A DNA stretch of 64,000 nt from Bacteroidota bacterium (lineage in GTDB: Bacteria > Bacteroidota > Bacteroidia > Bacteroidales > UBA4417): positions 17,277 to 81,276 of the forward strand of contig JAIFMH010000086.1 of assembly GCA_020048595.1 (NCBI GenBank). The letters are read 5' to 3'. Below are positions 1 to 64,000 of the stretch, in pieces. Made by a program: the position numbers and the translations under genes. The notes below the pieces were generated by a model, which saw only the letters and a list, made by a program, of their open reading frames with translations, was not told the origin of the DNA and did no database searches. How positions within the stretch are numbered: the first letter of the stretch is position 1; every line of letters starts with the position of its first letter.

Positions 1-1311
1 CGACTCCGCCGGATCATTTTTAAGGTTATAGAGTTGAATGTCATTTCCAGTTTTTGTCGGAATTATGCCGGGATAATGGCCTGGGTTCGATTGTTCGGCT
101 GGTGCGATAATCGTAGTCCCGTCAGGCCCGCGCGAATCGCGCCAGGTGCTTAAATCAACTTTTTTAAAATAACCCGGGTTGTGTACAAACAGTTTCCAGT
201 CGCCTTTACGAACAGACATCAACTGATTGTTATGCATGCTGAAAACCGGTTCATGAATCGTCTGCTTTCCTTTCAAAATTTCAGTAATATCCTTCCCGTC
301 CAAAACATTCTGTGAAGTGGTTGAGACATTTGTCAGAGCTAATAAGGTTGGGAAAATGTCAGGAGACCAACAAGGAACGTCTGTTTTTTTGTTCTCCGGA
401 AAAACTTCAGGATACGAAATGATGAATGGCACCCGGATTCCACCTTCCCAGTTTGTTGCCTTCATCCCTTTAAAGCCACCGGTGCTTCCGCCGTACCATG
501 GACCGTTGTCCGACATAAAGATGACAATGGTGTTGTCCAGAATTTTCAAACTTTTCAAGGTATTCATAATTTCCCCAACCGACCAGTCGAGCTCACGAAT
601 GACATCGGTATATAAATCGTCCGGTGTATCGGGGGTATAAAATTTTTCTGAAGCCGCCAAAGGTTTGTGAGGCATAGCCTGGCACAAATGAAGAAAAAAT
701 GGTTTATTCTTGTTTACTGTGATGAATTCAATGGCTTTGTTGGTATATTTTTGGGTCAACAACCTCTGATCAACCGGGTACTCCACAGTGTCCATATTTT
801 CGATGATCTGTACCGGACGCATGTCGTTCGAATACAGTATTCCGTAATATTCATCAAATCCATGTTTCACAGGGAAATACTCTGGTTTATGTCCCAGATG
901 CCATTTGCCGATGCATTTGGTGCGATAGCCTGCTTCCTGAAAAACATTACCAAGCGTAATTTCACTTGCATTAATTCCGATGTCGTTGATGCCTGCATCG
1001 GGCGTTGGATTTTTAACCAATCCATGACGAAGCGGAAACCTTCCGGTTAATAAAGTAGCCCTCGACGGCGCACAATACGGAGTCGGGACATAAAAACCGG
1101 TACAACTCACGCCACGTTCTGCCAGATTATCAATGTTGGGTGTTTTATAGTTTTTCTGTCCGAAACACGAAACATCGCCATACCCTAAATCATCTGCTAA
1201 GATGATCAGGACATTGGGTTTTTGTTCTTTTACCGGATTACTGCTTTTAGAAGAACAACTAGCGAAAAACAGTAAAGATGAAAAGAGAAAGGGATTTAAT
1301 TTTTGCTTCAT
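1..1311 (-). CDS. Formylglycine-dependent sulfatase, lipoprotein; 3' end cut by the window edge
   Basis: The minus-strand frame is open from the ATG at 1311 to position 1. It is absent from the ORF track because no stop lies inside the window. My translation starts MKQKLNPFLFSSLLFFASCSSKS (lipobox), then PNVLIILADDLGYGDV and YCAPSRATLLTGR (C-x-P-x-R). The last in-frame residues, ..LYNLKNDPAES, match sulfatase C-termini. Confidence 0.9.
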   Translation of the reverse strand, partial: MKQKLNPFLFSSLLFFASCSSKSSNPVKEQKPNVLIILADDLGYGDVSCFGQKNYKTPNIDNLAERGVSCTGFYVPTPYCAPSRATLLTGRFPLRHGLVKNPTPDAGINDIGINASEITLGNVFQEAGYRTKCIGKWHLGHKPEYFPVKHGFDEYYGILYSNDMRPVQIIENMDTVEYPVDQRLLTQKYTNKAIEFITVNKNKPFFLHLCQAMPHKPLAASEKFYTPDTPDDLYTDVIRELDWSVGEIMNTLKSLKILDNTIVIFMSDNGPWYGGSTGGFKGMKATNWEGGIRVPFIISYPEVFPENKKTDVPCWSPDIFPTLLALTNVSTTSQNVLDGKDITEILKGKQTIHEPVFSMHNNQLMSVRKGDWKLFVHNPGYFKKVDLSTWRDSRGPDGTTIIAPAEQSNPGHYPGIIPTKTGNDIQLYNLKNDPAES

Positions 1312-1447
1312 TGGGTATACCTAGTTCATTTCTATTGATGTAATTTCGGGGATAAACCGGCCTGGAAACAGAAAGGGCAAGACCGGATAATTGCCGATCC
1401 TGCCCTAAAATTCCGATTTAATAAAACAACTATTTTCAGCAAATCAT

Positions 1448-2482
1448 TTACGGAGTAATAACCTTAACCGCAAACTCTTCAAATTTCATATCAGTATCCA
1501 CAAATACCAGGGAGTCGTTAACGTGATATGAATTCGCTCCATCTACATAGGTATAATCCAAATAAATCGTGCGGTGCTTTTTGCCATTGTAACCTTCAGC
1601 CTGGGTATCTCCTTTGGAGTAATATTTACCAGTTCCAGTTGCCGCTATGGAAGTGGTGCTTTTTTGTGATACGACTACGCTTTTGTTGTCTTTATTAAAG
1701 GTTAGCAACAAGCTGTATTTAGCATTGGCTGCTTCCGTATTTGTTCCACCTACTGTTGGCATATAATTTTCTGTCAAAGACTTGGTGGTTAACTTGGTCA
1801 TGATATTGTCATCGATAAACTGTTTGGAATAGGCAACAACGTCCAGAGGATTTGTTGTATTTGTTCTCTTTCCTCTTAACAGATAAACACCATGCGTTGG
1901 GTTAATATATTTAATTCCAAACAACACATAATTTTTAGGAGTTACTAACCAATCGGCTACATTTCGCGGATCAGGAGATACTGCGTCTTCGGTGGGGACC
2001 CCACTCAGCACGGAATCTCCAGCTGCATCAGTAATCCTTACAGGAAGAACATAGTGTAAACCTATTGCAAGAGGATCAGCGAAAAATGCATCAGTTAAAT
2101 TCACTCTCATTTTGCCAAAGAAGCTACCCGCAGGAATGGTTAATTTGTCGAATGTTGCATTATAATATTCAGATGGCAGTAATTTAAGTGCATTGCCTGA
2201 AGCATCAGTAATGTTTGATGCCAATTCAGGTGCAAGTTGCACAGTAAGTACCCTATCTTTCTTATTTGAATACATTCCTCCGATTGCAGCGCCAATGCTA
2301 AAGGCATGTTCCAGGTCGATTGAATTATCTCCAATTACTTCGTCCCCCAACATGATTGATCTGACAGGAGTCTGATAGGGAAAATAAACGGTCTGATAAG
2401 CGAAATCATCAAACTCTACATCCTGGTTTTCACAGCCGAAGAGAAGAGTTGCGATACTTAATAAATACACTATCTTTTTCAT
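1448..2482 (-). CDS. PUL-associated surface lipoprotein, DUF1735-like (SusE/F-position glycan-binding candidate)
   Basis: 344 aa with lipobox LLFGCENQ. The N-terminus, DDFAYQTVYFPYQTPVRSIMLGD, resembles the DUF1735/BT_3987-like N-terminal domain. It lies directly downstream of a SusC/SusD pair. Confidence 0.55.
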   Translation of the reverse strand: MKKIVYLLSIATLLFGCENQDVEFDDFAYQTVYFPYQTPVRSIMLGDEVIGDNSIDLEHAFSIGAAIGGMYSNKKDRVLTVQLAPELASNITDASGNALKLLPSEYYNATFDKLTIPAGSFFGKMRVNLTDAFFADPLAIGLHYVLPVRITDAAGDSVLSGVPTEDAVSPDPRNVADWLVTPKNYVLFGIKYINPTHGVYLLRGKRTNTTNPLDVVAYSKQFIDDNIMTKLTTKSLTENYMPTVGGTNTEAANAKYSLLLTFNKDNKSVVVSQKSTTSIAATGTGKYYSKGDTQAEGYNGKKHRTIYLDYTYVDGANSYHVNDSLVFVDTDMKFEEFAVKVITP

Positions 2483-2511
2483 ACTTGTAATTTTTACATG
2501 TTAAATGTTAA

Positions 2512-4242
2512 CTATTGCCAGCCTTGGTTTTGAATCAGGTTATATTTAAGGGTCTCTCCATAAGGAATCGGACCATAAATCTGATAATCGGAGTAATTAC
2601 GACTCTCTACTTCACGATAGCTGTAAGTACTTCCGTCGGCTGACACTTCTACTCCACTAACTGCTTTTTTCATTTCAGTAGTCATCTTCCATCGACGCAA
2701 ATCCCAGAAACGTTGTTCTTCAAAACACATTTCAATCCTGCGCTCATTGCGGATAAGATCTGTCATCTGTGCTTTACTTAATCCAGTTACATAAGTTGTA
2801 GCTGTTATACCAGCTCTGCTGCGAATCGCATTAATGACCTGACGGGCATTGTAGTTTCCAATATTGACATCCGGACCAACGGCTTCATTGGCCGCTTCGG
2901 CAAACATTAAAAGCACATCGGTATAACGGGCATAGGTGTAATAATGTAATCCACCCGAATTCACTTTCGGATCCAAGTTTACATTGCCTACGTTCATGAA
3001 TTTTCTTAAATAGTAACCCGTTTTTGTTGCATAAATACTTGTACTACCCAATGCGTCCTGGGTTCCTGCGGTTGTATTGATCGTGACCGCTGCTGTTCCT
3101 CTTGTAAACTTTGCTCCATTATACAAGATGAATTTTGCTAATCTGGGGTCTCTGCCTGAATAGGGATCGCTTGAATTAATTTTGATGCTGAGTGTTGGGG
3201 TACCATCTGCCATTGGAAAAGCATTCACCAGATCCTGTGTAGGATTAGTCAATCCCTGGCCAAAAAGAGAAGGAGTAAAATTGGATAGTTCCCAGGTAGT
3301 TGAAGAATTTACCCTGGTAGAATACCAAAGCACTTCCGGATGCAAATCTCCTGCATTTGGAACATCTGCATTACTGTAAAACTCGACATTTTTGGTATTC
3401 GCCAAATTAACCAGGGTCAATCCACTATTTTTATCCATTAATTCAGCTGCTGCCTGTGCCGCCATTTGGTATGTATAACTACCATCTGAATAAGCCGGGC
3501 TTGCAGCATACAATAATGCTTTAGCTTTAATCAACCGGACTGTTAATCCATTTATTCTATTGGCGTTTCTTGCACCTGTAGCGATATCGGCACTGGCATT
3601 GCCGCTATCTTTCCATCTGTCCGGAAGTATGGCAATAGCCTTGTCACAATCGTCGATGATGAATTTAACGAGATCTTTAAAAGAAGAACGTGGAATCTGA
3701 TAATCAGTAGGATTTGCTGTTGCCAGCACATGATCAACAATTGGAACGCCAAGCAGTTCTCCATTAGCTCCCTTTCCGGCATGAGCCTGAAGTAGATTGA
3801 AATAATTCCAGGCCCTTAAACCATAGGCTTCGCCCTTGAGTTTTTGAGAAAAAAGAGCGCTGGTAGTTTCGTTTTTCCAGTACCAATTAACTTTATCAAC
3901 CTCTGATAAAAAGGTATTGATGTATAAAATACTCTCATAAGCTGAATTCCATGCGTCAAAAGGATTTGAACTTGATGTCCAGCCTCCCGCAACAACGGTT
4001 TTTATGCTACTTGTAGGTAAATTGTTTACCGCATCGTCAGATGCGTAAGACTGATTGAAGTTGTTATGAACAACAGGAATGTTCCGGTAGGCATTCATCA
4101 GAAATCCTTCGGTATAAGTCACGATAGACTCAACATCATTCAGATCATATATATTTTCATCTTCCGGCTCTAATACACTACATGCATTGGTTAAGCCAAG
4201 TAAAGTGATGAAGATGAATATCAAATATTTGTATTTTTTCAT
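2512..4242 (-). CDS. susD: SusD/RagB-family outer-membrane glycan-binding lipoprotein
   Basis: 576 aa with lipobox GLTNAC. It has the C-terminal family motif ..CFEEQRFWDLRRWKM.. and sits 22 bp downstream of a SusC-like gene. Confidence 0.85.
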   Translation of the reverse strand: MKKYKYLIFIFITLLGLTNACSVLEPEDENIYDLNDVESIVTYTEGFLMNAYRNIPVVHNNFNQSYASDDAVNNLPTSSIKTVVAGGWTSSSNPFDAWNSAYESILYINTFLSEVDKVNWYWKNETTSALFSQKLKGEAYGLRAWNYFNLLQAHAGKGANGELLGVPIVDHVLATANPTDYQIPRSSFKDLVKFIIDDCDKAIAILPDRWKDSGNASADIATGARNANRINGLTVRLIKAKALLYAASPAYSDGSYTYQMAAQAAAELMDKNSGLTLVNLANTKNVEFYSNADVPNAGDLHPEVLWYSTRVNSSTTWELSNFTPSLFGQGLTNPTQDLVNAFPMADGTPTLSIKINSSDPYSGRDPRLAKFILYNGAKFTRGTAAVTINTTAGTQDALGSTSIYATKTGYYLRKFMNVGNVNLDPKVNSGGLHYYTYARYTDVLLMFAEAANEAVGPDVNIGNYNARQVINAIRSRAGITATTYVTGLSKAQMTDLIRNERRIEMCFEEQRFWDLRRWKMTTEMKKAVSGVEVSADGSTYSYREVESRNYSDYQIYGPIPYGETLKYNLIQNQGWQ

Positions 4243-4263
4243 TTTATCTTGATTTAAATTGAT

Positions 4264-7098
4264 TTAAAATGAGGTGACCAGACCTATTGCGAAATTTCTC
4301 GTTCTTGGAGAGCTACCTACATTCAGTTCGGTATATTTTTTATTCTCTCCTAAAACCAGGGCATTATTGGCTCTCACATACACTCTCGAATCTTTTAGAA
4401 ATGATACTTTATTTTTCCCTGAGAAATTATAGGTAAGTTGCATGGTAGGTACAACAAATGAGTTATTCTTAAACATCCAATAATCAGAATTCCGATTATT
4501 ATTGCTTGCAGTTGTTGTTGACAAACGAGGATGGATCGCATACACATTTTTGTTATTGGGACCATACGCATCATTTACCATTTCAGAATATTTTACATCT
4601 CCGAAAACCCGATAATAGTTTCCTGTACGGTAATCATCATTACCTGCCTGGCCTATTCCAAGGATATAGAATTCAAGTTTTTTAAACTTAAAATCCAGGT
4701 ATAAACTATACTGAGTGCGCAATCCGTGACCAATAATCCGCTGGTCTTTTTGGTCAATAATATTATCGCCGTTTTGATCCAGGTATTTTATGTCTCCTGC
4801 CTGAACCGCTCCAAATGTTGGCACTGGTAATCCGGAAACAAGTGAGCCGTCCGGATTAAAATCTGTCTCGCTGTAAAGCCCGTCAGATTTCAATGCCCAT
4901 AAGGCATCGGTTGCAGTTCCAGTTCTCAACAATGCAATATCGGCACCTTCATAAACAGGTTCTTCCTGTTTGGTGATTTTTGGTGAGATATAGAGGATGT
5001 TGCTACCAGCAGTTATTGAAAAATCGGTTGATACATCTAATTTGTAAATAATGCCCAAGTTTAAACCCTGGGTTTGATTGCTGTTGTAATTGCTGTAAAC
5101 CATATTTTCAAAACCAAGAATCTGTGGATAAGTACTCGACATCAAGGTGATATTACCTAACGAAGCGCTGTTAAAGTACTCCAATTCCATATTCATTGCA
5201 TTATTAAAGAGCGTTGCATCCAATCCTAACGAAAAATCTCTTCTTTTTTGCAGTGCAATGTCATTGGCTATGGAAGAGTAATTTGTCTCCGCATTTTGGG
5301 ATACGCCGTTTTGATAAGTAAAAGTACTGCCACGTAAAAATGTACTTCGATATAAGTTGTAATCGGTCCAATTATCATTTTTTGAAATACCAAAAGATGA
5401 GCGAATTTTAAGATAGTTAATAGTGGATATATCTGACATAAAATTTTCTTCAGACAATACCCATCCAAGACCGAATGACGGAGCTAACTCCATACGATTC
5501 CCTTCTTTTAACTTTCTGCTTCCGATACCCATTAACGACATTTCAGCGATGTATTTTTTTGAATACATATAGTTTGCTGAAAACCCGGTATGAAACAATA
5601 CCTCCTTCTGCAGCACATCCGGATTGGTAATCATGTCAGTATACATTAAGGCAGTAGCAGAAACAGCATGCTCCCCGAAGGAACGGTTGTAGTTTAATGT
5701 CCCAAAATAGGAGTCATGCCTGAAAAAGGTAGAATTGGCATTATTCGCATTGTACTTATTCGCTGCTATATCAGTTCCTCGTACATAAGCCGTATCCAAC
5801 AATCCGGTGGTTTCGTCGAAAACAGGTTCGTAAACAGCAAAGCTTGGACTTTGATTCGAATAGATGGTGTTAAAGAAATCCATTCCACCATAAAGACTTG
5901 CAGAAAGTCCTTCTGTAAGAAAACGCATATCAATGTCAAGTTTTCCGCTAAACTGGACATCACGTTGCATCAGTTTCTTATTGCCATTCTGGATAAAATT
6001 ACCGTAAACATTGCTTAGGAACGAAGAATTTCCTCCCAGAAATTGTCCATTGACTAATTTGGCTTTCCGAAGAAGCAAATTCCGTAAATCTTCATTTGTT
6101 ATGATATTGGGGTCCCACATTACCGGATAATTATTGGGCAATTCTGTTGAGGCTGTAGCCCAGATATTATCTGCATTGGGTTGCTTATTAAATGAGAGTC
6201 TTGCGGTTGTACTTATACTCATGTTCATATACTCATTAATGGTAAAATCAAGGTTCCCTCTGAAGTTTAAATTATCAGTAATATCACCCTGAGGGGTATT
6301 AAGCCATCCGCTACTTTGATCCCAGCCAGTACCAACATAGTACCGCACATTTTCGCTACCACCCATTACATCTGCAAATACATTTATACCTGTGGTATTG
6401 TCTTTTAAATAATCGCTGGAATAGAAATCATTATCCGGGAAACGGGCTGGATTAGTTCCGCTACGGGTTCCATCGATTTTCTCCTGCGTATATCGCAAAG
6501 AGGAAGGGGCAATACCGTCATTCAGTTGTGCTTCATTATATTTTCCCATATAATCAGCAGCATTCAGAAATTTAGGCAAAGCCCGTGGGGTCGCATTACC
6601 GTATTGTCCGGCAATTCTTATCTTATGGATACCGGCTTCGCCGCGCTTGCTTGTTATCAGGATTACGCCCAAATCACCCTGTGCTCCATACATTGCTTTA
6701 GATAAAGCATCCCTAAGGATCACAATAGACTCAATTTCCAATGGATTTAAACTGTTAACATAGAAGTCATTCTGACGGATACCATCAACCAGTATAGCTG
6801 CATTTCCTGTTCCCCAGGTATTGTAATTACCAAAGAGTCCCGGTACTTTTCCATTCAGAATCTCTCCAATAGAGCTGTTCTGATCCCGTTTTAGTTCTTC
6901 CTGCACATCAATAGTAATAACCGATCCAGTCGTTTCCCTGGCAGTAATCGTGTTAAAAGTCAGTTTAACCTCCTTGTCAATCCCTTTTTTATCAGGAAAC
7001 GTATCTGTTTTTATATTACTATCTTGTGAATAAAGGATCTGTGATAATGCCAATAACACTATCAAAAAGTTGATCTTTATTATTATTTTTCTTTTCAT
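4264..7098 (-). CDS. susC: SusC-like TonB-dependent transporter (short form, no N-terminal carboxypeptidase-regulatory-like domain)
   Basis: 944 aa. Plug-domain motifs are present (AAILVDGIRQND, GVILITSKRGEAG), followed by a long beta-barrel ending in ..GLVTSF (terminal Phe). It is paired with the downstream SusD. Confidence 0.9.
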   Translation of the reverse strand: MKRKIIIKINFLIVLLALSQILYSQDSNIKTDTFPDKKGIDKEVKLTFNTITARETTGSVITIDVQEELKRDQNSSIGEILNGKVPGLFGNYNTWGTGNAAILVDGIRQNDFYVNSLNPLEIESIVILRDALSKAMYGAQGDLGVILITSKRGEAGIHKIRIAGQYGNATPRALPKFLNAADYMGKYNEAQLNDGIAPSSLRYTQEKIDGTRSGTNPARFPDNDFYSSDYLKDNTTGINVFADVMGGSENVRYYVGTGWDQSSGWLNTPQGDITDNLNFRGNLDFTINEYMNMSISTTARLSFNKQPNADNIWATASTELPNNYPVMWDPNIITNEDLRNLLLRKAKLVNGQFLGGNSSFLSNVYGNFIQNGNKKLMQRDVQFSGKLDIDMRFLTEGLSASLYGGMDFFNTIYSNQSPSFAVYEPVFDETTGLLDTAYVRGTDIAANKYNANNANSTFFRHDSYFGTLNYNRSFGEHAVSATALMYTDMITNPDVLQKEVLFHTGFSANYMYSKKYIAEMSLMGIGSRKLKEGNRMELAPSFGLGWVLSEENFMSDISTINYLKIRSSFGISKNDNWTDYNLYRSTFLRGSTFTYQNGVSQNAETNYSSIANDIALQKRRDFSLGLDATLFNNAMNMELEYFNSASLGNITLMSSTYPQILGFENMVYSNYNSNQTQGLNLGIIYKLDVSTDFSITAGSNILYISPKITKQEEPVYEGADIALLRTGTATDALWALKSDGLYSETDFNPDGSLVSGLPVPTFGAVQAGDIKYLDQNGDNIIDQKDQRIIGHGLRTQYSLYLDFKFKKLEFYILGIGQAGNDDYRTGNYYRVFGDVKYSEMVNDAYGPNNKNVYAIHPRLSTTTASNNNRNSDYWMFKNNSFVVPTMQLTYNFSGKNKVSFLKDSRVYVRANNALVLGENKKYTELNVGSSPRTRNFAIGLVTSF

Positions 7099-7128
7099 AA
7101 TAGATTACATTATTAAGGTTTTTACAAT

Positions 7129-8961
7129 CTACCATCCGGGATTTTGTTCCCAATCGGTCGTAAATCTGGTTAAACTAACATCAAAAGGCATCCAGTAATG
7201 TTGATCTTTAAACACGTATGCAGTAACATTTATACGCTTAACGGAGGATTCAACAATAACCTTCTTACTGTCAATATCAAAAGTTAATGCCTGTAATTGA
7301 ACACCATCCTGAAGGCGTGCTCTTTTCCACCGTCTGATATCGAACCAATAAACGCCTTCGTAAGCAAACTCAACAGCTCTTTCATTCCGGTAGAGCAATC
7401 TAAATGCCGGATCGGAAGCAAGTTCATAAGATCCCGGAAGCGGATTACCCTCATAGAATGGCAATGTGGCCGCTACAGTTGGTTGCCCGGCACGAACCCT
7501 TATTTTATTCACTGCCTGTTCAGCCGACATACTAAGCCCGGCTGGAATGGTATTGTAACTTCCGGTGCTTTCATAAACTGCTTCAGCATAAGTCAAATAG
7601 ATGTCGGCTAACCTTAATAAGGGAGTGCAAAAAGCGGCTAGTCCCGGGTTATTTTTGGTTACGCCATCGGATAAGAATTTTCGTACGGCGTTACTATTCT
7701 GTGCGCCGTCAGCTTTTAATTGTGCAGCAGAAAAATTCAAGGTAATCTTATCGACTTTGTCGCCATGCATATAAAAATTAAAATCATAACGGTTGTCCCT
7801 GTCGTCCCATCGTCGGACCTTATCATTATCGTATGAAATTTTGTAGCGCGAACCGTCTTTCATTTCAAATTTATCCAGATAATTTTGAGAGCCTTGTGCT
7901 GCTTTTTGACCGGTAAGCTGGTTCTGACCATAGTTTCTGGCGGTAGATTGGCTGACAATCGGCGAACCAAACCGGTCAATCGTCCGGTGAAACAAGACTT
8001 CCGGCGTATAAGGCTGAGTTCCGTTCACAGTTGCAAAGGCTGTTCGAAAATCAGCCCATTTAGTCAGCCCATCTGCATCGGCAACAGGCATGCCGGATGG
8101 CTGAGCGCCTATCAGGCTTACTGCTAAATCGATAGTTTCTTTACAAGCAACGGCACATCGGTCAAGAATATCTTTATTATAATCCAAGACTCCTGTAGCC
8201 TGCTCATTAAAAAGCGGACTCGCCGAGAACTGAAGTGCTTTCGCCTTAAAACCAAGTGCTGCCAGTTTGGAAGGACGCCCCCAATTGATGTTTGGTGAAG
8301 GCCAGTTAGCTGGCAACAGGGCTGCTGCGGCATCAAAATCATCCACAATCCGTTCGAATACGGCCTGCACATCTTTATAGGTCTTGCCGTTTTTTTCGTA
8401 GGTCCAATGGCGTTTCATATCTTGTTCTTCAGCTGTGAAAACCTTGTCCACATAAGGTACAGTGCCAAACGACCTTACATATTCGTAGTAATAGTATGCC
8501 CTGAAAAAAAGCGCCTGCCCTTTTAGCCAGTCTCTCTGCTCATCGGTAGCATCGGTTAAAATTCCTGATTCCAGTTTTTCGAGACACATGTTGGTCATAC
8601 GAATATTTTCCCACATGGAAGAATACAAACCAGCTGAGAACATACCGCTTTCGGCTGGTGCATAGATACCCCGGTTAGTAATTAAATATGTGTAGTTGCC
8701 AAGGTTTCCGTTATAAACAGATTGTGCTGAAGGCGATAGCGCCTCCCCACCAACGGAGTGCGTTACCCGGGCTCCATGATTGTTATAATCAACCAGGTTA
8801 TTCAATAGCTGATCCTGGAATCCCTGAAAGGAGGCATAAGAACCAAAAATCTGTTCTTCAGTAATTGCAGCTTCCGGAGGAATGTTCAAATACTCCTTAC
8901 AACTGGAAAACATAAAAGCTATTGCCAGTAACAGACTTATTTTAATTGTATATCTTTTCAT
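7129..8961 (-). CDS. susD: SusD/RagB-family outer-membrane glycan-binding lipoprotein
   Basis: 610 aa with lipobox FMFSSCKEY. It carries the C-terminal motif ..AYEGVYWFDIRRWKRA.. and sits directly downstream of a SusC-like gene. Confidence 0.85.
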   Translation of the reverse strand: MKRYTIKISLLLAIAFMFSSCKEYLNIPPEAAITEEQIFGSYASFQGFQDQLLNNLVDYNNHGARVTHSVGGEALSPSAQSVYNGNLGNYTYLITNRGIYAPAESGMFSAGLYSSMWENIRMTNMCLEKLESGILTDATDEQRDWLKGQALFFRAYYYYEYVRSFGTVPYVDKVFTAEEQDMKRHWTYEKNGKTYKDVQAVFERIVDDFDAAAALLPANWPSPNINWGRPSKLAALGFKAKALQFSASPLFNEQATGVLDYNKDILDRCAVACKETIDLAVSLIGAQPSGMPVADADGLTKWADFRTAFATVNGTQPYTPEVLFHRTIDRFGSPIVSQSTARNYGQNQLTGQKAAQGSQNYLDKFEMKDGSRYKISYDNDKVRRWDDRDNRYDFNFYMHGDKVDKITLNFSAAQLKADGAQNSNAVRKFLSDGVTKNNPGLAAFCTPLLRLADIYLTYAEAVYESTGSYNTIPAGLSMSAEQAVNKIRVRAGQPTVAATLPFYEGNPLPGSYELASDPAFRLLYRNERAVEFAYEGVYWFDIRRWKRARLQDGVQLQALTFDIDSKKVIVESSVKRINVTAYVFKDQHYWMPFDVSLTRFTTDWEQNPGW

Positions 8962-8984
8962 TTTTTGAAGTTTATTAAGGGTTA

Positions 8985-11900
8985 TTAAAACTGGACATTC
9001 AACCCAAGATTTATTTGCTTCTTGGTCGGATAATTAGATCCGGGATCATCCATACCTACACCATCGTTAGGCATTTTGGTCCAGAGGAATAAGTTTCTTC
9101 CATTCACATACAGCTTTAGATTATTTATGCGTAAAGGCTCAAGCAGATGTTTAGGTATTGAATAACCCAACTGAATGGATTGCAATCTGAAAAAGGATCC
9201 GTCAAACTCAGGATATTGCCCGGTAGGATTATATGTTTTTGCGCTCAGCGCCAGTGCCGGATAAGTAGGATTACTATTATTATATTCAGGCGACCAGGTA
9301 TCTCCCAAAATTACAGTAGGTACATAGGTATTATCGTAATAGAACAATGATGGTGAAATTCTGCGAGTGGCGTTATAGGCTCCTAAAAACCGCATTGTTA
9401 AATCAAATCCTTTATAATCTGTTCCCAGAGCTATTCCGTAATTGTTTTGCGGATAGCTTGGATAGCCATAAGGAACATTATCGTCGGTACCATAATATTT
9501 TCCATCGGCGTTAAAATCGAGCATAATCAGATCGCCCGGCAGTAAAAAACTATTTGAAGAGGAATTGGCCCCTCCTGTTGCGCTATACAAGTCGTCCCAG
9601 CTTTCGATGAATCCGGTTGAAATTCCGGTAACAGTCTGACCCAGCGGCTTGCCTTCCGGTTTTTGATGAGGCAAAGTTAATTCAGTAGATTCTTTATAGA
9701 TCACCTCGCTTCTGGCAACTGCCCAGTTTGCAGTTATCCAATAGTTAAGACTTTTTTTAACATTATTACGGTAGGTTATTTCCAATTCAGCTCCATGAGA
9801 ATTTGCCTTGCCGATATTAGCTGGTGGCGCGGGTTTCCCAAAAATCGGAGGTACTGTACTTGACCTGTCATTGGCTCCCAGCAACATATCTGTTCTTTTT
9901 TCATTAAATATATCTGCAGTTAGGCTAAGCTTGTTGTTAAAAGCTGCAAATTCAAAGCCCAGGTTCTGTTTTGCTGCTTTTTCCCAACGTAAATCAGGAT
10001 TGCCCGGGTTTCCCTCGTTGTACCTGATATATTCTCTGTACGCAGAAGGGTATCCATAATAATTTGACTCATAAGCATTCACGCTGTAAGTATTCCAGAT
10101 GGTTAAGTAAGGCCATGTACTTCCGGTATTCAAGTTGTCATTTCCAACTAATCCATACGAATACCTTAATTTCAGCTTGTCAAGCCATTTTTGATCTTTT
10201 AAAAAACTCTCATTGGATATCATCCACCCCCCAGCAACAGAAGGGAAAAAGTCGAATCGATAAGCAGGACCAAATTTTTCGGAGCCATTGTATGCCCCAT
10301 TCATTTCAATAAAATAGCGATTATTATAATCGTAAGTAATACGTCCTACCCAATCCTCACGTTTATGTGGCCAGTTGCTGCCAGTTTCAGACTGATCGCG
10401 GCTAAACATGGCCATCGCTGTAACACTATGCTTATCAAATGACCTGCTGTATTGCAACTGCAATTGATAATACAAACTACGCTCGGCATCGCCTAATGCA
10501 ACACTCTCGGTTCCGAATGAATTGGGAGTTTTCACCCATCCAAAGCCTTCTCTTCCTGCTGTGGGTTCGGTATATGTGGTATAATCGGCCATATTGGCCG
10601 GGCTTCCATTCAGCATGTAGGTTTTGGTAGCATAATCGTAATAGCCACCTTCAAGGTAAAAATTCTTAGCTATTGTTTTCGTGACAACTCCAGCATTTCC
10701 GATATTTTTTCCATTATTTCTGAATGTATTATCAAACGCCAGCTTACCGACGAAAGATAAACCTTTGGTTATAAAATCAAATTTCTGAGTTAAGGTATAG
10801 TCCATGTTAATTGTTGTTCTCGGATAGGAGCTCGTACCTGTAAAATTAAAGTCGTACCAGGGATTGGCAGCATTAAACCTGCCGTCCTGGGTCCCGGGCA
10901 CACCGTCTTCATATACCCTTATCGGTGTATCTCCGCTAAGATTTGTAAATACGGGAAAAATGCCATTCAATGCACCGCTATTCCTATTTGGAGTGGTTTG
11001 TAAACCATACATTCCCGCGAAATTTGCAGCTAACTGGGTTGTTTTCGTAATTTCAAAATCAAAATTGGCCCGAATATTCAACCTGTCGTATAAGTAAGCA
11101 GGCACATAACCGGTTCCTACGTCCTGACCATCAAAAATATCACCAACATGATTATAACTTGCAGACGCAAAATACTTAGCCCGCTTCGTTCCACCACTGG
11201 CAGTTGTATTTACCCGGTATGATTTAGTAAAATCCTTGAGCATTAGATCCTGCCAATTTTGGTTGGCATAAGCATAGGGATATTTTCCTGTTTTGTAATA
11301 TTCTATTTCCTTATCAGAAGTGTAAAGTTCTGTCCATGATCCGTTATTGAAACGACGGGAACGCTCCAGTGCATAGTTTCTTGCAATCGCTCCTTCCCAT
11401 GTATCAACTCTGTCAATTAATTTTGAGGCACTTTCAAATGACATTTCTGCTTCGACATTAAACCTTGTTTTTCCTTCTTTTCCACGTTTGGTGGTAATCA
11501 ATATAACCCCGTTACCACCTTTGACTCCAAACACCGCAGTAGCTGAAGCATCCTTTAATACGGAAACACTTTCCACTTCGTTGATATCCACTTCGTTCAT
11601 TTGACGTTCCACTCCATCTACTAAAATTAAAGGAGAGGAATTGTTCCAGGTCGTTTTTCCGCGGATAAGAATTTCAGAAGGAGTATAGACTTTTAATCCG
11701 GCTGAAAGTGCAGTTACCGCATCTCCACCAGGCATACCTGAGATGGAAAGAACAGATACTCCGGGTATCAGGCCGGTTAGTGCATCGGTCATGTTACTGA
11801 CATTACCCTGCATCTTGATATCATCTGCCTTTGCGGTACCAATAGCACCAACAAGACTCTGCTTCTTTTGTGTACCATATCCAACCACTACGGTCTCCTG

Positions 11901-12212
11901 TAGCTCGATATTATCTTCCAGTAGCATTACTTCAAGGAATTTATTAGCGCTCTTAATTTCAAGGAGCTGGCTTTTCATTCCGATGAAATGAATTGCTAAA
12001 TTTTGGCCTAAGCTGGCCTGAATGGTAAACATTCCATTTACATCTGTAATAGTACCATTGGTAGTGCCGTCAATCATGATACTTGCACCGGGAATGGGGC
12101 TGCCATCTTTATCGCTAACTTTTCCCTTTATTTGAGATTGAGCAAAAATAATTGTGTTAGTGCACATAAAGATTACGAATAAGGCAAGAATTTTTTGCCA
12201 ATTTTTCATCAT
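8985..12212 (-). CDS. susC: SusC-like TonB-dependent transporter (full-length, with CarboxypepD_reg-like N-terminal domain)
   Basis: 1075 aa. The N-terminal domain reads GKVSDKDGSPIPGASIMIDGTTNGTITDVNGMFTIQ, followed by VVVGYGTQKKQSLVGAI. Plug motifs are PLILVDGVER and GVILITTKRGKEG. The C-terminus is ..LGLNVQF. Confidence 0.92.
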   Translation of the reverse strand: MMKNWQKILALFVIFMCTNTIIFAQSQIKGKVSDKDGSPIPGASIMIDGTTNGTITDVNGMFTIQASLGQNLAIHFIGMKSQLLEIKSANKFLEVMLLEDNIELQETVVVGYGTQKKQSLVGAIGTAKADDIKMQGNVSNMTDALTGLIPGVSVLSISGMPGGDAVTALSAGLKVYTPSEILIRGKTTWNNSSPLILVDGVERQMNEVDINEVESVSVLKDASATAVFGVKGGNGVILITTKRGKEGKTRFNVEAEMSFESASKLIDRVDTWEGAIARNYALERSRRFNNGSWTELYTSDKEIEYYKTGKYPYAYANQNWQDLMLKDFTKSYRVNTTASGGTKRAKYFASASYNHVGDIFDGQDVGTGYVPAYLYDRLNIRANFDFEITKTTQLAANFAGMYGLQTTPNRNSGALNGIFPVFTNLSGDTPIRVYEDGVPGTQDGRFNAANPWYDFNFTGTSSYPRTTINMDYTLTQKFDFITKGLSFVGKLAFDNTFRNNGKNIGNAGVVTKTIAKNFYLEGGYYDYATKTYMLNGSPANMADYTTYTEPTAGREGFGWVKTPNSFGTESVALGDAERSLYYQLQLQYSRSFDKHSVTAMAMFSRDQSETGSNWPHKREDWVGRITYDYNNRYFIEMNGAYNGSEKFGPAYRFDFFPSVAGGWMISNESFLKDQKWLDKLKLRYSYGLVGNDNLNTGSTWPYLTIWNTYSVNAYESNYYGYPSAYREYIRYNEGNPGNPDLRWEKAAKQNLGFEFAAFNNKLSLTADIFNEKRTDMLLGANDRSSTVPPIFGKPAPPANIGKANSHGAELEITYRNNVKKSLNYWITANWAVARSEVIYKESTELTLPHQKPEGKPLGQTVTGISTGFIESWDDLYSATGGANSSSNSFLLPGDLIMLDFNADGKYYGTDDNVPYGYPSYPQNNYGIALGTDYKGFDLTMRFLGAYNATRRISPSLFYYDNTYVPTVILGDTWSPEYNNSNPTYPALALSAKTYNPTGQYPEFDGSFFRLQSIQLGYSIPKHLLEPLRINNLKLYVNGRNLFLWTKMPNDGVGMDDPGSNYPTKKQINLGLNVQF

Positions 12213-12339
12213 AGTTTGTGAATTTTAAAGGTTTAATAAATTAGTTTAGTTTGAATGAAAGTTCTTTGCATAATTTCTGTCCATTAGTTGATTAATTATA
12301 GTTTTATGGTCGAAAGTATTTTATGAGGCTTAATAAAGC

Positions 12340-12365
12340 ATTAACAAATCATTAATAAAATTAAC
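12340..12365 (-). promoter_or_regulatory. Candidate operator: phased ATTAAY hexamers upstream of susC
   Basis: On the plus strand, ATTAAC (12340-45) N5 ATTAAT (12351-56) N3 ATTAAC (12360-65). This lies 128-153 bp upstream of the susC ATG at 12212. The same hexamer-N5-hexamer-N3-ATTAAC layout recurs at 58406-58431. Confidence 0.25.
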
Positions 12366-12409
12366 AAATGTTAAGATTTATAATTAACTGGCAACATTAC
12401 AATGAGTTA

Positions 12410-13466
12410 CGATTTAATAACCTGAGTTCGATATAAGCAACCATTAAAATAAAGCGAGTTGTCCAAATTCTGGTTCAACATCATACTTTATTCTTGGTTT
12501 TTTAGGTAGAAACGAATAAGCGATAAGACCTGAAATCAAGTTGGAGAGAAAGTTTGAGAATGATCTGTGTCTTGAATGTTCTACTTGACAAATGTTTTTA
12601 AGCTCATCATTAATGGTTTCAATGATTGATCTTTTTCGAAGCAGTATTTTATCACTTATCGACATCAGACTATTCTTCATATTTCGTTTGAGGCCAGTAA
12701 TTAACTGAATACCATCAATAAACAGTTGTTCAAATAGCTTCTGGCCGATATATCCTTTATCAGCAAATAGTTTTCCAAAGATATTCTTGAGGAAATTACT
12801 ATCCTTCAATGGAGTTCTATCGTCGATGTGACCAGGAGTAATTACAAAATCAAGAATCTCTCCGGTATCACTAACAACAATATGAAGCTTAAAGCCGAAG
12901 AAGTATCCCATGGTTGATTTTCCTCGGGTAGCAATGCCTTCAAATACTTTGTGATTAAAGATTCGATTGTTTTTACATACCCGAATGGAGGTAGAATCAA
13001 TAAATGAAATACCAGAGCAAGAACCTAACCGCATTATTTTTAGAAAAATAACCATTGGAGGTAATGCTTTCTGCTGCAACTCAACAAACCGATTATATGA
13101 AACAGTCTTGGGGAATTCTGATTTAAGAACCTTCTGCACAAAATTGATATAGAAGTGCTTAAGATTCCTGTACCCACCAAGATGGAACGCGATCATGATG
13201 GTAATAACTTCAGAATCTGAAAGCTTACATGGTTTGTTTCTTTTCTTTTTAGTGGTTTCATCAGCCAATACATGTCCCTCCATTACTTGGTAATATTCTT
13301 TGCAAAATTCGTCAGTATAGAAGAATATTTCGGTAATTTTGTCTGTCATAGAAATAAGGTTTTAAAAGTGTATGTATTTAATAGTCAGATATTTAAATAT
13401 ACACAAAACCTTATTTCTTTCCAACTATTTTCTCCTTTTTTATTTCGAACTCAGGTTAATAAATCG
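12410..13466 (-). mobile_element. IS982-family insertion sequence (about 1057 bp), apparently intact
   Basis: Terminal inverted repeats match at 24 of 26 positions: left is CGATTTAATAACCTGAGTTCGATATA (12410-12435), and the reverse complement of the right end (13441-13466) is CGATTTATTAACCTGAGTTCGAAATA. They enclose one uninterrupted 301-aa transposase ORF. I could not see a target-site duplication. Confidence 0.8.
12444..13349 (-). CDS. IS982-family DDE transposase
   Basis: 301 aa. The N-terminus MTDKITEIFFYTDEFCKEY.., and later ..IDSTSIRVC.., ..GFKLHIVV.., ..LFADKGYIG.., are typical in size and motifs for IS982-type transposases. The ORF is bracketed by inverted repeats. Confidence 0.85.
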   Translation of the reverse strand: MTDKITEIFFYTDEFCKEYYQVMEGHVLADETTKKKRNKPCKLSDSEVITIMIAFHLGGYRNLKHFYINFVQKVLKSEFPKTVSYNRFVELQQKALPPMVIFLKIMRLGSCSGISFIDSTSIRVCKNNRIFNHKVFEGIATRGKSTMGYFFGFKLHIVVSDTGEILDFVITPGHIDDRTPLKDSNFLKNIFGKLFADKGYIGQKLFEQLFIDGIQLITGLKRNMKNSLMSISDKILLRKRSIIETINDELKNICQVEHSRHRSFSNFLSNLISGLIAYSFLPKKPRIKYDVEPEFGQLALF

Positions 13467-13550
13467 AATCATATTTCCATTCAATATTAATTAGTATAAG
13501 CAGTAGTCGTAATCCTGATGATTGCACCTTCATTTCACTTTGATTTAGGT

Positions 13551-15164
13551 TTATAGTTGACGTTTTTTAACACCGTCGTAGTGTTTCGAGTTCGTTTTTT
13601 GCAACCACTCTAACAGATACCCTCTTAATTCTTCTGCTTTCGCTTTGTATTTTGAACTTTCAGAATTTGAGCCTAACAGATTATTCATTTCGTGAGGGTC
13701 GCTGTTCAAATCATACATAGCATTAATCACCTTGGATTCTTTAGAATAAGGAACCAGCAATTTCCATCCCTTATGCATGACCATGTAGTTTGAAATGACA
13801 TCACCTCTAAAATTCCACTCGGTCACGATATATTCCGGGCGGTCTGTTTTTTTGTTTTCAATAAGGTCTCTCAGGCTCCGTCCGTCAGACTTGAACTTTT
13901 CGCCAACTCCGGTATAATCAAGTATGGTGGAGAACAAGTCAATATTCGTCACATAATGGCCGACAACGGTTCCTTTTTTAATTTCCTTCGGGAAACGGAT
14001 CATTAAAGGAATCTGGGCTGATTCAGTATAAAAAACATTTTTTTCGCGCATTCCATGCGAACCAAGCATTTCGCCGTGGTCGCTGGTAAAAATTACGATT
14101 GTATTTTCAGTCAATCCCAGTTCATCGAGTGTATCGAGTATTTTGCCAATCCAGTCATCGATTTCTGTCACCAGGGCATAGTAATTGGCAATCATGTATT
14201 TTATCTTTTGGGGATCTGCGTATTCGGTACTTTCCAGTCTGCCGTTATAGGCCATGTAAGGCGAGTTCTGCATGTTGTCGCCAATACTGGCCGGTACCGG
14301 CATTTCCTGGTGATTATACATTTTTGCATACTTTTCAATGGGAATCATCGGGGCATGCGGAAAATTGATGGATGCGGTAATGCTAAACGACTTATCCCTG
14401 TTTCTTTTCAATGCCTCAATCGCATTTATACATGTAAATGCGGTGGATGTATGCTCAGGTGGAATGTTTGAAACGCCATGCAGCTCAGTTTGAGCGAAAC
14501 GTTCTGTTTTTCGTTTCTCCAAAACATCCTTGTAATTCATCCCATAATGTTTATCAATGGGATTAGGGGTATAAGCTCTACCCGTTTCCGATGAAATGAG
14601 CTGGCCTTCTTTTGGTTCCACATACGGAACATGCTCTTGTATGTATGATTTATATTCGTTTAAAGTAACAAACCTGCTGTAAATTTTCGTCGGTTCTTCC
14701 GGACAATGCCATTTGCCGAAATATTCGCACGTATAGCCATTGTCATGCAATAACTCATCGAAAGTGGGCATGGTTAAAACCGGCACATCAGGTTCATCTT
14801 TCCAGATGGAATTGGTGCGAACGCCATTGTTTTCAATGGTATGACCGCTTAATAGGGTAGCCCTTGCCGGAGCACAAACAGCACACTGCGTATAGGTATT
14901 TATAAAATAGGCACCCTGCCTGGCCAACCGGTCAAGATTTGGCGTTTTTATCATGCTGTTCCCGGCCATACCAAGGGCATCGGCTCTTTGCTGGTCGGTC
15001 ATTATAAACAGTACGTTAGGTTTGGAAGCCTCTTTTTTAGCTGTACAAGTCAACGACAGCGTTGCAAGAAATATGAAACCAGGGTTAAAAAACCTGATCT
15101 TATCCAAAACAATTACCACTGATTTTAGCCTTTTCATAATTACTAATTGATTTTTATTCTTCAT
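13551..15164 (-). CDS. Formylglycine-dependent sulfatase (DQQ-type paralog group)
   Basis: 537 aa with motifs NVLFIMTDQQRADALG, CAVCAPARATLLSGH (C-x-P-x-R) and TSDHGEMLGSHGM. The ATG at 15164 overlaps the upstream gene by 11 nt; an alternative start is at 15137 (MKRLKS..). A probable lipobox is LSLTC. Confidence 0.9.
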   Translation of the reverse strand: MKNKNQLVIMKRLKSVVIVLDKIRFFNPGFIFLATLSLTCTAKKEASKPNVLFIMTDQQRADALGMAGNSMIKTPNLDRLARQGAYFINTYTQCAVCAPARATLLSGHTIENNGVRTNSIWKDEPDVPVLTMPTFDELLHDNGYTCEYFGKWHCPEEPTKIYSRFVTLNEYKSYIQEHVPYVEPKEGQLISSETGRAYTPNPIDKHYGMNYKDVLEKRKTERFAQTELHGVSNIPPEHTSTAFTCINAIEALKRNRDKSFSITASINFPHAPMIPIEKYAKMYNHQEMPVPASIGDNMQNSPYMAYNGRLESTEYADPQKIKYMIANYYALVTEIDDWIGKILDTLDELGLTENTIVIFTSDHGEMLGSHGMREKNVFYTESAQIPLMIRFPKEIKKGTVVGHYVTNIDLFSTILDYTGVGEKFKSDGRSLRDLIENKKTDRPEYIVTEWNFRGDVISNYMVMHKGWKLLVPYSKESKVINAMYDLNSDPHEMNNLLGSNSESSKYKAKAEELRGYLLEWLQKTNSKHYDGVKKRQL

Positions 15165-16548
15165 TTTTCCCTTTCAGGTAAGAAGCAGGAAGGGTAGCTA
15201 CCCACTGCTCCATTTTCTGTTTCAGTTCAGTCACTTTTTCGGGATATTTATTAGCGAGGTCATTTAATTCTTTTGGATCAACTGAAAGGTCATACAGGAC
15301 ATAGCCATTTCCCTGCTGATGCAATTTCCAGTTCCCATCGAGCATCGACGCTTTGGCTTTTACCGCGCTTGTACGCCAGAATAGAGGTGTGGTCCGTTGC
15401 CCGTTTCCTCCTTTTAAAACATCGGACCTATCTTCTCCTTCAAATCCTTCATCTTTAATTGGAATACCAGCCAGGCTGCACAAGGTGGGCAGGTAATCGA
15501 TTCCGGATACGATGGAAGTTTTATTGAGCTTATTCGCCGGTATTTTACCCGGCCACCTGATAATGAAAGGAGAGCGCACCCCACCTTCGAATTGAGTATG
15601 TTTACCACCCCTAAATCCTCCGGCATACCCTAGCATATTCTGACTGGGGATTACTCCTGTATTTTCGCCGATACGATTGTTTTTGCCTTTTGCTTCATAG
15701 CTGGCAACAATGACCGGGGCAGGCCCCTGGTCGCTGGAGAAAATTACGATGGTGTTTTCCCTGAGTCCCCATTCGTCGAGTTTCTTCATTAAACGGTCAA
15801 CCTGAATGTCAAGCGAGTAAACGTCACCAAGATAATTTTGCATCGACTTTTCAATATTTCCACCAAGCTTTTCACAGTCGTCAAACTTCGATTGCATGTG
15901 TTCTCCAAAATCTGACCGTTTAATCCGGACATCTTTAAAGGGCTCAACTAAAGAAGCAACCGGATCGACTTCATAATGCGAAATGTGGCCCCAAATATTT
16001 ACATAAAAAGGTTTATCCTTGTTTTTTTCAATAAATTTTGTTGCAGATTCAAACAGATCAGCATCACGACCTCCATCGGATGTTATATTACCCCCAATAA
16101 TCCCAATTTCATCGATACCATAGGTTCCATTCTGCACCGGATTCTTTTTATTCTCGGGACCAATGTGCCATTTGCCGAAGTGCCCGGTGGTGTAACCGTT
16201 TTGTTTGAACAGTTCGGTAACTGTACGATTTCCGGCAAAACCATAATTTGCCATGTATTCAGGGTAACTGGCCGGGTGCCTGCTGGTCATGATTCCCGTG
16301 CGGGAAGGGCAACAGGTTACACCGGTAACATAAAAGCGCTCAAAACGCGTTCCTTCGGATGCCAATTTATCAAGGGCGGGTGTTTTTGCATACGGATGGC
16401 CGTAACAATGCAAATCGCCCCATCCCAGGTCGTCTGCAAAAATAAAAACTACGTTTGGCCTGCCTGTCTGCGCGGCAGGTTTATCCTGTGCGTTCAGGAA
16501 TGTTGAACAACTAATCAGGAAAAACAGAAGGCTTAAATTTTTTGTCAT
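15154..16548 (-). CDS. Formylglycine-dependent sulfatase
   Basis: 464 aa with a signal peptide. Motifs: PNVVFIFADDLGWGDL, GVTCCPSRTGIMTSRHP, SSDQGP. Confidence 0.9.
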   Translation of the reverse strand: MTKNLSLLFFLISCSTFLNAQDKPAAQTGRPNVVFIFADDLGWGDLHCYGHPYAKTPALDKLASEGTRFERFYVTGVTCCPSRTGIMTSRHPASYPEYMANYGFAGNRTVTELFKQNGYTTGHFGKWHIGPENKKNPVQNGTYGIDEIGIIGGNITSDGGRDADLFESATKFIEKNKDKPFYVNIWGHISHYEVDPVASLVEPFKDVRIKRSDFGEHMQSKFDDCEKLGGNIEKSMQNYLGDVYSLDIQVDRLMKKLDEWGLRENTIVIFSSDQGPAPVIVASYEAKGKNNRIGENTGVIPSQNMLGYAGGFRGGKHTQFEGGVRSPFIIRWPGKIPANKLNKTSIVSGIDYLPTLCSLAGIPIKDEGFEGEDRSDVLKGGNGQRTTPLFWRTSAVKAKASMLDGNWKLHQQGNGYVLYDLSVDPKELNDLANKYPEKVTELKQKMEQWVATLPASYLKGKNEE

Positions 16549-16605
16549 TTATACTTTATTTTAGATTGTTATTTAAAAGTCAGTACAGTGATTCCGGATG
16601 CTTAA

Positions 16606-17589
16606 TTATTTGTCAGTCTCATCTGTGATGTAAAATTCATAGGTAGTCTCCCATGAAAATTCTTTACCCGGTTCAATGGCAATATTTATATAAGGTTCAG
16701 GGCATATTGTTTTATCATTGCACCAAAACACCAATTTAGAAATAGGTTGACTTCCCTTCATTCTCACTCCGGCACCTGTTTTATAGCAATCAATTTGAAT
16801 ATCATATCCATCCGGGTTGTTGTTTATTCCTTCGAGTGAACCACAATAAACGGACTCGCCTTTGGCTAAGGATCGCATAATTTTTAGCTTATTTTCATTT
16901 ACCTCTGCGATTTCTCCAATTCCTCTGCCTTTAGCAGAACAAACTATATTTTCCGGAAATGTCAATTCAAAGCCCTTACCAACAACCTGATGATCAAACA
17001 CAAAAAAGTTGTGGTTGAAAACATGAGTTTCAATGCGTTGCTTCCCTTTATTTTTAAGTCGGTATGAAATACGCATTTCAGGTTTACCTTCAACAAACTC
17101 AATGATTTTGGTATACTCATAAGGATAATCCTTGTGGTTTAAAATATGCTGAAACTGTATTTTTGCCGTCTCCCTTTCTATTTTCCATTTTCCCGGATCA
17201 ATGATTGGATAAGTAGAAAAAGCTTTGTATAGTGTATTCGAAAGTTTCGTTAAAGTTCCTACTCCAATTTTCACAAAAGAGCCTCCCGGTTTGGTTTCAT
17301 CATAATTCAGGGGTTCAAAAGAATCTACAGGCCCCATGATTGCATCGTGAAGGGTCGGCTTATATTTTTCGAACCATTTCCCAAAATAATTATGCCCATT
17401 GTACTCAAGACTCGAAATGATTCCTGCCCAATCGAACCGGGTGGCCCTGTAATAGCCATTATTTGTGTCGGGAAGATAAAGGCTGGCTTTAATTATTCCA
17501 TTTGAAATTTCGGTTTGCGGATTTTCTCCGATACGAAAACCAGTTAGAACAATATAAATAAACAGTATAAATACACCTTCCCTTTTCAT
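16606..17589 (-). CDS. Exported conserved hypothetical protein (fold/function unknown; all-beta sugar-binding fold is only a guess)
   Basis: 327 aa with a hydrophobic N-terminus. I recognise no catalytic family motif. It contains ..YYRATRFDWAGIISSLEYNGHNYFGKWF.. and is embedded between sulfatase genes in the same operon-like array. Confidence 0.5.
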   Translation of the reverse strand: MKREGVFILFIYIVLTGFRIGENPQTEISNGIIKASLYLPDTNNGYYRATRFDWAGIISSLEYNGHNYFGKWFEKYKPTLHDAIMGPVDSFEPLNYDETKPGGSFVKIGVGTLTKLSNTLYKAFSTYPIIDPGKWKIERETAKIQFQHILNHKDYPYEYTKIIEFVEGKPEMRISYRLKNKGKQRIETHVFNHNFFVFDHQVVGKGFELTFPENIVCSAKGRGIGEIAEVNENKLKIMRSLAKGESVYCGSLEGINNNPDGYDIQIDCYKTGAGVRMKGSQPISKLVFWCNDKTICPEPYINIAIEPGKEFSWETTYEFYITDETDK

Positions 17590-17636
17590 TCGCTTATTCC
17601 TTCTAATTTATTGATTGTTTATTTTTTAAAAAAGGT

Positions 17637-19100
17637 TTATCGGCTCGAAGATGCATTTCGAATCCTGTTCAATTCATCCAACAACTGTTTTACTTTCTCC
17701 GGATGCTTATCGTACAAATTAATTTGCTCGGCAGGGTCATCTTTCAGGTTATATAACTGAGGTATTTCGTTTTTGTACTGATTCAACATCTTTTCCGGAA
17801 AACCGGGAGGTGGAGAGTTATCAATAAACTTCCAGTCGCCGATTCGGATGGCGTGCATACCTTTGGAATCAGCTGTAACCATTGATTTGCGTGGATTATT
17901 ATTTTCCTTTTTCAGCAACGATGGAAGAAAACTGAAACTGTCAGACGCCACTTCTTTGTCGTTTGGCAGAACGCTGCCCGAAATGTCAGCCACAGTTGCA
18001 AAAATATCCGTGAGATTAACCAAATCATTGGAAACTGAGCGCTGTTCCACTTTCCCGGGCCAGGATACGATGAAAGGGACATTGGTCCCTCCTTCCCAAA
18101 TCGTATGCTTTCTACCCCTGAGGTTACCATTAATTTTCAATCCGTATTTGATGGCCTGGCTTTCCTCTTCCTCGGGTTTATTTTCCGGAATTACCCCGCC
18201 ATTGTCGCTGGAGAAAATAATGATGGTATTGTCGTAAAGATTTAAATACTTTAAAGTCTCAATTATCCTGCCCACACTTAAATCCACATCCTGAATAAAG
18301 TCTCCGTAAGGACCACAATCGCTGAGTCCCCTCATGAAATCCGAAGGTGTAATCGGACGATGGACAGCTACAGCCGCAAAATATAAGAAGAAAGGGGTAT
18401 CGGCTGATTGGTCTTTCAGCCAATCAATTGACTTTTCAGTAAGAACTTCCATTACATCTTTATTTACGCGCTGAGGTGCATCAAATCCTTTGTAAGGGGT
18501 TCCATAATACGTTCTGGAATATGGCTGTGCTTTTTTACCCCTTAAACCATAAATCTCATCATTTTCGATGTACACGCCCCAATAATCGCCATGATTCTGC
18601 GGAACGGCAAAATGATAATCAAATCCCAAATCAAGTGGCCCCGGGGTTAATTTACCGGTAAAATCACAAGGTTTTTTATTCCCGTATCCCAAATGCCACT
18701 TACCAATTGCAGCAGTGTTGTACCCCTGATTATTTAACAGATCAGCAACGGTTTCTTTGTCAGGATCCGGTAATAAAGCGCCGTCCGGGTCAACCACTCC
18801 AAATTTTAACGAAGACCTCCAGGGATAACTCCCGGTTAAAAGCCCATAACGGGTTGGTGTACATACTGAAGCCGGTGTGTGCGCATGGGTAAAACGCATC
18901 CCTGCTTCGGCCAAATCATCAATATGCGGAGTGCGCACAAGATTCTTATCAGCTCCGTATGCGTTTACACTTCCGTAACCAAAATCATCGGCCAGGATGA
19001 ATACGATGTTGGGCTTTGGAGTTTGAGCCTTTGCCAGACTTATTGGACAAGAAAGGATTACTCCCCAAATCAAATGTTTTAATTGATGATTCATATTCAC
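17637..19100 (-). CDS. Formylglycine-dependent sulfatase (arylsulfatase A/B-like)
   Basis: 487 aa with a signal peptide. Motifs: PNIVFILADDFGYGS, ASVCTPTRYGLLTGSYPWR, SSDNGG, and the C-terminal LYNLKDDPAEQINLY. Confidence 0.9.
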   Translation of the reverse strand: MNMNHQLKHLIWGVILSCPISLAKAQTPKPNIVFILADDFGYGSVNAYGADKNLVRTPHIDDLAEAGMRFTHAHTPASVCTPTRYGLLTGSYPWRSSLKFGVVDPDGALLPDPDKETVADLLNNQGYNTAAIGKWHLGYGNKKPCDFTGKLTPGPLDLGFDYHFAVPQNHGDYWGVYIENDEIYGLRGKKAQPYSRTYYGTPYKGFDAPQRVNKDVMEVLTEKSIDWLKDQSADTPFFLYFAAVAVHRPITPSDFMRGLSDCGPYGDFIQDVDLSVGRIIETLKYLNLYDNTIIIFSSDNGGVIPENKPEEEESQAIKYGLKINGNLRGRKHTIWEGGTNVPFIVSWPGKVEQRSVSNDLVNLTDIFATVADISGSVLPNDKEVASDSFSFLPSLLKKENNNPRKSMVTADSKGMHAIRIGDWKFIDNSPPPGFPEKMLNQYKNEIPQLYNLKDDPAEQINLYDKHPEKVKQLLDELNRIRNASSSR

Positions 19101-19121
19101 GATTTATTCTTAGTTTATACT

Positions 19122-20558
19122 TTACTTTTTTTTCTTAACCACCCCCGAATATTCAGGGCGATTACCATATTCTTTACTAAAATTTTCGTAGCGTGGATCA
19201 TCTACCCAAAAATGAGATTCAGGTTCATCCGGATTAACTTTCCCTTCAGGATAATCCTTGCCTGAGATACTATTTTCAACGGATTCATGCCATTTGATGA
19301 ATTGCTTTTTCATCTGCTCAAAGATTTCCGGGTTTTTATTCGAAATGTTATTTGATTCCGTTTTATCGGCTACAAGGTTGTACAGTTCAAAAGTACCTTG
19401 ACTGATATTTGTTGCAACCAGTTTAAACTCGTTATCGATTAATGCACCTTTTCCCTGAAAAATGAACGGAATTGGCTTTGTACGTTCCTTTAACTTTTGA
19501 TTTTCAAGAAGTGGTTTTATGCTAAATCCATCGACAGGTTGAAGCATCGCGTTATCCGGAATATTCAGAATATCCGCTATCGTTGGAAAAATGTCCATTG
19601 TAGTTGCAGGATAACTGGTAATGTTAGGTTTTATATGACCATTCCATTCAATGACGCATGGCACACGAATTCCGCCATCCCAGACGTCACCTTTGTTTCC
19701 ACGCAAACCGCCAACCGTTTCAGGTTCAATACCGGGGAGGCCGCCATTATCACTGCAATACCAGATAAGTGTATTGTTCGCAACTTTCAACTCTCGTAAT
19801 TTTGAACGCAATGTACCCAAACTACGGTCGAAGGCGACAAGCTCGCCATAGTGGTTCCTGCTTTTGGGTTCCAAATCATTAAGCTCCTTCATATCTTCGT
19901 CGGTTGCAACAAATGGTGAGTGAGGCGAGCCGTCCCAAATTACCGCAAAGAATGGTTGTTTCTTCTTAATAGTTCTTTCAATAAATTTCAACGCCTCATC
20001 AACTAGTATATCTGACGATGTTCCTTCAAATTCTTCGAAATCACCGTTTCGACTCATAATTGGATTAATGTCGAAAAAATTGCTTACTGACAACCACGTA
20101 TCAAAACCAAACTCACCGGGAGAATGTGTGTCTTCTTTAAAAATGGGTACTCCTGGTCCACGTAAACCGTTCAGGTGCCATTTTCCAAAATGACCGGTAG
20201 CATACCCGATATCTTTTAATGCTTCAGGTAAAACTCTTTCCTGCTTTCTTAAAGCATATCCATGCGAAGGAACTCCTGAGCGAACACATGATCTTCCTGT
20301 CATAATACTTGCCCTGGTTGGAGAGCACACCGGTGCACCTGCATAAAACCGATCGAAACGTAATCCGTTTTCAGCCATTTTATCCAGGTTGGGTGTTTTC
20401 AAAACAGGATGATGATAATAACCTGTTTCTCCCCAACCCTGATCGTCGGTCATGATTAAAATAATGTTAGGACGTTCCTCTTGTGCACGGGCACTTATCC
20501 TGAATAATGGTCCAAATAGTAAAGTCAGGAACAAAATTGTTATCTCTTTCGGCATCAT
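19122..20558 (-). CDS. Formylglycine-dependent sulfatase
   Basis: 478 aa. Motifs: PNIILIMTDDQGWGE, APVCSPTRASIMTGR, CSDNGG. Confidence 0.9.
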   Translation of the reverse strand: MMPKEITILFLTLLFGPLFRISARAQEERPNIILIMTDDQGWGETGYYHHPVLKTPNLDKMAENGLRFDRFYAGAPVCSPTRASIMTGRSCVRSGVPSHGYALRKQERVLPEALKDIGYATGHFGKWHLNGLRGPGVPIFKEDTHSPGEFGFDTWLSVSNFFDINPIMSRNGDFEEFEGTSSDILVDEALKFIERTIKKKQPFFAVIWDGSPHSPFVATDEDMKELNDLEPKSRNHYGELVAFDRSLGTLRSKLRELKVANNTLIWYCSDNGGLPGIEPETVGGLRGNKGDVWDGGIRVPCVIEWNGHIKPNITSYPATTMDIFPTIADILNIPDNAMLQPVDGFSIKPLLENQKLKERTKPIPFIFQGKGALIDNEFKLVATNISQGTFELYNLVADKTESNNISNKNPEIFEQMKKQFIKWHESVENSISGKDYPEGKVNPDEPESHFWVDDPRYENFSKEYGNRPEYSGVVKKKK

Positions 20559-20608
20559 ATTTATTTTTAAGTTTTTTCAAAAAATACCGGGGCCAACCAT
20601 TTTTGATA

Positions 20609-22078
20609 TTATTTATTGCGCAGGATTTCATTCAATCTCAGTTTCATCTCTTTCACCTTTTCAGGATATTTCCCGTATAGATTATTTTGCTCTGAAAGGT
20701 CATCTTTCAAATTGTACAGTTCACCTGGAATTTTATCGCTTATGATGTATTTTTTATCCGGTGCATATCTTGCCGCAATTCCTCCCTGACCGGAGCCATC
20801 AATGTATTTCCAATCGCCAATTCTGTAGGAGTTTTTCTCGATTACCAACTCGTTTCGTACAGGTTTTTCAGATTCGGGATTTTTAAGGATGGACAAAAAA
20901 CTGTGGCTATCGAAATCGGCGCTGTTGAAAGTTTTATCACCAACTAAATCCGCCAGAGTTGCCATCATATCTGTAAAACAAATTAGTTGATTGCTTTGAG
21001 CACCTTTTTTAAATCTGGTGGGCGCACTTACAATAAATGGAATTCGTGAACCGCCTTCCCACATGTCGCCCTTCATTCCCCGAAGTACTCCCATACTGGC
21101 ATGATCAAACTTCTCTATATCTTCATGAAACCAAACCGGACCATTATCGCTGCCAAAAAAGACGATGGTATTTTCAAGTAAATTATTTTCCTGCAAATAA
21201 GTCATTAGTTGCCCCACCAGATTATCAACCTGCATGGTGAAATCGCCATATTCACCGGCTCCGCTTTTGCCGACAAATTCATCTTTTGGTAACCAGGGGG
21301 TATGTGGGGCGGTTAATGGCAGATACAGAAAAAACGGATCTTTTTGATGCTGCTTTTGATGGTTATTTAGAAAAACCCTGGCTTTCCCCAGGAATTTATC
21401 CAACACCTCCTCATGTTTGAAATCAGGTGAAATTGCCCCTGCCCGAAAAAATGCTCCGGACACTTCGGAGGTCGCATTTGGGCTGGAATGGTCGTTTACC
21501 GATTTTGCTGGCGACTGAACCGCACGATTGTTTTCAATATAAAAATAGGGCGGAATATCCAGCGATGCATGCATTCCGAAGAAATAATCAAAGCCCTTTT
21601 CAATTGGCCCTCCTTTCATTTCGGAAATAGAAGCAGGATTTTTCCAATCCACATCATCGAAACCCAAATGCCATTTTCCAATGCAGGCTGTGTGGTATCC
21701 ATTCCGTTTCAGCAATGTTGCTATGGTTTCCTGATCTGGCTTTATTAAACTGTGTTGTTGTACATTCAGATCAGGCAATAGCCCCGGATAACATCCGGTA
21801 ATTAACCCGTATCGGGACGGAACACACCATGCACCCGGAGAATGGGCATTGGTAAACCGGACGCCCTTTTCAGCTAATTTATCGATGTTGGGAGTTGGGA
21901 TTTTCGACTTGCTGTTGTAGCATGTTAAATCACCAAATCCCATATCATCAGCAAGTATAAAAACAATATTGGGTTGATCCTTTGGTTTTATATCCGATGC
22001 ACTGGTTTCATTCGGAACAGGTAATCCGGTATCAAAAACAAATGCAAGGAAAAGCAGAGACTTTAATTTAGCTTTCAT
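20609..22078 (-). CDS. Formylglycine-dependent sulfatase
   Basis: 489 aa. Motifs: PNIVFILADDMGFGDL, GAWCVPSRYGLITGCYP, GSDNGP. Confidence 0.9.
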   Translation of the reverse strand: MKAKLKSLLFLAFVFDTGLPVPNETSASDIKPKDQPNIVFILADDMGFGDLTCYNSKSKIPTPNIDKLAEKGVRFTNAHSPGAWCVPSRYGLITGCYPGLLPDLNVQQHSLIKPDQETIATLLKRNGYHTACIGKWHLGFDDVDWKNPASISEMKGGPIEKGFDYFFGMHASLDIPPYFYIENNRAVQSPAKSVNDHSSPNATSEVSGAFFRAGAISPDFKHEEVLDKFLGKARVFLNNHQKQHQKDPFFLYLPLTAPHTPWLPKDEFVGKSGAGEYGDFTMQVDNLVGQLMTYLQENNLLENTIVFFGSDNGPVWFHEDIEKFDHASMGVLRGMKGDMWEGGSRIPFIVSAPTRFKKGAQSNQLICFTDMMATLADLVGDKTFNSADFDSHSFLSILKNPESEKPVRNELVIEKNSYRIGDWKYIDGSGQGGIAARYAPDKKYIISDKIPGELYNLKDDLSEQNNLYGKYPEKVKEMKLRLNEILRNK

Positions 22079-22142
22079 TAAACCAGATATTAATTCTTAA
22101 GAGAAATGATGAACATATATTTACTTTTCACATGGGATTAAA

Positions 22143-23480
22143 TTAAGGCCGGATAATAGTTCCGTCATTTTTTCGTACCTGAGTCCAGTTATTCAGTTGA
22201 ACATTGGGCAGCGGATATTTGGCAGCCAGTTTTTCATCCATATCAACACCCAATCCCGGCGCTTCGTTGACGTACATATACCCATTTTTTATAGTTGGCG
22301 TTCCCGGAAAAATTTCGCGCAGCTTTTCAGAAAAATTATGAGGTTCCTGAATTCCAAAATTCCAAACAGCCAGGTCGATATGTGCATTTGCAGCATGGCC
22401 AACCGGTGAAACATCTCCAGGTCCGTGCCAGGCGGTTCTGACATTAAAAGCCTCGCCAAAACGTGCAACTTTCATCGCCGGGGTTATGCCGCCAATCTGA
22501 GAAATATGTATGCGAATAAAATCAAACCACTGATCTTTCATCGGATCGACCCATTCATGAGGACTGTTAAATAACTCTCCCATAGCTATTGGCACAGAGG
22601 TATTCTCCCTCAATAATTTGAAATACCGGTTGTTTTCAGGTGAAAAAGGATCTTCAATAAAAAAAGGCCGATATTCTTCCAAAGATTTGATCAGATTAAT
22701 CGCTTCCATGGGTTGAAGTCGCTCATGTATATCATGCAATAGTTCAACCTTTTCACCACATTGTTTTCTTACTTTATCAAAAATCTCTCTGGTGCTTTTT
22801 GTATAGACATAAGGATCCATAAAACTATCGCGAGGCATACCGAATCCGGCATTCTTATAATCAGGATTATCTACCAGACCCGTAGTTCCATAACCTCCTA
22901 TCTGAATCCGAACGTGTCGGTACCCTTGTTCCATATAGCCTGCAACATCTTCAGCAACTTTTTCAGGTGAATTTCCACTCGCATGGGCATAGCAATCAAC
23001 TGCAAAACGGCATTTTCCTCCCAACAGCTGATAAACAGGCATGTTGGCCCGTTTTCCTTTGATGTCCCAAAGAGCCTGATCCAGGCCACTTAGCGCATTG
23101 TTTAAAACCGGACCGTTCCGCCAATACGAACTCTGATAGGTCGATTGCCAAAGGTCTTCGATAGTATCAACATCCTTCCCTACACAAAAGTCATTCAGAT
23201 ATTTGTCGATGGCGGCAACCACCACATGAGCCCTTTGCCTGAAGGTTGCACAGCCAATGCCATATAAACCAGGTTCACTGGTTTCAACTTTTACAATTAC
23301 CAACTCTATACCTTCAGGACAGGTTGAAATTGCTTTAACCTTTGTGATCTTTACCGGGGGAAGTCCTTTAAAAACTTTCTTATCATCTGCTGCAGCTGAA
23401 AAAGGATTCATCAATCCGGCTCCAATAGTAGCCAAACCAAGACTTTTCAGCGCTGTTCTGCGGTTTAGATTTGTATTCAT
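22143..23480 (-). CDS. Enolase-superfamily protein, D-mannonate dehydratase (ManD/RspA)-like, with Tat signal
   Basis: 445 aa. The N-terminus MNTNLNRRTALKSLGLATIGAGLMNPFSAAA has a twin-arginine motif, hydrophobic region and AxA site. The body resembles the ManD subgroup (..LWDIKGKRANMPVYQLLGG.., ..HDIHERL.., ..EDP..). Confidence 0.7.
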   Translation of the reverse strand: MNTNLNRRTALKSLGLATIGAGLMNPFSAAADDKKVFKGLPPVKITKVKAISTCPEGIELVIVKVETSEPGLYGIGCATFRQRAHVVVAAIDKYLNDFCVGKDVDTIEDLWQSTYQSSYWRNGPVLNNALSGLDQALWDIKGKRANMPVYQLLGGKCRFAVDCYAHASGNSPEKVAEDVAGYMEQGYRHVRIQIGGYGTTGLVDNPDYKNAGFGMPRDSFMDPYVYTKSTREIFDKVRKQCGEKVELLHDIHERLQPMEAINLIKSLEEYRPFFIEDPFSPENNRYFKLLRENTSVPIAMGELFNSPHEWVDPMKDQWFDFIRIHISQIGGITPAMKVARFGEAFNVRTAWHGPGDVSPVGHAANAHIDLAVWNFGIQEPHNFSEKLREIFPGTPTIKNGYMYVNEAPGLGVDMDEKLAAKYPLPNVQLNNWTQVRKNDGTIIRP

Positions 23481-23512
23481 AATTCTGAGAATTTTTAATT
23501 ATTAAATCTGAA

Positions 23513-24535
23513 TCAATTTAACACCCTTTTATAATTCTCCACGATCAAACCCGCATAAGGAGCAGCATATCCTTCCAATTTTTTCATATCAGCTTCTGAA
23601 AGTTTTTTCATGTTTCTCAGCACTTTTACATTTTCCTCCAATTCATGTGTAAACCTGCAGCCACTTACTAAAGATGAAACCGGAAGTGAATAAACATACT
23701 GATGAAGATTCGCGTATGTCAGTTCGGTAAGGCTAACAACATCCGGAATATCCTTAGTTTCGATATTTTTCGGTGTTGTATCTATCCTTCCTCCCATCAT
23801 GCTACCGCCAGCCATGGTCTTCATGGCCAGAATGCCATATTTTTTTTCGAGCAACACAGGAAGAACATGATGTTGGAAGGATTCAAACGACGGATCGCAA
23901 ACATTTAAGGGCATTTGGCAGGTATCCAGTTCAATGCCCAATTCATCGAGCTTTTTCAGAAAATGCAGATGAGTTTTAGGATTTTGGTGGCCGGTAAAAC
24001 CAATATAGCGTGCCTTACCTTTTTGTTTAGCTTCGAGAAAAGCTTCCAAAACACCTGCTTTTAACCTGTTATCAACATCTTCCGGAGTATTTAAGGCATG
24101 AATCTGCCACAAATCGATGTAATCTGTTTTTAATGCTTTTAACGATTCATCCAACATTTGTCGTACTTCCGCACCTGTTTTGCCTGGCGCCTTTGTCATC
24201 AGGAAAATCTGGTCACGGTATTTAGGTGTTAGAAATTTACCCATGTACTCTTCGGCACGACCATTGACATATTTTCGGGCATTGTCGAAAAACCGGACTC
24301 CCAACTCCATAGATCGTTCAACCATTCTCTCAGCATCAGCCGGATTATCGATGAACCCTAAATGGTAGCCACCAAGGCAAAAAGCAGTTACTTTCTGACC
24401 ATCCCGGGTCAACTGACGTTGAGGTAAAATTTCGCCCCACTTGTCGTTCACAGGAATTGCCGAAGCCCAGTCAGCAATCAAACTTAAGGCCGCAACAGTC
24501 CCAACTTTTTTGATGAATTTTCTTCTGTTTTCCAT
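23513..24535 (-). CDS. Aldo/keto reductase with Tat signal
   Basis: 340 aa. The N-terminus is MENRRKFIKKVGTVAALSLIADWASA (Tat-like). AKR motifs: ..GVRFFDNARKYVNGRAEEYMGKFL.., ..DYIDLWQIHA.., ..RYIGFTGH... Confidence 0.75.
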   Translation of the reverse strand: MENRRKFIKKVGTVAALSLIADWASAIPVNDKWGEILPQRQLTRDGQKVTAFCLGGYHLGFIDNPADAERMVERSMELGVRFFDNARKYVNGRAEEYMGKFLTPKYRDQIFLMTKAPGKTGAEVRQMLDESLKALKTDYIDLWQIHALNTPEDVDNRLKAGVLEAFLEAKQKGKARYIGFTGHQNPKTHLHFLKKLDELGIELDTCQMPLNVCDPSFESFQHHVLPVLLEKKYGILAMKTMAGGSMMGGRIDTTPKNIETKDIPDVVSLTELTYANLHQYVYSLPVSSLVSGCRFTHELEENVKVLRNMKKLSEADMKKLEGYAAPYAGLIVENYKRVLN

Positions 24536-24700
24536 AATTGTATTTTTAAAATTGTATTTATTTCAATATGATCATCGAATGTCATTTTTATGAACTGATC
24601 ATCAGTTGGTTCCCACGATATTTTATAGTCAGACTATAGTTGAATATTGTGTTCCTTTGCCCCTTCAGCCATCATCACAACTGATTTAATTATAGAACTC

Positions 24701-26323
24701 CTACTTTTTCTTCATACTCATTTCTTCCTTTCCGGTTGCAGGAGTATTTTTCACAAATTCATTATAGTACCCCCGGAGTTTTGCAACGTCTTTTTGATAC
24801 ATGGAATCTTTAATTCGATTATTAATTTCAAGGAGATCATTTGTCCGGTCAAAAAACATATCTCCAAAATCGCGGAAGTCCCAATTTTTATGAAGTGCAG
24901 TTGGATCGAGCATAATGCCCAGTTTCTGATCTTTGGTAATTACGGTAGCCTGCGACCAGCTTTCAGAAACAAAATATTTCCTTTTCATGGGCATTCCTGA
25001 AAGAAGGGTCTTTGCCATGGATTCGCCCTGTAAGGGATGTTCCAACTTTGGCATTTTTAAGCCCAGGAGTTCGACCAGGGTCGGATAAATATCCACAAGG
25101 CTTACCAATTCACCGGTATGTTTCCCGTTTTTTTTATTCCCCGGATATCGGATGATCAATGGCATATTTAGAATGTCCTCGTAAACATTTTGTCCGGCTG
25201 CGGTTTTTTCAACCATCCCGTGGTTTCCTACAAAATCGCCGTGGTCGGAAGTGTAAATAACAATGGTCTCATCTTCCAATCCGGCTTCATCGAGCGCTTT
25301 TAGAATTTCGCCAACATGATGATCCAATTCAGTAACCAACGCATAGTAAGCTCCAATATGATTGCGCCATAGTTGTTCGTCAGCGTATGCCTTGTTGACA
25401 TTCCACACTTTATTACCGCCATCCCGGATCGATTGCATCATCGGAGGAATATTCTCCTTTGGTTCGTACAGACTGGCAGGTTTCCTGATTGAACCGCCAT
25501 TTATCCGACCATTTCCCCAGTCAGACACATCGTACAGTTCCATGTATTTTTTCAGAGGTGTATAGGGTTGATGGGGACGATAAAATGTAGCCCAGCAAAA
25601 GAATGGCTGATCACTTTTTGCCTGGTCTTTAATCATCTGAACGGTTAGCTGGCTTGTAAAGGCCTCCATTGTCATGTTTTCCGGCAGCGCTGAAATCCGG
25701 GTTCCCAGGTCAGCAATCGGCAGTTTTTCGTTTGCATAAGATGAGCAAACTGAACCTTTACCAAATTCGGCTGACCAGTCTCTGGCAAATTCTTTTCCAT
25801 AACCCATTTTCTCAACCCATTCCGTATAGCTGTTTCGGGGAGTTTCATTGCACAAATGACTTCGCTGAACATCCCATCCGGCATCGACTGCCTGCGAGGT
25901 ATGTCTTTTACCAAAAGCATAGGTATTGTAACTGTTTTGCTTAAAAACAGTGGCCAGTGAAACTACCTCATTCATAACTTGCGTTTGTTCACCATTTGAA
26001 AGTAATCCGAGGGTACGGGAGTACAAACCTGACATCATGGATGATCTGGAAGGAGCACAAATACCGGTGGTGCAATAGGCCCTGTCAAACACAACTGATT
26101 CTTTTGCCAGTTTATCCAGATTAGGAGTAAGTACATCAGGGTGTCCCTCGAATCCCATCACCTTTTTGTTGTGCTGATCTGAAAACAGGATAAGCACGTT
26201 GGGCTTCTTTTGATTACTTTTTGACTCCTTATTCAACGAAAAACCAAATCCAATAATGGGATAAAGAATCGGTACTAATATGAAAGCGTTTCTTCCGAAA
26301 TTTAATTTAAACATTTTTTTCAA
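24701..26323 (-). CDS. Formylglycine-dependent sulfatase (DQ-type paralog group)
   Basis: 540 aa. Motifs: PNVLILFSDQHN, TTGICAPSRSSMMSGLY, TSDHGDFVGNHGM. Confidence 0.9.
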   Translation of the reverse strand: MKKMFKLNFGRNAFILVPILYPIIGFGFSLNKESKSNQKKPNVLILFSDQHNKKVMGFEGHPDVLTPNLDKLAKESVVFDRAYCTTGICAPSRSSMMSGLYSRTLGLLSNGEQTQVMNEVVSLATVFKQNSYNTYAFGKRHTSQAVDAGWDVQRSHLCNETPRNSYTEWVEKMGYGKEFARDWSAEFGKGSVCSSYANEKLPIADLGTRISALPENMTMEAFTSQLTVQMIKDQAKSDQPFFCWATFYRPHQPYTPLKKYMELYDVSDWGNGRINGGSIRKPASLYEPKENIPPMMQSIRDGGNKVWNVNKAYADEQLWRNHIGAYYALVTELDHHVGEILKALDEAGLEDETIVIYTSDHGDFVGNHGMVEKTAAGQNVYEDILNMPLIIRYPGNKKNGKHTGELVSLVDIYPTLVELLGLKMPKLEHPLQGESMAKTLLSGMPMKRKYFVSESWSQATVITKDQKLGIMLDPTALHKNWDFRDFGDMFFDRTNDLLEINNRIKDSMYQKDVAKLRGYYNEFVKNTPATGKEEMSMKKK

Positions 26324-26332
26324 TTGTTGGAA

Positions 26333-27565
26333 TCAGTTAAATGTTTTGTTGTATAAATTCTCATCCTTGTCGAAACAGCCTGACATATATACAATTGCCT
26401 TTGTATTTTCGATGGTTACAGGGGAACCGGAAATATAGTTTCTCATGCGGCTGCCCCACACCGAAACGGTTAATTTTTTGTCTCCCTGAACCAGTATAAA
26501 ATCCTGCGATTGGTTTTCAGGAACAGTTGTCAGTGCGCCGTTTCCGCCTGAAAATGCTTCAACATTGCTTAGCGAAGTATGTCCCTGTCCTTCGATGATG
26601 ATGGGGTGAATATTTTCCACTTTCTCGCCGGTATTGGCTATGATTGAACCTTGCGCGATTTGCCAGTTGCGGTTTTTTGTATTACTCCCTCGTTTTAAAA
26701 TGCCAACTGCAACACAGTCGAAGTTAAAATTGGTTAATTGCCCGTAAGATTCGCTATCGAGTAAAATTCCACCATACGTTCCGAAGGTAAAAAGGTCGAT
26801 AATCTGGGCATTATCAGTATGGTTTATGGTGTAGGCATATGTTTTTTTAGCAATGACAGCATCCACAACTGCACGACTGTACTGACCTCCAATGTATCGC
26901 TGTCCGGCAGGGTTGACATGGCAATGCAAAATGCGGGGAACATCGTAGACATAATCCATCCGGATAAATTCACCGCTAAGCGGATAGCCATAGCAATGTT
27001 CGAAAGTCATTAATTCGCAGGCATTTTCGCGACTGGCATTAAAATCGAAAGCTAAATATTCGCCATAAAAAGTGAGGCAGGAAAGAAACACGCCCTGTGC
27101 CCTGCTGGTTTGTGAAACCTGAATGGTTGCCTTGTATGGGATAATTGCAGCCGGGTCTTTGATGGTTTGCTCAGGATACCAAAACTGAATGCCTTTAATT
27201 TGAGTCCCGGTTTCAACAGTTATAAAAGCATTTTCTCTATCCGTAATGGCGAACACACTGCCAACAGGTTGTTTTTTTGTCGCGTGGGTAGTTCCACGGG
27301 GAGTTGGACCGTGTACGCCGATCAGGGAAACATTTTTTTTCAGGATAATTCCGCCATTAATGGGATAGGGTTCTTCGGAGGGTTCAACAAATAATGCAGC
27401 GCCTCTTACTGTGGCCCAATCAATGGCTTTTTGCAGGTTTATTTTATTTAAAGCAGCGCTGTTCCCGGGCTTTACATCAAATTTTTGGATGCTTGTTAAT
27501 TCTGAAGCTCTTAACTGGTTTATGCCAATAACTAACATCAGCAATAGGATTAAGTTCGTTTTCAT
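26333..27565 (-). CDS. Exported right-handed beta-helix protein (Pectate_lyase_3-like); candidate glycanase or lyase
   Basis: 410 aa with a signal peptide. The N-terminal region, ..FDVKPGNSAALNKINLQKAIDWATVRGAALFVEPSEEPYPINGGIILKKNVSLIG.., resembles the start of pectate-lyase-superfamily/GH28/GH55-like beta-helix proteins. The assignment is by eye only. Confidence 0.45.
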   Translation of the reverse strand: MKTNLILLLMLVIGINQLRASELTSIQKFDVKPGNSAALNKINLQKAIDWATVRGAALFVEPSEEPYPINGGIILKKNVSLIGVHGPTPRGTTHATKKQPVGSVFAITDRENAFITVETGTQIKGIQFWYPEQTIKDPAAIIPYKATIQVSQTSRAQGVFLSCLTFYGEYLAFDFNASRENACELMTFEHCYGYPLSGEFIRMDYVYDVPRILHCHVNPAGQRYIGGQYSRAVVDAVIAKKTYAYTINHTDNAQIIDLFTFGTYGGILLDSESYGQLTNFNFDCVAVGILKRGSNTKNRNWQIAQGSIIANTGEKVENIHPIIIEGQGHTSLSNVEAFSGGNGALTTVPENQSQDFILVQGDKKLTVSVWGSRMRNYISGSPVTIENTKAIVYMSGCFDKDENLYNKTFN

Positions 27566-27601
27566 TGGTTTTATCTGTTTAATTTAAAATAATTTCTGGT
27601 A

Positions 27602-28690
27602 TTACGGTTTTAACAACTTCGTCAAATCAATACGGTCGTAAGGCTTTTTTCCGAAGGCTGCGTAATACTCCAGCTTTACAGTTCCTTTTTTACCATCGGT
27701 TTTAATTATTGCATATCCCGGCAGGTCGGTTTGTTTGAAGAAAGTTACCTGTTTTGCTTCTTCAGATATGATGGCTTTCCTGTCTTCAAGGGTTTCCGGT
27801 TGCCAATCCGGAACATTTTCTGCCAGGGATGGACCGTATTCTGTGATTACTTTTGTTGGTATTTGGTAATTCCTGTCTTTTATGACACTTACCACCATAA
27901 CCTGCACGATTGGCCCGTACTGGGTAGTGCGCCGAACAACCGAGTACTTGTGAAGATGACCGCATAAAACAATCGCTTTATGCCGGGCAATTACTTCCAA
28001 TAGTTTTTCATGTTGTTCCGGATTTTTTCTAAAGGTGTGCCAGCACCGTTCAGTAACCGGAATGACCGGTTCGTGGATCACCACAAATTTGAATTTTGCT
28101 TTTGATGCCGAAAGCTCTTTTTCAAGGAAAGCAGACATATTGGTATTTTTATCCCATGGATCAAGGCAGGTAATTTGCACATCGCCAACGACATAAGAAT
28201 AACTGGCATTTTTTATATCCGGATTATTGGTCTGTTTCCTGAACATGGGCACATAAAATTCCTGAAATGCTTCCACCGATCCGGGTCCGGTAACATCATG
28301 GTTTCCTTTGGCAATAATCCAGGGAGCAGGCACAATGGCCGCTTCAATTGACTTCATCGCATTCGAAGCCATCTGTTTCGCCATTTGCACCGAACCGGCC
28401 AATCCCTCCGATAAATCACCCAATTGAATTACAGCTTTTACCGGTGGATTTTCAGACACAGCTTTGTTTCTGATGATTGTCATAAAATCGCTCCAGTTTT
28501 TCTCTGTATATACGGTATATTCCTTTGTCACCTGCAGCAAATCGTCGGGTTTGGTTCCGAGCCAATTCATATCGTGGTCGTCCAGGAGGTCATAATGCAG
28601 GTCGCCAAGCACAATAAAACTACTTTTTTGTGCAAGTGCATAATACCCAAATAAGAAAGTAAACAATACCAGAATTGAAAATTGCTTCAT
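27602..28690 (-). CDS. Exported calcineurin-like metallophosphoesterase
   Basis: 362 aa with a signal peptide. Metallophosphoesterase motifs occur in order: VLGDLHYD, QLGDLSE, KGNHD, VIHEP, CGHLH. Confidence 0.75.
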   Translation of the reverse strand: MKQFSILVLFTFLFGYYALAQKSSFIVLGDLHYDLLDDHDMNWLGTKPDDLLQVTKEYTVYTEKNWSDFMTIIRNKAVSENPPVKAVIQLGDLSEGLAGSVQMAKQMASNAMKSIEAAIVPAPWIIAKGNHDVTGPGSVEAFQEFYVPMFRKQTNNPDIKNASYSYVVGDVQITCLDPWDKNTNMSAFLEKELSASKAKFKFVVIHEPVIPVTERCWHTFRKNPEQHEKLLEVIARHKAIVLCGHLHKYSVVRRTTQYGPIVQVMVVSVIKDRNYQIPTKVITEYGPSLAENVPDWQPETLEDRKAIISEEAKQVTFFKQTDLPGYAIIKTDGKKGTVKLEYYAAFGKKPYDRIDLTKLLKP

Positions 28691-28707
28691 TTTGAGTGAA
28701 TAGTTGT

Positions 28708-29799
28708 TTATCTTTCTAATTTGACTTGTTTCCCGGTTTTGCTGCTTTTGCGGGCAGCTTCGAGAATTTCGACAACGGTCAGGTTCGTTTCAAGCGCCGA
28801 TAAATCAGTTTTTGAAACAATAACATCTCCTTTTATTGCAGCCGAAAAAAAGGCAAAACCATCCTTAAAGGGGGATTTTGTCCATGGTATTTTCTCAACA
28901 CTTTCAACCGATTTTTCATTTAACCTGAACCGGATTGTTTGAGCATCGTCGCTGAGTACATATCCGGTATTGCCGTAGATGTGCATGTCTTTACGATTGA
29001 AGGGCCAATTCCATGAAGCATTGATGACTCCTTCCATGTTTGGATACGAAAGCACGATGGTCGCATCATCATCAACTTTTGGATAGACACCAGGTTTGTA
29101 TTGTTTAAGTCTGGCATAAACCGATAATGGTTTTTCACCCTTCATGATCCAGGTTATCAGATCAGCTCCATAACAACCAAAATCGGTTACAGCCCCACCT
29201 CCATTTAAAACAGGATCGGTGAGCCATTCTAAAAATTCGCTGTTTACTTTTATTTCTTTTGGCCCTTTGTGCCCATCGTAAACAATTACTTTTCTCAATT
29301 CACCCAATTCACCCTTATTAACCATCTCCTGACTTTTATAATTCGATGGATACCAGGTCGTTTCATAATTGGTAAGTGTAAGTATATGGTGCTTTTTTGC
29401 AAGTTTTGCCATGACATTGGCATGTTTGACGCTCACAGCCAAAGGTTTTTCAACCATAACGTGAATTCCGCGGGGAGCACATGCCTGCACAACTTTCAGG
29501 TGGTCGAAAATGGAAGTGAAAGTGATTACCCCGGCGGGTTTAGTTTTGTCCAGCATTTCATCCAAAGACTGATAAATCAGGTTTTGATCGATTCCAAACT
29601 GTCTGGAGTACCGGCCTGAAAGGACAGTATCACTTTCTGCAATTCCCACAATCTGAATATCATTTCTGCTCAAATTTCTTAGCAAGGGAAGCACATGCGA
29701 ATGCGATAATCCGGCAATTCCAATTCTGACTGGTTGTTGAGCTTCAGAGGCACTAAAAATTATGCTGAAACAGATAATTAAAAACCATGCAACTTTCAT
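28708..29799 (-). CDS. Exported Gfo/Idh/MocA-family NAD(P)-dependent oxidoreductase
   Basis: 363 aa with a Sec-type signal (MKVAWFLIICFSIIFSASEAQQ). A Rossmann N-terminus follows (VRIGIAGLSHSHV..IVGIAESD), then ..VMVEKPLA.. as is typical of the family. Confidence 0.75.
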   Translation of the reverse strand: MKVAWFLIICFSIIFSASEAQQPVRIGIAGLSHSHVLPLLRNLSRNDIQIVGIAESDTVLSGRYSRQFGIDQNLIYQSLDEMLDKTKPAGVITFTSIFDHLKVVQACAPRGIHVMVEKPLAVSVKHANVMAKLAKKHHILTLTNYETTWYPSNYKSQEMVNKGELGELRKVIVYDGHKGPKEIKVNSEFLEWLTDPVLNGGGAVTDFGCYGADLITWIMKGEKPLSVYARLKQYKPGVYPKVDDDATIVLSYPNMEGVINASWNWPFNRKDMHIYGNTGYVLSDDAQTIRFRLNEKSVESVEKIPWTKSPFKDGFAFFSAAIKGDVIVSKTDLSALETNLTVVEILEAARKSSKTGKQVKLER

Positions 29800-29862
29800 A
29801 CTGTAATAATTTGATTTTTAATGGTAGAATAGAACTCCATGCTGCAATTTAATATTATACTC

Positions 29863-30687
29863 TTAAGTATTGAGAAGCAACATGTTCGTTCCATGGTTAA
29901 AACACAACTGAATCCGGAAGCTCTTCCAACCCGAAATACTCATGTTCAATTTTGTCGCTAATTGCACATTTCCGTAGGTTGAAAGGCTGTTGTTGTGATA
30001 ATGACCCGAAAAGACAGCATTCACTTTATTGTCGTTAAATAAATCAAGGTATTTTTCGCGATATTCCAAATCAATGTTTGAGTAGGCTGTCGGTTCATCA
30101 ACGGTTTTAATAAAAAACGGATAATGGCAAAACAAGATAATATGCTGCGCTTTCAGGCTTTCTTTCAGTTTTTTTGTAAGCCAGTTGTATTGCTTTTGTT
30201 CGGGCTTTTCTAATTTGGCTTTGATTAAACCGGAGTTAAATCCAATAAACGATGAACCCTTGTGTTCGAATGAAAACCGATCACTTCCGTAGTTCTTTTT
30301 GTACTTTTTCAAGCTTTCCTTATCAGGAATTTGCCCGATGTCATGATTTCCAGGCGAATAATAAACCCGAATCGCCGGATTTATTTTTGCAGTATTTCGT
30401 TTAAATTCCTCAATCTGTGAAGGTGATTTTGGATCATTCACGAAATCACCTGTAATCACCACAAAATCAGGATTCAGACTATTTATTTTTGCTACCGCTT
30501 TTTCATATAAAATAGTTTCCTTTTCAAAACTCACATTACTGTCAAACATGCCAAACTGTGGGTCGGTAAGCTGTATAAAAAACCAGGGGGCTTTTGGATT
30601 TTCCTTTTGCGCTATCGAAGTACCTGCAATAATAAAAATCATTGCCAGGCTGATGATTGTTTTTCTTCTCAGTACTTGTAAAAACAT
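29863..30687 (-). CDS. Exported calcineurin-like metallophosphoesterase
   Basis: 274 aa with a signal peptide. Motifs: QLTDPQFG, ITGDFVND, PGNHD, FCHYP, SGHYH. Confidence 0.7.
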   Translation of the reverse strand: MFLQVLRRKTIISLAMIFIIAGTSIAQKENPKAPWFFIQLTDPQFGMFDSNVSFEKETILYEKAVAKINSLNPDFVVITGDFVNDPKSPSQIEEFKRNTAKINPAIRVYYSPGNHDIGQIPDKESLKKYKKNYGSDRFSFEHKGSSFIGFNSGLIKAKLEKPEQKQYNWLTKKLKESLKAQHIILFCHYPFFIKTVDEPTAYSNIDLEYREKYLDLFNDNKVNAVFSGHYHNNSLSTYGNVQLATKLNMSISGWKSFRIQLCFNHGTNMLLLNT

Positions 30688-30843
30688 ATTTTTAAAGTTT
30701 TAAATAGTCAGTAAAAGGATTTGTGTTTTAAAATTATTCACCTGTATCATTTCCGATTTGAAATAAAGTACATGGGCATGATAAATTTAATATTACATTC
30801 CATATCCTGCTTCCTGCTTTAATTGGATTTGTAATAACAAAAT

Positions 30844-32433
30844 CTAATTCGCTGCCTCTACTTTGTACAAACGCTTGATTTGTACCCTTGTCATTTCGCG
30901 AAGTTCTTCCACACTTTTGTTTATTTTAAGCTCTTTTTTCAATTTATCCAGTCGCAATTTCAAATCATCAGTCACACTGTCGAATTCCTGAATTCCAGAA
31001 AGGTTGTGCAATTCATTCGGATCTGTTTTTAAATCATACAACTCCCATTTGTCCATATCGTAGTAGAAATGAATCAGTTTATAGCGGTCGGTGCGGATAC
31101 CATAATGTGGCTGAACATGATGCCAATAAGGGTATTCGTAATAATGATAATATACGGCATCTCGTAAAGGTGTCGTGGTTTTGCCTTCCATAACCGGCAA
31201 AAAGCTTTTTCCCTGAATATCATCAGGAATTGAAACTCCTGCAGCATCGAGCAAGGTTGGGGCATAATCGATATTCAGGAGCAAATCGTTGTTGATCGTT
31301 CCGGGTTTTATGTGTCCCGGATATCGAATCAAACAGGGCATATGAAAAGATTCTTCGTACATAAACCGTTTGTCGAACCAGCCGTGCTCACCGATATAAA
31401 ACCCTTGATCGGAAGTGTAAACTACAATTGTATTTTCCGCCAGGCCACTTTCATCTAAATAATCAAGTACTTGGCCAATGGCATCATCCGCAGCTTTTAC
31501 ACACCTCAGATAATCCTTGATAAAATGCTGGTATTTCCAGTCTTTGCGTTCTGCATCAGTCATCGTTGAATCGGGTGTCCAGAACTCTCCATCATTGTTC
31601 CCGTAGCTGTTCCATTTTTCCAGATCTTCAGGTGACAATCCTTCGGGGGCATGAATTTTTACATCTTTCCGGTTCATGTGCCCATCAATACGCATCCATG
31701 CCTCTTTGGCCGCTTCCCTTCCTTCATAATTGTCATCGAAAGTTGCAGGGTGAGGGATGGTTATATCGGCCAGGTAATTTTCATATCCGGGACCAGGATC
31801 CCATGGACGGTGAGGAGCTTTAAACTGATACATCAACATAAATGGTTTGGTTATATCTCTTCCGGTTTTTAACCAATTCAAGGCATCTTCCTTAATAACG
31901 GTGGTGGAGTATTTGCCTTTTTCCTCAATAATTTTTCCTCCCGTTTCCTCAAAAACCGGATCGAAATAAGTGCCTTGACCTTCTTTATTAAACAACACCT
32001 TATAATAATCGAATCCGGTTGGCGAGGTTCCCAAATGCCACTTGCCAATAACTGCTGTTTCGTAACCGGCCTTCTGTAAAAGTTTGGGGAAAGTTTGCTG
32101 TGAACCATCGAAATCGCCTCCACCTTCATTTTTATAGAAACCATTTATATGGCTGTATTTTCCGGTAAGGATACAAGCCCGGGAAGGGCCGCAAATTGAA
32201 TTGGTACAGAAGAAGTTATTGAACCGAACTCCTTCGTTCGCAATCCGGTCGATATTGGGAGTAGGGGCAACTTTTGCTAAATATCTGCCATACGCACTTA
32301 TTGCTGAAAGTGCATGATCGTCGGTCATGATAAAAAGAATGTTTGGCCTTTTTAATTCCCTCTCTTTAAGTTGACAGCCTGGCAATATCAGCGAGACGAG
32401 AAGGACAGGTGCAATAAAGTTTTCTTTTTTCAT
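30844..32433 (-). CDS. Formylglycine-dependent sulfatase, lipoprotein
   Basis: 529 aa with lipobox LILPGCQ. Motifs: PNILFIMTDDHA, NSICGPSRACILTGKY, TSDQGF. Confidence 0.9.
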   Translation of the reverse strand: MKKENFIAPVLLVSLILPGCQLKERELKRPNILFIMTDDHALSAISAYGRYLAKVAPTPNIDRIANEGVRFNNFFCTNSICGPSRACILTGKYSHINGFYKNEGGGDFDGSQQTFPKLLQKAGYETAVIGKWHLGTSPTGFDYYKVLFNKEGQGTYFDPVFEETGGKIIEEKGKYSTTVIKEDALNWLKTGRDITKPFMLMYQFKAPHRPWDPGPGYENYLADITIPHPATFDDNYEGREAAKEAWMRIDGHMNRKDVKIHAPEGLSPEDLEKWNSYGNNDGEFWTPDSTMTDAERKDWKYQHFIKDYLRCVKAADDAIGQVLDYLDESGLAENTIVVYTSDQGFYIGEHGWFDKRFMYEESFHMPCLIRYPGHIKPGTINNDLLLNIDYAPTLLDAAGVSIPDDIQGKSFLPVMEGKTTTPLRDAVYYHYYEYPYWHHVQPHYGIRTDRYKLIHFYYDMDKWELYDLKTDPNELHNLSGIQEFDSVTDDLKLRLDKLKKELKINKSVEELREMTRVQIKRLYKVEAAN

Positions 32434-32451
32434 AATTTGAGTTGAAAATTT

Positions 32452-34707
32452 CTATTCGTATTTGGGGATTTCAGCATTCTTTCCCCACTCTTTGTTTGGA
32501 AGTTCATCCACTATAAGTTCGAGGCTTCCTCCTTCCATTATTTGTTTATGTGAAATAAATGGCGAATCTATTTCTTTGCCATTAATAAGCGCTTTTTGGA
32601 TGTATTTTTTTGTTCGGCTGGCGCCTTTGGCCAAAACAGTAAACTTCTTACCGTTTGTAAGATTGATGGTTGTTTCTTCAAATACCGGACTAGTGATGGT
32701 ATAAAATGGCAGACCTGGTGTAACAGGATACAGGCCCATTGAGGTAAACACGACAAATGCGGTCATCCCGCCACCATCTTCATCTCCGGGTATTCCGAAA
32801 ATATTGTCTTTATACCAAACGTCAAGTAAGAAGCGCGTTCTCTGTTGAGTCTTCCACGGCGCTCCAAAATAATTGTATAAATAAGGAATATGGAAAGAAG
32901 GTTCGTTCCCCATCGAAAATTGCCCAACCATGCCGGTTGAATTAGAACCATTAACATAGAAATCATTTTTTTTCATACCAAGCGGTTCCCTAAAAAGCTG
33001 ATCTAAGCGATTTTCAGCAGCTTTTTTACCTCCCAGCATTTGGGTTAAACCTTCAATATCCTGCTGTACATCCCAGGCGTAAGTCCAGCCATTGTTTTCA
33101 TCGTAATATTCCCGATAGCCTTTTCCACCTGCTGATTTAGGGTCAATATCTATCCAGTTCCCTTTATCATCTTTGGGCATAAATAATCGATGTTTCGGGT
33201 CCCACAGATTTTTGTGGTCCAGTCCTTTTTTTACAAATTGGTTATAATCATCGCTTTTACCTAAATCTTTGGCTAATTCAGCCAGGGTCCAAAAATCATA
33301 ACTAATCCCTAAAGTTACCGAAACCGGCTGGCGTTTTTCAAAACCGTCCATTTGTGGCTCAGTCTCTTTTTCGCCCGGATGAAGTGCGGGAAAGAATCCA
33401 TTTTCATGGTAGAAATCGTCAATGGGACGTCGGGGTGTTCCCTGCCGCCATGGAATAAAAGTCCCTTCCATTAGGTTTTTCTTAATCCCTTCGTAGGCTT
33501 TTTCAACGTTGTAATCTTTTAATCCTTTCCGGTAACCATCAATAAAGATGGCCGACGAGTGATAGGAATTCATACACATGTGATTGCCATGAACCTGCGG
33601 AAATGTCGGCATCCAGCCACTCTGCTCATACATTAGGGTGTACGAATTCAACATGTCATTTTCCATTTGAGGGTTGAGAATGGTGCGCAAAGGATGTTGG
33701 GCGCGATACGTATCCCAAATCCAATCGTCAACAAAAAAGGCACGGTTACTTTCATGTACTTTACCGTCATATCCGCTGAAATATTTACCTCCTTCATTAA
33801 TGTCGACCATCCGTTCGTAAGTGCGGTATAATGAAGTATAAAAAGTTCTTCTTTGCGCTTCTGTTCCACCTTTGACTTCAATCTGGTTGATTACTTTTTC
33901 CCATTCTTTCTTTCCCGATACTGTCAAATCGTCAAAACTGACATTTGTCAATTCTTTATCAAAATTGATTTTTGCCTGTTCAGGACTAATATACGAAACT
34001 GCATATTTCACCAATACTGATGTCGGGTCAGTATTGGAAAATGAAACAGAACATTTCTCATTCTGAATATTTACAGAAGCATCTTTAATCAAATTATTGT
34101 TGTTATCTCGCAGTTCACCATAAACATATACTGTAACTGTCATTTTAACCGGATTTAATCCTCTTGAAGTTTCGCCTACATTCTCTTCAAATGTGAAAGT
34201 TCCCTGTTTATTAAAGGCGCTTTTCATTTCACCAGAGCCCTTTATTAGCAAGTTCTTCGTGCCGGTATCCGGAAAGTCGATTTTATAAATGGCACATTTT
34301 TCACCGGGAGCAAAACTAACCCTGATCTCATCATCAATTAAATATGTAGAATACAACCAGGGATTCACCACTTCCAAATCATGGTCGATATTCATTTTTT
34401 GATTCCATGATGAATTGGTGATTTCGCCAATAGTTACCTTCATCTGAAGGATACCGGCTTGCCGGTGCGAAGTGACCTGCAAAGGAAAAGCTTCCACCTG
34501 ATCGGAGAGGTAATCCTGTTTTACAGGGAACATCCGGATCATTTGGTTTGGCAAATGCATGGTTGGATAGGTTGGCACAAGAAACTGAGCTACATTCCCA
34601 ATGGTTGGGTCGATGTATTTGGTGAAATCTTCCTGTGCAAAAGACGTTATACTGAAATAAAAAGATAGTAGAACAAAAGCTGTAAATTTTTTGATTATTC
34701 GATTCAT
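32452..34707 (-). CDS. GH92-like exo-alpha-mannosidase (divergent)
   Basis: 751 aa with a signal peptide. The N-terminus YIDPTIGN.. parallels the GH92 N-domain. The C-terminal block, GNEPSFHIPYLYNYFGAPWKTQQRTRFLL...GIPGDEDGGGMTAFVVFTSMGLYPVTPG, parallels the GH92 catalytic-region signature as I recall it. Confidence 0.7.
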   Translation of the reverse strand: MNRIIKKFTAFVLLSFYFSITSFAQEDFTKYIDPTIGNVAQFLVPTYPTMHLPNQMIRMFPVKQDYLSDQVEAFPLQVTSHRQAGILQMKVTIGEITNSSWNQKMNIDHDLEVVNPWLYSTYLIDDEIRVSFAPGEKCAIYKIDFPDTGTKNLLIKGSGEMKSAFNKQGTFTFEENVGETSRGLNPVKMTVTVYVYGELRDNNNNLIKDASVNIQNEKCSVSFSNTDPTSVLVKYAVSYISPEQAKINFDKELTNVSFDDLTVSGKKEWEKVINQIEVKGGTEAQRRTFYTSLYRTYERMVDINEGGKYFSGYDGKVHESNRAFFVDDWIWDTYRAQHPLRTILNPQMENDMLNSYTLMYEQSGWMPTFPQVHGNHMCMNSYHSSAIFIDGYRKGLKDYNVEKAYEGIKKNLMEGTFIPWRQGTPRRPIDDFYHENGFFPALHPGEKETEPQMDGFEKRQPVSVTLGISYDFWTLAELAKDLGKSDDYNQFVKKGLDHKNLWDPKHRLFMPKDDKGNWIDIDPKSAGGKGYREYYDENNGWTYAWDVQQDIEGLTQMLGGKKAAENRLDQLFREPLGMKKNDFYVNGSNSTGMVGQFSMGNEPSFHIPYLYNYFGAPWKTQQRTRFLLDVWYKDNIFGIPGDEDGGGMTAFVVFTSMGLYPVTPGLPFYTITSPVFEETTINLTNGKKFTVLAKGASRTKKYIQKALINGKEIDSPFISHKQIMEGGSLELIVDELPNKEWGKNAEIPKYE

Positions 34708-34741
34708 TATAAATATAGTTGATTGTTATTTATTTGTGAAA

Positions 34742-36061
34742 TTAAAAGGTTTGTTGAGCATAGTTTCCCATTTCCTTTTCCCAATCCTTTAGCAGGGTTT
34801 TGAACTTTTTTATCATAACCGGATTTTCATCCTTTAAATTTGTTGTTTCACCAAGATCTTTAGCCAAATCAAAAAGATATTCCTTTTCTTTTATTTTCAG
34901 GTATTTCCAATTTTCCATGCGCACTACCCACTGATTCTGGAACCTCCAAAATAAGGGGCGCTTTTTCATTTCTTTTTCAGAAAAAAGAAGTTTCGAAAAA
35001 TCCTCTCCATCGAACCTGACCTTGTTAGAAATTCCGGCTACGTTAAGTAATGTAGGTAAAACATCCATACTTATAACTGGGTCATCAGCAATTTTACCGG
35101 GTTTAATTTTTCCGGGATACCAGGCAATTGCAGGAACCCTGTGTCCACCTTCCCAAAGTGAACTTTTAAATCCGTTAAGCGCACCGTTGTTTCCCATGCT
35201 TGTGGCTCCATTGTCGGAGCAAAAAAACACAAATGTATTTTTGTCCAGGTTCAATTCCTTCAATTTCTCAAGCACACGACCAATATTTTCGTCCATAATT
35301 TCTACCATTTCTTTGTAGGCCTGTTTTTTGTCGGAACGGGAACCAAGCATTTCGAAATTTAATCCAGGCAATCGATCCGCTTTGTCATTCCGCCCCTGAT
35401 AAGGAAAATGTGGAGCTTCATGGGGTAAATACAGTAAAAATGGTTTGTTTTTATTGGATTCAATAAACTTCAGTGCCTGGTTCGTAATTAAATCGGTTAC
35501 ATAACCTTCATCGTAGCACGTATCGGTATTGTGCCACCAATCATAAATGCCGATTCCATCTCGATGAGAGATATAATCCACATTGCCACTTACATAGCCA
35601 TAAAATTCATTGAATCCATGATGTGTCGGATTAAATTCAGGTTGGTAGCCCAAATGCCATTTTCCAAAAATACCAGTCTGATAACCTGATTTTTGGAAAA
35701 TTTCAGCCATTGTTACTTCAGAATCAGCAATACCATAGATCCTTTTATCCATTTGGGCATTAATTACCCCTTCCAATCCGACGCGCTGCTGGTAGTTACC
35801 AGTCAGTAATGAGGCCCTGGTTGGAGTGCAGACGGCTCCGTTGGAGTGGTAGTCGGTAAACTTTATTCCATCGGCTGCCATTTTATCCAAAACCGGTGTT
35901 TTAATGGATTTACTTCCATAACAGCCAATGTCTCCATACCCCATGTCATCGGCCATAATCAGAATAATATTTGGTTTTTCGGCAAGTTCTTTTGCTGCAG
36001 CGGCAGAAGTAAAACAACTCAAGGCAATTGAAACGGACAAAACATTAACCGGACTCTTCAT
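34742..36061 (-). CDS. Formylglycine-dependent sulfatase
   Basis: The ORF track gives 34742..36172, but that start overlaps the upstream gene by 56 nt. The ATG at 36061 (MKSPVNVLSVSIALSCFTSAAAA) gives a normal signal peptide. Motifs: PNIILIMADDMGYGD, GAVCTPTRASLLTGNY, CSDNGA. Confidence 0.88.
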   Translation of the reverse strand: MKSPVNVLSVSIALSCFTSAAAAKELAEKPNIILIMADDMGYGDIGCYGSKSIKTPVLDKMAADGIKFTDYHSNGAVCTPTRASLLTGNYQQRVGLEGVINAQMDKRIYGIADSEVTMAEIFQKSGYQTGIFGKWHLGYQPEFNPTHHGFNEFYGYVSGNVDYISHRDGIGIYDWWHNTDTCYDEGYVTDLITNQALKFIESNKNKPFLLYLPHEAPHFPYQGRNDKADRLPGLNFEMLGSRSDKKQAYKEMVEIMDENIGRVLEKLKELNLDKNTFVFFCSDNGATSMGNNGALNGFKSSLWEGGHRVPAIAWYPGKIKPGKIADDPVISMDVLPTLLNVAGISNKVRFDGEDFSKLLFSEKEMKKRPLFWRFQNQWVVRMENWKYLKIKEKEYLFDLAKDLGETTNLKDENPVMIKKFKTLLKDWEKEMGNYAQQTF

Positions 36062-36116
36062 TTCTTTTTTGTTTGTTAGTATTGGTTGTAAACTGCTTAC
36101 AAGCAAATAGAATATT

Positions 36117-37670
36117 CTAATTCTGCTTATTAGCTTTCTTTTCCCAATGAAACGAATCCCCTTCAACAACAAGCTTCAACTCATTTTTCGGAGTAACTTC
36201 GGGTGCAAATACCTTTGGGGCCGATTTTTGCATGTTCTGCATAATTGGACGGTATTTTTCATCCGCTGCCAAATTGTACCATTCGTTAGGATCTTCCTTC
36301 ACATTGTACAACTCTTCACCTCCATCGAAATAACGGATATACCGCCAATTTGTATTTATTACTGCATAGCTTCCTTTTTCATTACTCGGAAGAAAAACGT
36401 TTCTGTCCATCGATCTGTTTGGTTTTTTCAAGGAAGATACCAGGGATACGCCCTCAAGGTTTTTAACCTTCGGAAGATGGCAGAGTTCAATAAAAGTCGG
36501 GTACATATCGATCAGACTAACCGATGTATTTACTTTTTTATTTTTTGGAATCCCTTTCCCTGCCCAGATAAACGGAACATGCGATGTACGTTGCCAGAGC
36601 GTATGTTTGCCCCAGTGCATTTTTTCACCATGATGAAATCCCTGGTCACTCCAAAAAACAATGATTGTATTGTTTTTTTCAGGACTCGCATCCAGGGCAT
36701 CCAGAACGCGACCAAGCATAGCATCAGCGAATGAAACGGAAGCAAGGTATCCGTGGATTGCATCCTTTAAAACGCCCAATTCTTCCAGTTCCCTGTGTTG
36801 TTTCGACCGGTTCATCATATTTTTACGGATTTTTTCCGGAAGATCATCCAGGTCATCAGCCTTAAAAGGAGGAAGTTGGATTGAATCGCGGTTATACATG
36901 TCAAAATACTTTTGGGGAGCATAATTCGGATAGTGGGGTGAGTACAATCCCAGGGCAAGGAAGAACGGTTTGTCATGCTTTTGCTGAAGGATACTACAAG
37001 CCCAATTCGTACGTATGGCATCCACCATATCATCTTCCTTTTCATTGGCAATTGGCCCCCATTCAAGATGCAATGCCGAGCCACCTTCTCTGCCGGTTTT
37101 GGTGTAATAAGGACTATAGGGATATGGAACCGGAAGCGGGTTGTCATTCATGTGGTAAGGTCCTATTTCCCATCCTGAATTTTTGACTTCCTGACTTCGT
37201 GCAAAATATTTATCCCAGCCACGAAGATCAACGAACCCACCCCGGTGATGATAGATTTTACCGGAACCATACGTACTGTATCCTCCTTGTTTAAAGGCCA
37301 TTTGCATGGTTACCAGATCCGGATGATCGTATTGAAAAGGATCTTCTCCATAACAGCCTGTAGTTGATGCATTTAATCCGGTCATGATCGCAGTACGGGA
37401 TGGCGCGCAGAAAACGCCGGGCGACTGGGCAGATGTAAAAACTACCCCTAGTTTTGCCAAACGATCCATATTCGGCGTTTTGGCCTGATTGTAACCCAGG
37501 GGAGTTACCCAGTCGTTAAGGTCATCCATGGCCAAAAAGATCACATTGGGCTGGCTTCCTGATTGGTTGCTTTTTTCACCTGTGCCCTCATTTGCCTGTA
37601 AAATATTTCCTGTCTGTCCCACAATGAAAATCATGCCCGGGATCAAAAAAAATTGATGTATTTGTTTCAT
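36117..37670 (-). CDS. Formylglycine-dependent sulfatase (iduronate-2-sulfatase-like N-terminus)
   Basis: 517 aa. Motifs: PNVIFLAMDDLNDW, GVFCAPSRTAIMTGL, WSDQGFHHGE. Confidence 0.88.
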   Translation of the reverse strand: MKQIHQFFLIPGMIFIVGQTGNILQANEGTGEKSNQSGSQPNVIFLAMDDLNDWVTPLGYNQAKTPNMDRLAKLGVVFTSAQSPGVFCAPSRTAIMTGLNASTTGCYGEDPFQYDHPDLVTMQMAFKQGGYSTYGSGKIYHHRGGFVDLRGWDKYFARSQEVKNSGWEIGPYHMNDNPLPVPYPYSPYYTKTGREGGSALHLEWGPIANEKEDDMVDAIRTNWACSILQQKHDKPFFLALGLYSPHYPNYAPQKYFDMYNRDSIQLPPFKADDLDDLPEKIRKNMMNRSKQHRELEELGVLKDAIHGYLASVSFADAMLGRVLDALDASPEKNNTIIVFWSDQGFHHGEKMHWGKHTLWQRTSHVPFIWAGKGIPKNKKVNTSVSLIDMYPTFIELCHLPKVKNLEGVSLVSSLKKPNRSMDRNVFLPSNEKGSYAVINTNWRYIRYFDGGEELYNVKEDPNEWYNLAADEKYRPIMQNMQKSAPKVFAPEVTPKNELKLVVEGDSFHWEKKANKQN

Positions 37671-37688
37671 TTCATTAATATTATTTAC

Positions 37689-38735
37689 TCAATTTACAAT
37701 TTCAGCATTTTCAATAAACTCCTTATCAGGTTGAAAATTTATCTTTTCTGCCAGCTTGGTATTCAACCAGATTTTCGATTTCATATTCCTTGTCACAGGA
37801 ATATCAGAAGGATTTTCTCCCTTTAATATTTTTTTAGCGGTTGTGGCAGCCCAGATTCCCTGCTCCTCTGCAACCTTTGTAATTCCAAATACAGCATAGG
37901 ACATCATAAAATCTTCACATGTAACTACAGGAACAAGGATGTTTTTAGAAATAAAATTTTCGGCTTCAACATTATTCCAACCTTTTATAGCTCCATTAGT
38001 GGAAATATAGATTATATCATATGTTTTATTTCCTTCTTCAAAATGTGTTTTCCAGCTCTCAAAATCATCAACCAATTCATGTCTGACTGATAATCCTACG
38101 CGATTATAAAGTGAATCTAGAATTAACTTTTCCTTTCGCGATGTGGTGGTGTTCTCGGTAAGCACCAATAATTTTTTCATCGCCGGATAAAAAGATTTCA
38201 TCGTAATTAAAGTTTCGGCCAAAGGAAGTATTTCGAGCATACCCGTCAGCTTAACAGCCTTGAGGTCGTATTCCGTATCCGACCAGTTTACCCCACAAAA
38301 TACAACCGGAATATCGATTCCGGAGAAGTAGGGTTGAATGAGATATTTCACCGCATTATCGTCAGAAACAATTACTACATCAGGTTCAATAATCCTTATT
38401 GAGTCGAATAATTGAGCGGCTTTTTTTTCAACGTAATCTTGCGAAGGATTTCTTTTAGTATCCATTATATAGGTCACCAGCTGAAAGCTATCGGCTGGGA
38501 ATGCCTTCCAAATGGCATCCATGATTTGATCACTTGAGGGATGTCCTTTGTGGTATGAATTTATATAAATTACTTTCGGCTTCTCGGTTTTTTGCTGAAT
38601 GCAACCTTGAAATAGCAGGCTCAAAAGAACGATGAGTAATCCACTTTTAAAATGTGGCTTACGGGAATTGGTTATTTTTTTCATGGATAGTGCTTTTTTG
38701 ATTGCTGTTGTTTTGTTCCTCAATGAAAATAGCAT
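37689..38735 (-). CDS. Orphan periplasmic-binding-protein-fold lipoprotein (ABC_sub_bind / PF04392-like)
   Basis: 348 aa; an alternative start at 38684 gives MKKITN... Lipobox LLFQGC. Pattern: KVIYINSYHKGHPSSDQ.., ..DVVIVSDDNAV.., ..IPVVFCGVNWSD..LTGM... No ABC permease or ATPase gene occurs anywhere in the window. Confidence 0.5.
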   Translation of the reverse strand: MLFSLRNKTTAIKKALSMKKITNSRKPHFKSGLLIVLLSLLFQGCIQQKTEKPKVIYINSYHKGHPSSDQIMDAIWKAFPADSFQLVTYIMDTKRNPSQDYVEKKAAQLFDSIRIIEPDVVIVSDDNAVKYLIQPYFSGIDIPVVFCGVNWSDTEYDLKAVKLTGMLEILPLAETLITMKSFYPAMKKLLVLTENTTTSRKEKLILDSLYNRVGLSVRHELVDDFESWKTHFEEGNKTYDIIYISTNGAIKGWNNVEAENFISKNILVPVVTCEDFMMSYAVFGITKVAEEQGIWAATTAKKILKGENPSDIPVTRNMKSKIWLNTKLAEKINFQPDKEFIENAEIVN

Positions 38736-38739
38736 TGAT

Positions 38740-40878
38740 TTATTTTATAGCCTGTTCCTTTAAAACTGAGATTTTATGTATCAGGGAATCCAGCTGAAAT
38801 GTTCTGGTTAAAGGCTCTGCATTGGAGTACCATGTTGAAAAAATGCCGTGTTGTCCTTCGTACAAATATTTTTTTGCCTGGACTGCCTCATTATGAGCCA
38901 TCTCAAGATTTTTAATCAGAATATCCTTTTTTGCCTGATTTTTATATGCAAAAACAAAGTGGTACAGTGTTTTACTTAAATGGGACATATAGTAGCTGTA
39001 TATCCGAAGGTTGTCGTTAAAAAACGTTTGTTTATCCTTATCCAATTCAGACATCATTGCAGTACAACGTGCAGCTACAGATTCAAATTTGGGTAAAGTT
39101 TCTTCCATCCCATACAATAGGGCATCTACCTGGTTCTGACTTTTATTAAATTCATTATCAATGCGAAATGTGCGGCCTTGAACACTCTCATAACCAATCT
39201 TGTGCAACGGATTCTTATTTAACTCCTCTTTTGAAGAATAAAACACTTCATAGATATGATCGAATGCCCTCGCATACCTTAAATCCTGAAACAAGAACTG
39301 GCGTTCCATTCCCTCAAATTCGGATGCCTTGGGTTGCCAATATGAGTTGTAATAATCTTTGTATAGTTGTGCCACTTGCTTTGCATGTTTTGCACCAAAA
39401 TACTGAGTACAATAATCCAGTATAAATTCGTCGGTGCTATAGCTATTATAATCCCATAGCATTTTTGCATTGGCCGATAATTCCATCACAAATTCTCTGA
39501 CATTACCAGCATTAACTACGGAGAAATAGAGCGGTGATTTATTGTTGATGTACCGGTAATTGAACTCCATTTTCCAGGGACCTTCGGCCGGAGCAACATG
39601 AGCTCCGGTTGAGGCAAATCCAAAATTCATATAATAACCCAGCTTAACAGGTTTTTCCGAATTAAAACTGACCAGATCGTCAAACGGATAGGGATCACGA
39701 CGGGCGGCAACATAAGTCCAGATCATGTTTTCACTCTCTGGCGGCTTTAAATAACCAGCAGCCATTAATGAAGCAATTTCATCGTAAAAGGTAATACGTG
39801 TGTATGGATTAGGATTTCCCGTAACTTCTTTAATAATATCAAGTTGTGTCTGAAGCATTTTGTTTATTACCGCTGCCCTGTCTTTATCACTTTCAGGAGC
39901 ATCTTCAAAAACACTCCAGAAAGGCTGATCTACTTTTCCCCTGAACGCGATGGTCCAGAGGTTTTCAATCCCACTCTTTTTGACAGTTTCTGCATTGTAC
40001 CTGAAGAAATCTTTAATAGCAGACTCATTCGCAAGTAATAACTTTGGAGCTTCCATATTTCTGACATTTCCCCAATAGTCGTCCCAAGTTCCAAAGGAAG
40101 TATTAAGTCCTGATGTATGATGGGAAGTAATCACTAATCCATATTTGTCGATTAAATTGGCATAATTACTTACTTTATAACCCGGTTCAATGGTAGAATA
40201 AGTTTCAACAGTATTCAATTTAAGCCGTAGTGTTGTTTCAAGCCAAACATTCTCATTTTCCTTTGAAAGCTTTTTCCATGGATTGAAAAAATCCTGGTCG
40301 CCCGGTAAAATGCTCCGGTACCTCACCTGTGGCGATTTGAAGAAAATATCGAAATCATCGGCAATTAATATCTCATCTTTTTTAACAGGAATCCACGAAC
40401 TCCAATGGTGCAGGGGAGGTACATCAAGAATTTTTTCGGAGAAAGTGTAGATGGCATAAATTGTACCCCGGAGGTCATTTCCTTCAAGATAAATCCTATT
40501 ATTCTCCGAATCAGCATATATCCGGTGAGATTCAAAACCATCGAGCTTCCTGACTTTATCAAACGGTATGGCAAGATGCCCTGATGATCGGTTTACAATT
40601 ACAATTTCCGGCTTTGAAATGTCAGCATCCATCTTATTTACAACGGATGGCTTTGTTCCCATAACACTCACAAAGTCTTTCAGAAAGGCATTAAGCGCGA
40701 TCTTGAGAGGGCCATCTTCCTTATCAGAAAATACAATTGTCAGGTCATTTTTACTTAATTTTATAACTTTTCCCTTCATCGGATTCGCATTCAGTGAAAA
40801 AGCAATAAGCTGAATTAAAATTACCAGCAAGAGTGATTTAATTCCCGAAAAATTGTTAGAGTTCATCCTATTTTTCAT
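38740..40878 (-). CDS. GH115-like glycoside hydrolase candidate (alpha-glucuronidase family)
   Basis: 712 aa with a signal peptide. The block ..NRIYLEGNDLRGTIYAIYTFSEKILDVPPLHHWSSWIPVKKDEI.. resembles the conserved GH115 N-terminal signature (GxDxRGTxYGxYxLSExxGVSPWxWW) as I recall it. It is shorter and more divergent than characterised GH115 enzymes. Confidence 0.5.
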   Translation of the reverse strand: MKNRMNSNNFSGIKSLLLVILIQLIAFSLNANPMKGKVIKLSKNDLTIVFSDKEDGPLKIALNAFLKDFVSVMGTKPSVVNKMDADISKPEIVIVNRSSGHLAIPFDKVRKLDGFESHRIYADSENNRIYLEGNDLRGTIYAIYTFSEKILDVPPLHHWSSWIPVKKDEILIADDFDIFFKSPQVRYRSILPGDQDFFNPWKKLSKENENVWLETTLRLKLNTVETYSTIEPGYKVSNYANLIDKYGLVITSHHTSGLNTSFGTWDDYWGNVRNMEAPKLLLANESAIKDFFRYNAETVKKSGIENLWTIAFRGKVDQPFWSVFEDAPESDKDRAAVINKMLQTQLDIIKEVTGNPNPYTRITFYDEIASLMAAGYLKPPESENMIWTYVAARRDPYPFDDLVSFNSEKPVKLGYYMNFGFASTGAHVAPAEGPWKMEFNYRYINNKSPLYFSVVNAGNVREFVMELSANAKMLWDYNSYSTDEFILDYCTQYFGAKHAKQVAQLYKDYYNSYWQPKASEFEGMERQFLFQDLRYARAFDHIYEVFYSSKEELNKNPLHKIGYESVQGRTFRIDNEFNKSQNQVDALLYGMEETLPKFESVAARCTAMMSELDKDKQTFFNDNLRIYSYYMSHLSKTLYHFVFAYKNQAKKDILIKNLEMAHNEAVQAKKYLYEGQHGIFSTWYSNAEPLTRTFQLDSLIHKISVLKEQAIK

Positions 40879-40901
40879 ATTTGGTTTAGTAACCGGAATT
40901 T

Positions 40902-43900
40902 TTACATTTTTTCAAATCTTTTTGTAAAGTCTTCATCACGGTGTAAGTCTTCTAATGGTGATTGAAGCGGTATTGCATTACCTTCATCGCCAACACTCAA
41001 AGCAACAATGCGAACGAAACGTGAATTTGGCAGGGTGATGTTTGTGGCGCCTTCAGGTATTTCAAGCCGGTATGAAAACAGGTAACTATATTCATAAAGC
41101 GCATCGCCGTCAGGCCTGTGATGGTGCGAAGCTGCCCATGCAATGCGTTGATCGCGGATAAATGCCGGATGAATTGTTTTCAGATTATTTCGCATTGAAT
41201 AGGATAATTCTGCAACATATCCTTCGAATTCACGGTTATCCCATAAGCCCATATAACCTGTCCAGCCACCTATGGTTAACGGGTATTCCTTTTCACCAAC
41301 CTTAAAGATTACATCGGAATCGACATCAGCAGCAGCTAAAATGTGCAATACTTTTGTGCCTTCAGGAAAAGCAATACTTTGCCCTTTACATGCCACTGCA
41401 TTAAAATCGCCCTCCTTACGTGAACCAATATCAAACAAAACGTTGCCCAGATGAACTGTATCACCAATCATTTCAGCCGGATAAGTTCCCCCCTTACCAT
41501 CGAGACTACCCCGATAACCTTCATTTCTTGGAGTTCGATCTACGTATCCATCTTCGCGGTTGCTGTTAAAGCTAAAAATATCAGTCTCGTATTTAAGTTT
41601 TAAGGGTTGAGTTACAGCAGGCATCTTTTCCTCTCCTGATATCTTTAACAGAACAGTTTTTAGTTCATAAGGTGTAAAGTCCAAACTAAGCACATTCTTT
41701 TTCGTGGCAAGTTTTACGTTCAACGGGCGTTCAGCTCCATCAAGTTCTTCTGCGGCAAGAATTGGCACTGAAGCAGAAAGCATAACATCTTTGCACTCTT
41801 TTCCTGATAATTCCTGTAAACGCACTACAACACCCGAACCATCTTCAGCCATTTTAACGGCTTGTATGTTTACCTGATCGCTATTGATATTTAGAAGAGA
41901 GAAAGAACTTGCCTTCCCTTTATGCTTTGGCACAGCAAAAGCTGCCGGACGCTGCTCAAAACGCATGGCTTCCCAGTGCGATTTACCTTCGCGCCAGTCG
42001 CCTTTATGGCCTGTAACAGAATAAGTAAACAGATGTCGTCCCCAATCCTGCCATCTCATTTCACTCATAGTACCATCGTCCAGCACTTCCTGTTCACTAT
42101 CCTTGGTATCCGGCCCATGAATTAAGGTAAGTCTTATGGTATGGTCGTCTACTTTGTCACTCCCGTATTTTGCACCCGTAAGCAGTGAAACTCCATACGA
42201 ACCTGATTTATCAGTTAAGTCTATCCAGGCATGATGAGGCACCTCATATTGCTTTTCGTTTCTATTACCGCGTTTGATAGTTCCCAAATCGAGGTTATAG
42301 GTTGCCTCAGGTGCTCCTGCCGTAAAGTGGAATGCAGCCTTCAACAGAGTCCCGCGACTTTTCCAATCTATAAGGTTTGCTGTTTCCACGCGGCTTCCAT
42401 CGGCTCCTGCCGAAAGTCTTATTCGTTGAGTGATTTTTGAACCTTCGTTCTCCCTGATTACTTCAACAGCAACCCTGACAGGACCTTCCTCAATAACTTT
42501 AACTGAGATAGAATTCGATGCTACGCTTCGTGCAGGTTGTTTTATATCTTTCCAGTAGATACGCCATGCCGGCTTGGTATCCGGAAAGTCTTCCCCAAAT
42601 TCAAGTTGTATAGGTTTTTCAAGTAATTCTTTATTAATTCTTTTATCGAATATACTTGCTACGTCGCCGTTGGCATCTATGGTTACTTTAAAATTACTGT
42701 TTTCCAAAAAGTCTTTATGAACAACTAATTCTGAATTTTTAATCTGTGTTTTTTCCTGGCGAATTGAATAAACAGCTGCTCCAACAGGAGGAAGATCAGC
42801 CAGAAATAAAATTCGTCTTTTCCCATCAAATCCTGCTGTAATCTGCGAAGGGACTTCTTTCCCTTTTGAATCAAATACTGCAAGAGATTCCGCATTTACC
42901 AGTTCTTCAGGAAGAAAGGCTTCGACATGATCTTTACGTGAAATGGAAAGCGGATTAAGCACAACTACTGGTACTCCCGGAACATCGGTATTGAGGGCCC
43001 TTGCCAAAGTGCCAACTGCATCCTGATATACTCCGGCAAATCGGTTCAGGGCAATAATTCCATCGTTCCAGCCTTGTTCGTAGGCTTTGGGGATGCTGGT
43101 TCCGGGCAGGTTATCATGAAACTGATTACGAAGCATTAATCCCCAGGCATCATTCAGCGTGACGTAAGGATATTCAGCCCCATTTAACAGGTGGGCGGCA
43201 ACGGCTGCACGCTCGCTGGCATCAGCCAACAGTTCAGCATCGCGGTTTAATTTCTTTGTATAGGCCTGTGATGAAAGTACTCCGGTTGAATGTTTTATAA
43301 GCAAAAGATCCTTATTCCAGGTTGGAAATTTTTCAGCCTGTTCATCTGTTATGGCCCTAAACATAAGGTCAGCCTGCCCGGCAACAACACTAACAGGACC
43401 TTTTGTTTCCTGAGCTTTTTTAAGTGTTTCGAGTGAAACTTTTTGAACTACGCCACCGCGGTCGGCATTGTTTTGATCACCTCCGCCAATGTAGAAATAG
43501 TCAATTGGAAGGCCGCTAACCGCTCTGTTCTTTTCCAAACGCGCCAGTGTCTCTTCGTGGGTGGAGTAAACTTGCTCATGTCCTTCAGCATAGTTGCCGG
43601 CATTTAGTGCAGCAATTACTGATTTTCCGTCGGGTCCAATCCACCGGCCTACATTGAACGGAATTCCGTTAGCTGATTCCCATGTTAACTTTTGGGTTGA
43701 GAATCCGCGAATTCCACAGTGATTTAAAACAGAGGGCAACGAATATGGAAATCCGAAACAGTCGGGAAGCATAAATTCGCGACTCTCTTTTCCGAATTCA
43801 TTTTTAAAATACTGATAGCCCATTAGAATTTGACGTACCATAGATTCCGTTGACGGAACATTAACATCATTTTCAACCCATGAGCTGCCGCTTGGGTACC

Positions 43901-44288
43901 ATCGACCCGCCGCAACCCATTCTTTAAGTTCTGCATATTTTTCAGGATAATACTCACGCATCATCTGATAACGACTTGCTCCTGACCAGTTAAATACATA
44001 ATTTGGGTATTCCTCAAAAGCCTTAAAGTTATCATCCAGGGTATTTTTCAAAAAATCACGGATTACTTGTGGGTAAGACCAGCGCCACATGTCGTCGAGA
44101 TGCGTATAGGGCACTGCAAACAAGGTTGGCCGGGTAATGTCAATTGACTTGGGATCAATCGGCTTTACAACAACTTTTATCGGGTTGTTATTTTGTGCAA
44201 AGGTGGCTATCGCCAGCAGACAATTAAAGACACAAGCTATAGGAATGGCCTTTGTTAGACTGTAATTAGTTAAGAATTTTATATTCAT
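40902..44288 (-). CDS. GH38 alpha-mannosidase with long C-terminal extension
   Basis: 1128 aa with a signal peptide. The N-terminal catalytic region matches the GH38 pattern: FAVPYTHLDDMWRW.., ..AAGRWYPSGSSWVENDVNVPSTESMVRQILMGYQYFKNEFG..FMLPDCFGFPYSLPSVL..GIRGFSTQKLTW... Confidence 0.85.
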   Translation of the reverse strand: MNIKFLTNYSLTKAIPIACVFNCLLAIATFAQNNNPIKVVVKPIDPKSIDITRPTLFAVPYTHLDDMWRWSYPQVIRDFLKNTLDDNFKAFEEYPNYVFNWSGASRYQMMREYYPEKYAELKEWVAAGRWYPSGSSWVENDVNVPSTESMVRQILMGYQYFKNEFGKESREFMLPDCFGFPYSLPSVLNHCGIRGFSTQKLTWESANGIPFNVGRWIGPDGKSVIAALNAGNYAEGHEQVYSTHEETLARLEKNRAVSGLPIDYFYIGGGDQNNADRGGVVQKVSLETLKKAQETKGPVSVVAGQADLMFRAITDEQAEKFPTWNKDLLLIKHSTGVLSSQAYTKKLNRDAELLADASERAAVAAHLLNGAEYPYVTLNDAWGLMLRNQFHDNLPGTSIPKAYEQGWNDGIIALNRFAGVYQDAVGTLARALNTDVPGVPVVVLNPLSISRKDHVEAFLPEELVNAESLAVFDSKGKEVPSQITAGFDGKRRILFLADLPPVGAAVYSIRQEKTQIKNSELVVHKDFLENSNFKVTIDANGDVASIFDKRINKELLEKPIQLEFGEDFPDTKPAWRIYWKDIKQPARSVASNSISVKVIEEGPVRVAVEVIRENEGSKITQRIRLSAGADGSRVETANLIDWKSRGTLLKAAFHFTAGAPEATYNLDLGTIKRGNRNEKQYEVPHHAWIDLTDKSGSYGVSLLTGAKYGSDKVDDHTIRLTLIHGPDTKDSEQEVLDDGTMSEMRWQDWGRHLFTYSVTGHKGDWREGKSHWEAMRFEQRPAAFAVPKHKGKASSFSLLNINSDQVNIQAVKMAEDGSGVVVRLQELSGKECKDVMLSASVPILAAEELDGAERPLNVKLATKKNVLSLDFTPYELKTVLLKISGEEKMPAVTQPLKLKYETDIFSFNSNREDGYVDRTPRNEGYRGSLDGKGGTYPAEMIGDTVHLGNVLFDIGSRKEGDFNAVACKGQSIAFPEGTKVLHILAAADVDSDVIFKVGEKEYPLTIGGWTGYMGLWDNREFEGYVAELSYSMRNNLKTIHPAFIRDQRIAWAASHHHRPDGDALYEYSYLFSYRLEIPEGATNITLPNSRFVRIVALSVGDEGNAIPLQSPLEDLHRDEDFTKRFEKM

Positions 44289-44335
44289 GTATTTTTTTTA
44301 ACCTCACAAAAACTTCGTTTGATTTAAGGGAAAAT

Positions 44336-45631
44336 TTATTTTCTTTCCGGCATCTTTTTCGAAAAAGGAATTTCGCCACGCAGCATTTTACCTGCCATGC
44401 CCGTTAACCACAAATAATGATCGGATGGAACCTCTTTTTCAATAGGAACAAAAACACTTTTTCCAACCGGAACGTTATGCGCACATTTCATGATGGCAGT
44501 ACCTTCATCAATTTCATCGAACATGGCAACATAGATCATTTCAGCTCCACTCTCAAGTGCGCCGGCAATTTGCTTCCAGTAAAATTCACCTTTGTTCCTT
44601 GGAATTTTGTCTGATTTGTCATCTTTCATGTTGTGCCAGGAGAAGCCGGGATAAACAGTTGGGGCATAGGATTTCCCATTTTCTTTGCACCATTTCACAT
44701 CATCAATAATATTCTCCTGACGGTAAGCTTCGTAATTTCCCTCGTTATAACGCCCGACCAACCAGGGATGAACAACGTCTGCCTGTTTGATGGCATCATG
44801 CAAACGTGGGTCGCCTTTTGTATCCGATCCAAGGGTTCTCCAGCGCGACGGGATTCCCAAATGAATGGAACAACCGCCATATATAGGATCGTTTTTGAAA
44901 AAATCCATGATATCAAATATTTCAGGGATGTGACCAGATTCCCTTGTTCCGGCGCTTATTCCCCAAAAAGCAACTAAAGGTTTATTATTATGAAAAAGGT
45001 AGGTTGTTTTCTTCCCCTGGTTTGTGAGTTTCAGGTCGTCAACCAGATGTTTCCAATCCGCTATCACCAGTTTGTATTTGCTGTCATCCATACTGCCAAT
45101 ATCGTACATCAAACAAATAGCAATTCCATATTTAGTAGCAGCTTTTATAGCCGAAGCCATGACTTTGTCGTTATGATTTAGTCTTTCCTTGCTTGTAAGA
45201 ACAGAGAAGAACCTTTGCATAAACACGCCATCAATCCCGTACTGTTTCATCCATTTAAAATGCAAATCAACGGTACTTTCATCGTAAGAGCTAAAAACAT
45301 AGGCAGGAGAACCATCCGCGAACTTAAACGGTGTTTTGTATTTCACCTTGTACTCATCCATTTCAGGCCAGTTATCGAATTTACAACTTCCGTCTTCGAA
45401 TTTGTTATTTAAAGCGTAGTGGGTCCAACCCCTTTGGGCGCCATCGCCCTCACAATTAAACCAGCCCTGATAACCAGCCATAACAAGCCCTTTATAACTC
45501 ATGTATTTACTTTTTGGAGCATGTTTAGTTTGGGCTGAAATATGAATACTGAATAAGAGCATAAATAGTCCTGTTAAAAACAGTTTGTCCTTCATGGTGT
45601 ATGTTTTGAGAATAAAAGTACCTGTGGGCAT
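44336..45631 (-). CDS. Exported TIM-barrel glycosidase candidate, GH99/GH71-clan-like (family uncertain)
   Basis: 431 aa; the likely true start is the ATG at 45595 (MKDKLFLTGLFMLLFS..). Motifs: VMAGYQGWF, HFKWMKQYGIDGVFMQRF, and the C-terminal VAMFDEIDEGTAI, reminiscent of the NEWHEGT block of GH99-type barrels. Confidence 0.4.
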   Translation of the reverse strand: MPTGTFILKTYTMKDKLFLTGLFMLLFSIHISAQTKHAPKSKYMSYKGLVMAGYQGWFNCEGDGAQRGWTHYALNNKFEDGSCKFDNWPEMDEYKVKYKTPFKFADGSPAYVFSSYDESTVDLHFKWMKQYGIDGVFMQRFFSVLTSKERLNHNDKVMASAIKAATKYGIAICLMYDIGSMDDSKYKLVIADWKHLVDDLKLTNQGKKTTYLFHNNKPLVAFWGISAGTRESGHIPEIFDIMDFFKNDPIYGGCSIHLGIPSRWRTLGSDTKGDPRLHDAIKQADVVHPWLVGRYNEGNYEAYRQENIIDDVKWCKENGKSYAPTVYPGFSWHNMKDDKSDKIPRNKGEFYWKQIAGALESGAEMIYVAMFDEIDEGTAIMKCAHNVPVGKSVFVPIEKEVPSDHYLWLTGMAGKMLRGEIPFSKKMPERK

Positions 45632-45680
45632 ATAATTTTTAATTAATAAATGATTAACCGGATTAACAGATTAAAAAAGA

Positions 45681-46787
45681 TTACGATTTTAAACCGGCAT
45701 TACAATTTATACGCAAATATTCAAAGCTTTTTAACAGCTCCGATTGCTGAAGTTCAATATCAAAATTTTTCTGGGTTATTCCTGCAGGAGGATTTTTGAT
45801 TTCCTGTGGCTTTCCATTTTTTGCAAGATTTAGAAAAACTATAATGCCAGCTGCAGAGAGATTTGGGAAACCTTTCCAGAATTCGGGCTTTAAAAAAGGA
45901 GTCGGTCGTGCCGAGTTTGAAATGGTCTCCACATGAAGTGGGACTCCCGGGCATAATTCAGCCATCGTTTTTGAATAAAGTGGGTAGTCCAATATTCCTT
46001 CGCCGATAGCCATTCCCTGAAATGTGGCACCTTCCTGGGTTTCCCAAATGGCAACATCGCGCACGCTGGTACAAACTATGGTTGACCCCAATATCTTTAA
46101 TGCCTCCATAGGATCTTCCATTGCCCAGAGTGCATTTGCCGGGTCGAATAGTGAACCGCAAATGTCAGTTCCGGTTTCATTAATAAGAGCCAACAATTCT
46201 TCTGAACGAAGGTCGCCGGCATGGTTTTCAAAAGCAAATTTAACCCCGGCATCTAAAGCTGCCTGGCGAAGCGACTTCATTACTTTTATCACAGCTTCCA
46301 TGTGTGCTTCAATTCCGCCATCCATATAGCGGTCATCAATACCACCGATACGTACACCAACTATTGGAGAACCAACAGCTGCTGCAACGCGAATCCCCTC
46401 ACTCAATAAAGTCCCGGCATTTCCATAATTTGAAGAGAAACTTTTAGATTTTTCGCTGATGCTTCCGGCTCCGATATAAATACTGATATCGTTATCTCTG
46501 GCCATTTTACTTAAAAGGGAAAGATATTCAGGCTCTAGACTATCAAGCGGTTGAAGGGTATTCAGTAAAACTGAATCGAGCTTTTGTTTTATGGCATATT
46601 CTGTGAGTTGTTGAGCATTAAAATTCATCCCCCGAAGAGAATGATTACACAATCCCAACGGAATTCTTGCGGATTCGGATGGCTTATTTTTCAAAAATTC
46701 AATTGAAGCAAAAGCGGGAAATGATTGCATTGCTAACGCACCCAATCCGGCTATTTTTGTAAAATCACGTCGTTTCATAGGGAACAT
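45681..46787 (-). CDS. Xylose-isomerase-like TIM-barrel protein (sugar phosphate isomerase/epimerase family) with Tat signal
   Basis: 368 aa. The N-terminus (MFP)MKRRDFTKIAGLGALAMQSFPAFA is Tat-like. The body has ..VKFAFENHAGD.. and barrel-type periodicity typical of AP_endonuc_2 / xylose isomerase-like proteins. Confidence 0.6.
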   Translation of the reverse strand: MFPMKRRDFTKIAGLGALAMQSFPAFASIEFLKNKPSESARIPLGLCNHSLRGMNFNAQQLTEYAIKQKLDSVLLNTLQPLDSLEPEYLSLLSKMARDNDISIYIGAGSISEKSKSFSSNYGNAGTLLSEGIRVAAAVGSPIVGVRIGGIDDRYMDGGIEAHMEAVIKVMKSLRQAALDAGVKFAFENHAGDLRSEELLALINETGTDICGSLFDPANALWAMEDPMEALKILGSTIVCTSVRDVAIWETQEGATFQGMAIGEGILDYPLYSKTMAELCPGVPLHVETISNSARPTPFLKPEFWKGFPNLSAAGIIVFLNLAKNGKPQEIKNPPAGITQKNFDIELQQSELLKSFEYLRINCNAGLKS

Positions 46788-46893
46788 ATTATAGTTGGTT
46801 ATAAAAAATAATGCTGCCAGAGTGTAATCCTGATGTTTCGGAACGAAACTTCATTTCGATACGCTTGAAGAAGGATATGGCATTTAAGTTAAA

Positions 46894-47772
46894 TTACTGA
46901 TCAAATGTCAGATCCCGTCCCCAAACTTCCACTTCAACCCACGAACACCATTTATTCTCATTCTCCATTAAATCAGTAAAATGCACCCAGGATGTCAAAT
47001 GTTTGCTTATTTTGATTTCCTGAGGCAAAGCTGTTTTTTCAATTTTTATTTTTTCGGACGTTCCATCAGAGAAATTAATAACAGCTTCATTCCAGTAGCT
47101 ATCGTGCATGTCATAGTATTGAGCCCGGTTTACAATGATAAGTTTGTCCACTTCAACAGCTTTTCCAAAATCAATTTTGAACCATAAATCATCGCGTATG
47201 TCAGGTCCCCAGGCTTGGTAAGGCCATTTACCATGTTTCGAATTGGATTTATAACCATCGATGGCGTTTCGGGCAGCATAAAAACTTTCGTTGCGACACT
47301 CGCTGTTTGAAGTAGCGTGCGGATAATAATCTGTTTCACCCCGAATGTCGAATGAATTCAGTGCCAGATTTCGATAGGCTGACCATTCCTTCTTTGAACA
47401 AATACGAACCTTTATTTGGTGTTTCGTCTCCGAAAAACTTTCCTCCGGATAATTCTTTCCATTTTCGTGAAAAGGTATTCGAAATGTAAAACGCCCATTT
47501 GGTGCATAAACATAACACCCTGGAATATTCTTGTCGAACTGAACCAATAAATTTTTGGCTCCTTCAACGACTATATAATCACCTTCCTGGAATTCTCTGT
47601 CTATAGTCAGATTAACTTCGCCTGTTAAATCCAATGAATTAGATTCTTGTTCTGCAATAAGGACCTGGCTGGCATCGAAAGCCCTAATACTTAAACTGGC
47701 AGCCTGACTGTTGAACCCATACAAAATCAGAATGACTGTGTAAATGAAATATGTTGCAGGTATGCTTTTCAT
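46894..47772 (-). CDS. Exported protein with C-terminal F5/8-type-C (discoidin/CBM32-like) domain
   Basis: 292 aa with a signal peptide. The C-terminal half, ..AARNAIDGYKSNSKHGKWPYQAWGP..LWFKIDFGKAVEVDKLIIVNR..FSDGT.., fits the discoidin-domain pattern. Its start codon overlaps the stop of the upstream gene (TAATG). Confidence 0.45.
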   Translation of the reverse strand: MKSIPATYFIYTVILILYGFNSQAASLSIRAFDASQVLIAEQESNSLDLTGEVNLTIDREFQEGDYIVVEGAKNLLVQFDKNIPGCYVYAPNGRFTFRIPFHENGKNYPEESFSETKHQIKVRICSKKEWSAYRNLALNSFDIRGETDYYPHATSNSECRNESFYAARNAIDGYKSNSKHGKWPYQAWGPDIRDDLWFKIDFGKAVEVDKLIIVNRAQYYDMHDSYWNEAVINFSDGTSEKIKIEKTALPQEIKISKHLTSWVHFTDLMENENKWCSWVEVEVWGRDLTFDQ

Positions 47773-48734
47773 TATTTGTTCAGTTTTCGAAATGCCCCTT
47801 CCATCATCAGAAAAAATGCTTCCCCTTCCGGGGATGTTCCGGGTGAATTAAAACGTGGAGCCGCGCTGGCTTGCTGAAGCAAACCGTATTCATCGACATT
47901 TGCATAAACTGCCCTTCGCATTTTATCAGCAGGAATCAAATACGAAGAATCCAGCCATCCTGATTTTACCGCTGTATAAATCGTGTAAGCCAGCATTGCC
48001 GGCAAGGTTGATTCCTCAAAATTTGGTTCTGTAATCTTGTCGTATAACAATCCGCCGGGTAATTGATTGGCGATACAACCATCCAATAAATCGGTGCAAT
48101 ATCCGATTAGTTTTTTCTTGTCATCATTTCTTTCGGCTGGTAAAAGATCGATTACCTGCATCATTGCAGCAGCACACCATCCATTGCCACCACCCCAAAA
48201 TGAACGATCTTTAAATTCACCTGTTTCCTGAATCCGAATATGATGGAATAGCTTTTTTTCACTATTCCAAAGTACATCCCGAATTCCTTCAATCTGATGA
48301 ATCGCCTCATCGTAATCGCCCATTTGAGCCAGAAACGGTGCCACCATAAACATATTATCGCTAAAAATTACTTTGGATTTATTGTTGTGATAAATTACCC
48401 CATTGGCATTTTTCGACTCCGGCTTTTTTAAATATTCGTACTGAGCCTGAGTGTTAAAATCAGAACCAACCATAGATAACCTTCCATCCGGATTATTCCG
48501 TTGAACCGATTCACGGGCCATTAGAATTAACCTCGTTGTATCTCCAATTTCCAACATGCCCTGCATGGCAGTTCCCTGCTCCCACGAATGTCGTTGCATA
48601 CAAAGCATGGCCGTTTTTACCTTTTCAACAACCTTATCATCGCATTGTGGAAGGATTGTATTTTGTCCTCTTAAACTGGCGGAAAACAAAATCAGGACTA
48701 ATACAAATGATAATTTTAGATCGGATTTCTTCAT
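47772..48734 (-). CDS. GH88/GH105-like unsaturated uronyl hydrolase
   Basis: The ORF track gives 47772..48914, but the ATG at 48734 (MKKSDLKLSFVLVLILFSASLRGQ) gives a signal peptide and removes the overlap with the upstream gene. Motifs: WEQGTAMQGMLEIGD, SDNMFMVAPFLAQMGDYDEA, LFHHI..FWGGGNGWCAAAM (Glyco_hydro_88-type). Confidence 0.65.
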   Translation of the reverse strand: MKKSDLKLSFVLVLILFSASLRGQNTILPQCDDKVVEKVKTAMLCMQRHSWEQGTAMQGMLEIGDTTRLILMARESVQRNNPDGRLSMVGSDFNTQAQYEYLKKPESKNANGVIYHNNKSKVIFSDNMFMVAPFLAQMGDYDEAIHQIEGIRDVLWNSEKKLFHHIRIQETGEFKDRSFWGGGNGWCAAAMMQVIDLLPAERNDDKKKLIGYCTDLLDGCIANQLPGGLLYDKITEPNFEESTLPAMLAYTIYTAVKSGWLDSSYLIPADKMRRAVYANVDEYGLLQQASAAPRFNSPGTSPEGEAFFLMMEGAFRKLNK

Positions 48735-48780
48735 TTTATTGGGTTTTGATTTATCGCAACAGTGATAATCATTTCGACTG

Positions 48781-49878
48781 TTATACAGGAGGATAGCACA
48801 ATAACACTTTTGCAGGTTTCGTCGTTTTCCAGGTGATTGTTTCAATGGCAGCAGGGAAAAATATTTCATCGCCTTGAGAGAAGCTGTAATTTTGGCCTCC
48901 GCATGTAATATCAACTTCCCCGGAATATATCACTCCCACAAAGAAAGACCCATTGCCTTTTAAAATAAATTCACCATTCAGGTTCAGTTCGTTTAAGCCA
49001 AAGCAGTCGGTGTGAAGTTTATTGAAAATGGTTTTAAGCGTATATGCATCTGTCGATTCGAGTGTTTTTGGTGTAATTTTCCAACGTTCGGTGGCTTCTT
49101 CAAACGAACATCCATCGTAATGAAAGCATTTTAACATGTTTTCCTCACCAACGCCCTGATGAATTAAATCATCGCTGATAGCCAGACCTCCGGGAGTAAT
49201 TTTTTCTACGCGCATGGTATAGTCGGTAGGCTCCTGAACTTCCATTAGAAAACAACCTTGTCCAATAGCATGAGGTACACCACCATAGATAATAAATGCA
49301 TCGCCAGGTTTCACCTCAAAACGGTGCAATGAATTTAGCATACCATGAATATCTTGTTTCTTAAAAAGTTCATGCCATTTTTCAGGAGTTACACCTTCTT
49401 TGAAACCCAGAAAAATTGAACTCTTTACGCCATCTATTTCCCGACCACCTAAAATATACCACGATTCTGTTTTTCCAAATGCAGAATTGAGCATGGTATG
49501 AGCATATTCTTTATTGGGATGTACTTGTATGGTAAGGCGTTCTTTGGAATCGAGCATTTTAATAAGTACACCCGTTGTGCCATATTTTTTCGCAAGCTTT
49601 TCGCCCAAAAAAAGATTCAAATCAGAATTAATCAACTCATTAAGTGAAACTACGCCATCAGGTGATGACAAGAGTGATAGTCCCTCTTCAATCGGACGAT
49701 TTTTGCCTCGAGCCGAAATAGTGGACATAATCCATTCTTCGGGTAAACTTCCATCATCTTCCGTTGTGCCAAACTTCCATTTATCAATTAATGCACCACC
49801 AGTATAAGTTCTCCACACGCGGTTTGGTAATTGTTTTAGTGGTGTCCTGGCAAATTTTGCTAATTCGTTTTTATCCAT
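48781..49878 (-). CDS. manA: Type I mannose-6-phosphate isomerase (cupin)
   Basis: 365 aa with no signal peptide. Motifs: LTIQVHPNKEYA, GKTESWYILGG and GVPHAIG, as in Bacillus-type class I PMI. Confidence 0.7.
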   Translation of the reverse strand: MDKNELAKFARTPLKQLPNRVWRTYTGGALIDKWKFGTTEDDGSLPEEWIMSTISARGKNRPIEEGLSLLSSPDGVVSLNELINSDLNLFLGEKLAKKYGTTGVLIKMLDSKERLTIQVHPNKEYAHTMLNSAFGKTESWYILGGREIDGVKSSIFLGFKEGVTPEKWHELFKKQDIHGMLNSLHRFEVKPGDAFIIYGGVPHAIGQGCFLMEVQEPTDYTMRVEKITPGGLAISDDLIHQGVGEENMLKCFHYDGCSFEEATERWKITPKTLESTDAYTLKTIFNKLHTDCFGLNELNLNGEFILKGNGSFFVGVIYSGEVDITCGGQNYSFSQGDEIFFPAAIETITWKTTKPAKVLLCYPPV

Positions 49879-51217
49879 GTTTTGTAATTATTTCATTGTT
49901 TTTAGGGGCAAAAATAAATACCGAAAGAACTGACAACGGGATTAATAGCCCCCCCATGATAAAGAATGGGATCCAGTTTCCACCTCGTGTAAGCATAGGC
50001 ACCAGATAAGTTGACAGAATAATTCCAAAAATTGCAGATGCACCACCCAATCCGGCTAAAGACCCTACAGTTTTACCAGAATGAAAGTCGCTTGGTAAAG
50101 TTTGAATATTGGTTATGGCAAATTGAAATCCTCCAAGAATAAACATTAACATGATAGATGCAGAAAGACCAGTGAGGGCAAAAGCAGCACCAATCATACC
50201 AGGTAAAATTATTGCACAGCCAATACCAATCGTTATCTTTCTGGCTTTTATTGCATTACAGCCTTTACTAATAAGCCTTCCAGCCCACCAGCCACCAAGT
50301 AAACTTCCAAAAGCAGCACCCACAAATGGTATCCAAGCTACAGCCGCCACTTCCTTAAGATCCAATTTGTACACTTCCTGCAAATAAATGGGTAGCCAGG
50401 TCATAAACATCCACCATATTGGATCGAGGAAAAAGCGACTTGCAATAACCGAATAACTATGCTTGTCTTTAAGTAATTGTTTAATGTTTAATGTCTTCGA
50501 ATCTATTTTATCAACTTCTCCCTGTCCGTTTAGAATGTAATCTTTTTCCTTTTGAGTGATCCAGGGATGGGTTTTGGGTCCGGATTTATTTATAATATAC
50601 CATAGTGGTATCCAAGCCAAACATATTAACCCTAAAACAACAAAAGTCTGACGCCATCCCATGGACAAAAAAAGTAATGGAATAATAATTGGCACCAATA
50701 TATTTCCAACTGAAGAGGCCGCACCAAAAAAACCCTGAGCAATTGCTCTTTCTTTAATTGGAAACCACTCAGCATTCGACTTTGTGGTTCCTGGCCATGG
50801 TCCTGCTTCCCCAAGTCCGAGTAAAACCCTGAAAAATGCAAGTTGCCGAACACCACCAACAAGGGAAGTCAGTGAAATTGCACCTCCCCAAATGAGAGCT
50901 GAAATACTAAATCCGTTGCGTGTTCCAACTTTATCGTACATTACGCCTGATAGTAACTGACTTACGCCATAAGCAAGCATAAAAGCGATATTTATCCAGG
51001 CAAATACTTCTTTTGATTTTTGTTGTCTTTCCTCCGGAGTCATTTCATCACTCACAATATGCAGCTCAGATGCAATACCTGGTTGCACAACCATGCCCGT
51101 AGTTTTATCTTTTCCGTCCTGCCACATGTAGTTTAATGTGCCCCTGTCAAGTATATTAATTACTGTAACAAGTACTATCAAACTTAAAATTACCCAACGC
51201 ATTCCCCTTATTTTCAT
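49871..51217 (-). CDS. MFS transporter, ACS/hexuronate (ExuT)-like
   Basis: 448 aa with about 12 predicted hydrophobic spans. The N-terminus, RWVILSLIVLVTVINILDRGTLNYM, is typical of ExuT-like permeases. It overlaps the downstream manA-like gene by 8 nt. Confidence 0.65.
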   Translation of the reverse strand: MKIRGMRWVILSLIVLVTVINILDRGTLNYMWQDGKDKTTGMVVQPGIASELHIVSDEMTPEERQQKSKEVFAWINIAFMLAYGVSQLLSGVMYDKVGTRNGFSISALIWGGAISLTSLVGGVRQLAFFRVLLGLGEAGPWPGTTKSNAEWFPIKERAIAQGFFGAASSVGNILVPIIIPLLFLSMGWRQTFVVLGLICLAWIPLWYIINKSGPKTHPWITQKEKDYILNGQGEVDKIDSKTLNIKQLLKDKHSYSVIASRFFLDPIWWMFMTWLPIYLQEVYKLDLKEVAAVAWIPFVGAAFGSLLGGWWAGRLISKGCNAIKARKITIGIGCAIILPGMIGAAFALTGLSASIMLMFILGGFQFAITNIQTLPSDFHSGKTVGSLAGLGGASAIFGIILSTYLVPMLTRGGNWIPFFIMGGLLIPLSVLSVFIFAPKNNEIITKHG

Positions 51218-51372
51218 TCGAAAATATTGTTATTAATAAATTGATTATCTGTGCGTTCTCATGGAACTCTCATGCCAGGAGATCTCCACTTCGAACTATA
51301 TTTTCATTTCTTTTTGTGCCGCCTCCTTTAAAATTATTCCAGCGGCATGTTCGTTTCATAAGTATTTCTTAT

Positions 51373-52965
51373 TTATTTTCTGATTAATTCCCGTGATTCA
51401 ATACTTTTGACAAGTGGGTAGTTTACATCTTTTAAATATCCGATCAATTTCGAACGCAACTCCTCTGTGGTTTTTTTGTATTCAAATCGTTTAGGATTTG
51501 TACCCAAAAGATTATTCATTTCATACGGATCGTTTTTCATATCGAAAAGCGCTTCAATGTCTTTGCCTCCGCTTCGATGCGTGGTCATTAATTTCCAATT
51601 TTCTGTCCGAATCATTATTGACGGGACATTGGCATTTTCCCACTGCCATTCGGAAACAGCAAAATCGTATTTTGGAGATGCTGTTCCTTCCATAACACCT
51701 TTGAGCGAATAACCATCAGTTGCGATTGATTTGACTCCGGCATAATCGAGAATTGTCGGGAAAATATTGAGTACTGAAACCGGAGTTGAAACAGTTTGAC
51801 CTGCTTTTATTTTCCCCGGGTAACGAAATAAAAACGGCACCCTCACCGACTCTTCATAGAAATTAAATTTGCCACGCATACCATGTGCCCCAAGCATTTC
51901 ACCATGGTCGGAAACAAAGATAACCAGCGTGTTTTCGGCTAATTTCAATTCATCCAGTTTATTCAGAATTTTACCCACCCATTCGTCAATTTCGGTAACA
52001 AATGCATAGTAGTTCGCAGTCATATACTGCACTTTATCTTTTTCATTGTAAGGAGGTTCAATTTTGCCCGGATTGTACGGCGAGTTTTCCCTGCGGTCTT
52101 CGATTGACGAAGGAGTCAACAAGTCTGCTGCCTTGTACATCGAAGCGTAAGGTTCTGAAGGAGTTATTGGCACATGCGGACAATGAAAGGAGCAAGTCAG
52201 AATAAATTGTTCATTTTTTAATCGTTCCAAAGCATCAATTGTTTGCTTGCCTTGCACTGCAGTAATTGTATAATCGGCTGGCAAATCAAGAACCCCATGA
52301 ATATCAGCCTGACTCAATTTTCGTTTTAGTTCATCTTCCGGTATTACTGCTGATGGCAGATATTTGTAATACCGATCGGTCGGATCAAGTTTATATGGGA
52401 CCGTTCCTCCATAAAAGGTAGTTTCATATAATTCGCCAGGCTTCAATGGCCTTTTCTTGAAATTCTCCTGAATATATTTCACATAAATGGGTTCCCAACG
52501 AACAATAGGGTCAGTGCCAGTCATTCCATTTACCGGAGGATTCATGTAAACCCTTGCCATGTGTTCCGGTGAATGAAATTTGCCATAAACTTCGGTGGCA
52601 TATCCTCTTTTTGCAAGAATTTCATCGAAAGTGGGATAATAACATTCTCCTGTTTTGACATCATTATTCTCCCTGATAGTAGTTGTCTCTGTTAACCGTC
52701 CGGTTAAAATGGAGGTACGTGCAGGAACGCAAACCGGGCAGGGAGTAATAGCCTGACTAAAATTAATCCCTTCACGTGCCAGCCTGTCCAGATTTGGCGT
52801 TTTGATCATTTTATTTCCTGCATAACCAACTGCATTCCATGCTTGTTGATCGGTCATAATTAAAAGGACATTTGGATTCCTTTCATTCTGACCAAACGAT
52901 GCAGTAAATACAGAAAGAACCCCGGTAACAAACAAGGTGGTTGATTTGTATTTTTGAGGTATCAT
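51373..52965 (-). CDS. Formylglycine-dependent sulfatase (DQQ-type paralog group)
   Basis: 530 aa. Motifs: NVLLIMTDQQAWNAVG, PCPVCVPARTSILTGR, VSDHGEMLGAHGM, DPYEMNNLLGTNP. Confidence 0.9.
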   Translation of the reverse strand: MIPQKYKSTTLFVTGVLSVFTASFGQNERNPNVLLIMTDQQAWNAVGYAGNKMIKTPNLDRLAREGINFSQAITPCPVCVPARTSILTGRLTETTTIRENNDVKTGECYYPTFDEILAKRGYATEVYGKFHSPEHMARVYMNPPVNGMTGTDPIVRWEPIYVKYIQENFKKRPLKPGELYETTFYGGTVPYKLDPTDRYYKYLPSAVIPEDELKRKLSQADIHGVLDLPADYTITAVQGKQTIDALERLKNEQFILTCSFHCPHVPITPSEPYASMYKAADLLTPSSIEDRRENSPYNPGKIEPPYNEKDKVQYMTANYYAFVTEIDEWVGKILNKLDELKLAENTLVIFVSDHGEMLGAHGMRGKFNFYEESVRVPFLFRYPGKIKAGQTVSTPVSVLNIFPTILDYAGVKSIATDGYSLKGVMEGTASPKYDFAVSEWQWENANVPSIMIRTENWKLMTTHRSGGKDIEALFDMKNDPYEMNNLLGTNPKRFEYKKTTEELRSKLIGYLKDVNYPLVKSIESRELIRK

Positions 52966-52974
52966 ATCTGTTTA

Positions 52975-54348
52975 TTATTTATTTTTTCTGTTATCAGTCT
53001 TGTTCTTTTTCTTGCCATCAGTCTTATCTTGTTTGTTTTTTAAATCGCCCATTGGAGTTTTCATTTCAGCGCGCCATTTTTCGTATTTTAGCTTCAATTC
53101 GTTTGTTTTCTCCGGATTTTGAGCTGACAGATCATTGTTTTCGCTGATATCTTTCTCAAGATCATACAATTCCAATTTCGCTTTTTTGTCAAAGACCAGC
53201 TTCCATTTACCTGCTCTAACAGCCCATCTGTTTTCTGATCCATCCCAAAACAGCTCTTCATGCAGCGGTTGCTTTAATTTACCCTTAATTGCCGGAAGCA
53301 TACTTTTACCATCATATATCCGGTCGGCTGGTAGTTTGATATCCAGAACTGCACAAATGGTAGGCATAATATCCAGAGAGATAACAGGTTCCTTACACAC
53401 CGAAGGTTTTATTTTTCCGGGCCAGCTCATGACAAATGGCACACGCAGTCCGCCTTCATAAACACTTTGTTTAAAGTCTCTGAGCGGCAGGTTGTTGGCC
53501 GATGTAGCTTTAGAGCCACCATTATCAGAGAAATAAAAAATAATGGTATTTTCATAAACCCCTTCACTTTTGAGTGTCTTAATAACTTCACCTACTGCAA
53601 TATCCATACGGTATATCATTGCCATTTGAATATCGCGATTCCTGTTTCCGGTATTGAATCTCTTGATATCTTCTTCGGGTGCCTGCAATGGAGCATGAAC
53701 CGCATTAAACGGGAGGTACAGGAAGAAAGGTGACTTCTTGTCTGCATTTGTCTTGATAAATGAACAGGCTTCTTTCGCCAGAATATCGGTCAGATAGCCT
53801 TCATCGCTTACAGGAGTGAAATTCCGAACAATACATTCGTAATTTTTTTCATCAGGACAGGTGAAATTGTAATAATCATGTCCGCCGTGCCCCAGAAATC
53901 CATAAAAATCCTGAAATCCTCTATTGAGCGGATGATAAGCTTTTTCAAGTCCTAAATGCCATTTCCCGAAGATGCCTGTGCGGTAACCTTCTTTTTTAAG
54001 CACATCTGCCAGGGTTAACTCACTCAAAGGCATCCCTGCCCTGGAATCGTTGGCCGTGTAGAAACCAAATCGTTGCTGATAACGTCCGGTTAACAAACCT
54101 GCCCGCGTTGGCGCGCAAACGTAAGCGCTGGCGTAACCATTCGTAAAAACCACTCCGCTTGCTGCCAATTTATCGATTGATGGAGTTGAAATGGTAGAAG
54201 GTGAACGTTGAAAGCCGACATCCGCATTGCCCTGATCATCAGCCAGAATAATCACGATGTTGGGTTTTGTCAGATTTTGAGCAGTAAGTCCCATTGTCAT
54301 TAAGACCAATGAAGGAAACACAACTGAAGTTTTCAAAATGCTTTTCAT
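52975..54348 (-). CDS. Formylglycine-dependent sulfatase with Lys/Asn-rich C-terminal tail
   Basis: 457 aa. Motifs: PNIVIILADDQGNAD, AYVCAPTRAGLLTGRY, FSDNGG. The tail is ..KNKQDKTDGKKKNKTDNRKNK. Confidence 0.9.
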   Translation of the reverse strand: MKSILKTSVVFPSLVLMTMGLTAQNLTKPNIVIILADDQGNADVGFQRSPSTISTPSIDKLAASGVVFTNGYASAYVCAPTRAGLLTGRYQQRFGFYTANDSRAGMPLSELTLADVLKKEGYRTGIFGKWHLGLEKAYHPLNRGFQDFYGFLGHGGHDYYNFTCPDEKNYECIVRNFTPVSDEGYLTDILAKEACSFIKTNADKKSPFFLYLPFNAVHAPLQAPEEDIKRFNTGNRNRDIQMAMIYRMDIAVGEVIKTLKSEGVYENTIIFYFSDNGGSKATSANNLPLRDFKQSVYEGGLRVPFVMSWPGKIKPSVCKEPVISLDIMPTICAVLDIKLPADRIYDGKSMLPAIKGKLKQPLHEELFWDGSENRWAVRAGKWKLVFDKKAKLELYDLEKDISENNDLSAQNPEKTNELKLKYEKWRAEMKTPMGDLKNKQDKTDGKKKNKTDNRKNK

Positions 54349-54389
54349 AATTTAATAATTTTAATTATTTGAATAATTTATGATATGAA

Positions 54390-56633
54390 TTAACGATTCT
54401 GGATTACTAACTTTTGGTTATAAACGTGCCCGTCAAGTATTGCGGAAACGATATAGACTCCAGGACTGAAAGAATTATAGCTAAACACGCAGGTTTTCGA
54501 CCGGGGATCACTTTGGACAACCAGTTTTCCATCAATGCTGTAAACAGAGCATTGGTCGATATTTTTAGCTGAAGAAACGATTTCTAATCCGGTTTTGGCG
54601 TAAATTATTTTGATTTGATTATCGATGGATCGATTTTCTGCAGCGGTATTTGTTTCAGGATAAAAAGCTGCAAGGGTATAAACACTGTTGCTTGAAATTG
54701 TATAAAGTGGATTCGCAGCACTTACTTTGGTACTGTTGCTCCAAACATCAAGCACAGTGCCATCTCCCCTTCGGATTTGAAGATTATCAATGTAAAAGTT
54801 GTATTTGCCTGTCTTTTTAAGAATAATACTAAATTTATTTACAACACCCGGAGCTTCACTACCCATGCCAATAACCCTATGTTCCCAAACTCCGGCACCT
54901 CCCAATGGTGCGGGTGCTGTCATTTGAACCCGTCCAAATTGGTCAACCCCTCTTTTGGCGCTAAAGTATTTTCCTGTACCAAAAAACGGCGTTACATAAA
55001 AACCATCTGTTTTACTCCCTACCTCAGCTTTAATATCAAAATGCAAATAATCATCCGGCAATAACTTAAATCCAGTACCCGAAATTTGAATAACCGGCTC
55101 GGGATTACTTGCACCGGAAACGTAATCGGCAGTAACCTTTAATACTGCATTACCTGGAGCGGGATTTATTGGAGTTGCAAGTTTTGGAGCCAGATGTGTG
55201 ATGGCTACACCGATAGATTCTCTCCATTTTTCAAGTTTAGCCAGCAAATCTGATGTAACGACTGAATTACTCATATTCACATTTGTACTTTCAGTAATAT
55301 CAGCCTGTATGGCGAATAATTCGCTGCGATCAATGTATCTCGACATTTTCCATTGGTCAGTGCGAATTACATCGTGGTCTCTCCAAACCCAGTAATATTC
55401 GCGATCACCTGATTGAGCATTGGTTTTCATCTCCTGTAAAAATGAACTGCCATCAATTTCACCAATTACTGAGGTGGATATTCCTGATATTTCCATAAAA
55501 GTGGGCAGAACATCAAGATATCCAACCATTGGTTTAAAGACTTTTGGCCCAACGAATTCCCCTGCCGGCCAGCGTATTACGGCTGGTGAATGCACTCCAC
55601 CTTCTAAAGTGGAGTGTTTATTTCCTCTAAAAGGCAATCCGCTGCCGTCAGGTGTTGCCCCATTATCGGCGAAAAACAGAACTACCGTATTATTTGCAAG
55701 GTTGTTGTCTTCCAGATATTTCATCATCTCGCCCACTTTGTCATCCAGGTTGATTAGCATAGCCGAATACAGCACCTGACGTTCCGAAGTACTTAATGTT
55801 CCGGTAATGCTAAATATGGTATTATCGCCGGTTAGCTGAGCATACATGTTATTCATTTCCGGAGTATCACCATCATTATACAGTTTGTAATACTCTTTCC
55901 AGGTACGAAGCGGACCTCCGGTGGCTTGCAGGATTGAAGCAGGAACACGCTGAAGATCAATATCTTTTACATGAAGCGGAGTGTGGATAATATTCAGGGG
56001 CACATAAGCTAAAAATTGATTTGTCTTGTTTTGTTCAATAAATTCCAGGGCATATCTTGTCAATAAATCTGTTGAATATTCAAATTCTGTATTTATCTCA
56101 GTTTTGTCATGATACCAGTTGGGGCTCGTTGGTTTATTGGCCCAAACTTTCGTATAATAGTCACATCCACCGCCATAAAAACCTATAAACCTGTCAAATC
56201 CATAATCGTTTACATGAGGGAGTGTTGGGTAAAATTCGGGAGCATTGCCATTGTGCCATTTACCAAAAATTCCGGTTTTGTAACCGTTTGCTTGAAACAC
56301 ACTGCCCATGGTCGGAATGCTGGTAGCCAGTTGTCCGTCAGTATTTGGTCCTTGTCCGGTTCTTAACGGATTCAAACCGGTAAGTAAGCCCGCACGTGTA
56401 GGGCTACAGACAGGGCAGGTCATAAAATTACCAAATTCAATGCCTTGATTGATAAGCTTATCGATGTTTGGCGTAGGTGTTTTACCGCCATGACAGCTCA
56501 AGTCGCCATAACCTAAATCATCGGCCAGGATAATCAAAAAATTAGGCCGGGTAGTTTTTTGAGCCAATGTTGCCGTTGAAACTGAACTAAAAGAAACCAA
56601 AAACAAGATGTTGCGGCAATAGATTGTTCTCAT
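54390..56633 (-). CDS. Three-part sulfatase: S1 sulfatase domain, beta-sandwich (CBM-like) region and T9SS C-terminal sorting domain
   Basis: 747 aa. The N-terminal sulfatase has PNFLIILADDLGYGDL, TCPVCSPTRAGLLTG and FADNGA. A non-sulfatase region of about 180 aa follows. The last 75 aa or so (..IKIIYAKTGLEIVSS..CSVYSIDGKLVVQSD..FSPGVYIVSAILDGHVYNQKLVIQNR) fit the Por/T9SS type-A CTD pattern. Confidence 0.8.
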   Translation of the reverse strand: MRTIYCRNILFLVSFSSVSTATLAQKTTRPNFLIILADDLGYGDLSCHGGKTPTPNIDKLINQGIEFGNFMTCPVCSPTRAGLLTGLNPLRTGQGPNTDGQLATSIPTMGSVFQANGYKTGIFGKWHNGNAPEFYPTLPHVNDYGFDRFIGFYGGGCDYYTKVWANKPTSPNWYHDKTEINTEFEYSTDLLTRYALEFIEQNKTNQFLAYVPLNIIHTPLHVKDIDLQRVPASILQATGGPLRTWKEYYKLYNDGDTPEMNNMYAQLTGDNTIFSITGTLSTSERQVLYSAMLINLDDKVGEMMKYLEDNNLANNTVVLFFADNGATPDGSGLPFRGNKHSTLEGGVHSPAVIRWPAGEFVGPKVFKPMVGYLDVLPTFMEISGISTSVIGEIDGSSFLQEMKTNAQSGDREYYWVWRDHDVIRTDQWKMSRYIDRSELFAIQADITESTNVNMSNSVVTSDLLAKLEKWRESIGVAITHLAPKLATPINPAPGNAVLKVTADYVSGASNPEPVIQISGTGFKLLPDDYLHFDIKAEVGSKTDGFYVTPFFGTGKYFSAKRGVDQFGRVQMTAPAPLGGAGVWEHRVIGMGSEAPGVVNKFSIILKKTGKYNFYIDNLQIRRGDGTVLDVWSNSTKVSAANPLYTISSNSVYTLAAFYPETNTAAENRSIDNQIKIIYAKTGLEIVSSAKNIDQCSVYSIDGKLVVQSDPRSKTCVFSYNSFSPGVYIVSAILDGHVYNQKLVIQNR

Positions 56634-56715
56634 TTTGATATCTTATTATTTATCTGGGATATAGCGGCATTGAACTCCATCATGAGTTGTTTGAATTGTA
56701 AACAAATCATGATCT

Positions 56716-58335
56716 TCATAGTTCTGTAACCTCCAATTCTTTGATATATGGTGTTTTTGTCTTGATCATCCAATCTTTCAGTGTGGATTTCAAATCACTG
56801 ACTACCTTTTCGTAGTTGGATTTTTCGGGATTTGTCCCGATCAGGTTATTCATTTCCAGGGGATCGGATTTGAGATTGTATAAAGCGCTAACCGTTTTTT
56901 GCTTTTTATCAGACATCTGGAGATAGACAATCATTTTCCAGTCGCCTTTGCGTAACATGAACGGACCTCCGTTATTTATCTGGCCCCAGACAGAAACCGC
57001 ATAATCAACGGGATCTGCTTTGCCGTCAACTAATTTCCGCAAACTTCGTCCGTCATTTTCAGGAATTTTCATTCCTGTGTAATCTAAAATCGATGCAAAA
57101 ATATCATGGTGCGAAACCGGCGCATTAACTTTTTTTCCGGCAGGTATTGTGCCAGGCAAACGCATGATTAAAGGAATATGAACCGAACCTTCGTACATTT
57201 TCATTTTACTGTTTAGACCATGATCCCCCATCATTTCGCCGTGATCACTAACAAAAACCACCAATGTATTTTCGGTTAATCCTTTTCGGTCCAGCTCGTC
57301 GAGCAATTTTCCCACCCACTCATCAACCTGAGTAACCATGCCATAATAAACCTGCTTCATTTGCTGCACCATTTCCGGATTCTGAAAACGCAGGTCGAAT
57401 GATGTATTATTTCTCTGGTAAGGAGCATTTTGCAAATTGTCGTTTATGCTGGCGGGCACTGACAATAGACCAGGGTTGTATAAATCTGCATATTTTTTAG
57501 GAACGACATAAGGTGGATGAGGAGGACCAAATGAACAGGTGAGCGAAAATGATTTCCCGGGTTTCATCTTTTTTAAGGCTTCCAGAGCCTCGTGTCCTTC
57601 GTAGGCAGCCAAGGAACCATCGGCCAGACCATTAAATATTCCGAAATTCTGTGCCTGAGATACTTCCGATCGGTTGTCCTTCTTTCTTCCATTTTCACTG
57701 GTTGAAACTTCTTCCTTTTGTTCCCCATACCTTCCATCAATAGGAAGGGGAATATACGGACGAAGGCTCATCTTATCAATTACTTCATTGGCATTTGCAT
57801 CTCTTGCCGGTATGCCAAGTTCATCGAGGTATTTTCTGAAACCATCGACAGTTGAGGGGACATTTGCCATCTTTGATTTGCCGGTTGTCTTCACTACATT
57901 GTTGTATTTTGAGGCAAACTTATAAGGAGAATGCCATTTCCCATAATATTCAGTGTGATATCCATTATCAGATAGAATCTGATCGAAAGTTGGAACATTC
58001 GGAATACTATCACTATCAACATCATTATTTCCGAGTACTTTGGTATTAAAAATAGTACGTCCTGTGAGAATGGAGGATCGCGCCGGCACACATACCGGGC
58101 ATGAAGAATAGGCGTTTGTAAACTGAACGCCTCCTTTTGCAAGCCGGTCGATGTTGGGCGTTTTTATTTCCAAATTCCCGGCACATCTCAGGGCATCCCA
58201 ACGTTGCTGATCGGTCATAATAAACAGGACATTGGTTTTCTCATTTACCTGACCAAAGGCTATAAAAGAGGAACAAAAAATAAAACCGTTTAGTAGTACG
58301 ACGGATTTATTAAAACAAGGGATGAGCTTTTTCAT
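56716..58335 (-). CDS. Formylglycine-dependent sulfatase (DQQ-type paralog group); first structural gene after the regulator
   Basis: 539 aa. Motifs: NVLFIMTDQQRWDALRC, SCPVCVPARSSILTGR, VSDHGEMMGDHGL, DPLEMNNLIGTNP. Confidence 0.9.
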   Translation of the reverse strand: MKKLIPCFNKSVVLLNGFIFCSSFIAFGQVNEKTNVLFIMTDQQRWDALRCAGNLEIKTPNIDRLAKGGVQFTNAYSSCPVCVPARSSILTGRTIFNTKVLGNNDVDSDSIPNVPTFDQILSDNGYHTEYYGKWHSPYKFASKYNNVVKTTGKSKMANVPSTVDGFRKYLDELGIPARDANANEVIDKMSLRPYIPLPIDGRYGEQKEEVSTSENGRKKDNRSEVSQAQNFGIFNGLADGSLAAYEGHEALEALKKMKPGKSFSLTCSFGPPHPPYVVPKKYADLYNPGLLSVPASINDNLQNAPYQRNNTSFDLRFQNPEMVQQMKQVYYGMVTQVDEWVGKLLDELDRKGLTENTLVVFVSDHGEMMGDHGLNSKMKMYEGSVHIPLIMRLPGTIPAGKKVNAPVSHHDIFASILDYTGMKIPENDGRSLRKLVDGKADPVDYAVSVWGQINNGGPFMLRKGDWKMIVYLQMSDKKQKTVSALYNLKSDPLEMNNLIGTNPEKSNYEKVVSDLKSTLKDWMIKTKTPYIKELEVTEL

Positions 58336-58394
58336 AGTAGTTTTTATTAAAAATTATCTTCTCATGATTTTATTCACGAAGAAAGGTTTTGACT

Positions 58395-58431
58395 ATTAAT
58401 TTTCAATTAATAAAAAGCTAATAAGATTAAC
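58395..58431 (-). promoter_or_regulatory. Candidate operator: phased ATTAAT/ATTAAC hexamers upstream of the first sulfatase gene
   Basis: On the plus strand, ATTAAT (58395-400) N5 ATTAAT (58406-11) N5 GCTAAT (58417-22) N3 ATTAAC (58426-31). This lies 60-96 bp upstream of the ATG at 58335. The last three hexamers have the same spacing as the site at 12340-12365. Confidence 0.25.
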
Positions 58432-58535
58432 AAGCCCTGAATATGGCTGAATAAAATCCAGCATAAATGAAGAATTTACTGAATTCGGAGTCAAAGTGGT
58501 GATGGGAATTGGCAGAAGATGTGGTCACAAAAAGG

Positions 58536-61118
58536 TTAACATTTTACTAATTCATTAAATGACCTTTTATATTCCTCATTATACAAGAGATGATATTCCT
58601 TTATAAATTTTTCGTAAGTCAGCTTTGCAAGGCTATGCTTTCCTAGGCAATATTCAGCCCTGCATTTCAGAATCATAGCTTCTTCATTACTTCGGTCGAA
58701 ATTAAAAATACAGTCCGCCAAATGAACTATGAATTCAGCTTCAGTTTTTAAATCGCATTTTTCAGCAAAAACCACAAGGGTATCAACAATTTTATCGGAA
58801 ACATCTGACTTGAAATCATCCAGCCATTCGTACCCGCAGTTCATTAAAAAGGCTCCTTTCCCGGTTATTTCTATTAATCTGCTGACATTTTGTTTGGTGA
58901 GATTTGATTTAGAACTTGTAACCTGTAAAAATTCAGCATAATCACATTTAACGTCCTTGTTGCTGTATATAATTTTCCAATACCCGGTATTTTTTGTCAA
59001 TTCAATGGCCCCGATTTCAGCCAGTATTGCTTTGAGTTTTGCAATATTCACGGCCCTGTTGTTTCGTGCACTTAATTCTGATTTATCGAACCACAGATAT
59101 TCTGATAATTTTTCTGAAGATATTCCTTTGTTATTTTTGTGCGTGTAAAGTAGAATGAGTAGAAAAAGTTCTTTTAAAAGAGGTGAGAACTTATTTGTAA
59201 TATCCTCTTTATGCTGGCTAAGAACCTGAAATCCACCGAATAGAACCATCTGATATTTTGGCTTTTCATTTTGTAGCATAGAAACAGATTCTTCAAATTC
59301 TTTATCATTGGCCAATTCATTTGCGGTGACTGCTTCTGATGATTTCCTTTTAGCGTTTCTTTTCCGAATCATAAACCAGGTTAAAAATCCAGATAAAATC
59401 ACCAATGCAATCGAAAGATAGATGAACGATAAATTCTTTTTTGTTTTAACAATCGAGAGATTGCTGTCGGATTTATTTGGCGGATAATCTATCGAATAGA
59501 TACCAACCTGCGTAGACGAAGTGTCTTTTGCAAAGGAAGTATAGGCAAAAAGTTTGTTTTGAAAAGCAAAATAAAACAGACCTGCATTCGATTTGATATC
59601 CGTAAACTTAAAAGGGATCGTATTTCCAACGACATCAACTTTAGGATTGTCAATATTTCCCTTAATCAGTTGTAAAGTTCCTTCAAACTTCATTTTTTCA
59701 AATACCAATGCGTAAAAATCCCGATTTTTCTTATCGATCCACATGTTGTTGACTACACACATATCATCAATCAATCGGGGAATTTCAAATTTTTTGAATA
59801 ATGTCTGATTTTTAATGGAATATCCCATTAAATCGAAATAACTATGTGGATTAACCATCTGACTTCCAGACAAACTACCATAACCCCCTAAAAGATAAAG
59901 TGTATCATTCAAAGAACCAAGACCTGCCAAATACCTGGGCGGGAAAATATTTTTGTTTGAAGGTAATACCTGCCATTCATTTCTCGTTAAATCAAGCTTT
60001 CTTATTTCATTATTGTAGGTATGCATGCCATAACCGCCGAATATGTATATTGAATTCTCCGCAGGATTAAAATAGCTGTTATGATGCCTGGACTTTGTTT
60101 CTGATTTAGTAGAAATGCCAATTTCATTCCATTCGTCCGTCAATATATCAAGACAAAACAATAGTTTACCATCTATCTCGTAACAGTATATTTTTTTATC
60201 CAGGCTATTAAATATGGCTTTAAAATCATTGCTTATTATAAAATTTGGTTTATTCCGGTATTTTACTGTTCGAACATTATCTTCCTGAGCCGAATAAACA
60301 GACAATTCTTTATTTCCGACCAGAAATATTTTACCATTTTCGGTGTCAGGAGCAATCAATACAATTCCTTCAATTTCATTTTGATATTTGGATTCCCATG
60401 CCTGATGATTGTTCTTTAACCACGAAGGATTTTTAACACTGGCCACTTTCTTGCTTAAGCTATTTCCCGCTATGTTACCCTTAACTTCATCCAACGGCCA
60501 ATGATATTCTAATTTTCCCTTTTCAGAAATCCGTATCTCCTTAATACTCATTAAGGGAACATCTGATGATTTAAAATTTTCATAATCATTCGCTCCAAAT
60601 ATGATCTTAAAGTAATCATTATTTTTAAATCCGATGTTTTCCTGAACGTAAAAAGTATCAGGTGTATAAAAAATTAAACGATCTTCACTCAATAAAAACT
60701 TAACACGTAAATTAATCCAACTATCAATAGCGTTATAGGGTGAACCAACCTTAATAATAGAATTGTTTTTCCCAATGACCAGGTTTAAAAATATTGTAGG
60801 TGTAGGTGTTATTATAAGATCAACATTGTTATTCTCTTTGGAAATAACTCTAAAAACATAACCAAATAACCCTGAATAATCGTTTGGTTTTAAAAGATCA
60901 ATTCTATAGTCAAACGAAATTTCAAATTCGTCACGAAAATTTAATAATTGATCAGGAGATAAATCTAATTCTGTTCTTTTATCCAGAACAACATCGTGGC
61001 TTTGAAATTTTAACCCATAAGTTTGAGAGAAAGCTGCATCATTTATAATGATAAAAACAAAAAGTAATATAAGCCGAAAAATAGGAGCAGATCTGCTTGA
61101 TTTTAATGTAGCTATCAT
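58536..61118 (-). CDS. Membrane-spanning one-component regulator candidate: exported LamG-like and Kelch-like sensor, one TM helix, cytoplasmic SARP-type winged helix and BTAD-like domain
   Basis: 860 aa. A signal/anchor spans aa 12-30. Residues about 33-200 look like a jelly-roll (LamG-like). Residues about 250-540 carry Kelch-like repeats (IYIFGGYG, LYLLGGYG). The TM helix is aa 563-584 (LSFIYLSIALVILSGFLTWFMI), followed by RKRNAKRK (positive-inside). Residues 622-705, YQMVLFGGFQVLSQHKEDITNKFSPLLKELFLLILLY..GISSEKLSEYLWFD..ARNNRAVNIAKLKAIL, match the SARP/OmpR-type wHTH pattern. Residues 710-860 are helical and BTAD-like (..GAFLMNCGYEWLDDF..). Confidence 0.6.
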   Translation of the reverse strand: MIATLKSSRSAPIFRLILLFVFIIINDAAFSQTYGLKFQSHDVVLDKRTELDLSPDQLLNFRDEFEISFDYRIDLLKPNDYSGLFGYVFRVISKENNNVDLIITPTPTIFLNLVIGKNNSIIKVGSPYNAIDSWINLRVKFLLSEDRLIFYTPDTFYVQENIGFKNNDYFKIIFGANDYENFKSSDVPLMSIKEIRISEKGKLEYHWPLDEVKGNIAGNSLSKKVASVKNPSWLKNNHQAWESKYQNEIEGIVLIAPDTENGKIFLVGNKELSVYSAQEDNVRTVKYRNKPNFIISNDFKAIFNSLDKKIYCYEIDGKLLFCLDILTDEWNEIGISTKSETKSRHHNSYFNPAENSIYIFGGYGMHTYNNEIRKLDLTRNEWQVLPSNKNIFPPRYLAGLGSLNDTLYLLGGYGSLSGSQMVNPHSYFDLMGYSIKNQTLFKKFEIPRLIDDMCVVNNMWIDKKNRDFYALVFEKMKFEGTLQLIKGNIDNPKVDVVGNTIPFKFTDIKSNAGLFYFAFQNKLFAYTSFAKDTSSTQVGIYSIDYPPNKSDSNLSIVKTKKNLSFIYLSIALVILSGFLTWFMIRKRNAKRKSSEAVTANELANDKEFEESVSMLQNEKPKYQMVLFGGFQVLSQHKEDITNKFSPLLKELFLLILLYTHKNNKGISSEKLSEYLWFDKSELSARNNRAVNIAKLKAILAEIGAIELTKNTGYWKIIYSNKDVKCDYAEFLQVTSSKSNLTKQNVSRLIEITGKGAFLMNCGYEWLDDFKSDVSDKIVDTLVVFAEKCDLKTEAEFIVHLADCIFNFDRSNEEAMILKCRAEYCLGKHSLAKLTYEKFIKEYHLLYNEEYKRSFNELVKC

Positions 61119-61150
61119 CTATTAGTCCTGGATAAATATATTTTTTAGAG

Positions 61151-61177
61151 AGTCTAAATATAGTCTAAAAATCTAAT
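61151..61177 (-). promoter_or_regulatory. Direct repeats AGTCTAAA x2 (11-bp spacing) plus a partial third copy, 33-59 bp upstream of the regulator ATG
   Basis: On the plus strand, AGTCTAAA occurs at 61151-58 and 61162-69, and ATCTAAT at 61171-77. In gene orientation this reads TTAGAT..TTTAGACT..TTTAGACT. Two TATATTTA boxes, close to the Bacteroidota -7 consensus TAnnTTTG, lie in or just downstream of the repeats. Confidence 0.3.
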
Positions 61178-61230
61178 TTGATTTTCGCTGAATTGAAAAT
61201 CTTCGATTGAATGCAAAAAAACCGACTTTA

Positions 61231-61425
61231 TTTTACAGTCCGGATCATCGGCTATCAACTCCACAAACTCTCCGGAACTTAGCCCCGGTATTTTAGAGGT
61301 TGGCACAGCAGATGCCAATTGTTCGGAGCGGCTGATGGAAGTATCAGAAGTATTAACGGAAAGGCACGACCTATCAGCTTGCGGAAAGGAGAACTGAAAA
61401 CATATTGGAAGAAAAGCTTGTATAG
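61231..61425 (-). pseudogene. Relic fragment of a conjugative coupling-protein (TraG/VirD4-like) gene 3' region
   Basis: 61231-61365 aligns without gaps to 63174-63308 inside the coupling-protein gene, with about 83% identity by my manual count (about 23 mismatches in 135). In protein terms, LSVNTSDTSISRSEQLASAVPTSKIPGLSSGEFVELIADDPDCKI matches LSINSVDTSISRSKQLESAVPPSKISGLSSGEFVGMVADDPDCKI. The tracked ORF 61154..61492 is a chance composite around this relic. Confidence 0.75.
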
Positions 61426-61510
61426 CAAACGCTGACAGTAATAGAACACAAACATCATTGTATATCAACAAATTACGAAAAAAAAACAACAAATTTTTCT
61501 GTATTTATCA

Positions 61511-61585
61511 ATCGGATAGGAGAAACGGGATTAGTTCCCGTTTCGTCCTTCCACACTACCATGCATACCGTTCGGCACACGGCGG
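61511..61585 (-). ncRNA. Group II intron domain V (61585-61556), 3-nt linker, and domain VI (61552-61514) with bulged branch-point A; 3' end ..GAU at 61511
   Basis: Domain V candidate: CCGCCGUGUGCCGAACGGUAUGCAUGGUAG. It folds into a 9-position lower helix with one mismatch, a CGC triad position, a 2-nt 3'-strand bulge (AU), a 3-bp upper helix and a GAAC loop. Domain VI: GGAAGGAC-GAAACGGGA-ACUAA-UCCCGUUUC-UCCU[A]UCC-GAU. It has a 9-bp perfect inner stem, and the bulged A is the 7th nucleotide from the 3' end. Confidence 0.6.
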
Positions 61586-61589
61586 TTCC

Positions 61590-62098
61590 TTAATTTACGC
61601 CATTCACTTTCCGATAATACTCCGTGAAGAAAATGTATCCTGCTTGCTGAAGACGGTCGTTGGTGATTGATCTTGTTAGAATTGGGCTATTGGTAATGCG
61701 TCAATAGCCTTTCCTGGTATTCGCATATTCCCATGCCTTTTATTTTGCAATACCAAGCTTTATGAGATTTCGTAATCGGGTTCGTATCCGTTTCCATTGT
61801 TTCCAAATTACCATCCGTAACCGTCTGCGAAACCATTCATCTAACTGCAGTAAAAGTTGCTTCATATCTGCCAACTTAAAATAATTCACACAACCAGTGA
61901 TATACTGTTTTAGTTTTTCTTTTCTACTGGCATCTCCCCAGACGTTGCTCTTTGATGTAACTCTTTTATTCGATCTTTAATCTTGGATACGCTTTACGGA
62001 TGTATCCGTAACCGCCCACCTTTCCCATTTTCATAGAAAGAGTATCTCAAAAATTTAATATTTCGGAAGCTTATGCGGCCATGGAAGCGATATGACTT
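61590..62098 (-). pseudogene. Group II intron reverse transcriptase/maturase, C-terminal part, inactivated
   Basis: My translation reads ..NIKFLRYSFYENGKGGRLRIHP*SVSKIKDRIKE(frameshift)TSKSNVWGDASRKEKLKQYITGCVNYFKLADMKQLLLQLDEWFRRRLRMVIWKQWKRIRTRLRNLIKLGIAK*KAWEYANTRKGY*RITNSPILTRSITNDRLQQAGYIFFTEYYRKVNGVN*. It has three premature stops and one frameshift. Confidence 0.75.
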
Positions 62099-62196
62099 TT
62101 GAAGAAACCACTTCCTTGTACCACGAAATCATTCATAACTAAGACACCGATTCTTCGAAAATTCAGTTCTCGAAAGAGAACCTCTTCTATAAAAAA

Positions 62197-62886
62197 ATGA
62201 TGGAACTAACTGAAGTCGGGCTTCAGAAATGCGGCGATCAGTTTCTGGTTGGTTATCCGGATTTGCATCCCGGGTTGGATTGCGCATTGGCATGGCGCGG
62301 AACCAATGATTTGTGCATGGACCTGATGCTCGACCGTGAAAACGCGCAGAAACTCTTCAACCTGGCCAGCGAACATTTCCTTGATGTGTATGACGATTTC
62401 CATAACGTTTTGAGTGCTGCGGGTCAGCCTTCCTGTACATGGATGAATCTTCCAATTCCCAATGGCCGAATGCACATTCCAAGCGCCGATTTTTCGTTTC
62501 TGATTTCGCCGGATGATTACATTGAATTTGGCTTGCCCGGCCTGAAAGAAGAGGTAAAAACAATGACTCAAAACATTTTTCATGTGGATGGAAAAGGCGT
62601 GACCAACCATATTTACGCGATACTTAGCGTTCCTGACGTGCAATGCATTCAGTGGGTGCAGGGCATGGCCGACGATTACCCGATAATGCAACATCTGGAT
62701 TTCATCCGATACGTTCAGTCGCGGAACCAGGGAATTATTGTTGATTTGGCGAAAGAAGACCTGGATGAATACATGGAAAAAATGTCGCCCAAAAACAACT
62801 TTTTATGGATTGCCACCGAAAGCGAAGAAGAGGAATTTGCGATCATGAAAAAAGTAGAAAAATGGAGCCGGAAAACTATGATTTGA
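62197..62886 (+). CDS. Hypothetical protein, possibly the C-terminal two-thirds of a uroporphyrinogen-decarboxylase (URO-D)-fold protein; probably 5'-truncated
   Basis: This 229-aa ORF is the only plus-strand ORF not nested in a minus-strand gene. The pattern ..NIFHVDGKGVTNHIYAILSVPDVQCIQWVQG.. resembles the URO-D/MtaA-like C-terminal barrel. An in-frame stop lies just upstream and the upstream DNA is intron debris, so the N-terminus seems to be missing. Confidence 0.3.
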   Translation: MMELTEVGLQKCGDQFLVGYPDLHPGLDCALAWRGTNDLCMDLMLDRENAQKLFNLASEHFLDVYDDFHNVLSAAGQPSCTWMNLPIPNGRMHIPSADFSFLISPDDYIEFGLPGLKEEVKTMTQNIFHVDGKGVTNHIYAILSVPDVQCIQWVQGMADDYPIMQHLDFIRYVQSRNQGIIVDLAKEDLDEYMEKMSPKNNFLWIATESEEEEFAIMKKVEKWSRKTMI

Positions 62887-62949
62887 TATTTAACAAAGGG
62901 ATAGCTTCAACAAATAAGTCTATTCATGAAATATGGCTTTTATCTTCAC

Positions 62950-64000
62950 CTATCCCTTCCTTACAACCAAATGACTCAGCCCCGGATCATTCAGCAATCG
63001 TTCCATTTCTGATTGGATAATGTCCTGTACATCCTGTTTTATCTGGAGATAGTTGTGTTGCACCATCGTATTGTCCAGTTTGCGAATGACTTGGATATCC
63101 TTGTAACTATCCTGTTCTTTCTTCAGTGCTGCATGGTCGTTCAATATCTCGCAATGGAATGTTTTCAGGTCAATTTTACAGTCCGGATCATCAGCCACCA
63201 TACCTACAAACTCCCCGGAACTTAGTCCTGATATTTTAGAAGGTGGCACAGCTGATTCCAATTGTTTGGAGCGGCTGATGGAAGTATCGACGCTGTTAAT
63301 GGAAAGGCTTTCCCGGTCCTGCATAATCTTTCCGAAACGCTCGGATAATTGTTTGGCTGTTTCTCCGTTTACCTGACCGCTAACGATGTTGCCGGTAATG
63401 TTCATGATCACATCAGCCTGTTCCCGGCCATAATCTTTGCGAAGCTGACTAAAGTCCTGAATACCCAGACAGGTTGCCACCCTGTTGCTTCTTGCCGTGG
63501 CAATCAAGCTATCCATATTATTCAGATAAATAGTGGGGAATTCATCAAAAATAAGACTGCTCTTTTGTTTGCCTTTCTTGTTCACCAGCTTCACCAGACG
63601 GGTCACATACAATGATAAAACGGCACCGTAAATTTGGATCTTCTGCGGATTATTCCCCATACAAACAATCTTTGGCTCATCAGGATTATTGATGTCCAGC
63701 GTAAAGTCGTTCCCCGATAAAACGTAGTACAATTGCGGTGATGAAAGCCTGGCCATGGCCACTTTGGCGGAAGCAATCTGGCCTTCCAGTTGCTCCATCA
63801 CATCATTAAGGTAAGCGTTCACAAAAGGATTGATCAGTACCTCAATTTCCTTCTCCGTTCGGAGCAAAGTAAACAGGCTGTCATAGTCCACCTGCATTAG
63901 CTCAATGACGTGGGGCAGGGTGCAAAATTCACCATCCTTATACTTTTTTAAATACCAGATTACAGCCGTTAAAAAATTGATTGGCGACTCAACAAAGAAA
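62950..64000 (-). CDS. traG: Conjugative type IV coupling protein (TraG/VirD4/TraD-like; Bacteroides CTn TraG / MobC type), N-terminus beyond the window
   Basis: The frame stays open upstream of the tracked Met to position 63999 (..FFVESPINFLTAVIWYLKKYKDGEFCTLPHVIELMQVDY..). The body has ..SSLIFDEFPTIYL.. (Walker-B-like), ..ATARSNRVATCLGIQDFSQLRKDYG.. and ..NIVSGQV.., typical of T4CP C-terminal halves. Confidence 0.75.
   Translation of the reverse strand, partial: FFVESPINFLTAVIWYLKKYKDGEFCTLPHVIELMQVDYDSLFTLLRTEKEIEVLINPFVNAYLNDVMEQLEGQIASAKVAMARLSSPQLYYVLSGNDFTLDINNPDEPKIVCMGNNPQKIQIYGAVLSLYVTRLVKLVNKKGKQKSSLIFDEFPTIYLNNMDSLIATARSNRVATCLGIQDFSQLRKDYGREQADVIMNITGNIVSGQVNGETAKQLSERFGKIMQDRESLSINSVDTSISRSKQLESAVPPSKISGLSSGEFVGMVADDPDCKIDLKTFHCEILNDHAALKKEQDSYKDIQVIRKLDNTMVQHNYLQIKQDVQDIIQSEMERLLNDPGLSHLVVRKG

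Follow-up and report, generated by a model that had tools for sequence, protein, structure and literature searches.

A probable T9SS-exported S1 sulfatase with a private beta-sandwich in a sulfatase-rich Bacteroidales locus of likely mannan-type specificity

The sulfated mannans and glucuronomannans of diatoms are large marine carbon pools, for which just a single minimal cascade, of four enzymes, has been resolved; most other enzymes of its PUL are inactive on pure mannan. PbSulf1-GH195 of a Polaribacter sp. is an endo-acting T9SS sulfatase shown to act first on the polymer, before import, its extracellular location being predicted from its T9SS domain (PMC13063451); PbSulf2 belongs to family S1_11 (PMC13063451). 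OpSulf1 (PDB 9FVT) is an S1_51 endo-6S-alpha-1,3-mannan sulfatase. BT1636 (S1_20) of Bacteroides thetaiotaomicron is a cell-surface 3S-Gal sulfatase that is exo-acting, on host mucin O-glycans (PMC10154612). The concept of a T9SS sulfatase acting before import is thus no longer new, having been shown in 2026 for a different sulfatase family (PMC13063451), and the view of an earlier note on the present DNA, that desulfation of polymer ahead of import is ‘unusual’, has been overtaken by that demonstration.

The DNA in question is a 64,000-nucleotide stretch from a member of the Bacteroidota (the window). It encodes a 747-aa protein in four parts: an SPI signal peptide, an S1 sulfatase, a beta-sandwich and, after a disordered linker, a seven-strand C-terminal domain. 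Its domain anatomy, its family relationships, the retention of its tail across a clade and the conservation of its gene neighbourhood are established below. The reading that we favour, with moderate confidence in its parts taken jointly, is that a catalytically competent Cys-type S1 sulfatase of a rare uncharacterised subfamily, with a rigidly attached jelly-roll, is exported by T9SS and desulfates a sulfated mannan or glucuronomannan-type polymer. The gene and its parts are as follows.

54390..56633, minus strand: whole gene, encoding a 747-aa S1 sulfatase with accessory beta-sandwich and T9SS type-A CTD-like tail; stop codon at 54390-54392
56562..56633, minus strand: signal peptide, aa 1-24, SPI-type, predicted cleavage TLA/QK (A24/Q25) giving a mature N-terminal Gln; direct reading and heuristic
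55209..56546, minus strand: S1 sulfatase catalytic domain, N- and C-terminal subdomains, aa 30-475 (PF00884, PF16347)
56394..56408, minus strand: formylglycine motif C76-S-P-T-R80, Cys-type; direct reading
55782..55940, minus strand: family-specific helical insertion, about aa 232-284 (some 53 aa), absent from the nearest solved sulfatases
55146..55208, minus strand: ordered conserved connector from catalytic domain to beta-sandwich, aa 476-496 (pLDDT 87-95)
54663..55145, minus strand: accessory jelly-roll-like beta-sandwich, aa 497-657 (all-beta in the AF2 model; invariant W583, D616, N617)
54615..54662, minus strand: flexible linker, aa 658-673 (pLDDT <50 at aa 662-671)
54393..54614, minus strand: T9SS type-A CTD-like tail, aa 674-747 (TIGR04183, hhalign, seven AF2 strands)

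The open reading frame begins with ATG, and the identical 747-aa protein is called on five independent JGI metagenome contigs, with orthologs of 745-754 aa at 84-94% identity, one at 94% being on a contig of 184.7 kb; neither a frameshift, nor a gene fusion, nor an assembly artefact is therefore responsible for its architecture. JGI samples with this contig are 3300033562, 3300033514, 3300033509 and 3300033508. An AlphaFold2 model from a 99-sequence alignment has a mean pLDDT of 91.8 and a pTM of 0.83, dropping below 50 at aa 1-3 and 15-26 in the signal peptide region. Read heuristically, the signal has the n-, h- and c-regions of a Sec signal peptide, as expected of T9SS cargo. By the same kind of reading the protein has an SPI-type site in place of a lipobox, and it is rejected as a lipoprotein. 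An N-terminal Gln after signal-peptide cleavage is the Bacteroidota ‘Q-rule’.

That the protein carries an S1 sulfatase domain with CSPTR, as originally noticed, is borne out by PF00884 on aa 30-385 (E=6e-49, 167.3 bits against a threshold of 25) and by the motif itself, in which P78 and R80 are invariant across 99 homologs; in 11 of the 17 members of the tail-bearing clade SSPTR replaces CSPTR. Equally invariant across these homologs are D38, D39, K125, H127, H217, D323, N324 and K339, which we take to be the metal-binding and catalytic positions of S1 sulfatases (Asp-Asp, Lys-x-His, His, Asp-Asn, Lys), and in the connector A477, H480 and P493 are nearly so. No gene for a maturation enzyme, FGE or anSME, was seen within the 64-kb window; a PF03781 gene is close to a relative, P0010.

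The nearest PDB entries to the catalytic domain are S1_19 (6prm/6b0j), S1_20 (7all, related to BT1636 and among the top fold matches) and S1_16 (9fo1), at 26-29% identity. For S1_19 the sequence match has E=1.9e-54 and the Foldseek match E~5e-33, with a TM to the target of ~0.78-0.80. The PDB alignment splits into aa 26-231 and 285-471, around helices that AlphaFold2 places at 232-275. The best PDB matches, in S1_19, are at 28-29% identity, and since these entries are matched by the downstream neighbour (52975-54348) at E=5e-99, our protein is much more distant from them. It is not a member of S1_51: 9FVT falls outside its best 60 PDB matches (E > 4e-16), and identity to a CTD-bearing S1_51 ortholog is 22%. 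The substrates of the nearest characterised sulfatases, at ~28% identity, are galactose 4- or 3-sulfates and not sulfates of mannose.

Need an exported sulfatase be endo-acting? The earlier note put endo action forward with a question mark, and it does not follow, given that BT1636 is a surface enzyme with exo action (PMC10154612) and that the nearest structures include both modes. A T9SS-exported enzyme could instead trim terminal sulfates at the cell surface for glycan recognition or import, in the manner of BT1636. That is rather unlikely in our estimation, while having points in its favour beyond the independence of export and mode (PMC10154612): the best PDB sequence match is the exo-acting PsS1_19B (6prm), and in the model the 53-aa helical insertion and docked jelly-roll could turn the active site into a closed pocket. 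Against this, the endo-acting PfS1_19A (6b0j/6bia) is an equally good fold match and the sole characterised T9SS sulfatase of such PULs is endo-acting.

The region following the catalytic domain had been described as a CBM-like stretch of about 180 aa. A beta-sandwich it is, being a confidently predicted all-beta domain, though of ~160 aa, and the resemblance to CBMs does not hold up: 17 diverse copies have no Pfam relatives, CBM families included, a profile of the domain has no significant relative among PDB sequences, and Foldseek with the aa 485-747 model returned only generic two-domain jelly-roll plus Ig matches (GH85 Endo-A, GH2 glucuronidases; TM 0.19-0.32), with neither a CBM family nor a solved CTD in the top 50. 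The domain occurs in 75 representative clusters, almost always directly after a sulfatase domain. It is also present in tail-less homologs of ~645 aa with SPI signals from Flavobacterium and Chitinophagaceae, and in Planctomycetota, Verrucomicrobiota and Anaerolineae. The last three are phyla without T9SS. Judging from these sequence relationships, the beta-sandwich is an accessory domain private to a rare, uncharacterised family of sulfatases rather than a CBM fused on for extracellular work. Because it is also found in presumably periplasmic forms it is uninformative about polymer targeting, and its standing as a family trait, not a secretion-linked CBM, shifts which experiments are sensible.

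The surroundings of the gene are what bring mannan into consideration, and the relevant neighbours are these.

52975..54348, minus strand: downstream neighbour, S1_19-like sulfatase with SPI signal (6prm)
56716..58335, minus strand: upstream neighbour, sulfatase of another subfamily
44336..45631, minus strand: GH99-like (‘GH71/99-like’) protein with SPI signal, candidate endo-mannanase partner (PF16317, 33.8 bits)
32452..34707, minus strand: GH92 alpha-mannosidase (PF07971, E=3e-144)
30844..32433, minus strand: S1_11-like sulfatase with lipobox LPGC, adjoining the GH92 gene (5G2V, E=8e-150)
7129..12212, minus strand: pair of SusC-like (8985-12212) and SusD-like (7129-8961) genes
2512-7098: second SusC/D pair

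With two SusC/D pairs at 2512-12212, co-oriented glycan-degrading enzymes, and nearly all genes from 1 to 61118 on the minus strand, this is a PUL. Its inventory of GH38, GH88, GH92, GH99-like, GH115, a ManD-like dehydratase, PMI and 14 sulfatases resembles that of the Polaribacter sulfated-mannan PUL (PMC13063451 Table S3). It holds the GH92 and S1_11-lipoprotein pair of the published cascade, the latter sharing family and signal type with PbSulf2 (PMC13063451). S1_51 is not represented in the window. The GH92 is 62% identical to that adjoining a relative, P0012, in a locus reading sulfatase, P0012, GH92, SusC, SusD. The GH99-like protein matches GH99 structures 4ad1/5lyr at E=3e-6 and is 46%, 35% and 33% identical to GH99-like genes beside relatives of our sulfatase. 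Another relative, P0008, has in its locus (L089) the order GH99-like with CTD, S1_51 with CTD, P0008, GH99-like, the S1_51 protein being an OpSulf1 ortholog (9FVT, E=3e-206). GH99-like, GH92 and GH130 genes and an OpSulf1 ortholog recur beside the family in three independent loci. The best 120 matches to the window's GH99-like protein are all stand-alone proteins of ~420 aa at 74-90% identity, with no sulfatase-GH99-like-CTD fusion of the PbSulf1-GH195 type among them. This protein carries an SPI signal but lacks a CTD, so that the window offers no evident extracellular glycosidase as a partner.

Several of the other sulfatases look lipid-anchored and the remainder look like SPI proteins, on heuristic reading. 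The three lipoboxes reported earlier were found again by the heuristic of a Cys after a hydrophobic core (FFASC in 1-1311, LSLTC in 13551-15164 and LPGC in 30844-32433). The continuations CSSKSS, CTAKKE and CQLKER contain no acidic residues after the Cys, and hence all three probably face the periplasm. Of the three sulfatase locations once proposed for the locus, the lipid-anchored and SPI types stand as heuristic assignments, with the lipid-anchored set probably sharing the periplasmic side.

The gene content of the PUL and of the loci of the sulfatase's relatives suggests that the PUL probably acts on sulfated mannan or glucuronomannan. An alternative substrate would be some other sulfated glycan, be it a galactan, one of GAG-like type or a heteropolymer with uronic acids. 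In its favour, 4S or 3S on Gal/GalNAc is what the nearest characterised relatives remove, an S1_19-like paralog is immediately downstream, GH88, GH115 and the ManD-like gene point to uronic acids, and two SusC/D pairs with 14 sulfatases mean that the locus may target more than one glycan. We nevertheless consider this unlikely: GH99-like, GH92 and GH130 neighbours and an OpSulf1 ortholog recur in the three independent loci, and families that cleave carrageenan, agar, fucoidan or GAG backbones were not found in the window.

For the last ~75 aa, where a T9SS type-A CTD had been recognised by eye, the assignment held with one of two profiles. TIGR04183 gives the whole protein 27.3 bits against a curated cutoff of 23 (E=2.6e-6) and the isolated tail 32 bits, all secondary matches in that search being tails of T9SS-dependent proteins, while PF18962 reaches 19 bits, short of its gathering score of 27. 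Both stretches noticed at the outset, VYSIDGKLV and GVYIVSAIL, are present, and the tail has the motifs SVYSIDGKLV, PGVYIV and NQKLVI together with conserved Cys695 and Cys715; IIYAKTG stands in the first strand in place of the usual N-terminal ‘YPNP’ motif. Seven strands are predicted at aa 674-744 (pLDDT 78-92), at the extreme C-terminus beyond the flexible linker. Tails of all nine orthologs match TIGR04183 at E<=1, one ortholog, P0016, has a precomputed PF18962 match, and hhalign of our tail against canonical tails gives 81% probability and E=1.3e-5. Our tail escaped a small HMM made from the canonical tails that 1,040-aa relatives carry. The type-B alternative (TIGR04131) is rejected for want of a match to the protein.

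Within the 64-kb window no other protein has such a tail and no T9SS machinery genes (PorK/L/M/N, Sov/SprA, PorU/V) are visible; contigs of the relatives carry many other Por_Secre_tail (CTD) proteins. The 17 tail-bearing sequences, 64-95% identical to our protein, form one exclusive NJ clade, across which the tail is maintained, with sister members having strong canonical CTDs at the same position. Tail-less relatives are all at or below 49% identity; the best among the matches listed in a GTDB genome scan is a tail-less Chitinophagaceae homolog at 42%. One tail-less relative, P0062, shares a contig with the CTD-bearing P0012.

That the enzyme is a periplasmic one whose Ig-like domain, degenerate or repurposed (as, for instance, a spacer or oligomerisation module), no longer serves T9SS is improbable: the sub-threshold PF18962 score, the lost N-terminal motif, the miss by the canonical-tail HMM, the absence from the window of T9SS genes and of further cargo and a family mostly tail-less and presumably periplasmic all speak for it, but TIGR04183 passes its curated cutoff with only T9SS tails as secondary matches, the domain occupies the very end of the protein, beyond a disordered linker, the strand motifs D-G-K-L-V, G-x-Y and K-L-V-I persist even in orthologs whose tails are as divergent as 26%, and the tail is confined to one clade with canonical CTDs among its sister members.

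On the preferred reading, of T9SS export and action on a mannan-type polymer, events might run as follows. By analogy with established T9SS biology, Sec would carry the protein across the inner membrane and signal peptidase I would cut between A24 and Q25. It would then fold in the periplasm, where an anSME or FGE, its gene lying elsewhere in the genome, would turn Cys76 into formylglycine. Recognition of the C-terminal Ig-like domain by the type IX secretion system would take the protein across the outer membrane, and the tail would be cut off in the flexible linker, the region where removal is expected, leaving the enzyme released or surface-attached. Outside the cell it may take sulfate esters off sulfated alpha-mannan or glucuronomannan-type polymer, or large fragments of it, which would help both the GH99-like endo-mannanase and import through SusC/D. 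Degradation would be completed in the periplasm by GH92, GH38 and GH115, with the remaining sulfatases including the S1_11 lipoprotein. Secretion, substrate, sulfate position attacked and the endo or exo mode are what we infer in this scheme.

A more speculative extension, and in our view quite an unlikely one, is that the tail-bearing clade is a new S1 subfamily, extracellular and active on polymer, in which the jelly-roll and helical insertion form an extended cleft and a non-C6 sulfate is removed. If so, the minor 4-O-sulfate reported on diatom mannan, or the sulfates of glucuronomannan, would be candidates. The enzyme would then catalyse the committed first degradation step in loci without S1_51, such as that of the window, and in L089-type loci would belong to a secreted multi-enzyme set with S1_51 and GH195-like endo-mannanases. 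Whatever the fate of that extension, here is a second, uncharacterised sulfatase family that seems to bear an export tag and is linked by gene neighbourhood to loci like that of the published cascade. With that tag and that association, in one case beside the S1_51 ortholog, the protein is a specific candidate for the extracellular desulfation steps still missing for sulfated mannans of greater complexity, and might serve as a tool for adjusting patterns of sulfation.

How, then, does it stand beside known systems? The tail-less members of ~645 aa (P0054, P0056, P0062), at 37-49% identity, have the same catalytic domain, helical insertion and jelly-roll; with SPI signals and no sorting tail, they are presumably periplasmic, and such forms extend to phyla without T9SS. 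The S1_19 carrageenan 4-sulfatases (PfS1_19A, endo, 6b0j/6bia; PsS1_19B, exo, 6prm/6psm; ZgCgsA, 9hh2) give the best catalytic-domain matches, yet at 26-29% identity, and our protein adds to that domain the ~53-aa helical insertion, the beta-sandwich and the CTD, in a locus without carrageenan backbone enzymes. BT1636, exo-acting on host mucin O-glycans and so unlike the role proposed here, sets a precedent for PUL sulfatases that work on the cell surface ahead of import, a location that for our enzyme is predicted. Set against T9SS type-A CTD cargo (the tail of P. gingivalis RgpB, secreted glycanases of Flavobacteriia), its tail is without the first-strand YPNP-like motif and below the Pfam threshold, with secretion a prediction, and like theirs it is C-terminal, ~75 aa long, predicted to be seven-stranded and Ig-like, with conserved late-strand motifs and a Sec signal peptide at the other end of the protein. 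PbSulf1-GH195 differs in being fused to a glycoside hydrolase, where our protein has its private jelly-roll, and in its S1 subfamily; the two are nonetheless alike as S1 sulfatases with a T9SS sorting domain, in our case a predicted one, in a PUL rich in GH92, GH99-like and sulfatase genes.

The target gene (window 54390-56633, minus strand) is a single ORF with an ATG start that encodes 747 aa. Gene calls on five independent JGI metagenome contigs give the identical protein in an unchanged gene neighbourhood, and orthologs in ENA, JGI and Logan assemblies are of similar length (745-754 aa, 84-94% identity), so the three-part protein is real and an assembly or frameshift artefact is ruled out. 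By Pfam, a sulfatase domain (PF00884, E=6e-49) spans aa 30-385 and the SGSH_C subdomain continues to about aa 470; the formylglycine motif is C76-S-P-T-R80, so that the normal S1 sulfatase domain with CSPTR described in the earlier note is borne out. Eight residues (D38, D39, K125, H127, H217, D323, N324 and K339) do not vary across an alignment of 99 family sequences; in S1 sulfatases these positions serve catalysis and Ca binding, and the target accordingly looks catalytically competent. By a heuristic reading its N-terminus has a charged n-region and a hydrophobic core followed by TLA/QK, and no lipobox Cys follows that core, a pattern indicating an SPI-type signal whose cleavage would leave an N-terminal Gln.

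An AlphaFold2 model built with the 99-sequence alignment (mean pLDDT 91.8, pTM 0.83) has the following parts:
aa 30-475, catalytic domain, high confidence
aa 476-496, connector with conserved A477, H480 and P493, pLDDT 87-95
aa 497-657, all-beta domain, high confidence
aa 662-671, linker, pLDDT <50
aa 674-744, seven-strand domain, pLDDT 78-92

The same picture came from modelling aa 485-747 separately (pLDDT 90.3). That the connector is ordered and pTM high suggests a beta-sandwich docked on the enzyme, with the last domain on a flexible tether.

Is the middle module a CBM added for extracellular life? Its predicted beta-sandwich fold stands, the CBM identity does not. Homologs of about 645 aa from Flavobacterium and one 7-Mb genome, with SPI-type signals and no tail, align to query aa 1 to about 640 and so include the beta-sandwich. 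With this domain alone as query, an exhaustive phmmer search of 1.84 billion representatives yielded no more than 75 clusters; their proteins are nearly all 620-690 aa long and have it at roughly residues 450-650. Among eight matches that are too long or too short for this pattern, six are clearly a sulfatase followed by the domain (one being a 2,041-aa protein, PKD-sulfatase-domain-H-lectin-CTD), one match is a sulfatase truncated at its N-terminus, and one without a Pfam match and one papain-type protease are also among them. Seventeen diverse copies matched no Pfam family, their profile found no PDB sequence relative, and Foldseek returned only generic jelly-roll-plus-Ig arrangements of GH85 and GH2 enzymes at low TM. 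W583, D616 and N617 are invariant in the 99-sequence alignment. Because of its restricted distribution after sulfatase domains and the lack of Pfam or PDB relatives, the beta-sandwich is an accessory domain private to one rare family of sulfatases.

The T9SS type-A sorting domain (CTD) pattern noticed earlier at the C-terminus held up when searched, as had been proposed, with TIGR04183: the whole protein scores 27.3 bits (E=2.6e-6; curated cutoff 23) and the isolated tail 32 bits. Ortholog tails match this model at E<=1 in 9/9 cases, and the sole other families they match are the tails of T9SS-dependent proteins, namely TapA, a surface endonuclease and an M36 peptidase. By the second curated model, PF18962, the target is below threshold (19 bits, gathering score 27); ortholog P0016 has a precomputed match to it. 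In profile-profile comparison the tail matches the canonical tails of the 1,040-aa relatives over the last 54 columns (81% probability, E=1.3e-5). The late-strand motifs are S-V-Y-S-I-D-G-K-L-V, P-G-V-Y-I-V and N-Q-K-L-V-I, with I-I-Y-A-K-T-G where first-strand 'YPNP' is usual. We conclude from these comparisons that the tail, though divergent, is a genuine type-A CTD, which one of the two models places on the borderline. In a distance tree over the shared region the 17 tail-bearing sequences, 64-95% identical to the query, form one exclusive clade with no tail-less sequence inside, all tail-less relatives being <=49% identical; the tail has therefore been kept throughout a diverged clade, which adds independent support for its CTD nature. 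Tail-less relatives include Planctomycetota, Verrucomicrobiota and Anaerolineae, groups without T9SS. That the target is T9SS cargo we regard as quite likely.

Two tail cysteines (tail at window 54393-54614), the invariant Cys695 and Cys715, present in 8/9 orthologs, lie on neighbouring predicted strands and could form a disulfide, to our knowledge no described feature of type-A CTDs. Also within the tail-bearing clade (target motif at window 56394-56408; relatives P0006-P0017) the formylglycine precursor switches, being CSPTR in the query and its five closest orthologs and SSPTR in the remaining 11 members (59-77% identical). Ser-type sulfatases need an anSME-type maturase, and the switch may follow the oxygen lifestyle of the host.

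The best PDB matches of the target are S1_19 carrageenan 4-sulfatases of both exo (6prm) and endo (6b0j/6bia) type; next come a Pedobacter sulfatase (7stt), S1_20 (7all) and S1_16 (9fo1). All are at 26-29% identity, and the alignment is interrupted from residue 231 to 285, where the family has a helical insertion of its own. The gene directly downstream (52975-54348) matches S1_19 at E=5e-99; the target is therefore far more distant from S1_19 and probably belongs to a subfamily of its own. As the closest structures comprise both exo and endo enzymes, the 'endo' action formerly suggested finds no support in them, and we consider it less likely than not.

The window is a single large PUL on the minus strand, with:
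two SusC/D pairs
13 complete sulfatases and one partial, all Cys-type
GH38, GH92, GH99-like, GH115 and GH88
a ManD-like dehydratase, a phosphomannose-isomerase-like cupin, an MFS transporter and oxidoreductases

Only the target has a tail matching a T9SS model. Distribution of the sulfatases over three locations, as the earlier note envisaged, is plausible by heuristic signal reading; the lipoprotein sulfatases are without the acidic post-Cys residues that the locus's SusD-like and DUF5627 lipoproteins have.

Several other features of the locus deserve mention. The GH99-like protein (44336-45631) is unusually conserved (74-90% identity across its top 120 matches, those named being Prolixibacteraceae, Tenuifilaceae, Marinilabilia and Polaribacter), shows only remote similarity to GH99 endo-mannosidases of solved structure (E~3e-6) and possibly represents the GH195-like group described recently. 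Because a T4SS coupling protein (TraG/TraD-like, 62950-63897) borders the PUL, a relaxase and MobC lie just past the window end (contig L001, 1-3683) and a DDE transposase (12444-13349) sits between a sulfatase and a SusC gene, the PUL is suggested to be on, or to adjoin, a mobilisable element. Twin-arginine-like signals on three 'cytoplasmic-type' enzymes (22143-23480, 23513-24535, 45681-46787), namely a ManD-like enolase-superfamily dehydratase (NRRTALK), an aldo-keto reductase (NRRKFIK) and a xylose-isomerase-like TIM barrel (KRRDFTK), hint at periplasmic sugar or sugar-acid chemistry. Since the PUL has no recognisable polysaccharide lyase though GH88 is present, one of two signal-peptide proteins without any Pfam match (26333-27565, 410 aa; 16606-17589, 327 aa) could be a novel lyase, like 'PLx' of the Polaribacter PUL described below. 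An 860-aa Kelch beta-propeller protein with a hydrophobic N-terminal segment (58536-61118) heads the co-oriented array, just upstream of a four-sulfatase block, and may act as a sensor, a regulator or a binding protein. The PUL has two calcineurin-like metallophosphoesterase genes (27602-28690, 29863-30687), and in a relatives' locus (L088, 16154-21935) three proteins of this kind are fused to CBM35/CBM6/Big_2 and T9SS tails, which suggests that the glycan is also subject to some esterase-type activity so far unrecognised. The listed TTG start of sulfatase 34742-36172 overlaps the upstream sulfatase 36117-37670 by 56 nt, and the true start is probably an internal Met (MKSPVNVL...).

Relatives of the target occur in comparable company. 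P0008, 75% identical and with a canonical CTD, lies in locus L089 in the order GH99-like+CTD, S1_51 sulfatase+CTD (9FVT, E=3e-206), P0008, GH99-like, Big_2+CTD and a sulfatase that shares 65% identity with window 36117-37670. On a contig of 88.8 kb, P0012, which has a CTD, comes after a sulfatase with 52% identity to the S1_11-like gene of the window and is itself followed by GH92 (62% identical to that of the window) and SusC/D; about 30 kb away the tail-less paralog P0062 adjoins GH130, many CBM+CTD proteins and a GH99-like gene with 46% identity to that of the window. As the neighbours of these three show, the target family is a recurrent component of mannan-type, T9SS-rich loci. Coexistence of both exported sulfatases where S1_51 is present argues for different specificities.

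What the earlier note observed is confirmed, and its interpretation is supported in part. We lean towards a T9SS-exported sulfatase acting on a sulfated mannan/glucuronomannan-type glycan. This has its basis in the domain anatomy, the intact active site and the clade-wide CTD-like tail, together with the putative SPI signal and conserved neighbourhoods that tie the family to sulfated-mannan systems. By established T9SS biology the protein would be exported by Sec and fold in the periplasm, FGly would be formed by an enzyme encoded elsewhere, the tail would be recognised for passage across the outer membrane and removed within the flexible linker, and the enzyme would be released or attached to the cell surface. 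Its context suggests that it would there desulfate the polymer or large fragments, before GH99-like cleavage and import.

Desulfation before import had been thought unusual, but the concept is already published: BT1636 is an exo-acting surface sulfatase working before import (PMC10154612), and PbSulf1-GH195 is a T9SS-tagged endo-sulfatase serving the first step of a sulfated-mannan PUL. In Polaribacter, diatom C6-sulfated alpha-1,3-mannan is degraded in four steps (2026, PMC13063451), the first two by PbSulf1-GH195, an S1_51 endo-sulfatase fused to a GH99-like endo-mannanase, with a T9SS domain and predicted to be extracellular, the third by GH92 (PbGH92_1; SPI, predicted periplasmic) and the fourth by PbSulf2, an S1_11 mannose-6-sulfate sulfatase, SPII-anchored by prediction. 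That PUL (GH92 x5, GH99-like x2, GH88, GH3, many sulfatases) and the window have similar inventories, the latter with a GH99-like gene and with GH92 adjoining an S1_11-like lipoprotein sulfatase (5G2V, E=8e-150); however, the window has no S1_51 ortholog (best 28% identity). Four of five consecutive genes in L089 (5675-14762) have T9SS tails (GH99-like, S1_51, target-family sulfatase and Big_2), a set that looks like an 'unfused' PbSulf1-GH195 system plus an extra exported sulfatase. No description of the target's S1 lineage or architecture was found in the literature searched. For biochemical work on how sulfated mannan is degraded, the gene is a specific and well-suited candidate. What is new in relation to the known systems is another S1 lineage, uncharacterised, that bears an accessory jelly-roll of its own and the export tag, in a locus without S1_51.
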